50,951 nucleotides of DNA from Rickettsiales bacterium (GTDB lineage Bacteria > Pseudomonadota > Alphaproteobacteria > Rickettsiales > JABIRX01), in contig JAYOLW010000008.1 in the NCBI GenBank assembly GCA_038120515.1, positions 15,908 to 66,858 on the forward strand, given 5' to 3'. Position numbers and translations under genes: made by a program. The stretch's first letter is position 1; every line of letters begins with the position of its first letter. The notes beneath the pieces are model-generated. The model was not told where the DNA came from. It did no database searches and worked only from the letters and a program-made list of their open reading frames with translations. Of this stretch, positions 1-50,951 are shown in pieces.

Positions 1-101
1 TGATGAATTCTCTCAAAAAAGCATTGATGTTTTTCTAAAATCACTAGCTCAAATCTATTACTAATAATTTTTGTACAATCTTCAACAGTAACTCTAGCCA
101 T
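1..101 (-). CDS. rpoZ: RNA polymerase omega subunit, 5' part only (runs off the window; sequence departs from the family after about codon 22)
   Basis: Manual translation of the minus strand from ATG at 101 gives MARVTVEDCTKIISNRFELVIL, the hallmark RpoZ N-terminus. It continues EKHQCFFERIH instead of the usual AAxRAR. Not in the ORF track. Confidence 0.75.
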   Translation of the reverse strand, partial: MARVTVEDCTKIISNRFELVILEKHQCFFERIH

Positions 102-204
102 GACAAAATTAAAAACGTTAAATTATATGGAAATAAAAAAATGCTTTAAAACTTCCAAATCCAATCTATATAAATATTTATTAAAAACTTTCAAGTAAAT
201 TCTT

Positions 205-384
205 ATGCTCGCTACAATTACTATTACTGCAATAATCCTAACATTCCTTGTCATGATTGTAGGGACTTTTGCAATGATTAAAGGTGGCGATTTTAACAAA
301 AAATACTCAAATATATTAATGCGTACAAGAGTTGCAATGCAAGCTTTGTCAATTGTTTTACTTTTTATGCTGTATATTTCATAA
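205..384 (+). CDS. HIG1-family twin transmembrane helix small protein (59 aa)
   Basis: Manual translation: MLATITITAIILTFLVMIVGTFAMIKGGDFNKKYSNILMRTRVAMQALSIVLLFMLYIS*. Two hydrophobic helices around the SN-x-LMR-x-RV-xx-Q motif. Stop lies 3 nt before aroK. Below the ORF-track cutoff. Confidence 0.85.
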   Translation: MLATITITAIILTFLVMIVGTFAMIKGGDFNKKYSNILMRTRVAMQALSIVLLFMLYIS

Positions 385-387
385 TTT

Positions 388-918
388 ATGACTCAAACTT
401 TTTTAAAACCTATCGCATTAATTGGCCTTTCTGGGACTGGAAAATCTACCATTGGTTCATTTTTAGCCAATAAGCTAGGACTAGATTTCCTTGATACTGA
501 CACCATAATAGAAACAGACTTAAATCAGACCATTTCTGAAATTTTTAAAAATTATGGTGAGGTGTTTTTTCGTGATCAAGAAACAAAAACCTTACAAAAA
601 ATTGCTAATATAAAAAACTGCTTCATTCTATCAACAGGCGGAGGAATTATTACTAACTCTGCTAACTTAGAATTATTATTAGATAAATTTTTTGTTGTTA
701 AAATATATTGTGACCTGGATATTTTGCATGACAGGATCAAAGATGACACAGCGCGACCATTAACTCAAAATAACAGCTTTGAAAAAATAAATACTTTATT
801 TAAACAAAGAGAAGCTTTATATAACAAAGCCCATATCAGTATTGACTCAAGCTCGGGTGATATTGAAAAAATTTCAAATAATTTAATACAAAAACTAATT
901 CAATTAAATGAAAGCTGA
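388..918 (+). CDS. aroK: Shikimate kinase
   Basis: Walker A GLSGTGKST, DTD, GEVFFRDQE, STGGG and RPL motifs; overlaps aroB. Confidence 0.95.
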   Translation: MTQTFLKPIALIGLSGTGKSTIGSFLANKLGLDFLDTDTIIETDLNQTISEIFKNYGEVFFRDQETKTLQKIANIKNCFILSTGGGIITNSANLELLLDKFFVVKIYCDLDILHDRIKDDTARPLTQNNSFEKINTLFKQREALYNKAHISIDSSSGDIEKISNNLIQKLIQLNES

Positions 919-2017
919 AAAAATAAATTTGGATCTTGGCGAATCATCATATGATATAATTATCGAACATGGCCTTCTTGAAAAAGCTTCAAGCTACATT
1001 AGCAAAGTTACAAAAAGCAAAAAAATAATTATTATAACCGATACAACAATTGCAAAACATTATTTATACCCGTTAATAAATAATCTTAAATATGATAATT
1101 TTAATGTTGAACATATTATCATCAATCCTGGCGAACTTCAAAAGTCTTTTGTCTCTCTCACTAGATTATGCAACAATATTTTGAAATTAGTTCCAGATAG
1201 ATCAACCACATTAATTGCACTTGGTGGCGGAGTAATTGGTGATCTAGTTGGCTTTACAGCAAGCATCATTCTAAGAGGAATAAATTTCATTCAAATACCT
1301 ACTACTTTATTATCTCAAGTTGATAGCTCAGTTGGTGGAAAAACTGGTATTAACACAAATTATGGTAAAAACCTTATTGGCACCTTCTATCAACCTAAAT
1401 TAGTTTTAATTGATACAAAAACTTTAAACACACTTTCAGAACGTGAATTTAATTCTGGTTACGCTGAAATTTTAAAATATGCTCTTATTAATAATCCAGA
1501 ATTCTTTGAATTTTTAGATCAAAATAAAAATGCAATAAAAAACAAAGATATAAACATTCTTAAAGAAATAATCAAAACATCATGCAAGACTAAAGCTCAA
1601 ATCGTCAAGGAAGATGAAAAAGAACAAAATGACAAAAGAGCATTATTAAACCTAGGTCATACATTTGGACATGGGCTTGAATACAACATTAATTACAACG
1701 ACAAACTAAAACATGGAGAAGCTGTTGCAATAGGAATGGTAATGGCATTTAAATTTTCAGAAGAATTAAAATTATGCCCTAAAAACACTCATAAAAAAAT
1801 CGAAAATCATCTTAGATTTTTTGGTATACCAGCAAATGTCTCAGATATTGATTTTGAATTTGATCCACAAATTCTTCTTAAAGCTATGCTTGCAGACAAA
1901 AAAAATAGCAACGGCAATATAGTTCTAATTTTAGCTAGTGATATTGGCAAATCATATGTTGCAAGAAACATAAACCATAATTCTGTCGAACAATTTTTAA
2001 ACAATCTTTATAACTAA
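908..2017 (+). CDS. aroB: 3-dehydroquinate synthase
   Basis: GGGVIGDL, PTTLLSQVDSSVGGKTG, LNLGHTFGH and HGEAVAIGM motifs. Confidence 0.97.
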   Translation: MKAEKINLDLGESSYDIIIEHGLLEKASSYISKVTKSKKIIIITDTTIAKHYLYPLINNLKYDNFNVEHIIINPGELQKSFVSLTRLCNNILKLVPDRSTTLIALGGGVIGDLVGFTASIILRGINFIQIPTTLLSQVDSSVGGKTGINTNYGKNLIGTFYQPKLVLIDTKTLNTLSEREFNSGYAEILKYALINNPEFFEFLDQNKNAIKNKDINILKEIIKTSCKTKAQIVKEDEKEQNDKRALLNLGHTFGHGLEYNINYNDKLKHGEAVAIGMVMAFKFSEELKLCPKNTHKKIENHLRFFGIPANVSDIDFEFDPQILLKAMLADKKNSNGNIVLILASDIGKSYVARNINHNSVEQFLNNLYN

Positions 2018-2019
2018 AA

Positions 2020-3294
2020 ATGGATCTTTACCTCTTATACCCAACCATTATATCCATTATCATTCTAATAATATTATCGGGCTTTTTCTCTTCTTCAGAA
2101 ACTGCTTTAACATCATTATCTAGAGCAAAAATTCATAAATTAAAAAAACAAGGTAATAAAAGAGCTAAATTAGTGAGCGAACTTCGTAAAGATAAAGATT
2201 TACTCATTAGCTCTATTTTAATTGGTAACAATATCGTTAATATCTTAGCATCAGTTTTAACAACAACGTTATTTATTAAAATTTTTAGTGATAGTGCAGT
2301 TGTTTTATCGACTATCACAATGACTTTGCTTTTGGTAATTTTTGCAGAAGTAATGCCAAAATCATATGCTATTTATAATGCAGAAAAACTATCTCTAAAA
2401 ATAGCACCTTTGCTAAAATTATTCATGCTAATTTTAAATCCTTTTGCTAAAGTTCTTCAACTATTTACAAAAACAATACTATCGCCTCATCATCATAAAA
2501 GTGAAAAAGAAGATCTAATTTCAGCAATTGAAGAATTAAGAGGAGTAATTGATCTTCATCAAAAAGAAGGTTTAATAATAAAAGAAGACAAAGAAATGCT
2601 AAATTCAGTATTAGACCTTTCTGAAACTGACGTTAATGCGGTTATGACACATAGAAAACATATGCATACAATTAACGCCGATACAGCAAATGATGAAATT
2701 TTAGAACAAATGCTTAAAAGCCCTTATACTAGAATGCCAATATGGCGCAATAATAAAGATAATATCATAGGCATTATCCATGCTAAAGATTTACTAAAGG
2801 CCCAAAGATATTCCACAAAAGAATTCAAAGAATTAGACATTACAAAAATAGCCTCACAACCATGGTTTATTCCTGACTCAACTCCACTTAAGGATCAACT
2901 TTACGCCTTTAGAGAACAAAGAAATCATTTCGCTATTGTCGTCGATGAATATGGAGCAGTTCAAGGAATTATAACACTTGAAGATATTCTTGAAGAGATT
3001 GTTGGCGATATTAAAGATGAACATGACAAAGGCGCTTTAACCTCTTATAAACAAACTGGAGTTAATAGCATTATTGCCGATGGATCAACATCAATAAGAG
3101 ATATTAATAGAGATTCAGATTTTGAACTACCTGAAGATGAAGCCACATCTATTGCAGGCTTGTTAATTAATATAGCCGGTAAGATTCCAGAAAGAGGTGA
3201 AAGCTTTGTAATGAATAATTTTGAACTAAAAGTAATTGAAAAACATAAAACTCAAATAACAAAAATCAGTATCAAAAGAAATATTAACAACTAA
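2020..3294 (+). CDS. HlyC/CorC (CNNM) family transporter with CBS pair and CorC domain
   Basis: N-terminal TM region with SGFFSSSETA, LIGNNIVN and EVMPK; CBS motif VVDEYGAVQGIITLEDILEEIVGDI; typical position after aroB in alphaproteobacteria. Confidence 0.92.
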   Translation: MDLYLLYPTIISIIILIILSGFFSSSETALTSLSRAKIHKLKKQGNKRAKLVSELRKDKDLLISSILIGNNIVNILASVLTTTLFIKIFSDSAVVLSTITMTLLLVIFAEVMPKSYAIYNAEKLSLKIAPLLKLFMLILNPFAKVLQLFTKTILSPHHHKSEKEDLISAIEELRGVIDLHQKEGLIIKEDKEMLNSVLDLSETDVNAVMTHRKHMHTINADTANDEILEQMLKSPYTRMPIWRNNKDNIIGIIHAKDLLKAQRYSTKEFKELDITKIASQPWFIPDSTPLKDQLYAFREQRNHFAIVVDEYGAVQGIITLEDILEEIVGDIKDEHDKGALTSYKQTGVNSIIADGSTSIRDINRDSDFELPEDEATSIAGLLINIAGKIPERGESFVMNNFELKVIEKHKTQITKISIKRNINN

Positions 3295-3309
3295 AATTCT
3301 TTTACTAAT

Positions 3310-4530
3310 TTATGCTATTTTTTTTTTACTATCTAAAGAATCATATTGCTTCAAAGCCTTCAAGCCTGGTAAATCTTTACCCTCAAGCCATGCAAGAAAG
3401 GCTCCTCCTGCTGTAGAGATATAAGTAAAAGCATCTTTTAACCCAGATTGTTTAACAGCAGCTACAACATCGCCACCACCAGCAATAGATGTAAGGTTAC
3501 CTTGACTAGAATATAAGGCAACAAAACGTGCAATTGACTCAGAACTAATATTAAAAGGCTTAAATTCAAAAGCACCAACAGGACCATTCCATAAAACAAG
3601 CTTTGAAGATTGTAGCTTTGTAGCAATATAACTAACAGATTCTGGACCAATATCAAGAATTAAATACTCGTTTGGAATATCACTAATATTAACAACTTTG
3701 ACATTTTTACCATCATTTATATCTTTAGCTATAACAACATCTTTTGGTAAGATTATTTCGCAATTTTGTGCTTCTGCAATTTGCAAAATATCCTTTGCCA
3801 CATCGACATAATCAGCTTCATACATTGATTTTTTAATATCAATATTTTGTGCATGTAGAAATGTATTGGCCATAGCCCCACCAATTACAATAGCATCAGA
3901 TTGACATGCTAAATGCTTTAATAATTCTATTTTAGTTGAAACTTTTGAACCACCAACGATTGACATCATAGGTTTGACAGGAGTTGCTAAATATTGTTCT
4001 AAAGTTGTAATCTCTTCTTCAAGCAATAAACCAGGATAGGATGGTAGAAATTTTGTAATACCATCAATAGAACTATGCGCTCTATGAGAACATGAGAAAC
4101 TATCATTAATGTAAATATCAGCATAACTTGCTAATTCTTTTGAAAACTCAATATCATTTTCAGTTTCTTCTTTGTAAAATCTTAAATTTTCTAATATCAA
4201 TACTTCACCAAACTGCAATTCTGAAACAGCTTCTTGTGCTTTTCGCCCTCTACAATCAACTGAAAACTTAATATTTAAATTAGGTAAAAATTGCTGAATT
4301 TTATCTACAACTGGACCTAAAGAAAAATCAAGGTCAAACACACCCTTTGGTCTACCAAAATGCGAAATTAAAATAACCTTAGTATTTTGATTAATAAGAT
4401 AATTTATAGTTGGTAAAATTCTTTCAATTCTTTCAGTATCAGTAATTTTTCCGTGAACTATTGGAACATTTAAATCAACTCTTACTATTACCGTTTTATT
4501 TGCTAAATCAATTTGCTTAATACTAATCAT
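3310..4530 (-). CDS. pgk: Phosphoglycerate kinase
   Basis: RVDLNVP, SHFGRPKG, LENLRF, GGSKVSTK, WNGPVG and STAGGAFL motifs. Confidence 0.98.
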   Translation of the reverse strand: MISIKQIDLANKTVIVRVDLNVPIVHGKITDTERIERILPTINYLINQNTKVILISHFGRPKGVFDLDFSLGPVVDKIQQFLPNLNIKFSVDCRGRKAQEAVSELQFGEVLILENLRFYKEETENDIEFSKELASYADIYINDSFSCSHRAHSSIDGITKFLPSYPGLLLEEEITTLEQYLATPVKPMMSIVGGSKVSTKIELLKHLACQSDAIVIGGAMANTFLHAQNIDIKKSMYEADYVDVAKDILQIAEAQNCEIILPKDVVIAKDINDGKNVKVVNISDIPNEYLILDIGPESVSYIATKLQSSKLVLWNGPVGAFEFKPFNISSESIARFVALYSSQGNLTSIAGGGDVVAAVKQSGLKDAFTYISTAGGAFLAWLEGKDLPGLKALKQYDSLDSKKKIA

Positions 4531-4540
4531 TAATTTTAAT

Positions 4541-5533
4541 TTACTCAGAGATTAATTTCATAACATCCAACATTCGACAAGCAAATGACCACTCATTATC
4601 ATACCAAGCAGCAACTCTTGCAAAAGTTCCATCAATTACTTTTGTAGCTGTTGCATCAAAAATTGATGATTCATTAGTGTGGTTATAATCAATTGAAACC
4701 AAAGGAAGATCGTTAAATCCCAACATATTAGAACTAGCAGATTTAATAAGTTGATTTATTTCTAATTCAGACATTGTTTTCTCTGTATTAAAAGTAAAAT
4801 CAATCATTGAAACATTTGGAGTTGGAACCCTAATTGCACAACCATCTAGTTTACCCTCAAGATCAGTAATCACTTTACCAATTGCTTTAGCAGCACCAGT
4901 TGAAGTTGGAATCATTGAAAGCGCTGCCGCTCTCGCTCTTCTTAAATCTTTGTGGTTAGCATCAGCAATATTCTGATCATTTGTATAAGCATGAACAGTT
5001 GTTACATAGCCTCTAGTAATTTTATAATTATCATGCAACACCTTAACAATAGGAGCTAAGCAATTGGTTGTACAAGAACCAATAGAAATAATATTGTCAC
5101 TATCATTTAATAAATTATCATTAACTTTATAAATTATAGTTTTGATATCATCACTTTTTGCAGGAGCAGAAATTATAACCTTCTTAGCACCAGAATTAAT
5201 ATGTTTTTGACAACCTTCTCTTGTATTAAAAAAACCCGTACATTCCAAAACAACATCTACACCTAATTCAGACCAAGGTAAATTTTCAGGATTACGCTCA
5301 TGTAATGATTTTATTCTAGCACCATTTATAACAAAATGATCTTCATCAATTTTACAATCACCATTAAAACGACCATGTACAGAATCATATTTAAATAAAT
5401 GTAGATCTTTTTCAATTGATCCCATGCCATTAATTGCTACTAATTCAAGGCCTTGATAATTATTCTCAAATAATGATCTAGCAACTGCCCTACCTATTCT
5501 TCCAAAACCATTAATAGCAAATTTTATAGTCAT
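4541..5533 (-). CDS. gap: Type I glyceraldehyde-3-phosphate dehydrogenase
   Basis: INGFGRIGR, catalytic SCTTNCLAP, TSTGAAKA and WYDNEW. Confidence 0.98.
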   Translation of the reverse strand: MTIKFAINGFGRIGRAVARSLFENNYQGLELVAINGMGSIEKDLHLFKYDSVHGRFNGDCKIDEDHFVINGARIKSLHERNPENLPWSELGVDVVLECTGFFNTREGCQKHINSGAKKVIISAPAKSDDIKTIIYKVNDNLLNDSDNIISIGSCTTNCLAPIVKVLHDNYKITRGYVTTVHAYTNDQNIADANHKDLRRARAAALSMIPTSTGAAKAIGKVITDLEGKLDGCAIRVPTPNVSMIDFTFNTEKTMSELEINQLIKSASSNMLGFNDLPLVSIDYNHTNESSIFDATATKVIDGTFARVAAWYDNEWSFACRMLDVMKLISE

Positions 5534-5550
5534 TTCTCCAGTGTAAAAAA

Positions 5551-6009
5551 TTAATTAGTCCTTTCTATATAATATTTATATGCATCAGCAAAACCATTCA
5601 AAGAAACATTTGTTTTTAATTGGTTTGTTACATCTATAAGTAATTTTTGTCCTTTTGACATCTGTACTGATAACGATTTTCTGTCTATCTGCTTAAAAAA
5701 TGATGAAATACCAGTATTCATTGAAGACTCAACTGGATCATGATTATCAACAGTTAAAACTACACCATCACTAAGCAAAAGTTCATTATGAGAAAAAGCT
5801 AAATAATATTTAGTAAAAATTATTGCACCACCACCAAGATCATCTTCAAATTGAGTACCCAGAAAACAATCACCTTTTAAATCAGTTGAGTTTTGCAATT
5901 TACATGAAACTAACCATTCACCAAAAGCTTTATTATTTTCAACATAAGCATAGGATTTACTTAGTAACAAAACAAAAATAACAGCAATTTTAATTAAACA
6001 ATTAGTCAT
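5551..6009 (-). CDS. Secreted invasion-associated locus B (IalB)-like protein
   Basis: Signal peptide ending SYA; FGEWLVSC...C near the N-terminus; C-terminal M-x-KG...VSLNGFADAY typical of the IalB family. Confidence 0.65.
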   Translation of the reverse strand: MTNCLIKIAVIFVLLLSKSYAYVENNKAFGEWLVSCKLQNSTDLKGDCFLGTQFEDDLGGGAIIFTKYYLAFSHNELLLSDGVVLTVDNHDPVESSMNTGISSFFKQIDRKSLSVQMSKGQKLLIDVTNQLKTNVSLNGFADAYKYYIERTN

Positions 6010-7969
6010 TTAATACCTCACTTATTTGATTAGCAATATTTGAAACAGTCAAACCAAAGTGATCATAAACATATTCAGCTTCAGCAGATATACCAAAAGT
6101 TTCAACACCAAAAAACTTACCCTTGCGACCAATAATTTTATACCAACTCATAGATATTCCAGCCTCAATAGCAAATATCGGTACATCTTTACCTAATAAA
6201 GCTTCTTTATATTCATCAGATTGTTGCTCAAATAACTCAACACAAGGCATCGAAACCAATCGAATCTTTTTGTCCTTCAATTCGTTGCAAACTTTATCTG
6301 CCAAACCAAGCTCAGAACCTGTAGCTATTATAATTGCATCTGGTTTTGAGTGATCCCTAATAACATAGCCACCTTTCTTAACCTGATTTTCAGTCGAATA
6401 ATCTCTTTCGGTAAAATCGGTTTTTTGCCTTGTAAGACAAATTAAACTTGGACCAGTTTTGTTTTCAAGCGCACATTGCCAAGATTCAAGAGTTTCAACT
6501 ATATCACATGGTCTAAAAACATTTAAATTTGGAATTGCTCTAAGTGATGCAATATGCTCAATTGGCTGATGTGTAGGACCATCAGAACCAAGACCTATTG
6601 AATCATGAGTCATAATGTAAATAACCTGTTGTTGCATCAATGCTGACAATCTAATAGCAGGACGACAATAATCAGTAAAAACCAAGAATGTTCCACCAAA
6701 AGGAATCATACCACCATGAAGTGTCATGCCATTCATTATTGCAGACATTCCAAATTCTCTAATACCATAATAAATATAATTACCTAATGCATCATCTGGT
6801 GTAATAGGTTTCATATTTGAAGATTTAGTATTATTAGAGCCTGTAAGATCAGCAGAACCACCAACTAGATTTGGAATCTTGTCACTTAAAAACTCAATAA
6901 CTTTACCAGAAGCTTGTCTTGTCGCCATAACTGGCTTGTCAGCAAATAATGATTTTTTAAAAGTTACTAACTCCTCTTGTATCTCATTATAAAAATTATT
7001 ATCGATATATTTAGTTAAGCTTTTACCCTCTGGATTGTTTTGAAATTCTTTATTCCATCTATAATATTCAGGTAAGTTTCTGTCAATTATTGAACGCCAT
7101 CTATCAAGATCCTCAGAAGAAACAAAAAACTCTTTCTCACTAATACCTAATTTTTCTTTAGTTTTTAAAACTTCATCAGCACCTAAGGGAGCACCGTGAG
7201 ATGCCGAAGTTCCAGCCTTATTTGGTGAACCAAACGCTATTTGAGTTTTGCAAGCAATTAATGTTGGTTTATCTGAAAGCTTCGCCTTGGTAATGGCATT
7301 ATCAATTTGATGAAAATCATGACCATCAACAGACATTACATTCCAATTAGATGACTCGAATCTTTTAAGTTGATCATCGGTACATGAAATATCTACAGAT
7401 CCATCAATAGTAATACCATTATCATCAAATAAAATAATTAACTTATTTAATTTATGATGACCAGCAAATGAAATAGCTTCATGAGAAATACCTTCCATCA
7501 AACAACCATCACCAACAATAGCATAAGTATGATGATTAATTAAACCTTTTCCAAATTTCGCAGCAAAAATTTTCTCTGCTAGCGCCATACCAACTGCATT
7601 AGCAAAACCTTGACCAAGAGGTCCAGTAGTAGTTTCAACACCTTTTAACAATTCTACTTCAGGATGACCAGCAGTTTTAGAATGAAGTTGTCTAAAATTT
7701 TTAATATCATCAAGAGTTATATCTTTATAGCCAGTTAGATATAACAAAGAATATATAAGCATAGAACCATGACCTGTAGACAAAACAAATCGATCACGAT
7801 CAAACCAATCAGGGTCTTTAGGATTAAATTTTAAATGATTATGGAACAAAACAGTTGCAACATCAGCCATTCCCATAGGCATACCTGGATGACCAGAAGC
7901 AGCTTTCTCAACAGCATCAATTGTTAAACCTCTAATGTTATTGGCAAGCGATTTTAAATTTAAAGACAC
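6002..7969 (-). CDS. tkt: Transketolase (GTG start)
   Basis: SGHPGMPMG, GHGSML, TTGPLGQG, GDGCLMEG and THDSIGLGSDGPTHQP. Confidence 0.98.
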   Translation of the reverse strand: MSLNLKSLANNIRGLTIDAVEKAASGHPGMPMGMADVATVLFHNHLKFNPKDPDWFDRDRFVLSTGHGSMLIYSLLYLTGYKDITLDDIKNFRQLHSKTAGHPEVELLKGVETTTGPLGQGFANAVGMALAEKIFAAKFGKGLINHHTYAIVGDGCLMEGISHEAISFAGHHKLNKLIILFDDNGITIDGSVDISCTDDQLKRFESSNWNVMSVDGHDFHQIDNAITKAKLSDKPTLIACKTQIAFGSPNKAGTSASHGAPLGADEVLKTKEKLGISEKEFFVSSEDLDRWRSIIDRNLPEYYRWNKEFQNNPEGKSLTKYIDNNFYNEIQEELVTFKKSLFADKPVMATRQASGKVIEFLSDKIPNLVGGSADLTGSNNTKSSNMKPITPDDALGNYIYYGIREFGMSAIMNGMTLHGGMIPFGGTFLVFTDYCRPAIRLSALMQQQVIYIMTHDSIGLGSDGPTHQPIEHIASLRAIPNLNVFRPCDIVETLESWQCALENKTGPSLICLTRQKTDFTERDYSTENQVKKGGYVIRDHSKPDAIIIATGSELGLADKVCNELKDKKIRLVSMPCVELFEQQSDEYKEALLGKDVPIFAIEAGISMSWYKIIGRKGKFFGVETFGISAEAEYVYDHFGLTVSNIANQISEVLND

Positions 7970-8130
7970 CTAAAATATGAAAAAATTTTGTAAAAAAGTG
8001 GTGATTGGTATAACAATGTTCAAAAAAAAGTCAATTTTCCTTTTTTTAAATTTTAGCAAAAAATTTTAAAGATAAAATTCCTAGATTTTTGAAATTTTTT
8101 TCCTATAAATGCCATGTTTTATAAGATTCA

Positions 8131-9042
8131 ATGGAAATTTATTTACCAATTGCTGATATTCCCATTAATATTTTTTCACTTCTGTTTATTGGCCTAACAG
8201 GTGGAATATTATCTGGCGTTTTTGGAATTGGTGGAGGTTTTATAGCTACTCCATTATTAATATTTCTTGGTGTTACACCACCAGTTGCCGTTGCATCATC
8301 AGCAAATCAAATAATAGCTTCATCATTTTCTGCATTTACATCCCATTACAAAAAAAAGAATATTGATTTTCACATGGGCACTATATTTATTTTAGGTGGA
8401 TTAGCCGGTTCATCTGTTGGCGTATGGTTATTCAGCTATTTAAAACAATATGGCCAAATCGATTTAGTCATTTCACTTTGCTATATTGTAATACTTGGCT
8501 TTATTGGTATATCTATGGCAGTTGAAAGCTTTTCAAACTTTACCAAAACAAACAAAAATCATGACTCAAAATTTTCAAAAAACAAACAAGCCTTTTTTGA
8601 TAAATTACCATATAAAATTTATTTCGAAAAATCAGAACTTGAGATAAGCATTTTAGTTCCAGTCTTAACAAGCTTTTTCTCTGGAATTCTGGTCTCACTA
8701 ATGGGAATTGGCGGCGGTTTTTTAATTGTTCCAGCATTAATTTATATAATCGGCATGCCGGCATCAATTGTTATTGGCACATCATTATTTCAAGTTATAT
8801 TCATTACTGCAAATGTTACATTTTTACATGCGGTCACTACTCATTCAGTTGATATAGTACTTGCAACAATTTTGTTCAGTGCATCAGTAATTGGGGCACA
8901 ACTTGGCATTCGTATTGGCTCAGTCATAAAAGCTGAAAAACTAAGGTTATTTCTTGCTTTAATAATTTTAGCTGTTGTTTCAAAATTAGTTATGGGATTT
9001 GTAATTGAACCATCCAATCCTTTTTCAACATCCATGTATTAA
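8131..9042 (+). CDS. TauE/SafE (sulfite exporter-like) membrane protein
   Basis: MEIYLPIA start, two repeated GIGGGF motifs, multiple TM helices; conserved alphaproteobacterial pairing with the next gene. Confidence 0.9.
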   Translation: MEIYLPIADIPINIFSLLFIGLTGGILSGVFGIGGGFIATPLLIFLGVTPPVAVASSANQIIASSFSAFTSHYKKKNIDFHMGTIFILGGLAGSSVGVWLFSYLKQYGQIDLVISLCYIVILGFIGISMAVESFSNFTKTNKNHDSKFSKNKQAFFDKLPYKIYFEKSELEISILVPVLTSFFSGILVSLMGIGGGFLIVPALIYIIGMPASIVIGTSLFQVIFITANVTFLHAVTTHSVDIVLATILFSASVIGAQLGIRIGSVIKAEKLRLFLALIILAVVSKLVMGFVIEPSNPFSTSMY

Positions 9043-9046
9043 AAAA

Positions 9047-9805
9047 ATGATAAAAACCACCAATTTAATACATAGCCTTAAATATATTTTACTAATATTT
9101 TGGTTTTTTGGACAATCAGCTTTTGCAAATCAAGCTATATTTACAGCAATTTCTGAAGACAAAATAGATATATCCGCAAATTTCAAAGGCAAAAACATCT
9201 TATTATTCGGGGCCAAAGATGTTGCTGGACAAATATTTATTGTGGTCAGAGGACCTGAAAAAACATTTACCACCAGAAAAAAAGAAAAAATATTTGGTTT
9301 TTGGGTTGAGAGAAAATTTATTGAATTTACCAACCTACCCAATTTTTATCAAATTAAAAGCAATGACAGCATCGAAACAATAGGTAATGAGAATTTACTA
9401 AAAAATTTAGAAATTGGACTTGAAAATCTTTCATATCAATATGGTGGTAACGCATCAATTGATCAAACTAACCAATATCGTAACGCCTTAATGGAGTCGC
9501 AATTTAAGAACAAACTATTTTCGCAGAATTTTGGCCCTATAACTTATCTTAATAACACTTTCTTCAAGACTGAGATTTTCTTCCCAAAAACTATCCAAGA
9601 AGGACTCTATACCATTGAAACATATTTAATTGATAACGATAAAATCAAAGCCCTACAAGTTCATAGAGTGCATGCTCGCAAAGTTGGCTTTGAATCTTTT
9701 ATTCACAAACTCGCAATCGAGAACTCAGTTATATATGGATTAATAGCAATTTTCTTAGCTATATTCTTTGGATGGTTTTCTAGTCAAATATTCTGGAAAC
9801 CTTAA
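9047..9805 (+). CDS. TIGR02186-like conserved alphaproteobacterial membrane-anchored protein
   Basis: I-x-I-xx-NF-x-G-xx-ILLFGA, VVRGP, RKKEKIFGFWV, G-x-Y and a C-terminal TM. ATG at 9047 preferred over the TTG at 9005, which lies inside the upstream gene. Confidence 0.82.
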   Translation: MIKTTNLIHSLKYILLIFWFFGQSAFANQAIFTAISEDKIDISANFKGKNILLFGAKDVAGQIFIVVRGPEKTFTTRKKEKIFGFWVERKFIEFTNLPNFYQIKSNDSIETIGNENLLKNLEIGLENLSYQYGGNASIDQTNQYRNALMESQFKNKLFSQNFGPITYLNNTFFKTEIFFPKTIQEGLYTIETYLIDNDKIKALQVHRVHARKVGFESFIHKLAIENSVIYGLIAIFLAIFFGWFSSQIFWKP

Positions 9806-9810
9806 ATCAT

Positions 9811-10167
9811 TTAAGACCAAAGCTCTTCTAAGTTAAACTCGTCTCTTGCCTCTGGTAAAAACAAATGAACAATAATGTCCAAACAATCAATCAGCACCCA
9901 ATTACCAGAAGCTAAACCCTCGCAATGATATTTTGTGTCTAAATCTGAATGCTTAATATCAAATACAACTTTATCCGCCAAAGAAGATATATGTCTTGAT
10001 GAAGTACCTGATGCTATTATCATATAATGACATAAATCAGTAGAATCCGATACATCCAAAATTGAAATTTCATCAGCTTTACCATCTTCTAACGTTTTAT
10101 TGATAAGATTTTTTAGACTTTCTAAATAATCGTTATTATCCACTGATAATTTATTTTTATCACTCAT
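9811..10167 (-). CDS. rsfS: Ribosome silencing factor
   Basis: LEDGKADEI, IIASGTSSRH, WVLIDCLDIIVHLF and RDEFNLEELW. Confidence 0.95.
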   Translation of the reverse strand: MSDKNKLSVDNNDYLESLKNLINKTLEDGKADEISILDVSDSTDLCHYMIIASGTSSRHISSLADKVVFDIKHSDLDTKYHCEGLASGNWVLIDCLDIIVHLFLPEARDEFNLEELWS

Positions 10168-10172
10168 AATTC

Positions 10173-11999
10173 TTATAATGTTGTTTTACGACCAGATGAA
10201 TAGTTGGAACTTGAATCATTCTCACCTTTTTTAAAAGTTTTTGCAGTTAAAAGCTCTTTAATCTCATCTCCGGTTAAAGTTTCATATTGAAGTAACGCTT
10301 CAGCTAACTTATGCAAGTCTTTTGAATGTTTTTTAAGCAAGTCTTTAGCTTTCTTATAACCAGCCTCGACTATTTTTTTAACTTCTTCATCAATCAAATT
10401 TGCTTTATCCATCGAGATATATTCTTCATTCGAAGCCTCATGTAAAACTGGACCAATTGCATCACACATACCCCATTTTGTTACCATGGCTTTGGCAATC
10501 TTAGTAGCATGCTCGATATCAGAAGAAGCACCTGAAGTAACTTTATCATATCCAAAAATCATCTCCTCAGCAACCCTACCTCCCATAGCGACAGCAATAT
10601 CTGCATGAAGCTTTTCTCTAGTTGTTGAATAACGATCATCTTTAGGAAGACGCATAACCATTCCTAAAGCCCTACCCCTTGGAATAATTGTGGCTTTATG
10701 AATAGGATCAGATGCCGGAGAATAAAATGTAACAATCGCATGACCTGATTCATGAAAAGCAGTAAGTTTTTTTTCCTCCTCTTTCATTATCATTGACTTA
10801 CGTTCAGGACCCATCATAACTTTATCTTTTGCATATTCAAAATCTAGCATTGTAACTAATTTTTTATTAAATCTAGCTGCATGTAAAGCAGCTTCATTAA
10901 TAATATTTGCAAGATCAGCACCAACAAATCCAGGCGTACCTTTTGCAATTACTTTCAAATCTACGTCTTTAGCCATCGGAACTTTCTCAGCATGAACTTT
11001 TAAGATTTTTTCACGACCTAAGATATCTGGACTAGGAACAGTGATTTGCCTATCAAATCGACCAGGTCTAAGCAAAGCCTTATCCAATACATCAGGACGA
11101 TTAGTTGCAGCAACAACAATGATATTTTCATGCTCTTGAAAACCATCCATTTCAACAAGAAGCTGATTCAAAGTCTGCTCTCTTTCGTCATTTCCACCAC
11201 CAACTCCAGCACCTCTATGACGACCTACTGCATCGATCTCATCAATAAAGACAATACAGGGTGAGTTTTTCTTAGCTTGATCAAACAAATCTCTAACTCT
11301 TGAGGCACCAACACCGACAAACATTTCCACAAAATCAGAACCAGAAATGCTAAAAAAAGGAACCTTTGATTCACCAGCAATAGCTTTAGCAAGTAAAGTC
11401 TTACCCGTTCCAGGATTACCAATCAATAAACAACCTTTTGGAATTTTACCACCAAGCTTATTAAACTTTATTGGATTACGCAAAAAATCAACAATTTCAG
11501 ATAATTCCTCCCTTGCCTCATCTATACCGGCAACATCCTTAAATCGTATTTTTACATCCTTATCCATAAGCATTTTAGCTTTAGATTTAGCAAAACTTAA
11601 TGGATTACCGGAACCTTTGCCAACTTTTCTAAGTAAATATACCCAGACAATTACAATAACAATTAAAGGCAGCCAAGATATTAAAGCTGACATCAACGAG
11701 TTTTTAACTGAAGATTCACGACTAACTTTAATAGCAACATCAGCATTTTTTAGATCTTTAATAAGATCAGGATAATAAGGTAAATTTGTATAAAATTCTT
11801 GACCAGTTTTTAATGTACCAAACAAAGTATCATTATCTATAACAACAGACAAAACATTGCCAGCGTCAACCTGATCTAATAAAGATGAAAACTCTAACTC
11901 ATTTTTATTGTTAGTATTTGTTGACAAGCTATTTACAAGCAAAAACATTAAGGTAAAAATTATCACCCAAGTAAGAAAGTTTTTATTATTTTTGTTCAT
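10173..11999 (-). CDS. ftsH: ATP-dependent zinc metalloprotease FtsH
   Basis: Two TM segments, Walker [27 protein letters not shown] and HESGH zinc motif. Confidence 0.98.
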
Positions 12000-12066
12000 T
12001 AAATAATTTAAATTTTATTGAAGGATTTTAGCTAGGTTAAATATAGTTACAATCACAAATTAATTT

Positions 12067-12942
12067 TTAGTCAAACTTATTGCCCAAAATGTAAATAATT
12101 GCTGAATAATCCGAATGCACAATATTAAATCTAACCTTTTTTTGAATAATAGGCTTTGCCTTAAAACCAATTGAAAAAGGCACCATATTTAAAAACGGAA
12201 TATCATTAGCACCGTCACCAATTGCTATAACCTCGTCCTTTTTAACACCCATTTTTTGCATTAATAATGCTAAGACTTCAGCTTTACTCTCAGATGAAAA
12301 TACCGGTTTTTTGATATGTCCGGTTAATTTATTATGAGTAAAGATTAATTCATTAGCATAAAATTCATCAAAACTAATATCTTCAGCCAATCTATTACAA
12401 AAATAAGTAAATCCTCCAGATACAATAACTAAATGAACAGATTGACTTTTTAAAAACTTAGCAGTTTCAACAACACCTTCACTTACTTTAATATCTCGAT
12501 TGTAAATAAGCTCTAAATCTTCTTTTGAAACTCCTTCAAGCAATCTTACTCTTTGCTCAAGCGAACCTTCAAAAAGCATATTTCCATTCATAGCCTGCTC
12601 TGTGATTTTTGAAATTTCCTCATATTTACCAATATGCCTAGCAATTTCATCAATACATTCATTTTGAATTAAGGTTGCATCCATATCGGAAAGCAAAAGT
12701 TTTTTCTTAGCTCTATATTGTTCATTTAGAAAAAAACAATCAATAGGATAATCTTTAAGAAAATTTAATAATAAGCTTTCTTTATCTTTTGTAAGCTCAA
12801 CATTTCTAAAATCATAGGCTTTAGAAGCTTTCAAAACATGCAAAGACTGCTCAGTTAAATTTAAAATTTTTAAAATTTTTTCAATTATAGAAATTTCAAT
12901 TTTGAAATTATTAGGGGCGACTATAGTTATTATATTATTCAT
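12067..12942 (-). CDS. serB: Phosphoserine phosphatase (HAD family)
   Basis: [27 protein letters not shown] and AIGDGAND. Confidence 0.95.
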
Positions 12943-13014
12943 ATTTGCTTAATTAATATTAGACAATTTAGATCAATTTTGCTAAATCACTATCAGAAAC
13001 ATTTAAAGAAAAAA

Positions 13015-13671
13015 ATGAAATTTTTTATCGACACTGCAAATATTGAAGAAATACAAGAACTTAATCAATATGGAATCCTTGATGGAGTTACCACAAACCC
13101 TTCACTTATTGCCAAATCTGGTAGAGATTTTATTGAAGTAATTACTGAAATTTGTGCTATAGTTAATGGTCCAGTAAGTGCAGAAGTTGTTGCAACTGAT
13201 TATCAAGGCATGTTAACTGAAGCTGGAAAACTAGCTAATATAGCTGATAATGTCGTTATTAAACTGCCAATGACTTTAGAAGGTCTTAAGACTTGTAACG
13301 AACTATCAAGAAACAACATTCAAACCAATGTAACTTTATGTTTTTCTGCTGCTCAAGCATTGCTTGCTGCTAAAGCTGGCGCAACTTTTGTCTCTCCTTT
13401 TATTGGTAGACTTGACGATATTAGCTATAATGGTCTAAATTTAATTTCTGAAATAAGAATGGTTTTTGACAACTATCCTAACCTATCAACGGAAATATTA
13501 GCTGCTTCAATTAGAAATCCCGTTCATTTATTAGAATCCGCAAAACTTGGTGCTGATGTTGCAACCATTCCTGCAAAAGTTATTCATCAATTAATCAAAC
13601 ACCCTTTGACCGATTCTGGACTTGCTATTTTTCAGTCTGATTGGGATAAGACTGGTCAAAAAATAGCTTAA
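13015..13671 (+). CDS. tal: Transaldolase / fructose-6-phosphate aldolase family (TalC type)
   Basis: [21 protein letters not shown] Schiff-base lysine, NVTLCFS and SPFIGRLDD. Start moved to ATG 13015. Confidence 0.93.
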
Positions 13672-13674
13672 AAA

Positions 13675-14574
13675 TTGCAAATCTTTCAAGAATTTTTACA
13701 GCAAATATCAATTAAAGGTTTTTCAAAAAAAACTCAAATTGCTTATGCTGGAGATTTAAAATTATTTGAAACCTTTATTAAGAAATATATCAATAGCAAG
13801 ATTGATATAAAAACTTTAACAAATCTAGATATCAAAGACTTTAGAAGTTTCTTTAGCTATTTATTTGAAAAACAAGAACTCTCACCAACATCAAGGTCTA
13901 GGGTTCTTTCAACCCTTAGAAGCTTTTATAAACATCTAAAAAAAAGGAAATATATTGAAGATTCAGCCATATTTTCAATCTCTTTTCCAAAAACCGATAA
14001 ATTATGTCCAAGAGCTTTAAGTGTTCATAACATTTCAAGAATCATTGATGCCTTAGATGAAAATACAGATAATTGGGTTGGTATTAGAAACAAAACCTTA
14101 TTTCTATTAAATTATGCTTCAGGCATGAGGATTAGTGAATTATTAAGCCTAACAGATAATATGATATTTGAAGATTTTATAAAAGTCGTTGGCAAAGGCA
14201 ACAAAGAGAGAATTATTCCATTAATTCCTGAAGCTAAAACAGCAATTAACGAATATTTGAAAGCTCAACCATTTAAACTTAATAAAGATGATGAAATTTT
14301 TAGGGGTGAGAAAGGCGGTAAGTTAAACCCAAGAATTTTTCAGAGAGTTATTGAAGATCTTAGATACAAACTGAACCTAGATGATAACTTTACTCCTCAC
14401 AGCCTCAGGCATAGTTTTGCGACTCATTTAATTGAAAATGAGGCAAATTTAAGACAAGTTCAAGAACTACTTGGTCACACATCTATTAGCTCAACTGAGA
14501 AATACCTTAAAATAACAAACAAACACTTAGTTGAACAATTTCAAAAATATCAAACATTCAAAAAAGAGTCTTGA
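13675..14574 (+). CDS. xerC: Tyrosine recombinase XerC-like
   Basis: YASGMRISE, GKGNKER, HSLRHSFATH and LLGH...Y catalytic set; SAM-like N-domain; housekeeping context. XerC versus XerD is inferred from context and the LGHTSISS motif. Confidence 0.78.
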   Translation: MQIFQEFLQQISIKGFSKKTQIAYAGDLKLFETFIKKYINSKIDIKTLTNLDIKDFRSFFSYLFEKQELSPTSRSRVLSTLRSFYKHLKKRKYIEDSAIFSISFPKTDKLCPRALSVHNISRIIDALDENTDNWVGIRNKTLFLLNYASGMRISELLSLTDNMIFEDFIKVVGKGNKERIIPLIPEAKTAINEYLKAQPFKLNKDDEIFRGEKGGKLNPRIFQRVIEDLRYKLNLDDNFTPHSLRHSFATHLIENEANLRQVQELLGHTSISSTEKYLKITNKHLVEQFQKYQTFKKES

Positions 14575-14600
14575 AAAGTAAAAGTTTTTAGCTTTATTTA
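14570..14600 (+). promoter_or_regulatory. Candidate RpoH (sigma32)-type promoter for hflK-hflC-degP
   Basis: CTTGAA (14570-14575), 16-nt spacer, CTTTATTTA (14592-14600). Resembles CTTGAA-N15/16-CCCCATnTA and lies upstream of protein quality-control genes. Confidence 0.35.
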
Positions 14601-14639
14601 CCTGATAAAATTCTAAAATTCTAAAATCTAGATATAATT

Positions 14640-15722
14640 ATGTTGAAATCAATTGTAAGTTTTTCAGATAATCCATGGGGCGGTAATGGATCATCAAATC
14701 AAAACAATAATTCTAAAAAAACTCAGCAGCAAAATGTTTTGGAATTTGAAAAATTACTTAATAAATATAAAAAAAATTTTTCTGGCGGCAAAGATGATAA
14801 TTCAAAAAAATCAATTTTTAGCATCATCTTAATTGTAATTGCCTTATATTTTTCTACAGGATTTTATACTGTTCAACCTGAAGAAGAAGGTGTGGTATTA
14901 CTTTTCGGAAAATTTAACAGAGTAACTGACCCAGGTCTGCATTACCACCTTCCTAGTCCAATCGAGCAATTAATTAAGGTTAAAGTAACACAAATTAATT
15001 CTGTTGAAATTGGTTACAGAAATCTTGGTGGTGATAGAACTTCTTCAAGAATCGAAGAAAGTAGCATGCTTACTGGTGATGAAAATATTGTAGATATTAA
15101 CTTTGAAGTTCAGTGGCGAATAAAAGATGCATATAATTATTTATTTAAAGTTAGAGATAACTCACCAGGTGCCACTGTAAAAAGTGCTGCTGAATCAGCA
15201 ATGAGAGAAGTAATAGGAAAATCTAAAATTGCCTATGTGCTTTCAGATGGAAGAGCAGAAATTGAACTTGAGGCAAAAAAATTACTGCAAGAAATTTTAG
15301 ATTCATACCAATCTGGTATTGAAGTTGCAAGATTACAGCTTTTAAAAGCTGACCCTCCATCAGAGGTAATTGATGCTTTTAGAGATGTTCAAACTGCAAA
15401 AGCAGATAAAGAAAAAGCTATCAATCAGGCTGAAGCATATAGAAACGACATCTTGCCAAGAGCTAGAGGAGAAGCACAGCAAATTATTGAAGAAGCATTA
15501 GCATATAAAGAAAGTGTAGTTGCAGACGCCACTGGTAAAGCCAATAGATTCGATGAAGTATATCAAGAATATTCAAAAGCTAAAGTTGTAACACAAAAAA
15601 GAATTTTCCTACAAACAATGGAAGAAATCCTTGAATCCGCAAATGTAACAATTCTAGATAACTCAATTTCTGAGACTGGAATGGTTCCTTATCTTCCTCT
15701 TAAAAACAATACACAAAAATAG
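14640..15722 (+). CDS. hflK: FtsH modulator HflK
   Basis: NPWGG N-terminus, TM, SPFH domain MLTGDENIV, PPSEVIDAFRDVQ and PRARGEA. Confidence 0.96.
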   Translation: MLKSIVSFSDNPWGGNGSSNQNNNSKKTQQQNVLEFEKLLNKYKKNFSGGKDDNSKKSIFSIILIVIALYFSTGFYTVQPEEEGVVLLFGKFNRVTDPGLHYHLPSPIEQLIKVKVTQINSVEIGYRNLGGDRTSSRIEESSMLTGDENIVDINFEVQWRIKDAYNYLFKVRDNSPGATVKSAAESAMREVIGKSKIAYVLSDGRAEIELEAKKLLQEILDSYQSGIEVARLQLLKADPPSEVIDAFRDVQTAKADKEKAINQAEAYRNDILPRARGEAQQIIEEALAYKESVVADATGKANRFDEVYQEYSKAKVVTQKRIFLQTMEEILESANVTILDNSISETGMVPYLPLKNNTQK

Positions 15723-15732
15723 TAGGTATAAA

Positions 15733-16596
15733 ATGAAAAAATCAGTCTTAATCATTTTTTTAGTTTTAGTTGGTATCACAATAAGCCAATCACTTTATAT
15801 TCTTGATCAAACTAGACAAAGTGTTGTTTTACGATTTGGTGAAGCTGTTAACTTTGAAAATACTCCTGGATTAAAATATAAATTCCCATTCATTGATAAT
15901 GTAATTTATTTTGACACTAGATTACTTGATCTTAATGCAGACCCAAAGGAAGTAATATCTTCGGATCAAAAAAGATTAATAGTTGATGCTTTTGCCAAAT
16001 ATAAGATCGTTGATCCGTTAAAATTTGTGCAAACTGTTCGAAATGAAAGAATGGCAAGAAGCAAACTTAATTCAATTTTAGAATCAAGCATTAGACAAAT
16101 CCTTGGTGCCGAAGAATTAAAAGTTGTATTACTTGAGGGAAAAAGAAGTGATGTAATGGCAAAGATCCAATCAAATGTAAACACTGAAGCTTTGTCATTT
16201 GGTATTGAAGTTGTTGATGTAAGAATAATGCGTGCAGATTTACCAGCAAAAAATAGTCAGGCAATATTTTACAGAATGCAAAGTGAGCGAGAAAAAGAAG
16301 CTAGAGAATTTAGAGCCGAAGGTTCAGAAGAAGCGCAAAAAATTACTGCAAAAGCTGAAAGAGATAAATTAATCATTGTCGCTAATGCCAAAAGAGATGC
16401 TGATATAATCAAAGGTCAAGCTGATGCAAAAGCAACACAAATTTTTGCTAAAGCTTATGGAAAAGATATTAATTTTTATGAATTTTATAAATCTATGGAA
16501 TCTTACAAAAATTCTATAGCAAATAATAAGACTGATTTATATCTTTCACCTGACAATCAATTTTTTAAATATTTTGGTAATTTAAATAGTAAATAA
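15733..16596 (+). CDS. hflC: FtsH modulator HflC
   Basis: DQKRLIVDAF, GIEVVDVRI, RMQSERE and FYEFYKSMESY; follows hflK. Confidence 0.96.
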   Translation: MKKSVLIIFLVLVGITISQSLYILDQTRQSVVLRFGEAVNFENTPGLKYKFPFIDNVIYFDTRLLDLNADPKEVISSDQKRLIVDAFAKYKIVDPLKFVQTVRNERMARSKLNSILESSIRQILGAEELKVVLLEGKRSDVMAKIQSNVNTEALSFGIEVVDVRIMRADLPAKNSQAIFYRMQSEREKEAREFRAEGSEEAQKITAKAERDKLIIVANAKRDADIIKGQADAKATQIFAKAYGKDINFYEFYKSMESYKNSIANNKTDLYLSPDNQFFKYFGNLNSK

Positions 16597-18035
16597 TGGT
16601 TCAACTAATTAATAAGATTCTTTTCGCTATTATTGTAATTTCAATTAATAATAATGCTTTTGCATTTCAGCAAAAAGATTTATCCTTTGCAGATACAGTT
16701 GAAAAACTATCACCTTCTGTTGTAAATATTTCCACAGCACAAATACTTCCTGAACAATTATTGCAAGATCTTTTAGAACAAATACCTAAAGAATCACCTT
16801 TTTACAAGGTCTTCCAAGATTTGTTAGCAAAACAAGATAAAAAGAAAAAAACACAAAATAATACATTAGGTTCTGGTTTTATAATTTCAGAAGATGGATA
16901 TATTGTTACTAATAACCATGTTATTGGTGAAGCAAAATCAATTGAAGTAACATTTTCAGATGGCAAATCAGAAGAAGCAAGAATTATTGGCCGAGACAAA
17001 AAAACTGACTTAGCCTTAATAAAAGTTGATATTGATCAAAAATTACAACCTGTAAAATTTGCCGATTCTGATAAAGCTCGTCCTGGTGATTGGGTAATCG
17101 CCATTGGAAATCCATTTGGTTTAGGTGGCAGTGTTACAGCTGGAATAATATCAGCTCGAGGTAGAGAAATTTCAACCTCTGGAATTGTTGAATATATTCA
17201 AACAGATACAGCTATTAATCGTGGTAATTCTGGTGGACCTATGTTTAATCAAAAAGGCAGAGTTATTGGTATTAATACGGCAATTTTCTCAACAGATGGA
17301 GCCAATATTGGTATTGGTTTTGCTATACCTTCTAATTTAGCTCAATCTGTTATTAAACAATTAAAAGAAACTGGCAGCGTTACCAGAGGTTGGCTGGGAG
17401 TTCATGTTCAAGACATAAGTGATGAAATGGCTAAAGCTCTTGATTTAAAAAATACAGATGGTGCATATGTCATCAAAATTGTTCCTAACAGTCCAGCTGA
17501 GAAATCTGGCTTAAAAATTGATGATATTATAATCAAATTTGATAATAACAATATTAAGAAAACAAGCCAATTACCTAGAATTGTTAGTAACACATCAATA
17601 GACAAAAATGTATCATTACAAATATTACGAAAAATTGATAATAAACTTCAGCAAAAAGATTTAGATGTATTAATTATTGAGCATCAAACACAAAATAATT
17701 CTGATAGCAAGCCAACAATAGATAAAACAAATACAATATTTGGCATGCAATTAATTGAACTAGCTAAAATTAGAGATTATTTCGATTATCCTTCTGATAC
17801 TAACGGATTAATTATTCTTGATATTGATAGAAATGAACAGAATTCTGCATTTGAAGTTGGTGACTTAATTACTAAAATTAACCAAAACAACATTGAAAAT
17901 ATTGATAATTTAAAACAAATAATTACAGATTCAGAAAATGATAATAAAGATTACTTATTATTTAGCGCTAAGAGGAAAAATGAAAATTTTATCACTACAA
18001 TAAATATTAGTGAAGCTTTAGATCTTAAAAACTAA
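16596..18035 (+). CDS. degP: DegP/HtrA (Do family) serine protease with PDZ domains
   Basis: Signal peptide, GSGFII, TNNHV, DLAL, INRGNSGGP and RGWLGV PDZ entry. Confidence 0.93.
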   Translation: MVQLINKILFAIIVISINNNAFAFQQKDLSFADTVEKLSPSVVNISTAQILPEQLLQDLLEQIPKESPFYKVFQDLLAKQDKKKKTQNNTLGSGFIISEDGYIVTNNHVIGEAKSIEVTFSDGKSEEARIIGRDKKTDLALIKVDIDQKLQPVKFADSDKARPGDWVIAIGNPFGLGGSVTAGIISARGREISTSGIVEYIQTDTAINRGNSGGPMFNQKGRVIGINTAIFSTDGANIGIGFAIPSNLAQSVIKQLKETGSVTRGWLGVHVQDISDEMAKALDLKNTDGAYVIKIVPNSPAEKSGLKIDDIIIKFDNNNIKKTSQLPRIVSNTSIDKNVSLQILRKIDNKLQQKDLDVLIIEHQTQNNSDSKPTIDKTNTIFGMQLIELAKIRDYFDYPSDTNGLIILDIDRNEQNSAFEVGDLITKINQNNIENIDNLKQIITDSENDNKDYLLFSAKRKNENFITTINISEALDLKN

Positions 18036-20470
18036 AAAGCTCTAGTGAATTCTAAAAAGAGTAATTGATCTTGCTGATCTTTAGCATGATTAAAATTATC
18101 TATAAATGAATATCTTAAAGAAATATCATTTTTGTTAATTGTTTTATCATAACTTAAACTGTAATTAACTTGCCTATGTTCTTCACTTAGATCAATTGTA
18201 TCTTTTGCTCTTATTACAGATGAATCATCACGACCAATAGCTACATCAATATCAACAGCTCCGCTAATATAAGCTGGTGGATAATATAATGAAAATGTGA
18301 CATCATCATTTAAAAATTTACTTCTAACACCTAATGCCATTGAGTTTTGTGCAAGATTACGAAAATTTCTCAGAATACCTAAATTATTATTACTTTCATT
18401 GCTTTGTAAGTGCCTATATTCAAAAAATAATTTTGTCTTATCATTTACTGATTTCATATAATCAAAACCCAATACATGATTTAAATTTTTATCACCAAAA
18501 CTAAAAGCCTCTGTTCCAGACATACCTAGAATATTTTCATTAGAAGCAACTAAACTATAAATAATATTTATATTGGATTTCAAAACTTTTAAATTAATTA
18601 AATTATGTATCTCAAAAATATTATTAGTATCAGAGAAAAAGCCCAATTTATAATTAAGCTTTTTATTAATATTTTTTGCTACCTGAATACCAAACCTATC
18701 CTCTTGATTAAAATCAAAAATTTCATTGGTTAGATTAAGTGAGTTTTCGTCATAATTATGATTTTGAAATGAACTACTATAATTAAATGCTAATGAAAAA
18801 TTTCCATAATTGGAATTATAAGATAAATTTGATAATTGGAATTCATCAGAATTATTTTGATCATATACAAAATCTTGCTCAGATAAATCCGTTAAATTTA
18901 CAAACCCAAAAGACAAACCATTAAAATTAACAGCTTTATATATATCTTTATAATTGAAATTTACAGTTTGAGCAGAATTTGATTCAACAACCAACTTGTC
19001 AGCTAAATTTGCGTTATAATCTCTTTGATAAGTATCAAAGAATACAGCTTTGTTAAATATCTCTGAACTTATCAATTTACTTGCAACCGACTTTGAAACA
19101 TTTAAGTTTGAAGCCTCAAGATCATAATAAATACCACCAAAAGAAGTAGTAGCGACATCAGCAGAGCCATTTGCTGAAACTGCAGATAAAAGATTTAAAG
19201 CACCCCATCCAGTTACATTGTTATAGGTATAGGTACCAGTACTACCCGAAATCGAAGTTTCTGAACATGAAGCTAATGAAATTAGCTCAAGGTCGGAACA
19301 AGATAAATAATCTGAAGTTTCCAGAAGAATTTGTACCACATCTGCTCCTGACAAATTAGGCCAAGCAGATTGCAAAACTGCTGCAGCACCAGCTATTGTC
19401 GGTGATGCCATAGATGTTCCAGCATAATAATCATAATTTGAAATATTAGCGCTTGCTGAAGATGAATTTGTTACAACACTTGAATAAATATCATAATCAA
19501 TACCAGTACCATCACTATACGAAACACCATCACCTCCTGGTGCAGCCATACAATATCTTGCAGTATCACCACAATAGTTTGAATAATAAGCAATTGTACT
19601 ATCAATATTTCCACTTAAAGATTGATATGAAGTGAAAGTAACCTCATCTGAAGCACTAATTGTCGCATTTAACTTATATGATGAAGTATTCAATGATGTT
19701 GCCACTATCATTTGCCCTGCAACATCTGAATCAATAGCAGTTCTTGCTGGGTATAAAGGGTTATCTGCATCATCATCCCAAATATCATAAACATCTAATC
19801 TATCATTTCCTGCTGCAGCAACAAATACAGCCTTATCTCCAATTGTAGGATCATCCAAAACATTCTTTATTTGGGTTAAATGCGTTGAATCTGGATAGAA
19901 ACCACCATAACTCATATTAATAACCGTTGAACCACTGCTAATTATTTGCGATGATAACTGATAAGTATATAATCCACCTGATCCACTCAATGGATAATAT
20001 GGCATACCTACAATACTAGCGTTAAAAGCAACTCCATGCATTGAATTTGAATCATCCGTTTTAGCAGCAGCTGCAATTCCAGCAACATGAGTTCCATGAT
20101 TTTGATCATCTGATACAGAAGATAAAGAAGTGCTGTCACCACTATAATTATCTGTTATAGCTTCATGACTTCCCCAGGTACCGCTATCAATAATTGCAAT
20201 ATTTATTCCATCACCTGCAACATTTTTAGAATTTTGATAGAGATAAAAATAAGCCTCCGCTGCACTAATCTGATTAAGACCTCGTTGATTATAATATTCT
20301 GTTGTTTGATAACTTGAAACTGAACCACCGCTAGAGCTCGATGAACCAGAGGAGCCTGAAGAAGAGCTAGAAGAACTAGAGGCTGTTGTTGCACTTTCAC
20401 CACTACCACCAAAACATGAAGATAAAAGTGAAATAATACATAACAATATTAAATTTCTTATTGTAAGCAT
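18032..20470 (-). CDS. Lipoprotein S8 (subtilisin-like) serine protease with probable C-terminal beta-barrel
   Basis: Lipobox LLSSC, Ser/Gly linker, catalytic triad IIDSG / HGTHVAG / GTSMASP, oxyanion AAGN. The C-terminal ~350 aa have amphipathic strands and end LEFTRAF. Confidence 0.88.
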   Translation of the reverse strand: MLTIRNLILLCIISLLSSCFGGSGESATTASSSSSSSSGSSGSSSSSGGSVSSYQTTEYYNQRGLNQISAAEAYFYLYQNSKNVAGDGINIAIIDSGTWGSHEAITDNYSGDSTSLSSVSDDQNHGTHVAGIAAAAKTDDSNSMHGVAFNASIVGMPYYPLSGSGGLYTYQLSSQIISSGSTVINMSYGGFYPDSTHLTQIKNVLDDPTIGDKAVFVAAAGNDRLDVYDIWDDDADNPLYPARTAIDSDVAGQMIVATSLNTSSYKLNATISASDEVTFTSYQSLSGNIDSTIAYYSNYCGDTARYCMAAPGGDGVSYSDGTGIDYDIYSSVVTNSSSASANISNYDYYAGTSMASPTIAGAAAVLQSAWPNLSGADVVQILLETSDYLSCSDLELISLASCSETSISGSTGTYTYNNVTGWGALNLLSAVSANGSADVATTSFGGIYYDLEASNLNVSKSVASKLISSEIFNKAVFFDTYQRDYNANLADKLVVESNSAQTVNFNYKDIYKAVNFNGLSFGFVNLTDLSEQDFVYDQNNSDEFQLSNLSYNSNYGNFSLAFNYSSSFQNHNYDENSLNLTNEIFDFNQEDRFGIQVAKNINKKLNYKLGFFSDTNNIFEIHNLINLKVLKSNINIIYSLVASNENILGMSGTEAFSFGDKNLNHVLGFDYMKSVNDKTKLFFEYRHLQSNESNNNLGILRNFRNLAQNSMALGVRSKFLNDDVTFSLYYPPAYISGAVDIDVAIGRDDSSVIRAKDTIDLSEEHRQVNYSLSYDKTINKNDISLRYSFIDNFNHAKDQQDQLLFLEFTRAF

Positions 20471-20524
20471 AAATTATAATGATATTTTGCTGCTCTATCT
20501 GTTAATTTTTATTGTAATACACTT

Positions 20525-21544
20525 ATGGAAAAAAATAAAGCCTTAGAAACAGCCCTCGCACAAATTGAAAGATCATATGGAAAAGGATCAGTTATGAAAC
20601 TTGGTCAAAAAGAAGCATTAGATATTGAAGCTATATCAACAGGATCAATCTCAATTGATTGGGCTCTTGGTATTGGTGGCTTTCCAAAAGGAAGAATAAT
20701 AGAAATTTATGGTCCTGAATCATCAGGCAAAACAACTCTTGCTTTATCTGCAATTGCACAGGCTCAGAAAAATGGTGGCACATGTGCATTTATTGATGCA
20801 GAACATGCACTAGATCCTATTTATGCTGAAAAATTAGGTATTAATTTAGATGAATTATTAATTTCACAGCCTGACACAGGTGAGCAATCTCTTGAAATCA
20901 CTGATACTTTGGTAAAATCTGGTGGTGTAGACTTAGTTATCGTTGACTCTGTAGCAGCATTAGTTCCAAAAGCTGAACTTGATGGTGAAATGGGAGATAC
21001 CCATGTTGGTCTTCAAGCAAGATTAATGTCACAAGCGCTTAGAAAACTTACAGGAACCGTAGCTAAAACAAACTGTACAGTAATTTTCATTAATCAAATT
21101 AGAATGAAAATTGGTGTCATGTTTGGTTCACCTGAAACAACAACTGGCGGTAATGCATTAAAATTTTACGCATCTGTTAGAGTTGATATTAGAAGAACGG
21201 GGTCACTTAAAAACAAAGAAGAGGTAATTGGAAATCAAACTAAAGTTAAAGTTGTAAAAAATAAAGTTGCCCCTCCATTTAGAGTGGTAGATGTAGATAT
21301 CATGTATGGTCAAGGAATTTCAAAATTTGGCGAGATAATCGATCTTGGAGTCAGAGAAGAAATAGTCGAAAAAGCTGGTGCCTGGTACTCTTACGAGGGC
21401 GAGAAAATTGGACAAGGTAAAGAAAATGCAAAAATCTTCCTTGAAGAAAATCCAGAAATAGCTGAGAAAATTGAGAAACAAATTAGAGAAAAATTAGGGC
21501 TTCCAGTGACAGGAAAAACAAATACATCAGCTAAAGCTGCGTAA
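20525..21544 (+). CDS. recA: Recombinase RecA
   Basis: [29 protein letters not shown] and [12 protein letters not shown]. Confidence 0.99.
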
Positions 21545-21558
21545 ATAAAGAGAGGGCG

Positions 21559-21591
21559 GTAGGTGCCCTTACATTCATTCAGGGCACCTAC
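21559..21591. other. Perfect 11-bp GC-rich hairpin (terminator-like structure or core of a small RNA)
   Basis: GTAGGTGCCCT (21559-21569) pairs with AGGGCACCTAC (21581-21591) around an 11-nt loop, 14 nt after the recA stop. No U-tract immediately follows on the + strand. Confidence 0.7.
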
Positions 21592-21671
21592 ATCACAAGC
21601 CTATTCGCACTTATGTAATTTTTTATTACTACTTATGCTAGTAGTCAATAGTTTTTTTGTAATATTTTATT

Positions 21672-23171
21672 ATGTATGCGCGAACTTTATCTGTAGCCCT
21701 TTATGGGATTGAAACTCTTGAAATCGAAATTCAATGTCAACTAACTAATGACACACCAGGATTCCAAATAGTTGGACTTGGTAGCAAAGCTATCTCTGAA
21801 GCAAAAGAAAGAGTTAAAGCTGCTATAAACTCATTAGGTATCTCATTACCATGTCAAAGAATAATTATAAACCTTGCACCATCAGCCATTATAAAAGAAG
21901 GTAGTCATTATGACCTTCCAATAATTCTTGCAATTCTTGCAGCTATGAAAGTAATCAGAAAGCAAGACATAGAAAATAGAATTTTTGCTGGTGAGATTTC
22001 ACTTAATGCTGATATAAAACCAACTAATGGTATATTACCTATAGCGATACACTCCGTAAAATCCGAAAAAGAGTTATTCTGCCCAGCTGATAATTATGAA
22101 GAAGCATATTTTAGCGGTAATCAAAAAATATATGCAATAAAGAACATTTTAGAGCTTATAAAATATTTCAAAGGCGAAACTGAAATTGAAAATCCTAAAA
22201 TTAATATTAAAAAACAAATCACAAAAAGCTATAAAGATTTCTCAGAAATATCAGGTCATGAGCTGGCAAAAAGAGCACTAACTATTGCTGCCGCAGGTAA
22301 CCATAATATATTAATGATTGGACCACCAGGATGTGGTAAAACAATGCTAGCAGAAGCATTTACTTCAATTTTGCCAGAACCTAATCCAGAAAAGATTTTA
22401 GAAACTAGCATGATATATAGTATATCTGGCAAACTTAGCAAAGGTTTAAAACATGATGTACCATACAGATCTCCTCATCATACAGCATCTAATATATCAA
22501 TTATTGGTGGAGGTAAAAATGCAAAACCAGGAGAAATCTCAATGGCACATAATGGAATTTTATTTTTAGACGAACTGCCCGAATTTAATCAAAGCACTAT
22601 TGATTCACTTAGACAACCAATTGAATCAGGAGAGATAACAATTTCAAGGGCTGAGAAAATAGTTAACTACCCTGCTAAATTTCAATTAATATCAGCTATG
22701 AATCCTTGTAAATGTGGAAATTTCTTCGAAGAAAATGTGAATTGTACCCAAATACCATTTTGTTCTGAAAAATATATGAACAAGGTTTCTGGTCCTATCT
22801 TAGACAGATTTGATATAATCGTAAAATTGTCATACCAAAAATTATCAATTTCTGAAAATAACAATGAATCATCAAATATAATTAAAAAAAAGGTGGTAAT
22901 GGCACGAGAGCTGCAGAGAAAAAGACTTTCTGAATATAATATTGAAACAAACAATCAAATGACAACAAAGATTATCAAATCAATATATGCAGAAAACAAC
23001 GTTATTAATGACTTTATTCAAAAACTTAATGAAAAATCTTTTACATCACGCTCAATATTTAAAATTGTAAGGCTGGCACAAACAATTTCAGACCTAAATA
23101 ATGAAGGAATTATCACAAAAAACAATTTATATGAAGCTCTACAATATAAAAACTTTATAAAAAAAAATTAG
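21672..23171 (+). CDS. comM: ComM/YifB Mg-chelatase-like AAA+ helicase
   Basis: INLAP...KEGSHYDLPI, GPPGCGKT, PHHTAS, PGEISMAHNGILFLDELPEF, AMNPCKCG and SGPILDRFD. Confidence 0.93.
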   Translation: MYARTLSVALYGIETLEIEIQCQLTNDTPGFQIVGLGSKAISEAKERVKAAINSLGISLPCQRIIINLAPSAIIKEGSHYDLPIILAILAAMKVIRKQDIENRIFAGEISLNADIKPTNGILPIAIHSVKSEKELFCPADNYEEAYFSGNQKIYAIKNILELIKYFKGETEIENPKINIKKQITKSYKDFSEISGHELAKRALTIAAAGNHNILMIGPPGCGKTMLAEAFTSILPEPNPEKILETSMIYSISGKLSKGLKHDVPYRSPHHTASNISIIGGGKNAKPGEISMAHNGILFLDELPEFNQSTIDSLRQPIESGEITISRAEKIVNYPAKFQLISAMNPCKCGNFFEENVNCTQIPFCSEKYMNKVSGPILDRFDIIVKLSYQKLSISENNNESSNIIKKKVVMARELQRKRLSEYNIETNNQMTTKIIKSIYAENNVINDFIQKLNEKSFTSRSIFKIVRLAQTISDLNNEGIITKNNLYEALQYKNFIKKN

Positions 23172-23863
23172 GCTTTCTTTTTTTTATTTTTCTTCGGAGG
23201 AATAAAATTGAAACTATCATCATTTAATATTGAGGATTTCTTGGAATCCTTAATATTTTTTATATTACTGATATCTATTTTATCTTCTAAAATGATATCA
23301 TCATCCTTATCGGCAATATCATCATTATTAAAATTGATAAGATTTGAGGAATTACTATCTTTACTATCAATAAGACTGCTAATAGATGGTATATATTCTA
23401 AATCATCATCAGAATTTTTATCACTATCAATATCTAGATCAGTATCTGTTGATTTATTATTCTCAAAAAAAGTTTCATTATCAGAAATTATTTCTTCTTT
23501 TGGTTTATCAACTTTATTTAAAATACCATTTATATTTGCACCTGGTTTAGTAGTAAGATTTTTATAATTTATTTGACCTTCAAAAACACCAGTATCGTCA
23601 ATTATAACATCATCAACATTAACTATTCCTTTAACCACGCCTTTTATTACAAGTTTATCAGCAAAGATATCACCATCAACTTTTGACTCCTTTCTAATTA
23701 TAACATTATTGCATTTAACATTCCCTTTAACTTTACCACCAATTTCAATAGAGCCCTGACTAACCAAATCTCCTGAAATATTTAGATCAGAAACTATAAT
23801 AGATGGAGCAGAAGAAATTGCAGGTAGGTTTGCATTTGATTTATTTTTTTTTCTAGAAAACAT
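23168..23863 (-). CDS. Bactofilin (polymer-forming cytoskeletal protein) with long acidic C-terminal tail
   Basis: MFSRKK membrane-targeting-type N-terminus; PSII...I-x-G-x-V-x-G beta-helix repeats; D/S/N-rich tail ending in a Lys run. Confidence 0.9.
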   Translation of the reverse strand: MFSRKKNKSNANLPAISSAPSIIVSDLNISGDLVSQGSIEIGGKVKGNVKCNNVIIRKESKVDGDIFADKLVIKGVVKGIVNVDDVIIDDTGVFEGQINYKNLTTKPGANINGILNKVDKPKEEIISDNETFFENNKSTDTDLDIDSDKNSDDDLEYIPSISSLIDSKDSNSSNLINFNNDDIADKDDDIILEDKIDISNIKNIKDSKKSSILNDDSFNFIPPKKNKKKKA

Positions 23864-24938
23864 ATCGACCAGCTCTTAAAAAATTAATTGGGTTATAAGG
23901 TTTATTCATATAACGAATTTCATAATGCAAGTGAGGACCAGAGCTTCTGCCAGTATTTCCTTGAATACCAATAATTTGACCTCTAGTAACAATATCACCT
24001 TTAGCAACTTTAAGAGATTTCAAATGTCCGTATCTAGTTGTAACTTTATAACCGTGATCAATTTCAATTAAATTACCATAATTTCCTTTTCTACCAGCAA
24101 ATTTAATAACCCCTGGTGAAGTAGCCATAACTTCATTATCAATTGGACCAGCAAAATCTAGACCAAAATGTGAGGATTCTTTACCAAGAAATGGATCAAA
24201 TCTTTCACCGTAATATGAAGAAATATAATATTTTTTAACCGGTGATGATAATGGTACAGAATTCATTAGATTTTCAAGAAAAAACAATCTTGAAACATTT
24301 TCGTTAAAAGCAATATTTTTATCAATGTTTTCTTCATCATATTCTACGTCAAAAGTTTCCGCAGTATTAGGACCACCTTGATTAGAAAAAATAGAATCAA
24401 TATTCATATTATTAGATTTTTTTTCTTTCACATTTGGCTTTATCGTTGAAAGAGGAAGGCCAGTCATAGAAACTATTTTTTCTATTTCAGAAATTCTTGA
24501 AAGTGTATTTGAATTAATTTCAGTCAATACTTTACCCTTAGATTCAAGTTTAGAGATTTTTTTCAAATCATTTTTGTTTGAATCTAGAGAGCTTGTTTGA
24601 TCTAATTTTTTAAATTTTTTATTTAGCTCTTTACGGTTATAGTCAAAGCTTTTAACTGTATCAAAATAACTATTTAAACGAACCAAGTTGCCTTGGAGGC
24701 TATCAATTCTTGTTTGCAAATCTAAGTTGATTAAGTTTGCTTGTTCAATTTCTTGTTCTTTGTGAACTAGTATTTTTTTATAGGCAAAATATTTACCACT
24801 AGAAAACGAAGCCCAACTAATAATAATACCAACTAAGGCAAAAAAACCTAACTGATATTTTTTAGGCAAAGCATAACTGACAATCTGATCATCAGTTATC
24901 AGCATAATTTTTTTAACTCTAAAAAAGTTATTTATCAT
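23853..24938 (-). CDS. Membrane-anchored M23 (LytM) peptidoglycan endopeptidase
   Basis: TM and coiled coil, then ISSYYGERFDP, HFGLD, YGHL and GNTGRSSGPHLHYE zinc motifs; overlaps the bactofilin gene by 11 nt. Confidence 0.93.
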   Translation of the reverse strand: MINNFFRVKKIMLITDDQIVSYALPKKYQLGFFALVGIIISWASFSSGKYFAYKKILVHKEQEIEQANLINLDLQTRIDSLQGNLVRLNSYFDTVKSFDYNRKELNKKFKKLDQTSSLDSNKNDLKKISKLESKGKVLTEINSNTLSRISEIEKIVSMTGLPLSTIKPNVKEKKSNNMNIDSIFSNQGGPNTAETFDVEYDEENIDKNIAFNENVSRLFFLENLMNSVPLSSPVKKYYISSYYGERFDPFLGKESSHFGLDFAGPIDNEVMATSPGVIKFAGRKGNYGNLIEIDHGYKVTTRYGHLKSLKVAKGDIVTRGQIIGIQGNTGRSSGPHLHYEIRYMNKPYNPINFLRAGRYVF

Positions 24939-25205
24939 CTTAACTCTAATTATAACAAATTTTAAGAAAGTTTCAGAAAAAACTATATATATTTTTAATT
25001 AATTCTAGCAATGATTGTATTTTATATGCAAGGGTTATTTTTACATTTTAAAAGAATTTTTCAATACAAAGCAAACAACAAAACATTTAGAATTATTAAT
25101 AACTTATGTTAGTTTTCTTCAAAAATCCAGAATAATTAATAACAAAAATAACTTTTTTTAAAAAAAACTAAAGATCTCCACTTAAAGCTCTGACTTTACA
25201 GACCT

Positions 25206-26672
25206 TTACTTAGAAACCCCATAATTTGGAGCCTCTCTTGTGATATCAATATTATGAGGATGAGACTCAAATAAGCCAGATTGCGAAATTTTTATAAATT
25301 GTGCTTTTTTATGAAATTCAATTAGATTTCTCGACCCACAATATCCCATTGAAGACTTAAGGCCGCCAATAAGTTGATATATAACATCTGCAGCCTGACC
25401 TTTATATGGCACCCTACCTTCAACACCCTCAGGTACTAACTTATATTCATTATCAACATCTTCTTGAAAATATCTATCAGCGCTACCACGTGCCATCGCA
25501 CCTAACGAACCCATGCCACGATAATATTTATATGATCTTCCTTTAAAAAGAATAATCTCGCCTGGAGTTTCTTTACAACCAGCTAGCAACCCACCCAGCA
25601 TTACACAACTAGCTCCAGCTGCCAATGCTTTGGCAAGGTCACCAGAATATTTGATACCACCATCAGAAATCATCGGAATGTCCAATTCTTTACACATTTT
25701 TGAAACCTGAAGTACCGCAGATAATTGTGGCACGCCAACACCAGCTACAATTCTTGTAGTACAAATAGAACCTGGGCCAATTCCAACTTTTACACCATCA
25801 ACTCCAGCTTCATACAATCTTTTAGCAGCTTCATCAGTTGCAATATTCCCAGCTATTACATCAACATTATTATAATTTTGTTTTATGTATTTAACCATTT
25901 CAATAACACCCTTGGAATCGCCATGAGCAGTATCAACAATCAATATATCAACTTTTGCCTCAACAAGAGCATCAATCCTTTCTTCAGAATCTTTACCAAT
26001 ACCAACTGCGGCAGCTACTCTTAATCTTCCAAAATTATCTTTTACAGCCAATGGATGTTTTTTGGCATTTTCCATATCTTTTACAGTTAATAAACCTACA
26101 CAATTATAGTCTCCATCTACGACTAATAGTCTCTCTATTTTGTTTTTATGTAAAAGTTCTTTAGCCTGTTTTTTACTAGCACCTTCAGTAATAGTTATTA
26201 GATTTTTTGAAGTCATCAACTCTTTTACTTGTAAATTTGTATCAGCACAAAATCTTACATCACGATTAGTTAATATACCTTTTAGTTTTTTATCTTTTGC
26301 AACTACAGGTATTCCTGATATGCCATGTTTTTTCATTAATGATATAGCAGATAAAACTGTTTCATCTGGACCAATAGTTATGGGATTATGCACTATCCCA
26401 GATTCAAATTTTTTAACTTTTATTACCTCGTTTTTTTGTTGCGTAACAGTCATATTTTTATGAATACAACCTATTGCACCATTTTGCGCCATAGTAATAG
26501 CAAGCCTACTTTCTGTAACAGTATCCATTGCAGCAGATATAATAGGAACATTTAGCTCAACATTACGAGAGATTTTTGTAGCAATATTTACTTGCTTAGG
26601 AAGTATTTCTGAATATTGCGGTTTAAGTAAAACATCGTCAAATGTAAAATATGTATCAAGGTTTATTGCCAT
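25206..26672 (-). CDS. guaB: IMP dehydrogenase with CBS pair
   Basis: [16 protein letters not shown], catalytic [17 protein letters not shown] and VPEGVEG. Confidence 0.98.
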
Positions 26673-26760
26673 TTATATAAAAATAGTTTATAATATTACA
26701 AAAGATTATTTATCACAGACTTTATAAACTAACATATTTAAATAGTAATATTTTTTTGCA

Positions 26761-28368
26761 ATGGGTAGAGCTAGATATAACAACTATTCATCCTTAAGTT
26801 TTATTGAGGGTTTAACTCATATACAAACTGGTGCTTACAGAGATGGAAACAACATTGTAATATCATTTAATACAAATGCAGACCTTAATATGGCTTTGAA
26901 TCTTCAAAAAGCATTTGGAGGTCCAAGCATAGCAACTATATACAGACAAAAGTCAAATCCAAATGTTTTTGAAATAAGTGTTCCTAGTTCCGCATATGCT
27001 CAAGTCACATCAAAACATGGAAATGGTCTTGAAACATTTTTCAATAGATTTCTCGAAGCCCAAACAATATCTATGAAACAAACTTTATCGAGTATTAAAG
27101 GTTTTAAGGATTTCGTTTTATCAGACAATAAAAATTCAATTATTTGTGAAAGATCTAAAAAGATGTCATCTTTAGATTTTTATAGAACTGAGCTTGCCTT
27201 TAATTTCTATAGAGACAGATTTATGTCAGGTAATACAAGGACTAAAACTCAATTAACAAATATGAGTTATGGCCCTAGTTTTCTTAGAGATTACGAAAAG
27301 ACTCTAGCTAAAGAATTATCGAAAAGAAGGCCTAACAGCACAGAAATGTTTAGATCTGGTATATTAGGAATCAAACCTACAGATATTTTGTTTTTTAATC
27401 AAAAAAGATTTGAAGATAATTTTCCAGGAATAAAAAAAGATTTTAAACAAAAAACCCCAGAAAAACTTATTTCCCAGAAATTATTCAAACCAAAGAACCC
27501 ATTTAAAGAAAATTTATTTCTTTTACCTATCAATATTGTAGAATTTGCAATAATGACATTATTTTACGTCATAACTTATTATCCTAATTTGTTTCTAAAC
27601 AGAGGTTACAACAAACTTAGTAAAGAGTTCAGAGATCATGTTGTATCAAGAAAAGCTCTTGATCAAAAGGGGCTAAATAAATCTGTTATTTTAAGCGAAA
27701 TGACAGCTGCACTCAATGACGATCTTAGACCTTTCGAAAACTCTCCTCTAAATGGTAAATTTCTTTTTACGATAAAAGATACTCATAGTAGATTTGCACA
27801 AAGAACTTTAATCGGACATTACAAAGACACATATGATTTAAAGTCACCTTCTCTAAAAACTAAAATGAACTCATCTTCAGCTCCCAAATTTTGTGGAGGA
27901 ACTACAGAGTTTTTAAATGGGTCAGACTCATCTATTATAACTTTTTATGGTCACTCAAGACTAGAAGCAAAAGAAACAATTTTACATGAATTAATACATA
28001 GTGTCTGCCACAGAATTGAAAGATCAGATAACTATAGACAAGATAAAAGCGAATTTAATAGACTTTTACATGAATCAAACCAATGGATTAAAGATTTTTG
28101 CAGAAAACATAATATAAAATTTGATACATCAACTATAAAAGATATTGATGGTCGTATATTACAAGACCTAGATTATCATGCAAATGATGGAATTGAATAT
28201 ATGGCAAATTTATTGCCAAAAATCTCACAAATTAGATCATTAAAACCTGATGAGTTTGATAAGGAAGTTGGTAATAAAACTAATCCAATAAAACAATTAT
28301 GTAATAAATTTGACGAAGCCTGTGAAAAACTTAATAACAAAGATGCTAGCAAGTCTTACCGAAGATAA
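26761..28368 (+). CDS. Hypothetical protein with C-terminal HExxH zinc-metalloprotease-like motif
   Basis: 535-aa ORF; TILHELIHS (His409 at 27985), downstream EYMANLL, an internal hydrophobic segment and a basic C-terminus (KSYRR). No family recognised. Confidence 0.6.
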   Translation: MGRARYNNYSSLSFIEGLTHIQTGAYRDGNNIVISFNTNADLNMALNLQKAFGGPSIATIYRQKSNPNVFEISVPSSAYAQVTSKHGNGLETFFNRFLEAQTISMKQTLSSIKGFKDFVLSDNKNSIICERSKKMSSLDFYRTELAFNFYRDRFMSGNTRTKTQLTNMSYGPSFLRDYEKTLAKELSKRRPNSTEMFRSGILGIKPTDILFFNQKRFEDNFPGIKKDFKQKTPEKLISQKLFKPKNPFKENLFLLPINIVEFAIMTLFYVITYYPNLFLNRGYNKLSKEFRDHVVSRKALDQKGLNKSVILSEMTAALNDDLRPFENSPLNGKFLFTIKDTHSRFAQRTLIGHYKDTYDLKSPSLKTKMNSSSAPKFCGGTTEFLNGSDSSIITFYGHSRLEAKETILHELIHSVCHRIERSDNYRQDKSEFNRLLHESNQWIKDFCRKHNIKFDTSTIKDIDGRILQDLDYHANDGIEYMANLLPKISQIRSLKPDEFDKEVGNKTNPIKQLCNKFDEACEKLNNKDASKSYRR

Positions 28369-28373
28369 AAAAA

Positions 28374-30167
28374 TCAATCAATTTTAAGAACTGCAACAAA
28401 AGCTGATTGAGGTATTTCTATTTTACCAATTTGTCTCATTCTTTTCTTACCCTTTTTCTGCTTTTCCAATAACTTACGCTTCCTTGATACATCACCACCA
28501 TAACATTTGGCAGTAACATCCTTTCTCATAGCACTTACAGTTTCGCGCGCTACAATTTTACCACCAATAGCTGCCTGTATTGCAACTTTATATAACTGTC
28601 TTGGTATTAAATCTTTTAGCTTTTGACATAAAATCCTCCCCCTAGCCTCAGCAAAAGCCTTATCAACAATAATAGCAAGAGCATCAACTGGATCCCCATT
28701 AATTAAGATATGAAGTTTAACAAGATTGCCCTCTGAATAACCATCCATCTCCCAATCAAAAGATGCATAACCACTAGAAACCGATTTTAATTTATCATAA
28801 AAATCAAAAACAATCTCATTAAGAGGCAATCGATAAACTACCATAGCTCTGTTACCAGCATAAGTAAGATCAACCTGCTCACCCCTTTTATCATTACAAA
28901 GCTTTAAAATATTACCAAGATATTCATCTGGTACTAAAATTGTTGCCTTAATCCAAGGCTCCTGAATTGAACGAATCCTCATAGGATCAGGAAGATCAGC
29001 AGGATTATGAACATCCAAACCTGTTCCATCAGATAAATCAACTTTATATATTACACTTGGAGCTGTTGTAATAAGATCTAAATCAAATTCACGCTCCAAT
29101 CTTTCTTGAATAATCTCTAAATGCAAAAGCCCTAGAAACCCACATCTAAAACCAAGACCTAATGCCGATGAAGATTCATGCTGAAATTCAAAACTTGCAT
29201 CATTTAGTTTCAGTTTATATAGACTATCCTTTAATTTATCATATTCACTTTGATCTGTCGGAAATAACGAACAAAAAACTACCGATTTAATTTCTTTAAA
29301 TCCTGGTAGAGCTTCAACATTTGCATCATAATATGTTAATGTATCACCAATATTGCAATCTGATAACTCTTTGATAGCTGCATTAATAAAACCAATTTCA
29401 CCAGAAGACAACGAATCCGATTTTATTTTTTTAGGAGTAAAAAAACCAACATCTTCAACTAAATATTCGGATCCAGTTGAAACCATTTTCATTTTCTTGC
29501 CCTTTTTAAGAGAACCACTAATAATTCGAGTCAATAATATAACTCCAAGATAACTATCATACCAACCATCAACCAAAAGCGCTCTCAAAGGCTCTTCATC
29601 GGCATAGCTAGGCTCTGGTATATATTTAACAATAGCTTCAAGAACCTCTTCAATACCTTTACCAGTTTTAGCCGAGGCTTGCACTGCATTACTAGTATCT
29701 ATACCAATTACATCTTCAATTTCTTCCAAAACTCTCTCAGGATCAGCTGCTGGAAGATCAATTTTATTTAATACCGTTATAATCTCATGGTCATTATCAA
29801 TTGCTTGATAAACATTTGCAAGTGTTTGTGCTTCAACTCCTTGAGAGGCATCCACAACTAGTAACGACCCTTCACATGCAGACAAAGACCTAGAAACTTC
29901 ATAAGAAAAATCAACATGACCAGGAGTGTCCATTAAATTTAAAATATAGTCTTGCCCATCCTTAGCTTTATATTTCAATCTAACTGTCTGTGCTTTAATT
30001 GTAATACCTCTTTCTTTCTCAATATCCATTGAGTCAAGAATTTGAGCACTCATCTCTCTTTGTTCTAATCCACCGCAATATTCAATCAACCTATCAGCTA
30101 AAGTAGATTTTCCATGATCAATATGAGCAATAATTGCAAAATTTCTGATATTTTTTCCTGTAGACAT
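28374..30167 (-). CDS. lepA: Elongation factor 4
   Basis: [36 protein letters not shown] and [14 protein letters not shown]. Confidence 0.99.
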
Positions 30168-30170
30168 AAT

Positions 30171-30776
30171 TTATTTAGTAGCCTTAAAACTTGAAAGATC
30201 GACGTTTAAACCAGATAGGATTTGATGTAAATCATAAACTGGCAATCCTAAAATATTAGAATAGGAGCCTGAGATAAATTTTAGATATCTGCCTATATAA
30301 CCTTCAATCCTATAAGCCCCAGAACACCCCATCCATTCACCCGTTGCAATATAATCATCTATTTCTTTTGATGTCATATTTTTGAATTGTAATACTGATT
30401 CGACAATTTTTAATCTAAAAATGTTATCTCGAGGTAATGCTACGCACATTGATGTATACAATTTATGACGCTTGCCTTTTATAATATCTAAATATTCACG
30501 AGCCACTTTTTCGTCAAAAGTTTTATCCATGATACGACCTTTTGATATAGAAACAGTATCAGCCGCAATTATTAAAGCATTTGGATTTGTCTCAGCAATT
30601 TTTTGACATTTTGTTAACGACAGTCTTTTTGCCATCTCTTGAGCTTTTTCACCTTTTTTCCTCACTTCCTCAATATCAGGTGGCAATATTTTTGATGGAA
30701 ACAAACCAATAGAATGCAGTAACCCCAATCTAGATTTAGACCCAGATGCTAGGATAAAATCATCTGGCTTAATCAT
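30171..30776 (-). CDS. maf: Maf-family nucleoside triphosphate pyrophosphatase
   Basis: ILASGSKSR, IIAADT, GAYRIEG and GSYSNILGLP; follows infA. Confidence 0.93.
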   Translation of the reverse strand: MIKPDDFILASGSKSRLGLLHSIGLFPSKILPPDIEEVRKKGEKAQEMAKRLSLTKCQKIAETNPNALIIAADTVSISKGRIMDKTFDEKVAREYLDIIKGKRHKLYTSMCVALPRDNIFRLKIVESVLQFKNMTSKEIDDYIATGEWMGCSGAYRIEGYIGRYLKFISGSYSNILGLPVYDLHQILSGLNVDLSSFKATK

Positions 30777-30994
30777 TATTTTTTTCTTCTCGTAATTCTT
30801 CCTTTTGTCAGATCATAAGGAGTCATTTCAACAGTAACTTCATCATGAAGTAAAACTCTAATACGGTTTTTTCTCATTCTTCCAGAGGTATGAGCCAGTA
30901 TAACATGACCACTTTCTAGCTCAACTTTGAACATAGTATTTGGAAGCACTTCAATAACCTTACCCTCAAATTGAATTAATTCTTCTTTTGCCAT
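30776..30994 (-). CDS. infA: Translation initiation factor IF-1
   Basis: 72 aa, MAKEELI...LPNTMF...[10 protein letters not shown]...PYDLTKGRI. Confidence 0.99.
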
Positions 30995-31060
30995 ATATTT
31001 TATTGATTGTGTTTATAGTAAAAATTGTTATAAATTTTAAATCACATGTGATTAAAACAA

Positions 31061-31270
31061 ATGCAAGATAAAATCAAGGATATACCGAATCTTAATTTTG
31101 AAACTGCTCTCAAAAAACTTGAAGAAGTAGTTTCACAAATTGAAAGCTCTGATGCAAATTTAGATGATTCTATCAATATTTATGAATATGGCGTTGCTCT
31201 TAAGAAACATTTATACAAAAAACTAGACGAAGCCAAAATGAAAATTGACAAAATAAGTGAAGAATCATAA
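31061..31270 (+). CDS. xseB: Exodeoxyribonuclease VII small subunit
   Basis: FETALKKLEEVV...LDDSINIYEYG...L..AKMKI pattern. Confidence 0.92.
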   Translation: MQDKIKDIPNLNFETALKKLEEVVSQIESSDANLDDSINIYEYGVALKKHLYKKLDEAKMKIDKISEES

Positions 31271-31277
31271 CTAAAGT

Positions 31278-31354
31278 TGGTGCAACTGGCAGGAATCGAA
31301 CCTGCGACCTAAGGATTAGGAATCCTTCGCTCTATCCTACTGAGCTACAGCTGC
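31278..31354 (-). tRNA. tRNA-Arg (anticodon CCT), CCA encoded
   Basis: Reverse complement GCAGCTGTAGCTCAGTAGGATAGAGCGAAGGATTCCTAATCCTTAGGTCGCAGGTTCGATTCCTGCCAGTTGCACCA: 7-bp acceptor stem, AAGGA/TCCTT anticodon stem, GTTCGA T-loop. Confidence 0.96.
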
Positions 31355-31361
31355 AAAAAAT

Positions 31362-34154
31362 TTAGTTAATGGTAGGATCTTGTTGAATTTCAACATTATC
31401 TGACACATCTTGATTCGTTGCATCATGATTTAAATCATCATCTTCCATTGAAGCCAAAACTTCAGTGTCGTCACTTTCACCTTCAGTCTTTTGAATTTTA
31501 CATACAGAAACAACTTTCTCAGCTTTATCAGTTTTAAGTATAGTGACACCCTGAGTATTTCTACCAGCTACTCTAATATCATGTGTACTACACCTAATCA
31601 ACTTGCCCTTGTCTGTCATGATAATGATTTCTTCATCATCAAAAGCAGGAAAAGATGCAACGACCGAACCATTTCTTTCAGAAGTTATTATATTAATTAT
31701 TCCGCTACCACCTCGATTAGTTGAACGGTATTCATAAGAAGAGGTTCTTTTTCCATAACCATTTTCGGTAATAGTTAAAATATACTCTTCTTTTTTAGCC
31801 ATATCATAAACCATTTGCTTTGAAATACCTTCAATTTCAGGAACTTTATCAGCATCAAACGTTTCTAATGAACTAATTAATTTTCTATTATCCAATGGAA
31901 TTGAAAGATATAGATCCTTTTGTTCCCTAGAAGCATTAAGCTCATTTAATATTGTCAATGATATAACCTTATTATCTCCTAAAAGCTTCATAGCCCTAAC
32001 ACCTGAAGATGTTCGACTTTTTATAACACGGAGTTTATCTAAACCAAATCTTATTGATTTACCATGTCTTGAAGCTAATAAAATTTGGCTGGCATCATCA
32101 CAAAATTGAACACCAATTAAACTATCAGAATCATCAAGCCTAATCGCAATTTTTCCACCAGCGTTAATATTTGCAAAATCAGCCATATCACTTCTTCTGA
32201 TATTTCCATTCGCTGTTGCAAATAATAAATTTAAATCTGGCCAAGTAGACGCATCTTTAGGAAGAGGAAGAATATTTGTAATTTTTTCATTTTCAACTAA
32301 AGGCAATATATTTACTAATGCCCGCCCCTTTGCTTGTGGTGAACCTAAAGGCAATTTATAGGTTTTTAACCTATATACTTTTCCAATATTTGAGAAGAAT
32401 AAAACCGGAGTATGAGTAGTTGTTACAAACATATCAACTAAATTATCATCAGCTTTTTGAGACAAAGCATTTCGTCCTTTTCCACCTCTTTTCTGGGCCT
32501 TATATTGATCCAACAAAACTCTTTTAATATAACCTTCAACAGATACAGTAACGACCATATCTTCTTCAGCAATAAGATCTTCAATATCATGCTCCAGCTC
32601 ACTTTCCTCAAAAATTGACCTTCTTGGAGTCGCATAATTATCATTAATCTCAGTTAATTCAGATTTTATGATATCAAGAATCATTTGACGATTTTCTAAA
32701 ATCTTAAGATATTCCTCAATCTTTCCTTTAAGCTCCATCAACTCTTCTTCAAGCTTATCACGCTCAAGTGCGGTTAATCTTGCAAGCTTCATATCCAATA
32801 TTGCATTAACTTGAGTCTCAGTAAGATAACATTTACCATCAGCAATTATGTTATTATCATCAGCAACTAATGCTATAAGATTAGCAGCCTTAGTAGCATC
32901 CCACTTTTCTTTTAATAGATTGATTCTAGCATCCGCTGTATCTTTAGAACTTCTAATAATAGAAATGGCCTTATCAATTGCATCAACTGCTAAAACTAGA
33001 CCAATTAACAAATGTGCTTTAGCTCTTGCTTTATTTAATAAATGTAAAGTTCTTCTTGTAACAACATTTTCTCTAAATTTTACAAAGGCCCTAATAACAT
33101 CTAAAACATTCATAAGCTCTGGTCTACCATCATTTAGAGCTAATAAATTAGTTCCAAAAGATACTTGCATTTGTGAATAACTAAATAGCTGATTTAAAAT
33201 AACCTCTCTATTTGCATCACGCTTAAGCTCAATAACAACCCTTATGCCTTTTTTATTTGATTCATCTCGAAGATCAGAAATACCCTCAATTTTTTTATCT
33301 CTTACCAGCTCAGCTATCTTTTCAATCATTTTAGCTTTATTTACCTGATAAGGAATTTCAGTCACAACAATTGATTCCTTACCAGACTTTAGCTGCTCAA
33401 AATGAGTTTTAGAACGAATAATTACCGAACCTCTACCTGTTGAAACTGAATTTTTTGATCCCGAATGGCCTACTATAATTCCACCAGTTGGAAAATCAGG
33501 ACCTTTAATATATTGATAAATATCTTCGATAGAAATGTTTTCATCGTTAATATAAGCAATAGTTCCATCAATTACTTCACCAAGATTATGAGGAGGAATA
33601 TTGGTTGCCATACCTACCGCAATTCCGCCTGCACCATTAACTAAAATATTAGGATATTTAGCAGGCAAAACTACAGGCTCTTTTAATGAACCGTCATAAT
33701 TTTCCTGAAAATCAACTGTATCTTTCTCAATATCTTCAAGCAGTGAATGCGAAATCTTCTCAAGCCTTGATTCTGTATAACGCATAGCAGCAGGAGAGTC
33801 ACCATCCATAGAACCAAAATTTCCCTGACCATCAATCAAAGGAACACGCATAGAAAAATCTTGCGCCATTCTAACCAAAGCATCATAAATAGCGCTATCA
33901 CCATGAGGGTGATATTTACCCATTACATCTCCAACAATTCTTGCAGATTTTTTATATGGCTTATTGTAATATGAACTAGTTTCAAACATTGAAAATAAAA
34001 TTCTTCTATGCACTGGTTTTAAACCATCACAAACATCAGGAATAGCTCTACTTACAATTACACTCATCGCATAATCTAAGTAAGATTTTTGCATTTCATT
34101 TTCTATTGAAATTTTGACAATATCAGAACTAGGAATTTTATTTTCTTCAGTCAT
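31362..34154 (-). CDS. gyrA: DNA gyrase subunit A
   Basis: [17 protein letters not shown] catalytic Tyr, GyrA-box QKRGGKG, beta-pinwheel repeats and an acidic tail. Confidence 0.98.
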
Positions 34155-34171
34155 GAAACTTTTTTAATAAA

Positions 34172-35281
34172 TTATTCTTTAAAAAGGCTTTTGGGAGCTA
34201 AAACTCTCAAAACATCTTCGCCAAAAGTTTTTACATCAATTAAGCTTAAATTACTACAATTTATTAATTTTTCTGGTGATGAAATTTCAAACGAGTTTTT
34301 AGCTTCAGCCCCTAGCAATTTGTGACCAGTAAAAATATAGTATAAATCAACCAGACCAGCCTCTATAAAACTTGCCGAAAGACATGGACCAGCCTCAACT
34401 AAAATCGAAAAATACTCTCTTTTCAACAAAAAGCTCATCACATCTTTTAACGACAAACCAGCATTATGTTTCATAATTGGCACTAATTCTATATTAGAAA
34501 ATATATTTAAAGCAGCAAGTTTGGCTTCATTTTGTAATGCTGCATCATAAAATATAATAACCTTTTTATGTAAATTAGGCGCAAATAATTTTGCATTAAT
34601 TGGAATATTTAATTTTGAATCTAATATCGCCAAATGCGAATCTTTTTGACTATCAATTCGACAATTAAAAAGTGGATCATCAGCTAAAACAGTTCCTATA
34701 CCTGTCAAGGTAATATCATTAATCCTTCTTAAATATTGACCATATTTTCTAGATGCCTCATTGGTAATCCACTTACTATCTCCATTTTTAAGAGCCATTT
34801 TCATATCCAAACTAGAAGCGCTTTTTAACGAAACTAATATTTTGGTACGATCATATCTTAAAGGCGAGAAACCTTCAAATTCATCCTGATAAACAGGTAG
34901 ATGTATACATTCGATACCATTCTCCATAAGCAGCTTTATTCCCTTGCCATTAACCAAAGGATTAGGATCAAGATAACTATAGAATACTCTCTTGATACCG
35001 CTATCAATAATTAATTTAGCACAAGCAGGATTTTTACCGATATGCGAACATGGCTCCAATGTAACATACATGTCAACATTTGCTAAATCCTTAATTTTAC
35101 AATTCTCAAGAGCTAAAAACTCAGCATGAGAACCACCATTTTTGCTAGTAACTGCTCGACTTATTATCCTACCATCTTTGACCAGAAGGGCTGCCACAGA
35201 GGGATTTGGATAAGTTAAACCCAAATTATTAAAAGCAAGATTAAATGCTATTTTCTGAAAAAAAGCGTTACTTTGAAGCAT
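34172..35281 (-). CDS. ribD: Bifunctional riboflavin deaminase/reductase
   Basis: PNPSV, HAE, TLEPCSH...PAC, SKWIT, DDPLFNCR and VEAG. Confidence 0.95.
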   Translation of the reverse strand: MLQSNAFFQKIAFNLAFNNLGLTYPNPSVAALLVKDGRIISRAVTSKNGGSHAEFLALENCKIKDLANVDMYVTLEPCSHIGKNPACAKLIIDSGIKRVFYSYLDPNPLVNGKGIKLLMENGIECIHLPVYQDEFEGFSPLRYDRTKILVSLKSASSLDMKMALKNGDSKWITNEASRKYGQYLRRINDITLTGIGTVLADDPLFNCRIDSQKDSHLAILDSKLNIPINAKLFAPNLHKKVIIFYDAALQNEAKLAALNIFSNIELVPIMKHNAGLSLKDVMSFLLKREYFSILVEAGPCLSASFIEAGLVDLYYIFTGHKLLGAEAKNSFEISSPEKLINCSNLSLIDVKTFGEDVLRVLAPKSLFKE

Positions 35282-35311
35282 TATAAATAATCAATCACAA
35301 AAACAAATTTG

Positions 35312-35761
35312 TTAAGCCGCAAGATTCTTAACAAAACTTTGGAAATCTTCTGTGTTAGTAAAATTTTTATAAACTGACGCAAATCTTACATAGGCAACCT
35401 GATCAAGATTGTGCAGATACTCCAATACAAGGTCACCAATATCAGAAGAGTTAATACTAGAATCAGATCTTTCAGAAATTGTATTATAAATATTGTTTAT
35501 CAAACGCTCAAGCTCTTCACTAGAAACATTTCGTTTTCTTACAGACATTTTAATCGCAGAACGCAATTTGTTAATATCAAAAAACTCAGTTTCACCAGAT
35601 TTCTTTACAACAACAATTTCTTTTGCTTCTATTCTTTCAAATGTTGTAAACCTTGCTTCACATGAATTACAAACACGACGTCTCTTAATGGACTTCCCAT
35701 CATCAACAACCCTTGAATCTTTTACATTAGTTTCTTCATTACTACAAAAAGGGCAAAACAT
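35312..35761 (-). CDS. nrdR: Transcriptional repressor NrdR
   Basis: CPFC...VKDSR...RRRVC..C.ARFTTFE zinc ribbon, ATP cone and VAYVRFASVY. Confidence 0.97.
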   Translation of the reverse strand: MFCPFCSNEETNVKDSRVVDDGKSIKRRRVCNSCEARFTTFERIEAKEIVVVKKSGETEFFDINKLRSAIKMSVRKRNVSSEELERLINNIYNTISERSDSSINSSDIGDLVLEYLHNLDQVAYVRFASVYKNFTNTEDFQSFVKNLAA

Positions 35762-35771
35762 AATATATTAA

Positions 35772-37079
35772 TTAAGAAATTGGAAACTTAACACAAAGCT
35801 CACTTACTTCTGATTTTACTTTAGCAACAACTTCAGATATTTTAGCATCATCTCTTAATGATATTGCATCTAAGACATCTCCTATCAGATTACCAACTTT
35901 CTGAAATTCTGAAACCCCAAATCCTCTAGTTGTTCCAGCCGGAGTACCAAGCCTAATGCCAGAAGTAACAAAAGGACTTTTTGGATCATTTGGAATTGCA
36001 TTTTTATTACAAGTCAAACCAGCATCTTCTAGAATCGCCTCAACTTCTTTTCCCGTTAAATCTTTTGGCGTCAAATCAACTAAAACAATATGAGTATCTG
36101 TTCCACCAGAAACTATATTAAGCCCTCTATTTTTTAAAGTCTCAGCTAAAATTTTAGCATTCTCTATTACAGAATTAACATATCCTTTAAAATCATCACT
36201 TAATGCTTCTTTAAAACAAACCGCCTTTCCAGCTATTACATGCATCAAAGGACCCCCCTGAATTCCTGGAAAAATAGCTGAATTAATTTTTTTACCAATC
36301 TCTAAGTCATTTGAAAGAATAATACCACCTCTTGGACCTCTTAAAGTTTTGTGAGTAGTAGAAGTTACAACATCTGCGTATGGTAAAGGCGATGGATAAA
36401 CGCCACCAGCAACCAAACCTGCAATATGAGCCATATCAACGAGCAAATACGCACCTACTTTATCAGCAATCTCTCTAAATTTAGCCCAATCAACAATTCT
36501 TGAATATGCAGAAATACCAGCAATAATCATTTTTGGTTTATGCTCAAAGGCTAAAGCCTCTACTTCATTATAATCAATTAAATTAGTATCATTTGTCACA
36601 GAATATTGAATAGCATTAAACCACTTACCTGATTGATTAGGCGCAGCTCCATGCGTCAAATGACCACCAGAAGCCAATGACAAACCTAAAATCGTATCAC
36701 CAGGATTTAGTAAGGCAGTAAACACACCTTGATTAGCTTGTGAACCGGAATTTGGCTGTACATTTGCATAAGTACAATTAAAAAGCTTTTTAACTCTTTC
36801 AATAGCTAGAGTTTCAACAACATCAGCAAATTCACAACCACCATAATATCTTTTACCTGGATAACCTTCAGCGTATTTATTAGTAAGAATACTTCCTTGA
36901 GCCTCAATAACAGCCTTAGAAGTAATATTTTCAGAAGCAATTAATTCAATTTGAGATTGCTGTCTAATAAATTCGTTATCTATCGCATTTTGAATCTCTG
37001 GATCAATAACTGACAAACCTGGATAACTGGATGAATACATTGACTTTTCCTCTACAACATTAACTTTTTTTGAAAACAT
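35772..37079 (-). CDS. glyA: Serine hydroxymethyltransferase
   Basis: [29 protein letters not shown] and [15 protein letters not shown] lysine; exact start uncertain. Confidence 0.98.
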
Positions 37080-37091
37080 AAAACTGATTTA

Positions 37092-37319
37092 TTACTTTGA
37101 ATTAGATTTTTCGAACTTAACAATAAGTTTCTTTATATCATCTATAATTTCTATGACATTAATAATATAATTTTCAAGATTTAGATTTAACTCAATTATA
37201 TTATCATTACTTACATTACTTAAATCAAACTCAACCAATGATTTTACTATTACGTTATGATCTTCATCCTCAATTTTTGAGAATTTATCGCAAATTTTCT
37301 TAATCAAATAATCAGACAT
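37092..37319 (-). CDS. Small hypothetical protein (75 aa)
   Basis: ATG preceded by AGAGAG on the minus strand, co-oriented, stop 12 nt before glyA; predicted helical; no recognised motif. Confidence 0.5.
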   Translation of the reverse strand: MSDYLIKKICDKFSKIEDEDHNVIVKSLVEFDLSNVSNDNIIELNLNLENYIINVIEIIDDIKKLIVKFEKSNSK

Positions 37320-37449
37320 CTACTCTCTTTAAAATTATTACATAGAAAAATTAAACTATAACTAGAGAACAAGCAAGAAAAAACAACAAAATCATTCAAA
37401 TTTATTGCAAAAAAATCACTTTTTTTAACAAATCTGACAAATTTATTTT

Positions 37450-37881
37450 TCAACAACCTAATTTATCAATTCTTTTTTGATGCCTTCCAGAGAGAAATTC
37501 TGTCGAAAAAAAAGTTTTTACTACTTCAAAAGCCTGATCATCATTAAGAAATCTTGCAGCAAGAACTAAAACATTAGCATTATTATGCTGCCTTGCTAGC
37601 ATCGCTCTTGCTTTATCTTCACATAAGGCTGCTCTAATATGAGAATATCTATTTGCAGCTATTGAAATACCAATACCAGAACCACATATCAAAATACCAA
37701 AACTGTCAGAACCATCCATCAAATCCGCAACATTTTTTGCAAAATCAGGATAATCAACAGAATCAGTAGAGTTAGTTCCACAATCTACAATATCAAAACC
37801 AGTCATAACATTAAGCAAATGAGACTTTAGATTGTAACCAGCATGATCTGAAGCAATATATATTTTTTTAATTTTAGGCAT
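37450..37881 (-). CDS. rpiB: Ribose-5-phosphate isomerase B
   Basis: IASDHAG, VDYPD, ICGSGIG, ARQHNNAN and GRHQKRI. ATG at 37881 preferred over the TTG at 37899. Confidence 0.96.
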   Translation of the reverse strand: MPKIKKIYIASDHAGYNLKSHLLNVMTGFDIVDCGTNSTDSVDYPDFAKNVADLMDGSDSFGILICGSGIGISIAANRYSHIRAALCEDKARAMLARQHNNANVLVLAARFLNDDQAFEVVKTFFSTEFLSGRHQKRIDKLGC

Positions 37882-37956
37882 ATTCTTAATAACGGCCAAA
37901 TCTTATACATTAAAGTGTTTATAATTACAATTTATAAAGACAAATTTGTCAAAAAA

Positions 37957-39483
37957 TCAATTATCAAATCTTGCCAAATCATCTAAATTTGCATATCTAA
38001 CAATTTGATCAAAACTTTCATTAAACCCTTTATATTTTGTTAAAACTGAATCAATAAACTTATAATCTGTAGTAATAGACTGACTATCAAATCCTGATTC
38101 GAGATTATTATAAGTAGGTAAGTTAGAATCTTTGACACCACTTTTAGCATAAGCACCATTTCCAGAAGGTCCAAAAGAAATTATGGCAAATATACCTTCA
38201 TTCTCAATTAGAGAACTATCAACATCCTTTATCGACATATATCCAGAATCAGAAACACTAACACCAAGATAAGCATAACCATTTTTCCATTTATTATTCA
38301 AATAGTCATGCATCGCTGAAAGCTCTCCTGATGTAAAAGCTTTTTCATATACCACAACCTCATAAATATTGCCTAAAACATAGCTTGAAGCAGCATTTAC
38401 CGCCCCACCTGCAGACCCAGCCTCAGAACCAACGCCAATATAACCATATCTAACCATTCCAGATCCCAACCCACCAGATAGCAAAGAGGTAGTGTTTGAT
38501 GCTTTTAAAACACCATCTAAATAAATACTCTTATTTTGCTCATCTTTACTATATCTTACGGTGTAGATATGAATATTTCCATCTCGATATCCAGATGAAC
38601 TATAGTATAAATATAGATTTGGATCTCCAGTTTTAAACTCAAATCTATTATTTGAATCCATTGCAGATCGCCAATATTCACCACCATCATATGACACAAA
38701 TATCTGCTTATTACCAGATGATGTCTTATAAACTACAAAAGCAGTTAAATATGGTATTTGATGATATCCATTATAATATTTTGTATTTATAAATAATCTA
38801 TCATTTGAACCATCAAATTTAATAGCAGGATAATTGCCATCAAGAATATATTGTGGCCTATATGATGAAGTATTTTGGATAAAATCATAATTATTATCAC
38901 CCTTATCCTCAATTCTCGAGACAAAATTAGAGGCATCTTTTGTTATTAATGATGAATCATTAGCATCAAGCCAAAATAACAAATTTGAATAATTTGATGG
39001 AGTGCTATAAAAAGCCTGATTAGCTGTTACTTGAGCATCATAAATCACTTTAGGAATTACAATTGAGAGCTTATTCCCCCAAGCATCAAGCATATATTCA
39101 TAAGAAAGTCCAAGCTCATTAGTAGGAACAGCACCAACATAAAAATATCCATCACTACTAATAATAGAGATATCGCATTCACTATTATTGCCATTAATAT
39201 CCAGACTGTCACCTGCATCCCTTAATTTAATGTTTAAAGATGGATCAGCAGGACATGGGAAAAATCCATTTTTTTTATAATAAGCCAAAAGAGCTGTTTC
39301 AATTAATTCAATTTTATTTTCAGTTGCTAAATATTTATCCTCATTTTCACTAAATTCAGAAAGATAAATGCCTCCAACTACAAAAATTGAACCTGCTGTT
39401 AAAATAATTGAAAGCTCAACTAAAGAAAAAGCCCTTTTAAGCCTAGATGATATAAAAAAATTCAATAATTTTACAAATCTCAA
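37957..39483 (-). CDS. Large type IV pilin-like protein with inserted LamG/ConA-like domain
   Basis: Class III signal KRA|FSLVELSII; PCP and DAWG motifs; insert LLFWLDAND...PAIKFDGSND...GNIYEVVVY...YLNNKW; C-terminal IISFGPSGNGAY. Confidence 0.82.
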   Translation of the reverse strand: MRFVKLLNFFISSRLKRAFSLVELSIILTAGSIFVVGGIYLSEFSENEDKYLATENKIELIETALLAYYKKNGFFPCPADPSLNIKLRDAGDSLDINGNNSECDISIISSDGYFYVGAVPTNELGLSYEYMLDAWGNKLSIVIPKVIYDAQVTANQAFYSTPSNYSNLLFWLDANDSSLITKDASNFVSRIEDKGDNNYDFIQNTSSYRPQYILDGNYPAIKFDGSNDRLFINTKYYNGYHQIPYLTAFVVYKTSSGNKQIFVSYDGGEYWRSAMDSNNRFEFKTGDPNLYLYYSSSGYRDGNIHIYTVRYSKDEQNKSIYLDGVLKASNTTSLLSGGLGSGMVRYGYIGVGSEAGSAGGAVNAASSYVLGNIYEVVVYEKAFTSGELSAMHDYLNNKWKNGYAYLGVSVSDSGYMSIKDVDSSLIENEGIFAIISFGPSGNGAYAKSGVKDSNLPTYNNLESGFDSQSITTDYKFIDSVLTKYKGFNESFDQIVRYANLDDLARFDN

Positions 39484-40751
39484 AATAAACTTCCTAATAA
39501 AATACTGTAATCAGTACTATTGTTATAGACAGAACATGCAACCGAAATATCTTCACAATCAAAATTTAATTTATTAGAAACAAAACCATTATCAAGCTTA
39601 AACTCCTTTTCAACTAATTCACCCTTAACAATTAACTTTCCATTTAAGTTATAACTATAATAACGATTAGATAAATTACTTAAGATCATAAAATCAGGAA
39701 ATTTAAAATTGTCATTATTCGAAATCTCAATATCCTGTGAAATTAACAAATTTGGCTGATCAAAATACTTATTAACAAGGCTTAAATCTGCTTTATTCAA
39801 AAAAACAAGATTGTTAACTCTAAAACTATCAGAAGCAGAAATATTTAATTTTTTATCTGAAAATGATATTGGGATAGCTAATACATTTGAAAAATTCACC
39901 GCTAAAATTAGACTATTATCCTCAAAATCATATTCAAAGCCAATATAATTTGAGTAACCACAATTAGCTGATATTGAATCAAAAATCTCAATTCCAATTA
40001 AAAAATCAAATTTGCATTCACCATTAATATATTCAAACTCTATTTTTATATCCTCAATTGCGAAACTTATTTTATCGTTGTTATCAAAACTGAAATCCAT
40101 TAATAAATAATCATGATCATTATTAAGAGCTATATTTAAATTAGTTCCAGTAACCGCTTTTTTATTATCCATTTCAGAATACTGAAAATCATTATTTAAA
40201 TTAATGATTTTTTCACCACTACCTTTCTCAATCAGCCATTGTGAACTTGTAACAGCCTCCGCATCAGGAACGAACCAAATAATAGATTTTAATTTATGCT
40301 GAATAAATTCTATAGAAACAAATTGATTATCAAGACTAACTAACTCTTTCCTAACAAAATAAAAATATTTACTACCAAATTCATCAGTTTGAAAATCATA
40401 ATTTAACTTTAAATTTTTGATTGGAATAGCTCCAAGGTAATATTCATCACTTAGTGACTTTTTCAAACCATAATATGGCATACATTCATTAAAATACCTA
40501 GCTTCTTTATAACTGATTTCTTGATAAAGATTTTCCTCAGGAAAAGATGGACAGGGCAGGTATTTATTTTGAAACCAGAATGCCAAAAGATGGTTGTTTA
40601 CAATTTGCATTTCTGCTTCAGTTTTAAGTATCTTTTGCTTTCTGGAAAGCCCAGATTCATAAACACAGAAACCAATAACTACAGAAGAAATCAACAGATT
40701 TAACAATGCTACTTCAATAAGCGAAAAGGCCCGATTTAGGACCAAAGACAC
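39480..40751 (-). CDS. Large divergent type IV pilin-like protein with beta-rich insert
   Basis: NRA|FSLIEVAL, YLPCP, YLGAIP and DEFG motifs; overlaps the next gene by 4 nt. Confidence 0.75.
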   Translation of the reverse strand: MSLVLNRAFSLIEVALLNLLISSVVIGFCVYESGLSRKQKILKTEAEMQIVNNHLLAFWFQNKYLPCPSFPEENLYQEISYKEARYFNECMPYYGLKKSLSDEYYLGAIPIKNLKLNYDFQTDEFGSKYFYFVRKELVSLDNQFVSIEFIQHKLKSIIWFVPDAEAVTSSQWLIEKGSGEKIINLNNDFQYSEMDNKKAVTGTNLNIALNNDHDYLLMDFSFDNNDKISFAIEDIKIEFEYINGECKFDFLIGIEIFDSISANCGYSNYIGFEYDFEDNSLILAVNFSNVLAIPISFSDKKLNISASDSFRVNNLVFLNKADLSLVNKYFDQPNLLISQDIEISNNDNFKFPDFMILSNLSNRYYSYNLNGKLIVKGELVEKEFKLDNGFVSNKLNFDCEDISVACSVYNNSTDYSILLGSLF

Positions 40752-40754
40752 TAT

Positions 40755-41573
40755 CTAAAAACACATATCATTAAACTTCTCAACACCTGTTGAACAATTA
40801 CATTCTGAACTTGGATATCTTTTTATTGATTCAAGATCATCTAAATCATTCATCAAATGCCATTTACTCTTAAAACGCAAAATATCATCCATCAAAGCTG
40901 GCCGAAAATAATTATATACAAACTCATTATCACTATCAGAATTTTCAATTTCATCAACTGAAGCATTTGCAGTACTAACCTGACCTCCTGATTTAGTATA
41001 AGCCCCATAACCATTCTTGCCATGAGAAATAATAACATATGCATTTTTTTGATATTCATAAACCGCTAAGGCAGAATTAGGTTTATTATATACCACAGGT
41101 AAATTATCTTCATTTGCATAAAAACCAGAATTTATATCAACACCATTTTTGCAAATTAAATCACTTGAAACATAATATGTTAAACGCCTATCAAATCCAT
41201 CATAGATATATTCAGCAGGAAGACCTAATGTTATAGCTGGAATAGAACCTTTATAGCCAACTACTAGCCCCCCAACCTCATAAGCCTCAGCGTTAATACA
41301 AGTTTCAGTAACACTTGAAGAATCACAAGAGTCACCATCCTCACCATAACCAGCAGAATCTGAAGAAATAGTTTGCCCAGAAGGACAAGGCAACCCCCTA
41401 TTTTCATTTAAATATCTAAGTAGTGACTTTTCAATCACATCTAGACGTTCAAAAGTTGTTTTTAAACGATTAACTTTCAAAAAGCTGTCTAATACAGCAG
41501 TAAAAGTAAAAGCAATAAATCCCATTATCACAAGTACAATTGATAATTCTAGTAAACTATAGGCTTTTTTCAT
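40755..41573 (-). CDS. Type IV pilin-like protein (272 aa)
   Basis: KKA|YSLLELSIVLVI, GLPCP, GSIPAITLGL, IISHGKNGYGAY and a Cys-rich C-terminus. Confidence 0.85.
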   Translation of the reverse strand: MKKAYSLLELSIVLVIMGFIAFTFTAVLDSFLKVNRLKTTFERLDVIEKSLLRYLNENRGLPCPSGQTISSDSAGYGEDGDSCDSSSVTETCINAEAYEVGGLVVGYKGSIPAITLGLPAEYIYDGFDRRLTYYVSSDLICKNGVDINSGFYANEDNLPVVYNKPNSALAVYEYQKNAYVIISHGKNGYGAYTKSGGQVSTANASVDEIENSDSDNEFVYNYFRPALMDDILRFKSKWHLMNDLDDLESIKRYPSSECNCSTGVEKFNDMCF

Positions 41574-42386
41574 CTATCTAAAAATACAAGAAGCATCAGA
41601 AATTTTCACAACATCATTGCAAGAAGGTGACAAAGATTGAAGTGTAGCACATTGAGCAGATGAATAAATAGTACCACCTGAAAGCTCTGCGAAAAATTGA
41701 AGTAATGTTTTATTTGCGACAATATCATCATAGCCAGAAGATCTTGGCATATCCTGAATATTTGCAATATCAAGCGATGCTAAAATGTTATTTAGCTCAT
41801 ATGTACCAGCATTTGCAGAGTCTAACAAAGCTCCATTTTTACTATATGCTCCATAACCATTCTTGCCATAACTGATAATATAAAACAAAGATGATGTATA
41901 ATCCTCCACGGCAATATCAACATTATTTGTTTTAAAAATATCTTTATTGACCAAATAAAGTAACCTCCGACCCCAACTATCAAAAGCATAATCATCTGAA
42001 AGACCAAGCGTTCTAACAGGAATCATACCATAATAATAATTATCAAGAGTAGATGTATCTGTAGTATACAAGCCCAAACAATTACCACCAGCATCCTGAT
42101 AAACGGAATTGCTAATGCCAAAATCAGAGCTAGTAATCGCAGCATTTATATCAGCTGGACAAGGTAATGCGTTTCCAGACAATAAAGAACTATCTTTAGA
42201 ATATCTAATAATGTTTGCTATTAACGCCTGCTCAATTTTTGTAATTTTAGCTTTGGTATCATCATAAAAATTAGCATCATATCTAATATCAGTAATCATT
42301 ATTGTCATCATGACAATTAAACTTAAAATGGAAATAGCAATGGCCTGTTCAAGCAAAGTATATGCTCTTACGAAATTCTTCATCAT
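41574..42386 (-). CDS. Type IV pilin-like protein (270 aa)
   Basis: VRA|YTLLEQAI, ALPCPAD, GMIPVRTLGL, DSWG, IISYGKNGYGAY and a Cys-rich C-terminus. Confidence 0.83.
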   Translation of the reverse strand: MMKNFVRAYTLLEQAIAISILSLIVMMTIMITDIRYDANFYDDTKAKITKIEQALIANIIRYSKDSSLLSGNALPCPADINAAITSSDFGISNSVYQDAGGNCLGLYTTDTSTLDNYYYGMIPVRTLGLSDDYAFDSWGRRLLYLVNKDIFKTNNVDIAVEDYTSSLFYIISYGKNGYGAYSKNGALLDSANAGTYELNNILASLDIANIQDMPRSSGYDDIVANKTLLQFFAELSGGTIYSSAQCATLQSLSPSCNDVVKISDASCIFR

Positions 42387-42522
42387 AAAGACAAATGTAA
42401 TAATTTAAAAATTGTGCAAAATTTGGCCTGTTCCACCTTTTAATAAATTTTAGCGTAATTATATCAAGCAAAATAATTTTTATTGATTATCTTTATTTTA
42501 AAAATTCAACATAAGAATCATC

Positions 42523-43245
42523 ATGATTATTCAATCTGCAATTTTCGTTTTTCTATTAGGTCTTATATTTGGTAGTTTTGCAACGGCTTTAAGTTACAGA
42601 ATCCCTCTTAACGAAGACTTTATCAAAACTCGTTCAAAATGCATTCATTGTGATCACATTCTCGGTTTTTTTCAGCTATTTCCTTTATTCTCTTTTATTT
42701 GGCAAAAAGGCAAATGTAAATTTTGTCAAAAAAAAATTTCATACAGTTATCCTGTAATCGAAACATTATGCGGTTTTATATTTTTAATTATTTTCTTTAA
42801 GAACGGCCTTAATATTCAATCTCTTTCAATTTATCTTACTTTCTTTACTTTATTTGTTGCCTCTCTTATTGATATTAAAACTTATGAAGTACCGATTAAA
42901 ATTCAGTTAATTTTATTATCACTTGCCTGTATCTTTGCCATACAAAACTCACTTAGTTATAAAGAATTCTTAATTAATCCATTTATTATATATAGTTGCG
43001 GACTTGTTTTAAAATATAGTTTTTATTTTGTTAGAAACAAAGATGGATTAGGTTTAGCGGATATAAACCTAGCATTTATTATTACAATTTTTCTTGGTAT
43101 TGAAAATTTTGTTTATTTTATGTTTCTGGCTGGAACATTTGGTGTAATTTTTGGTTTAATTTGGCAAAAAATATTTAAACAAGATCTTTTTCCTTTTTTT
43201 CCATCATTGTCGATTGCTTTTTTAATTTCTTATGGAATATTGTGA
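42523..43245 (+). CDS. pilD: Prepilin peptidase / N-methyltransferase (A24A)
   Basis: FGSF...YRIP, RSKCIHC...GKCKFC zinc domain, catalytic aspartates in SLIDIK and GLGLADI, FPFFPSL. Confidence 0.92.
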   Translation: MIIQSAIFVFLLGLIFGSFATALSYRIPLNEDFIKTRSKCIHCDHILGFFQLFPLFSFIWQKGKCKFCQKKISYSYPVIETLCGFIFLIIFFKNGLNIQSLSIYLTFFTLFVASLIDIKTYEVPIKIQLILLSLACIFAIQNSLSYKEFLINPFIIYSCGLVLKYSFYFVRNKDGLGLADINLAFIITIFLGIENFVYFMFLAGTFGVIFGLIWQKIFKQDLFPFFPSLSIAFLISYGIL

Positions 43246-43311
43246 TAGAAATTTATTATTTCCAAGCCGGTTAGCACTACATATTAACAATTAATATTTT
43301 AATAAATTTTC

Positions 43312-44973
43312 ATGAAGTTTTTTATTTCAATCACTATTATCTTAGCACTTACCGGTTGCAAGGCATCCTCAAAACTTGAGAAAGATTTTCCTTACGATTC
43401 ATCAACTAATCTTACAAGACAAGATTATAAACAAAATTTAATGAATCCAAGAAAAGAAAATAATTTAGAATCCAGCAATAACTTAACTAAATCAGATCTA
43501 GCCTTCGAACAAATGCTTTTGGCACCTCCAAAACCAAAGCTTGCTAATGATAAATTAATCACTTTGTCTGTTACTGAAGATGTTCCAATCAAAGATGTTA
43601 TTATTGAACTTGCAAGAATTGCTGGAGTGGAAACTCAGATCAGTCCTGATATTTCTGGAAGTGTAATATTAATAGTTAAAGACAGGCCTTTTCAAGAAGT
43701 TATCGAAAGTATAGCATCTTTAACTAACCTAAAAATCACTATTAATAACGGTATTCTTAAAGTAACCAAAGATATTCCATATATAGTCAATTATGATGTT
43801 AAGTTTTTAAATTTTATTCGAAATAATTCATCATCAATTGCAATTTCTACTTCTACTGGTGCTGATGAAGTATCAACTGGAGGTACAACCAACATTTCTT
43901 CAACTACTACAGGAGATCTTTGGAAAGCAATAGCATTAAACATAAGTAGAATAATCGGGCTAAATAGTGAAGAAGACTCTGATTCTGATGAACTATCACC
44001 TTTTGTCACAATAAACAGACAAGCAGGAATAGTAACTGTTAAAACTTATGACAAAGAGCATAAAATTGTTAATGAATATTTACAAGAAGTTAAACAAAGC
44101 ACATCAGCGCAAGTTCTAATTGAAGCTAAAATAATTGAAGTAATTTTAACTGATGAGTTTAGAACTGGTATTGATTGGTCAGGCATTTCGGATATTTCTA
44201 ATGCAGATTTTACAGATTTCTCATCTGGAGACTCAACCTCTTTTACTAACCCTTTTGGTGTCATTTTCTCACATAATGAAACTGGAGGCAAAAATTCATT
44301 TTCTGCAACACTCACTATGCTTGAAGAATTTGGTACTACCAGAACATTATCTAGCCCAAGAGTAACCGCTGTTAATAATCAACAAGCATTATTAAGCTTT
44401 TCTGAAAATGAAGTGTATTTTAATGTAACTTATGATCAAACTACCACTACTGGCTCTACTGGTGACAATTCTGGAAGCACAACTAGTATTACAAGCGAAG
44501 TACAAACTACCCCTATTGGTATTATCTTGAGCATACTGCCTTCCATTGATTTAAAAAAGAATGAAATAATTATGAATGTAAGGCCAACTATTACCACTTA
44601 CCTAAGCTCAGTTGAGGACCCTGCTGTTACTTTAACCGCCGCCTCACTTAATGACGACTCAGGTATTACCAGCTCAGTTCCGCAAGTAGCTGTTAGAGAA
44701 ATGGATACTGTTGTTAAAATGAAAGATGGAGAAGCTATTGTTATGGGTGGGTTGATTGAACAAAAAGATCATAATATCGAAAATGGTATACCCATCTTAA
44801 AAGACATACCTTTGTTTGGCTATTTATTTAAATCAAAAGCTAAAGAATTACAGGTAACAGAAACTGTTATTTTACTTAGAGCTTCAATTATTACGCCTAA
44901 CTCTTCAGTAGATCAATCTGATAAAGATTTTGCCAAAAAATTCACTACTGATCCAAGACCTTTCTTTTTTTAA
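43312..44973 (+). CDS. Lipoprotein secretin, MshL-like architecture
   Basis: Lipobox LALTGC, N0/STN-like domain, Ser/Thr-rich N-domain insert, QVLIEAKIIEV, GIDW, LSSPRV, MGGLI and GIPILKDIPLFGYLF. Confidence 0.9.
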   Translation: MKFFISITIILALTGCKASSKLEKDFPYDSSTNLTRQDYKQNLMNPRKENNLESSNNLTKSDLAFEQMLLAPPKPKLANDKLITLSVTEDVPIKDVIIELARIAGVETQISPDISGSVILIVKDRPFQEVIESIASLTNLKITINNGILKVTKDIPYIVNYDVKFLNFIRNNSSSIAISTSTGADEVSTGGTTNISSTTTGDLWKAIALNISRIIGLNSEEDSDSDELSPFVTINRQAGIVTVKTYDKEHKIVNEYLQEVKQSTSAQVLIEAKIIEVILTDEFRTGIDWSGISDISNADFTDFSSGDSTSFTNPFGVIFSHNETGGKNSFSATLTMLEEFGTTRTLSSPRVTAVNNQQALLSFSENEVYFNVTYDQTTTTGSTGDNSGSTTSITSEVQTTPIGIILSILPSIDLKKNEIIMNVRPTITTYLSSVEDPAVTLTAASLNDDSGITSSVPQVAVREMDTVVKMKDGEAIVMGGLIEQKDHNIENGIPILKDIPLFGYLFKSKAKELQVTETVILLRASIITPNSSVDQSDKDFAKKFTTDPRPFFF

Positions 44974-44990
44974 TAAAACAAGTTTAAAAA

Positions 44991-45755
44991 ATGCGTCCAA
45001 TTATTCGTTATATTATTCTTACTGCTACAAGAGATTGGTTATTTATAGGATTAAGTTTACTTATTTTAATAGCTGGTTTTGTATCTTTATTTTTAGGTTC
45101 TGCCGCAATCACAGAACAACCTCTAAATCAAATTGCCTATTTTGCCGGATCTTCAAGATTAATCATCGTAATTGGTATGATTATGTTTATATGCTTTCAT
45201 ATAAGAAGATCTTTTGATAATAGAGAGATTGAATATAATTTATCCAGACCAATATCACGCAATCAATTTGTGATTGCCTATTTCTTAGGTTTTGCAAGCT
45301 TAGCACTTTTTGCAACAACTCCCGTTATTCTAATTTTAACAATATTTTTTCAAGTAAAATTACCAATAATTATATTATGGAGTTTGGCACTATTTTTTGA
45401 GCTTTTAATAATGACATCATTTGCAATTCTTGCTTCCTTAATCCTAAGAAGTGCTGTATCAGCAGTGATGGGGTGTTTATGCTTTTATTTTATTTCTAGA
45501 ATTATCGGTTTTGCGGTTTCTTCAATCATCCTGCCAAAGCAATTACTACAATTAAATCTAACAGGAATAATGGAATCCTCTTTAAAATTAATTTCAATTT
45601 TTCTGCCAAGATTAGATCTCTTTGCTAAAAGTAAATGGTTAGTTTATCAATCTGTTGACCTTTCTGTGTTTTTCTTAATTTCGATCCAATCTGCAATATA
45701 TATATCGTTAATATTACTGATGTCTTTGTTAGATTTTAAAAAACGTCAATTTTAA
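44991..45755 (+). CDS. ABC-2-type permease (PilI-like)
   Basis: About 6 TM helices, LSRPISRNQFVIAYFLG signature, FLPRLDLF and a C-terminal DFKKRQF. Confidence 0.75.
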   Translation: MRPIIRYIILTATRDWLFIGLSLLILIAGFVSLFLGSAAITEQPLNQIAYFAGSSRLIIVIGMIMFICFHIRRSFDNREIEYNLSRPISRNQFVIAYFLGFASLALFATTPVILILTIFFQVKLPIIILWSLALFFELLIMTSFAILASLILRSAVSAVMGCLCFYFISRIIGFAVSSIILPKQLLQLNLTGIMESSLKLISIFLPRLDLFAKSKWLVYQSVDLSVFFLISIQSAIYISLILLMSLLDFKKRQF

Positions 45756-45757
45756 AC

Positions 45758-46504
45758 ATGGTATTTATAAAAGATAAATATATTCATATTTTACTTATTG
45801 TGACATTATTGCTTCAAATCTTCATTTGGAACCATATTAAAGCAATAAAACCGGATATGATTATTGTTCCAAATGTTCCTAACAAGTTATCAACTCAAAT
45901 AATTGCATTAGGAGACACTCAATTTTATTTTCGCTATTTAGCTTTTGTTATTCAAAATGCTGGTGATAGCTGGGGCAGATTCACAGCGCTCAAAGACTAT
46001 AATTACGAAAAATTATTAGAATGGTTTTTGTTGCTTGATGATCTGGATTCTAGATCAAATTTTGTACCATCTCTTGCCAGTTATTATTACGCTCAAACTC
46101 AAAATAAAGCTGATACAATTTACATCATTCAATATTTAAGACAGCATGCTAATAAAGATCTTAGAACTAAATGGTGGTGGCTTGTTCAGGCTGTATACAT
46201 CTCCAACCATATCTTAAAAGACAAAGAACTGGCACTTGATATAGCACTTGAATTAAACCAAGTACCTTATGATGTAGACATGCCACTTTGGGCTAGGCAA
46301 ATGCCAGCCTTTATTCATGAGCAACTGGGCGAAAAGGCTGCATCGAAAGAAATAATTGTTAATATTCTTGAGAATATTGATAATTTATCTGATGGTGAAT
46401 TAAATTTTATGGAATATTTTATACGTGACCGTCTTAAAGATGATGAATTTCGCTTTGAGATTATTGAAGAATTAAGAAAAAGAAATAAGCAAAATACAAA
46501 TTAA
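45758..46504 (+). CDS. Membrane-anchored helical (TPR-like) protein, possibly PilG-like
   Basis: N-terminal TM, ALGD...RYL...IQ, LDDLDSR and WWW motif, all-helical character; 2 nt after the permease. Confidence 0.55.
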   Translation: MVFIKDKYIHILLIVTLLLQIFIWNHIKAIKPDMIIVPNVPNKLSTQIIALGDTQFYFRYLAFVIQNAGDSWGRFTALKDYNYEKLLEWFLLLDDLDSRSNFVPSLASYYYAQTQNKADTIYIIQYLRQHANKDLRTKWWWLVQAVYISNHILKDKELALDIALELNQVPYDVDMPLWARQMPAFIHEQLGEKAASKEIIVNILENIDNLSDGELNFMEYFIRDRLKDDEFRFEIIEELRKRNKQNTN

Positions 46505-46506
46505 AA

Positions 46507-48063
46507 ATGACTGATCTAAATATTAACTCATGGCCATTTCAAGAAGCTGAAAGAATTTTAAAACTCATAAATTATAAAACACCGGCAAAAGGATTTGTAT
46601 TATTTGAAACTGGTTATGGCCCTTCTGGACTTCCTCACATCGGTACCTTTGGTGAAGTTGCTAGAACCTCAATGATCATAAAAGCATTTAATATTTTAGC
46701 CCCTGAAATCCCGACAAAACTTATTTGCTTTTCTGATGATATGGACGGACTAAGAAAAGTACCATCGAATTTACCAAATCAAGAAATACTCCAAAACAGC
46801 TTAGGACTTCCGCTAACAATTGTTCCAGATCCATACGGAACTGAAGCAAGCTTTGGCGCCAATATGAATAAAAGGCTTGTTGCTTTTTTAAACAAATTTA
46901 ATTTTGAATTCGAATTTGCTAGTAGTAGTGAATATTATAAATCAGGTCGTTTTAATAAAACACTTGAGAAAATGCTGAAACATTACAATCAGATCAATGA
47001 TTTAATTAGAAACACTTTAGGCGCTGAAAGACGAGAAGAATACTCAATATTCATGCCAATTTGTCCAACTTCAGGCAAAGTTTTGGAGAAAGGTGTTATT
47101 TCTGTAAATCCTGAAAAAAACACTATTAAATTCTATGATAGTGAAGATAAGGTTCAAGAATGTTATGTAGGAGATGGTAATTGTAAGCTGCAATGGAAAG
47201 CTGATTTTGGTATGAGATGGGCCGCTCTTGAAGTTAATTACGAAATGTACGGAAAAGATCTAATAAGCTCTGCCGATATTGCCGGTAAACTATGCAAGAT
47301 AATTGGCGCTAAGGCTCCAGTTAATTTTCATTATGAGCTTTTCTTAGATGATGCTGGTCAGAAAATTTCCAAATCAAAAGGTAATGGTCTTACTATGGAT
47401 GAATGGTTAAGATATGCTCCGCATGAAAGCCTTAGTTACTATATGTATTTAAAACCAAAATCTGCAAAAAGATTATTTTTTGATGTTATTCCAAAAGCAA
47501 CCGATGAATATCTAACTTTTTTAAACAAATATAATTCATTAGATAACTTAGAAGACAAATATAAAAGCCCAATTTTTTATATTTTTGGTAATAAAGCACC
47601 TGATAATAACACTGGAAATATTTCATTTTCTTTACTGCTTAATTTGGCTTCAGCATGTAACCCAGAAAGTAACGAAATTTTATGGGGATTTATTGCAAAA
47701 TATGACGCCAATCTTAACAAAGAAAATGCACCATTACTTGATAATCTTACTCAATATGCAATTAATTATTATCAAGATTTTATCAGACCATATAAAGAAT
47801 ATAGATCTGCAAGTGAAATAGAATTAACTGCTATAAAAGATCTCAAGGACGAACTTCAGAAAATTCCTGAAAATTCAAATTCCAGTGAAATTCAAACTCT
47901 TGTTTACGATATTGGTAAGAAATATGAATTTGACCTTAAGGAGTGGTTTGGAGCATTATATCAAATTTTACTAGGTCAAAAACAAGGTCCAAGAATGGGT
48001 AGCTTTATCGAGATTTTTGGAATTGATAATATGATTAAACTAATTGAAGAAAAAATATCTTAA
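46507..48063 (+). CDS. lysS: Class I lysyl-tRNA synthetase
   Basis: SWPFQEA, FETGYGPSGLPHIGT, DDMDGLRKVP, KISKSKGNG and GPRMGSF. Confidence 0.97.
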   Translation: MTDLNINSWPFQEAERILKLINYKTPAKGFVLFETGYGPSGLPHIGTFGEVARTSMIIKAFNILAPEIPTKLICFSDDMDGLRKVPSNLPNQEILQNSLGLPLTIVPDPYGTEASFGANMNKRLVAFLNKFNFEFEFASSSEYYKSGRFNKTLEKMLKHYNQINDLIRNTLGAERREEYSIFMPICPTSGKVLEKGVISVNPEKNTIKFYDSEDKVQECYVGDGNCKLQWKADFGMRWAALEVNYEMYGKDLISSADIAGKLCKIIGAKAPVNFHYELFLDDAGQKISKSKGNGLTMDEWLRYAPHESLSYYMYLKPKSAKRLFFDVIPKATDEYLTFLNKYNSLDNLEDKYKSPIFYIFGNKAPDNNTGNISFSLLLNLASACNPESNEILWGFIAKYDANLNKENAPLLDNLTQYAINYYQDFIRPYKEYRSASEIELTAIKDLKDELQKIPENSNSSEIQTLVYDIGKKYEFDLKEWFGALYQILLGQKQGPRMGSFIEIFGIDNMIKLIEEKIS

Positions 48064-48744
48064 TTACTTAATTTCAATTTGCCTACCTGAATAATCATTA
48101 TCTAAGATATCTTTGACTATAGCTAAGAAAACATCAAGATTTTGATGCTTTGTAAACTCATTATCAATATCTTCTTTTGGATCATATTTGTTATTAGAAA
48201 GCAATATTCCTGGACGTATTTCATTAACAGAAAATGAAGGAGCTAAATCTTTAGCAAGCATTTTAGTTAGATCAGAAAGAGATTTCTTCGAAAGCAAATA
48301 CGGAAAAAATCTTAATGTTTCAGTCTTAACTCTAAGATCAGTAATATTTATAATTTTACCTTTATTGCATATTTTAGCAAATGCCTGTGACAATAAGAAA
48401 GGTGCAAAAACATGAATATTATAGTTTTGCACTAAAGCTAACTTGGACGTTTCTTGAAACAAGCTTTCTTCAAATATACTTGCGTTATTAACAAGACCAT
48501 ACAAATCACCGAAATCATTAAAAACTTTGTTAATAAGATCATCAATCATATCTAAATCATTGAGATCAAATTTATAAATTTTACATTTTATATTTAAATT
48601 TATTAATTCATTTTGAAGACTTAACGCTTCATTCTCAGAATTATTATAAGTAATTGCAATATTATACTTTTCTTTTGCAAGAAACATGGATATTTTTTTA
48701 CCAATCCTTTTTGCGCCACCTGTTATTAAAATTGTTTTAGCCAT
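48064..48744 (-). CDS. SDR oxidoreductase, pteridine reductase (FolM/PTR1)-like
   Basis: ITGGAKRIG, LVNNASIF, IINITD and the YLLSK catalytic motif. Confidence 0.85.
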   Translation of the reverse strand: MAKTILITGGAKRIGKKISMFLAKEKYNIAITYNNSENEALSLQNELINLNIKCKIYKFDLNDLDMIDDLINKVFNDFGDLYGLVNNASIFEESLFQETSKLALVQNYNIHVFAPFLLSQAFAKICNKGKIINITDLRVKTETLRFFPYLLSKKSLSDLTKMLAKDLAPSFSVNEIRPGILLSNNKYDPKEDIDNEFTKHQNLDVFLAIVKDILDNDYSGRQIEIK

Positions 48745-49980
48745 ATGATAAATGATTTAGATTCTACTCTTAATAAAATTGAGCAAAAATTTAATCAAAA
48801 AATATCAACAAATATCCATATTGCAGCAAATTTATTACCAGAAATCAAAACTTCATTAACCACTCAAAAGATTCTGATAATTAGCGATAGCCAAATTGTA
48901 ACTAATAACAAAGAATTTTTCAAAGAACTAAAACAAACATTAAACGCAAAATCATATATTTTATCAAACCCAAAATGCAATATTGCTACAGCAAATGATA
49001 TTAGCGCATTTGTCAATAATGTTGATCTTATTTTGGGTTTTGGTTCTGGCACAATTAATGATTTATGCAAATATGTAGCATATCAAAAAAACATTGATTA
49101 TGCAATTATTGGTACAGCTTATTCAATGAATGGTTACTTATCAAAAAATGTTTCAATATCAATCAACAATCACAAAAAATCAGTTAATGGCCTAGCTCCT
49201 ATTCACGCATTTTTCGATTTAAACATTCTTAAAAACTCACCAAAACGTCTTACTTGCAGTGGCATTTTTGATGTTATCTGTGCATATCTTATAGAAAATG
49301 ATTGGTTATTAAGTAATTTAGTTGGCATCGATAATGAATATGATCCTTTTTATTTAGAAATTCAGAGACCATATTTAGAAGATTTAGCTAAAAACTTTAC
49401 AAAGGTTATGGATCACCAAGATCCCATGCCATTATTAAATCTCCTATTAATAACAGGTTTGTTAATGAATTTTAATAAAAGTTCAAAACCTGCAAGCCAG
49501 GCTGAACATTTAATTGCTCATCTTTTAGATATGCGAAATAGCTTCAATGCAGATTATTTTCATGGTGAACAAGTCCTCGTTGGCACTGTTTTAAGTTTTC
49601 AAATTCAAAGCCTAATATCTAATCATATTAATGATCTAACTATTAAACCAAGAGCCAATATTTACTTCGAAGAGGTTTTTCCAATACAATATGCAAATAG
49701 TTGCAGAATTGAATACAACCAAAAAGCAAATAGTATCAAGCATAACAAAAGTCTTCAAAATATAAGCGATAACTATATTATAATCTTACCGACAATTCAA
49801 AAGAACTTAAATTATACAAAAAAATTCTTTACTCTAATTTCCAATTGTAATATTTCCTTAAAACCAAGAGATTATGTTATAAATGAAAACGAAACAGAGT
49901 TTTGCTTAAATAATGCATGCTTAATTCGTAATCGTTTTACACATTTAGATTTGTTATTTCATGGGAAAATAAAACAATAA
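48745..49980 (+). CDS. sn-glycerol-1-phosphate dehydrogenase-like (EgsA/AraM, Fe-ADH_2 family)
   Basis: GSGTINDLCKY, TAYSMNGYLS, SGIFD, DWLLS, SKPASQAEHLIAH and HGEQV. Confidence 0.78.
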   Translation: MINDLDSTLNKIEQKFNQKISTNIHIAANLLPEIKTSLTTQKILIISDSQIVTNNKEFFKELKQTLNAKSYILSNPKCNIATANDISAFVNNVDLILGFGSGTINDLCKYVAYQKNIDYAIIGTAYSMNGYLSKNVSISINNHKKSVNGLAPIHAFFDLNILKNSPKRLTCSGIFDVICAYLIENDWLLSNLVGIDNEYDPFYLEIQRPYLEDLAKNFTKVMDHQDPMPLLNLLLITGLLMNFNKSSKPASQAEHLIAHLLDMRNSFNADYFHGEQVLVGTVLSFQIQSLISNHINDLTIKPRANIYFEEVFPIQYANSCRIEYNQKANSIKHNKSLQNISDNYIIILPTIQKNLNYTKKFFTLISNCNISLKPRDYVINENETEFCLNNACLIRNRFTHLDLLFHGKIKQ

Positions 49981-50006
49981 TCTTGAAACATTTAAAAGGG
50001 GGATTA

Positions 50007-50531
50007 ATGAGTAGAAACAATGTTGGAAAGACATTTCTTACTAAAACTGGAGATTTATCATCTGGTTTTGCAGAAGAAATGCTTACAGCTGAGAATAAAA
50101 TCACAAAATTTCTTCAATCTATAGATCTGCCAAATAATCCAGCAAAATTTTATAGTTTTGAGCATCCTAGTATTAGTAAAGAAAATCCAGCATATTGTTT
50201 TTACTCTCTAATGCTTGATAAATTTAAATGCCTAGCTGCAATCTCAAAATTAGATTTTGAACGTAATGAAGATCTTACAAATGAAACTTTGTTTTACCTT
50301 ATGGTAATCCCAGATATTGCCAAACATTTAGAAATAATAAATGAAGCTGAATATCAAAACTTAAGCAAACTTTACCAAGACATGTTTAAAACTTTCAGTG
50401 AACTAGAAAACTCTTCTGGATTAGAAGTTAATTACAATTTGGTGAATTCTCAAATTGAAGAACTGCAAAAAGTTGGATTAGACATATCTACTATCACCAG
50501 ATCAGTTCAGGAAAATAGTTTAGAGCGATAA
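50007..50531 (+). CDS. Hypothetical protein
   Basis: ATG at 50007 preceded by AAGGGGGA (preferred over the TTG at 49983); helical C-half; no recognised family. Confidence 0.6.
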   Translation: MSRNNVGKTFLTKTGDLSSGFAEEMLTAENKITKFLQSIDLPNNPAKFYSFEHPSISKENPAYCFYSLMLDKFKCLAAISKLDFERNEDLTNETLFYLMVIPDIAKHLEIINEAEYQNLSKLYQDMFKTFSELENSSGLEVNYNLVNSQIEELQKVGLDISTITRSVQENSLER

Positions 50532-50951
50532 TTTGCCTTGTTGACAATTTTTCGTTGCTTTAATTTTTGCGGCCAATTCACGAGGCTTTTTCCATGCTTT
50601 ATTTAAACCGGCTTTTTCTTCATGCTTCTTACTAGCTTGTTGTGATACTCCAGAACTTGTAGTTTGACTAACAATTGATTTAGACTCTCGAGGTTCGGGT
50701 TTTAGCTCTAATTTAATTTTTGGGGCCAATTCACCAGGCTTTTTCCATGCTTCATCTAAACCTGTTTTTTCTTCATGCTTCTTACTAGATTGTTGCGACA
50801 CTCCAGAACTTGTAGTTTGACTACCAATTGATTTAGGCTCTTGAGGTTCGGGATCTTGCTTTGATTTTATTATTGCAGCCAATAAACCAGGTTTACTCCA
50901 TGCTTTATTTAAACCTGTTTTTTCTTCATGACTCTTACTAGATTGTTGCGA
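50520..50951 (-). CDS. 3' end of a tandem-repeat protein (5' part outside the window)
   Basis: The frame stays open to the window edge (SQQSSKSHEEKTGLNKAWSKPGLLAAII...), so the TTG at 50882 is probably not the true start. Confidence 0.7.
   Translation of the reverse strand, partial: SQQSSKSHEEKTGLNKAWSKPGLLAAIIKSKQDPEPQEPKSIGSQTTSSGVSQQSSKKHEEKTGLDEAWKKPGELAPKIKLELKPEPRESKSIVSQTTSSGVSQQASKKHEEKAGLNKAWKKPRELAAKIKATKNCQQGKLSL
50560..50951. repeat. 153-bp (51-codon) imperfect tandem repeat, about 2.5 copies visible
   Basis: GCCAAT anchors at 50572, 50725 and 50878 are exactly 153 nt apart; shared blocks such as CTCCAGAACTTGTAGTTTGACTA and TTTTTCTTCATG. Confidence 0.93.

What the first reader, a model, noticed from the sequence alone, without database searches (positions are those of the whole stretch)
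37957..46504. Hybrid type IV filament system: MshL-like liposecretin plus PilI/PilG-like accessory pair and four oversized pilins
Seen: two divergent gene runs around a 136-nt spacer. Four tightly coupled pilin-like genes (270-508 aa) face pilD, a lipoprotein secretin, an ABC-2 permease and a TM-plus-helical protein. Established: model alphaproteobacteria mostly use Tad/Flp pili; lipidated secretins with Ser/Thr-rich N-domains typify MSHA-type systems; a PilG/PilH/PilI ABC module accompanies pili in Myxococcus and Bdellovibrio. Inference: this combination fits none of T2SS, canonical T4aP, Tad or MSHA cleanly. It may be a little-studied filament subtype for host or prey attachment. The ABC ATPase, motor ATPases, platform protein and a small major pilin are not in this window.
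Basis: partly seen in the sequence, partly recalled or inferred. Interest (0 to 1): 0.78.

Follow-up and report, generated by a model that had tools for sequence, protein, structure and literature searches.

The report
Type IV pilus half-locus with ABC module
These nine genes are one half of a scattered, retractable type IV pilus machine in a small estuarine Rickettsiales-like bacterium, and its outer-membrane pore gene is tied to two parts of a little-understood ABC transporter resembling one that Myxococcus needs to make pili.

Summary
Window 37957-46504 carries four tightly packed prepilin-like genes (270, 272, 423, 508 aa). They diverge across a 136-nt spacer from pilD, a lipoprotein secretin, an ABC-2-fold permease and a membrane-anchored TPR-like protein (p248).

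The missing parts are elsewhere in the 1.5-Mb genome:
- Contig C18: a pilin-like gene, a PilB/GspE-like ATPase, a PilC/GspF-like platform, three unnamed genes shaped like PilMN/PilO/PilP, and an orphan ABC ATPase.
- Contig C1: a TPR protein and PilT.
- The genome has one secretin, one platform, no Tad ATPase and no second GspE-type ATPase.

Comparative evidence:
- Secretin-permease-p248 is adjacent in 69 of 80 species-level loci.
- The ABC ATPase lies within 5 kb of pilC in 21 of 31 relatives.
- Module and pilus genes are present or missing together across 41 relatives.
- The permease-p248 pair also sits in pilus loci of other Pseudomonadota classes.

The secretin scores best on the MshL model but below its cut-off. 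Only PilT and PilD pass curated cut-offs.

Type IV pili in environmental Rickettsiales are already in print. The secretin-linked ABC module was not in the papers I searched, but this scan has noted it before on other DNA. I could not test homology to Myxococcus PilG/PilI.

Extras: 15 of 18 prepilins have Ala at -1, PilD has an altered motif, and a second pilin family is expanded.

The parts
37957..39483 (-). Prepilin-like gene, 508 aa: a modular pilin with a concanavalin-A-like (Laminin_G_3) module at residues 247-388
   Evidence: ORF. Leader ...LKRA|FSLVEL. Pfam Laminin_G_3 scores 29.7 bits against a cut-off of 27.6. It belongs to the window pilin family.
39480..40751 (-). Prepilin-like gene, 423 aa
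   Evidence: ORF. Leader ...NRA|FSLIEV. It shares the LPCP and G.IP..L.L motifs of the family. No Pfam or NCBIfam hit.
40755..41573 (-). Prepilin-like gene, 272 aa
   Evidence: Leader MKKA|YSLLEL. Weak N_methyl / TIGR02532 hits, 15.6 bits against a cut-off of 16.3. Family signature LPCP...G.IP..TLGL...D.[WF][GD]RR...ISHGKNGYGA...DDI. Homologues lie next to pilD in L018, L021, L023 and others.
41574..42386 (-). Prepilin-like gene, 270 aa; first gene of the minus-strand run
   Evidence: Leader ...FVRA|YTLLEQ. Same family signature.
42387..42522 (.). 136-nt divergent intergenic spacer
   Evidence: Coordinates. The consensus promoter scan found 3 sites in 42250-42650, no more than in shuffles (mean 3.2), so no promoter is shown.
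42523..43245 (+). Prepilin peptidase PilD (A24 family) with an altered second catalytic motif, GLADINL
   Evidence: Pfam A24_N_bact 91.4 bits and Peptidase_A24 46.9 bits, both above cut-off. Motif comparison across 36 PilD sequences.
43312..44973 (+). Lipoprotein secretin, MshL-like; the only secretin in the genome
   Evidence: Pfam Secretin 117 bits. NCBIfam MshL 222.2 bits (cut-off 250.2), GspD 117, PilQ 86. Lipobox LALTGC. Single PF00263 match in the genome.
44991..45755 (+). ABC-2 (type V) permease, the membrane half of the pilus-linked ABC module
   Evidence: AlphaFold model pLDDT 83. Foldseek best match NosY, TM 0.70-0.73, E 9e-5; then PmtCD, ABCG and Wzm. The homologue L129:10392-11165 passes the Pfam ABC2_membrane_2 cut-off and matches this protein at 7.5e-22. 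It lies directly upstream of p248 in 76 of 80 loci.
45758..46504 (+). p248: membrane-anchored TPR-like helical-repeat protein of an unnamed family, presumed accessory subunit of the ABC module
   Evidence: No Pfam, NCBIfam or PDB sequence match. Model pLDDT 86: TM helix 2-29 plus helical repeats. Weak TPR fold matches. 562 representative clusters at E<=1e-3; every source name shown is 'hypothetical protein'.

Best explanation
The region is the pilin, peptidase and secretin half of a single, dispersed, retractile type IV pilus machine. The host has a small genome and resembles uncultured Rickettsiales found in estuarine and aquatic samples.

Proposed workings:
1. PilD cleaves the leaders of the four window pilins and of about 14 scattered 210-270-aa pilins.
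2. The PilB-like ATPase, the platform and a PilMN/PilO/PilP-like set on contig C18 polymerise the pilins.
3. PilT on contig C1 retracts the fibre.
4. The lipidated MshL-like secretin lets the fibre through the outer membrane.
5. The four window pilins are most likely low-abundance or tip subunits. The 508-aa one would present a concanavalin-A-like lectin module for adhesion.

The permease and p248, together with the orphan ABC ATPase at the end of the C18 operon, form a three-part ABC-2 machine that belongs to the pilus system. It has the same make-up as Myxococcus PilH (ATPase), PilI (permease) and PilG (accessory).

My preferred mechanism is inference. The ATPase drives the permease dimer, and p248's probably periplasmic TPR-like domain passes that work to a pilus component on the outer face of the inner membrane. 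The most likely target is the handling or extraction of the unusually large pilins. The alternative target is assembly of the secretin.

Shown: gene identities, folds, genome-wide inventory, conserved linkage and co-distribution.
Inferred: physical assembly of the three ABC parts, p248 topology, the substrate, and the tip or adhesin role.
For: Inventory:
- One PilB/GspE-like ATPase with a platform on C18, PilT above its cut-off (426.6 bits against 319.1), and VirB11 as the only other PF00437 protein.
- One secretin and one platform.
- The C18 operon runs: pilin-like gene, ATPase, platform, 540-, 207- and 220-aa unnamed proteins, ABC ATPase.
- The 540-aa protein resembles clusters in which 26% of members carry PilM_2 (Atlas score 0.95; a lead only).

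ABC module:
- The permease has an ABC-2 fold.
- It is the only ABC2_membrane_2-like ORF in the genome.
- No permease was found beside the C18 ABC ATPase among the ORFs scanned.

Linkage:
- Permease to p248: 76 of 80 loci, median gap 2 nt.
- Secretin to permease to p248: 69 of 80 loci, median secretin-permease gap 16 nt.
- pilD was also detected in 28 of those 69 (single-query BLAST, so an undercount).
- The ABC ATPase orthologue lies within 5 kb of pilC in 21 of 31 relatives that have it. In the other 10 the two genes are on different contigs.

Co-distribution over 41 relatives, own genome included:
- p248 in 34, pilC in 34, the scattered pilin family in 34, the ABC ATPase in 31.
- Six genomes lack all four.

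Beyond the order:
- p248 family found in 15 of 301 sampled Alphaproteobacteria and 53 of 401 sampled Pseudomonadota.
- In 4 of 4 loci inspected from other classes, the permease-p248 pair is adjacent and has pilin-like genes nearby. A PilB-like ATPase and a platform were found in 2 of the 4.
- One of those ATPases passes the MshE c-di-GMP motif model, 57.1 bits against 38.

Published anchor:
- pilG, pilH and pilI mutants lack pili (PMC3724824, passages).

Lectin-module pilins are documented in S. sanguinis PilC (PMC9934059, passages).
Against: - No direct comparison with Myxococcus PilG/PilI was possible. NCBIfam gave no hit for either window protein at E<=0.1.
- The permease's own Pfam score is below cut-off, 13.2 bits against 27.2.
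- p248's fold matches are weak (best E 0.027, TM below 0.45).
- p248 topology rests on a small positive-inside bias: 2.6 against 1.8 K+R over 40 sequences.
- In 11 of 80 loci the secretin-permease-p248 triple was not found (one is a contig end). G032 keeps permease and p248 without a detectable pilC or pilin at my thresholds.
- In other classes the pair sits beside pilins rather than the secretin, so the neighbour does not identify the substrate.
- PilM, PilN, PilO and PilP families were not detected by Pfam in the C18 proteins.
- The four window pilins all keep Glu5 and look like paralogues of one family. They are therefore not the canonical four-member tip set.
- Relatives are kin, so the counts overstate independent support.
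Confidence: 0.75

Rival explanations
1. The ABC module serves the secretin rather than the pilins. It would act as a dedicated extraction, pilotin-like or assembly aid for the lipidated secretin, with p248's TPR-like domain playing the part that TPR lipoproteins (PilF/PilW, Tgl) play for PilQ.
For: The permease and p248 directly follow the secretin gene in 69 of 80 loci. All 8 secretins checked have a lipobox cysteine. p248 is TPR-like. That PilF/PilW and Tgl are TPR-lipoprotein pilotins is recalled, not from a call.
Against: The genome has its own LolC/E above cut-off, 414.9 bits against 362.45. In 4 of 4 loci from other classes the pair sits among pilin genes, and in L128 about 8 kb from the secretin. 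In Myxococcus pilGHI is in the pilA operon and is linked in print to pilin export. A separate TPR protein sits next to pilT.
Confidence: 0.2
2. The machine is a type II secretion-like system that secretes proteins through a short pseudopilus, not a surface pilus.
For: The ATPase scores the same on the GspE and PilB models (484 bits each). The platform scores higher on GspF (278) than on PilC (221). The closest solved secretins are GspD. [quoted passage not shown]
Against: PilT is present above cut-off, and in relatives it sits beside the motor operon with a second PilT/PilU-like gene. GspG scores 12.7 bits against 88.85; GspD, GspE and GspF cut-offs are not met. There are 13-14 paralogous 210-270-aa pilins, many ending in a cysteine pair, and a lectin-module pilin.
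Confidence: 0.08
3. The permease and p248 are an unrelated transporter that merely sits next to the secretin; the ABC ATPase on C18 is likewise unrelated.
For: No family annotation ties them to pili. lysS is just as tightly coupled downstream in this family.
Against: Adjacency is kept across an order and recurs in pilus loci of other classes. Presence and absence track the pilus genes. The ATPase sits in the motor operon in 21 of 31 relatives. lysS linkage is limited to the closest relatives.
Confidence: 0.04

Closest known systems
Myxococcus xanthus PilG/PilH/PilI (MXAN_5782-5780; TC 3.A.1.144.5)
   Same: A three-part ABC system (accessory or 'receptor' protein, ATPase, permease of about 250 aa) encoded among type IV pilus genes and needed for piliation (papers read as passages). 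Here there is an ABC ATPase, an ABC-2-fold permease of 254 aa and a 248-aa accessory protein, all in pilus operons.
   Different: Here the genes are split: the ATPase ends the motor operon, while the permease and accessory protein follow the secretin. In Myxococcus they form a pilA-pilG-pilH-pilI operon. Earlier notes of this scan assert it for similar loci, which I did not check.
MSHA pilus system of Vibrio (MshL secretin, MshE ATPase)
   Same: The secretin scores best on the MshL model in 8 of 8 sequences, about twice the GspD or PilQ score. The 540-aa protein has the size and layout of a fused PilM-PilN-type protein (that MshI is such a fusion is recalled).
   Different: The MshL cut-off is not met (193-224 bits against 250.2). 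The ATPase's MshE-type c-di-GMP motif is below cut-off (26.7 against 38). PilT is part of the system. That the Vibrio msh locus has no ABC genes is recalled, not tested.
Canonical type IVa pilus (Pseudomonas / Myxococcus PilABCDMNOPQT)
   Same: PilD, a PilB-like ATPase, the platform, PilT retraction ATPase (above cut-off), a secretin and a TPR protein next to pilT.
   Different: PilQ, PilB and PilC cut-offs are not met. No PilM/N/O/P Pfam matches. The secretin is itself a lipoprotein. Pilins are 210-508 aa, mostly with Ala rather than Gly at -1.
NosDFY, the ABC-2 machine that supports copper-centre assembly of N2O reductase (PDB 7o0y, 7qba)
   Same: Best structural match of the permease (TM 0.70-0.73). 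That NosY works with a periplasmic partner is recalled and is used only as a model for how p248 might be driven.
   Different: No sequence relationship was shown (16-18% identity in the structural alignment). NosD is a beta-helix protein, not a TPR-like one (recalled). The biological context differs.
Streptococcus sanguinis PilC, a modular minor pilin with a ConA-like lectin module (PMC9934059)
   Same: A pilin moiety with a grafted concanavalin-A-like domain, proposed to sit at the tip and bind glycans (passages). The 508-aa window pilin has Laminin_G_3 above cut-off.
   Different: Different organism type (monoderm) and different pilin family. The lectin activity of the window protein is untested.
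Type IV pili reported in environmental and basal Rickettsiales (Schon et al. 2022; Castelli et al. 2024)
   Same: Same group of organisms and the same apparatus, reported as present and likely ancestral, with adhesion proposed (passages).
   Different: The passages I read give presence or absence only. They mention no ABC module, secretin type or pilin features. I did not see the supplementary figures (Supplementary Fig. 23 of PMC10847448), which may list components.

Membership tests
MshL secretin (NCBIfam TIGR02519, equivalog) | Score at or above the curated cut-off of 250.2 bits | tested here: not met
   Window 222.2 bits; seven relatives 193.4-224.4 bits. It is the best model in 8 of 8.
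PilQ (TIGR02515) and GspD (TIGR02517) secretins | Score at or above cut-off (284.35 and 351.35 bits) | tested here: not met
   PilQ 86.1 bits, GspD 117 bits.
Secretin superfamily (Pfam PF00263) | C-terminal secretin domain above the gathering score | tested here: met
   117 bits against 27.5. It is the only such gene in the genome.
Liposecretin | Signal peptide ending in a lipobox cysteine | tested here: met
   LALTG|C in the window. A cysteine in lipobox-like context in 7 of 7 relatives read by eye. No lipoprotein predictor was run.
Prepilin peptidase (Pfam PF06750 + PF01478) | Both domains above the gathering score; two catalytic Asp motifs | tested here: met
   91.4 and 46.9 bits. Asp is kept in both motifs, but the second reads GLADINL rather than G.GD[VI]K.
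Type IV pilins (class III signal peptide) | Short basic leader, Gly at -1, Phe/Tyr at +1, Glu at +5, about 20 hydrophobic residues | tested here: inconclusive
   All features are present except Gly(-1), which is Ala in all four window genes. N_methyl models stay just below cut-off, 14.4 and 15.6 bits. The family profile matches solved pilin N-helices at E 4.9e-8.
Type IVa pilus system | PilT-family retraction ATPase | tested here: met
   TIGR01420 scores 426.6 bits against 319.1; contig C1.
Type IVa pilus system | PilB and PilC equivalogs; PilM/N/O/P families | tested here: not met
   PilB 484 bits against 675.65; PilC 221 against 700. No Pfam PilM/N/O/P hit in the C18 proteins or their orthologues. 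Atlas lead to PilM_2 only.
Type II secretion system | GspD, GspE, GspF, GspG equivalogs | tested here: not met
   117 against 351; 484 against 630; 278 against 424; 12.7 against 88.85 bits.
Tad/Flp pilus | TadA/CpaF-type ATPase | tested here: not met
   Only three PF00437 matches in the genome: PilB-like, PilT and VirB11.
MSHA system | MshE-type N-terminal c-di-GMP-binding motif (NF053729) | tested here: not met
   26.7 bits against 38 in the window genome's ATPase. It is met (57.1 bits) in the L128 locus of another class that also carries the permease-p248 pair.
ABC-2 / type V ABC permease | Six-helix ABC-2 fold; Pfam ABC2_membrane family above cut-off | tested here: met
   Fold: NosY TM 0.70-0.73, E 9e-5. 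The protein's own Pfam score is below cut-off (13.2 against 27.2). 4 of 12 orthologues hit ABC2_membrane_2, best E 0.0023. The homologue L129 passes at 29.0 bits.
PilGHI-type pilus ABC module | ATPase + ABC-2 permease + accessory protein encoded within pilus gene clusters | tested here: met
PilGHI-type pilus ABC module | Sequence homology to M. xanthus PilG, PilH and PilI | not testable with these tools
   No Myxococcus sequence or handle could be reached. My one genome-contig scan returned only close relatives. The listed hits of the two protein searches (the best 120 of each) were all unnamed or 'hypothetical protein'.
PilGHI-type pilus ABC module | Requirement for piliation | not testable with these tools
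   Needs genetics.
Modular pilin with lectin module | Pilin N-terminus plus a concanavalin-A-like domain | tested here: met
   Laminin_G_3 scores 29.7 bits against 27.6 at residues 247-388 of the 508-aa protein. A similar C-terminal motif occurs in the 620-aa L023 pilin.

The most novel reading that the evidence does not exclude
The ABC ATPase, ABC-2 permease and TPR-like anchor form an overlooked, widely conserved fourth motor of a large MSH-like class of type IV pili. The class would span Alphaproteobacteria, Magnetococcales-like and Gammaproteobacteria-like lineages, with Myxococcus PilGHI as a distant member. The module would work like NosDFY, as an ATP-driven machine acting on the periplasmic face. 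Its job would be to extract or chaperone unusually large pilins, or to seat the liposecretin. In this genus, PilD has additionally shifted its specificity from Gly(-1) to Ala(-1) through the GxGDxK to GxADxN change next to the catalytic Asp.
Probability: 0.25. Interest if true: 0.75.

Novelty: new variant of a known kind. Interest (0 to 1): 0.52.

Why it matters
The role of PilG, PilH and PilI in Myxococcus has stayed vague since their description in 1998 (date taken from a reference list). The papers I read describe it only as pilin export or translocation.

If the same three-part module belongs to the pilus of many small-genome Alphaproteobacteria and of other Pseudomonadota, it stops being a myxobacterial oddity. 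It becomes a general accessory engine that can be studied by comparison and in simpler systems.

For Rickettsiales biology, the locus describes in detail the pilus that has been proposed to mediate attachment in early-branching, possibly extracellular members. That detail includes a lectin-bearing pilin and a large repertoire of pilin paralogues.

The near-complete switch to Ala at the prepilin cleavage site, together with an altered PilD motif, is a natural experiment on prepilin peptidase specificity.

Tried and rejected
The queue was full, and then the tool was declared unavailable. No interaction test exists.
Only the Foldseek PDB result is available.
- PDB sequence searches with the p248 and permease profiles gave nothing meaningful (best E 0.033 and 0.097).
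- NCBIfam gave no family for the permease, p248 or the 540-, 207-, 220- and 252-aa C18 proteins. Pfam gave none for the C18 proteins or their orthologues even at E<=1.
- Two large protein searches, with the p248 profile and with the profile of its homologues from other classes, listed only unnamed or 'hypothetical protein' entries. They gave no route to named PilG proteins.
- The genome-contig scan with the p248 profile returned only close relatives, so it yielded no Myxococcota or Bdellovibrionota handle.
- The Atlas search placed Bdellovibrionota TPR-protein clusters at 0.88-0.89, below the 0.9 line. I treat that as a lead only.
- No RNA holder was listed for the locus, and I laid no reads. 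The DNA is held by estuary, aquatic and seawater metagenome runs, one of which may be the source.
- The promoter scan of the spacer was no better than shuffles.
- A strict covariation of Ala(-1) pilins with the PilD GxAD motif was rejected. Ala(-1) pilins also occur beside GxGD PilDs in L029, L032, L040 and L045.
- Reading the four window pilins as the canonical GspH/I/J/K-like tip set was rejected. They are paralogues of one family and all keep Glu5.
- Paper searches that did not surface a description of a secretin-linked ABC module in Alphaproteobacteria. They cover open-access text only.

Full report
**What is in the window**

On the minus strand there are four genes of 270, 272, 423 and 508 aa: 41574-42386, 40755-41573, 39480-40751 and 37957-39483. 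Their junctions are 0 nt, 3 nt and a 4-nt overlap. A 136-nt spacer (42387-42522) follows. On the plus strand lie pilD (42523-43245), a secretin (43312-44973), a 254-aa membrane protein (44991-45755) and a 248-aa protein I call p248 (45758-46504). The gaps are 66, 17 and 2 nt, and lysS follows after 2 nt.

- PilD passes both Pfam A24 models, and the secretin passes Pfam Secretin.
- The secretin begins with a lipobox (LALTG|C).
- It scores best on NCBIfam MshL: 222.2 bits, below the 250.2 cut-off. That is about twice its GspD (117) and PilQ (86) scores.
- Seven orthologues from other families of the order behave the same way (193-224 bits). All have a lipobox-like cysteine.
- The closest solved secretins are only distantly similar: GspD at 49.6 bits, PilQ at 41.

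**The four pilin-like genes**

Each starts with a basic leader, then A|[FY][ST]L[LIV]E and a hydrophobic helix. This is a class III signal with Ala rather than Gly at -1. They form one family with a shared signature: LPCP, then G.[IV]P..[TE]L.L, then D.WGRR, ISHGKNG.GA and FDDI. The last three motifs are clearest in the 270- and 272-aa members. Homologues sit next to pilD in relatives.

The family profile matches solved pilins only over the N-terminal helix (Geobacter PilA-N, E 4.9e-8). The 508-aa member carries a Laminin_G_3 (concanavalin-A-like) domain above cut-off. That makes it a modular pilin of the kind described for Streptococcus sanguinis PilC, where the lectin module binds glycans (PMC9934059, passages). 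All four keep Glu5 and are paralogues, so I do not read them as the canonical four-member tip set.

**The rest of the machine**

The window is contig C8 of a 1.5-Mb, 38-contig genome with 97% completeness. Only three PF00437 ATPases exist:
- a 608-aa PilB/GspE-like protein on C18, scoring 484 bits on both models, below both cut-offs;
- PilT on C1, 426.6 bits, above its cut-off;
- VirB11 on C6.

The C18 operon reads: 252-aa pilin-like gene, ATPase, platform (GspF 278 bits, PilC 221, both below cut-off), 540-, 207- and 220-aa proteins with no family, then an ABC ATPase whose best models are GldA- and DrrA-like, then trpD.

The sequences give the three unnamed proteins these shapes:
- 540 aa: a large N-terminal domain, one hydrophobic helix, then about 140 residues.
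- 207 aa: N-terminal helix plus coiled coil.
- 220 aa: signal peptide plus a soluble domain.

These are the shapes of PilM-N (fused), PilO and PilP. Only an Atlas lead supports this, a cluster in which 26% of members carry PilM_2 (score 0.95). A TPR protein sits upstream of pilT.

The genome has one secretin and one platform. It is therefore a single type IV filament machine split over at least three places. There is no Tad ATPase and no second GspE-type ATPase.

**The ABC module**

- The 254-aa protein reaches only E 0.055 on Pfam ABC2_membrane_2. 4 of 12 orthologues hit that family, best E 0.0023.
- Its AlphaFold model (pLDDT 83) matches the ABC-2 permease NosY best (TM 0.70-0.73, E 9e-5). 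PmtCD, ABCG transporters and Wzm follow.
- A homologue from another class passes the Pfam cut-off (29.0 bits) and matches the window protein at 7.5e-22.
- It is the only ABC2_membrane_2-like ORF in the genome.
- No permease was found beside the C18 ABC ATPase among the ORFs scanned. The two orphans are natural partners, which is inference.
- p248 has no Pfam, NCBIfam or PDB sequence match. Its model (pLDDT 86) is an N-terminal transmembrane helix followed by helical repeats.
- Foldseek finds only weak TPR-type matches: consensus TPR, NlpI, MamA, BamD (best E 0.027).
- A slight positive-inside bias over 40 family members (2.6 against 1.8 K+R) suggests the repeat domain faces the periplasm. That is weak evidence.

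**Comparative evidence**

p248 is found in 34 of 41 genomes of the genus, family and order, own genome included.

| Test | Result |
|---|---|
| 8 distant loci: secretin-permease-p248 contiguous | 7 of 8 |
| 8 distant loci: pilD beside it | 5 of 8 |
| 80 species-level loci anchored on p248: permease directly upstream | 76 of 80 (median gap 2 nt) |
| 80 loci: secretin-permease-p248 triple intact | 69 of 80 |
| ABC ATPase orthologue (50-68% identity) within 5 kb of pilC | 21 of 31 relatives that have it |

- The 80 loci come from records titled mostly 'Rickettsiales bacterium' or 'Alphaproteobacteria bacterium' MAGs.
- Of the 11 loci without the triple, one is a contig end and two lack a detectable permease.
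- In the 10 relatives where the ATPase is not near pilC, the two genes lie on different contigs.
- In G015 and G021 the whole set (TPR, pilT, pilT/U, ABC ATPase, alignment genes, pilC, pilB) is one cluster.

Across the 41 genomes, pilC, p248 and the scattered pilin family are each present in 34. Six genomes (G012, G013, G020, G028, G034, G035) lack all of them and the ABC ATPase. The exceptions are G009 (84% complete, no p248) and G032 (permease and p248, but no pilC or pilin at my thresholds). Kin are not independent, so these counts describe the pattern rather than test it.

**Reach of the family**

- The p248 profile finds 562 representative clusters at E<=1e-3 among 1.84 billion proteins.
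- Every source name shown is 'hypothetical protein'.
- It occurs in 15 of 301 evenly sampled Alphaproteobacteria and 53 of 401 sampled Pseudomonadota, 45 of them outside the class.
- In 4 of 4 loci I inspected from those other classes, a permease homologue lies directly upstream of the p248 homologue, with pilin-like genes nearby. A PilB-like ATPase and a platform were found in two of the four (L128, L131).
- In L128 the ATPase passes the MshE-type c-di-GMP motif model (57.1 bits against 38).
- There the pair is next to pilins, not next to the secretin.

**Comparison with what is known**

M. xanthus pilG, pilH and pilI lie in the pilA operon. They are annotated as accessory factor, ATPase and permease of an ABC exporter, and are required for piliation (PMC3546991 and PMC3724824, passages). 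[quoted passage not shown]

The window's module has the same composition and the same kind of genomic company. I could not compare sequences, so membership in the PilGHI family is open, while 'works like PilGHI' is my working reading.

Type IV pili in basal and environmental Rickettsiales are already reported as present, likely ancestral and possibly adhesive (PMC9352585 and PMC10847448, passages). I did not see their supplementary component tables. My searches found no description of the secretin-linked ABC module.

This scan's earlier notes describe the same module on other genomes several times. I used them as leads. I re-derived the linkage independently and partly confirmed the claim that it extends to other classes.

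**Mechanism**

Shown: identities, folds, inventory, linkage.

Inferred: the ATPase, a permease dimer and p248 form one machine. p248's repeat domain is periplasmic. ATP hydrolysis is used, as I recall for NosDFY, to do work on the outer face of the inner membrane rather than to export a small solute.

The substrate is open. I favour pilin handling, given the Myxococcus phenotype, the pair's position among pilins in other classes and the unusually large pilins here. Secretin assembly is the alternative, supported by the adjacency in this order and the lipidated secretin. Against it, the genome has its own LolC/E.

**Side observations**

- 15 of 18 credible prepilins in the genome have Ala at -1, 2 have Gly, and the one upstream of pilB appears to have Gln.
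- More distant relatives mostly use Gly: 16 Gly against 10 Ala over the loci scanned.
- PilD's second catalytic motif is G[LM]ADINL in this genome and its three closest relatives. It is G.GD[VI]K in 26 of 36 sequences aligned.
- The association is not strict, because Ala(-1) pilins also occur beside G.GD PilDs in L029, L032, L040 and L045.
- A second pilin family of 210-270 aa has 13-14 paralogues here and 2-33 matches per genome in pilus-bearing relatives.

**Verdict**

This is a real, coherent and conserved feature: the pilin, peptidase and secretin half of a dispersed type IV pilus system with a PilGHI-like ABC module.

Noticed in passing
window 37957-42386 and genome-wide (C1, C2, C4, C17, C18, C21, C24, C28, C29): 15 of 18 credible prepilin-like ORFs have Ala rather than Gly at the -1 cleavage position. 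Two have Gly, and the gene upstream of pilB appears to have Gln. More distant relatives mostly use Gly.
   Followed up: partly
window 42523-43245 (PilD residues about 175-183): The second catalytic motif reads GLADINL here and in the three closest relatives (L025, L026, L027). It reads G.GD[VI]K in 26 of 36 aligned PilDs. L018 has GLADIKF and one Ala(-1) pilin. The link with Ala(-1) is suggestive but not strict.
   Followed up: partly
G000 contigs C1, C2, C4, C17, C18, C21, C24, C25, C28, C29: A second pilin family (mature 210-270 aa, many ending in a Cys pair) has 13-14 scattered paralogues in this 1.5-Mb genome. Pilus-bearing relatives have 2-33 matches per genome, and the seven relatives without the pilus genes have none.
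   Followed up: partly
L004 (G000:C18) 2097-9458: The motor operon ends with an orphan ABC ATPase. It contains 540-, 207- and 220-aa proteins with no family but PilMN/PilO/PilP-like shapes. A 252-aa pilin-like gene sits directly upstream of the ATPase, a position kept in the genus.
   Followed up: partly
L004 6855-8681 (PilB-like ATPase, residues about 57-108): Two tandem MshEN-like repeats are visible at the N-terminus, but the NCBIfam MshE c-di-GMP motif scores below cut-off (26.7 against 38). By eye the leading Arg of each repeat is replaced; the motif consensus is recalled.
   Followed up: no
window 46507-48063: A class I lysyl-tRNA synthetase gene starts 2 nt after p248. This tight coupling is kept only in the closest relatives (L025-L030, L032).
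   Followed up: no
L065 3817-5970: One relative has a 718-aa ORF that aligns to PilD and then continues into a Ser/Thr-rich stretch. By eye this stretch resembles the secretin's N-region; I did not test it. It may be a pilD-secretin read-through or fusion, or an ORF-calling artefact.
   Followed up: no
L006 (G000:C6) 5321-7644: VirB10 and VirB11 of a type IV secretion system are present (VirB11 585.7 bits). Read together with the record titles of relatives, this fits a Rickettsiales-type organism.
   Followed up: no
window 42387-46504: Near-identical DNA is held by estuary, aquatic and seawater metagenome runs from several studies. One run may be the source of the assembly. No RNA run is listed.
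   Followed up: no
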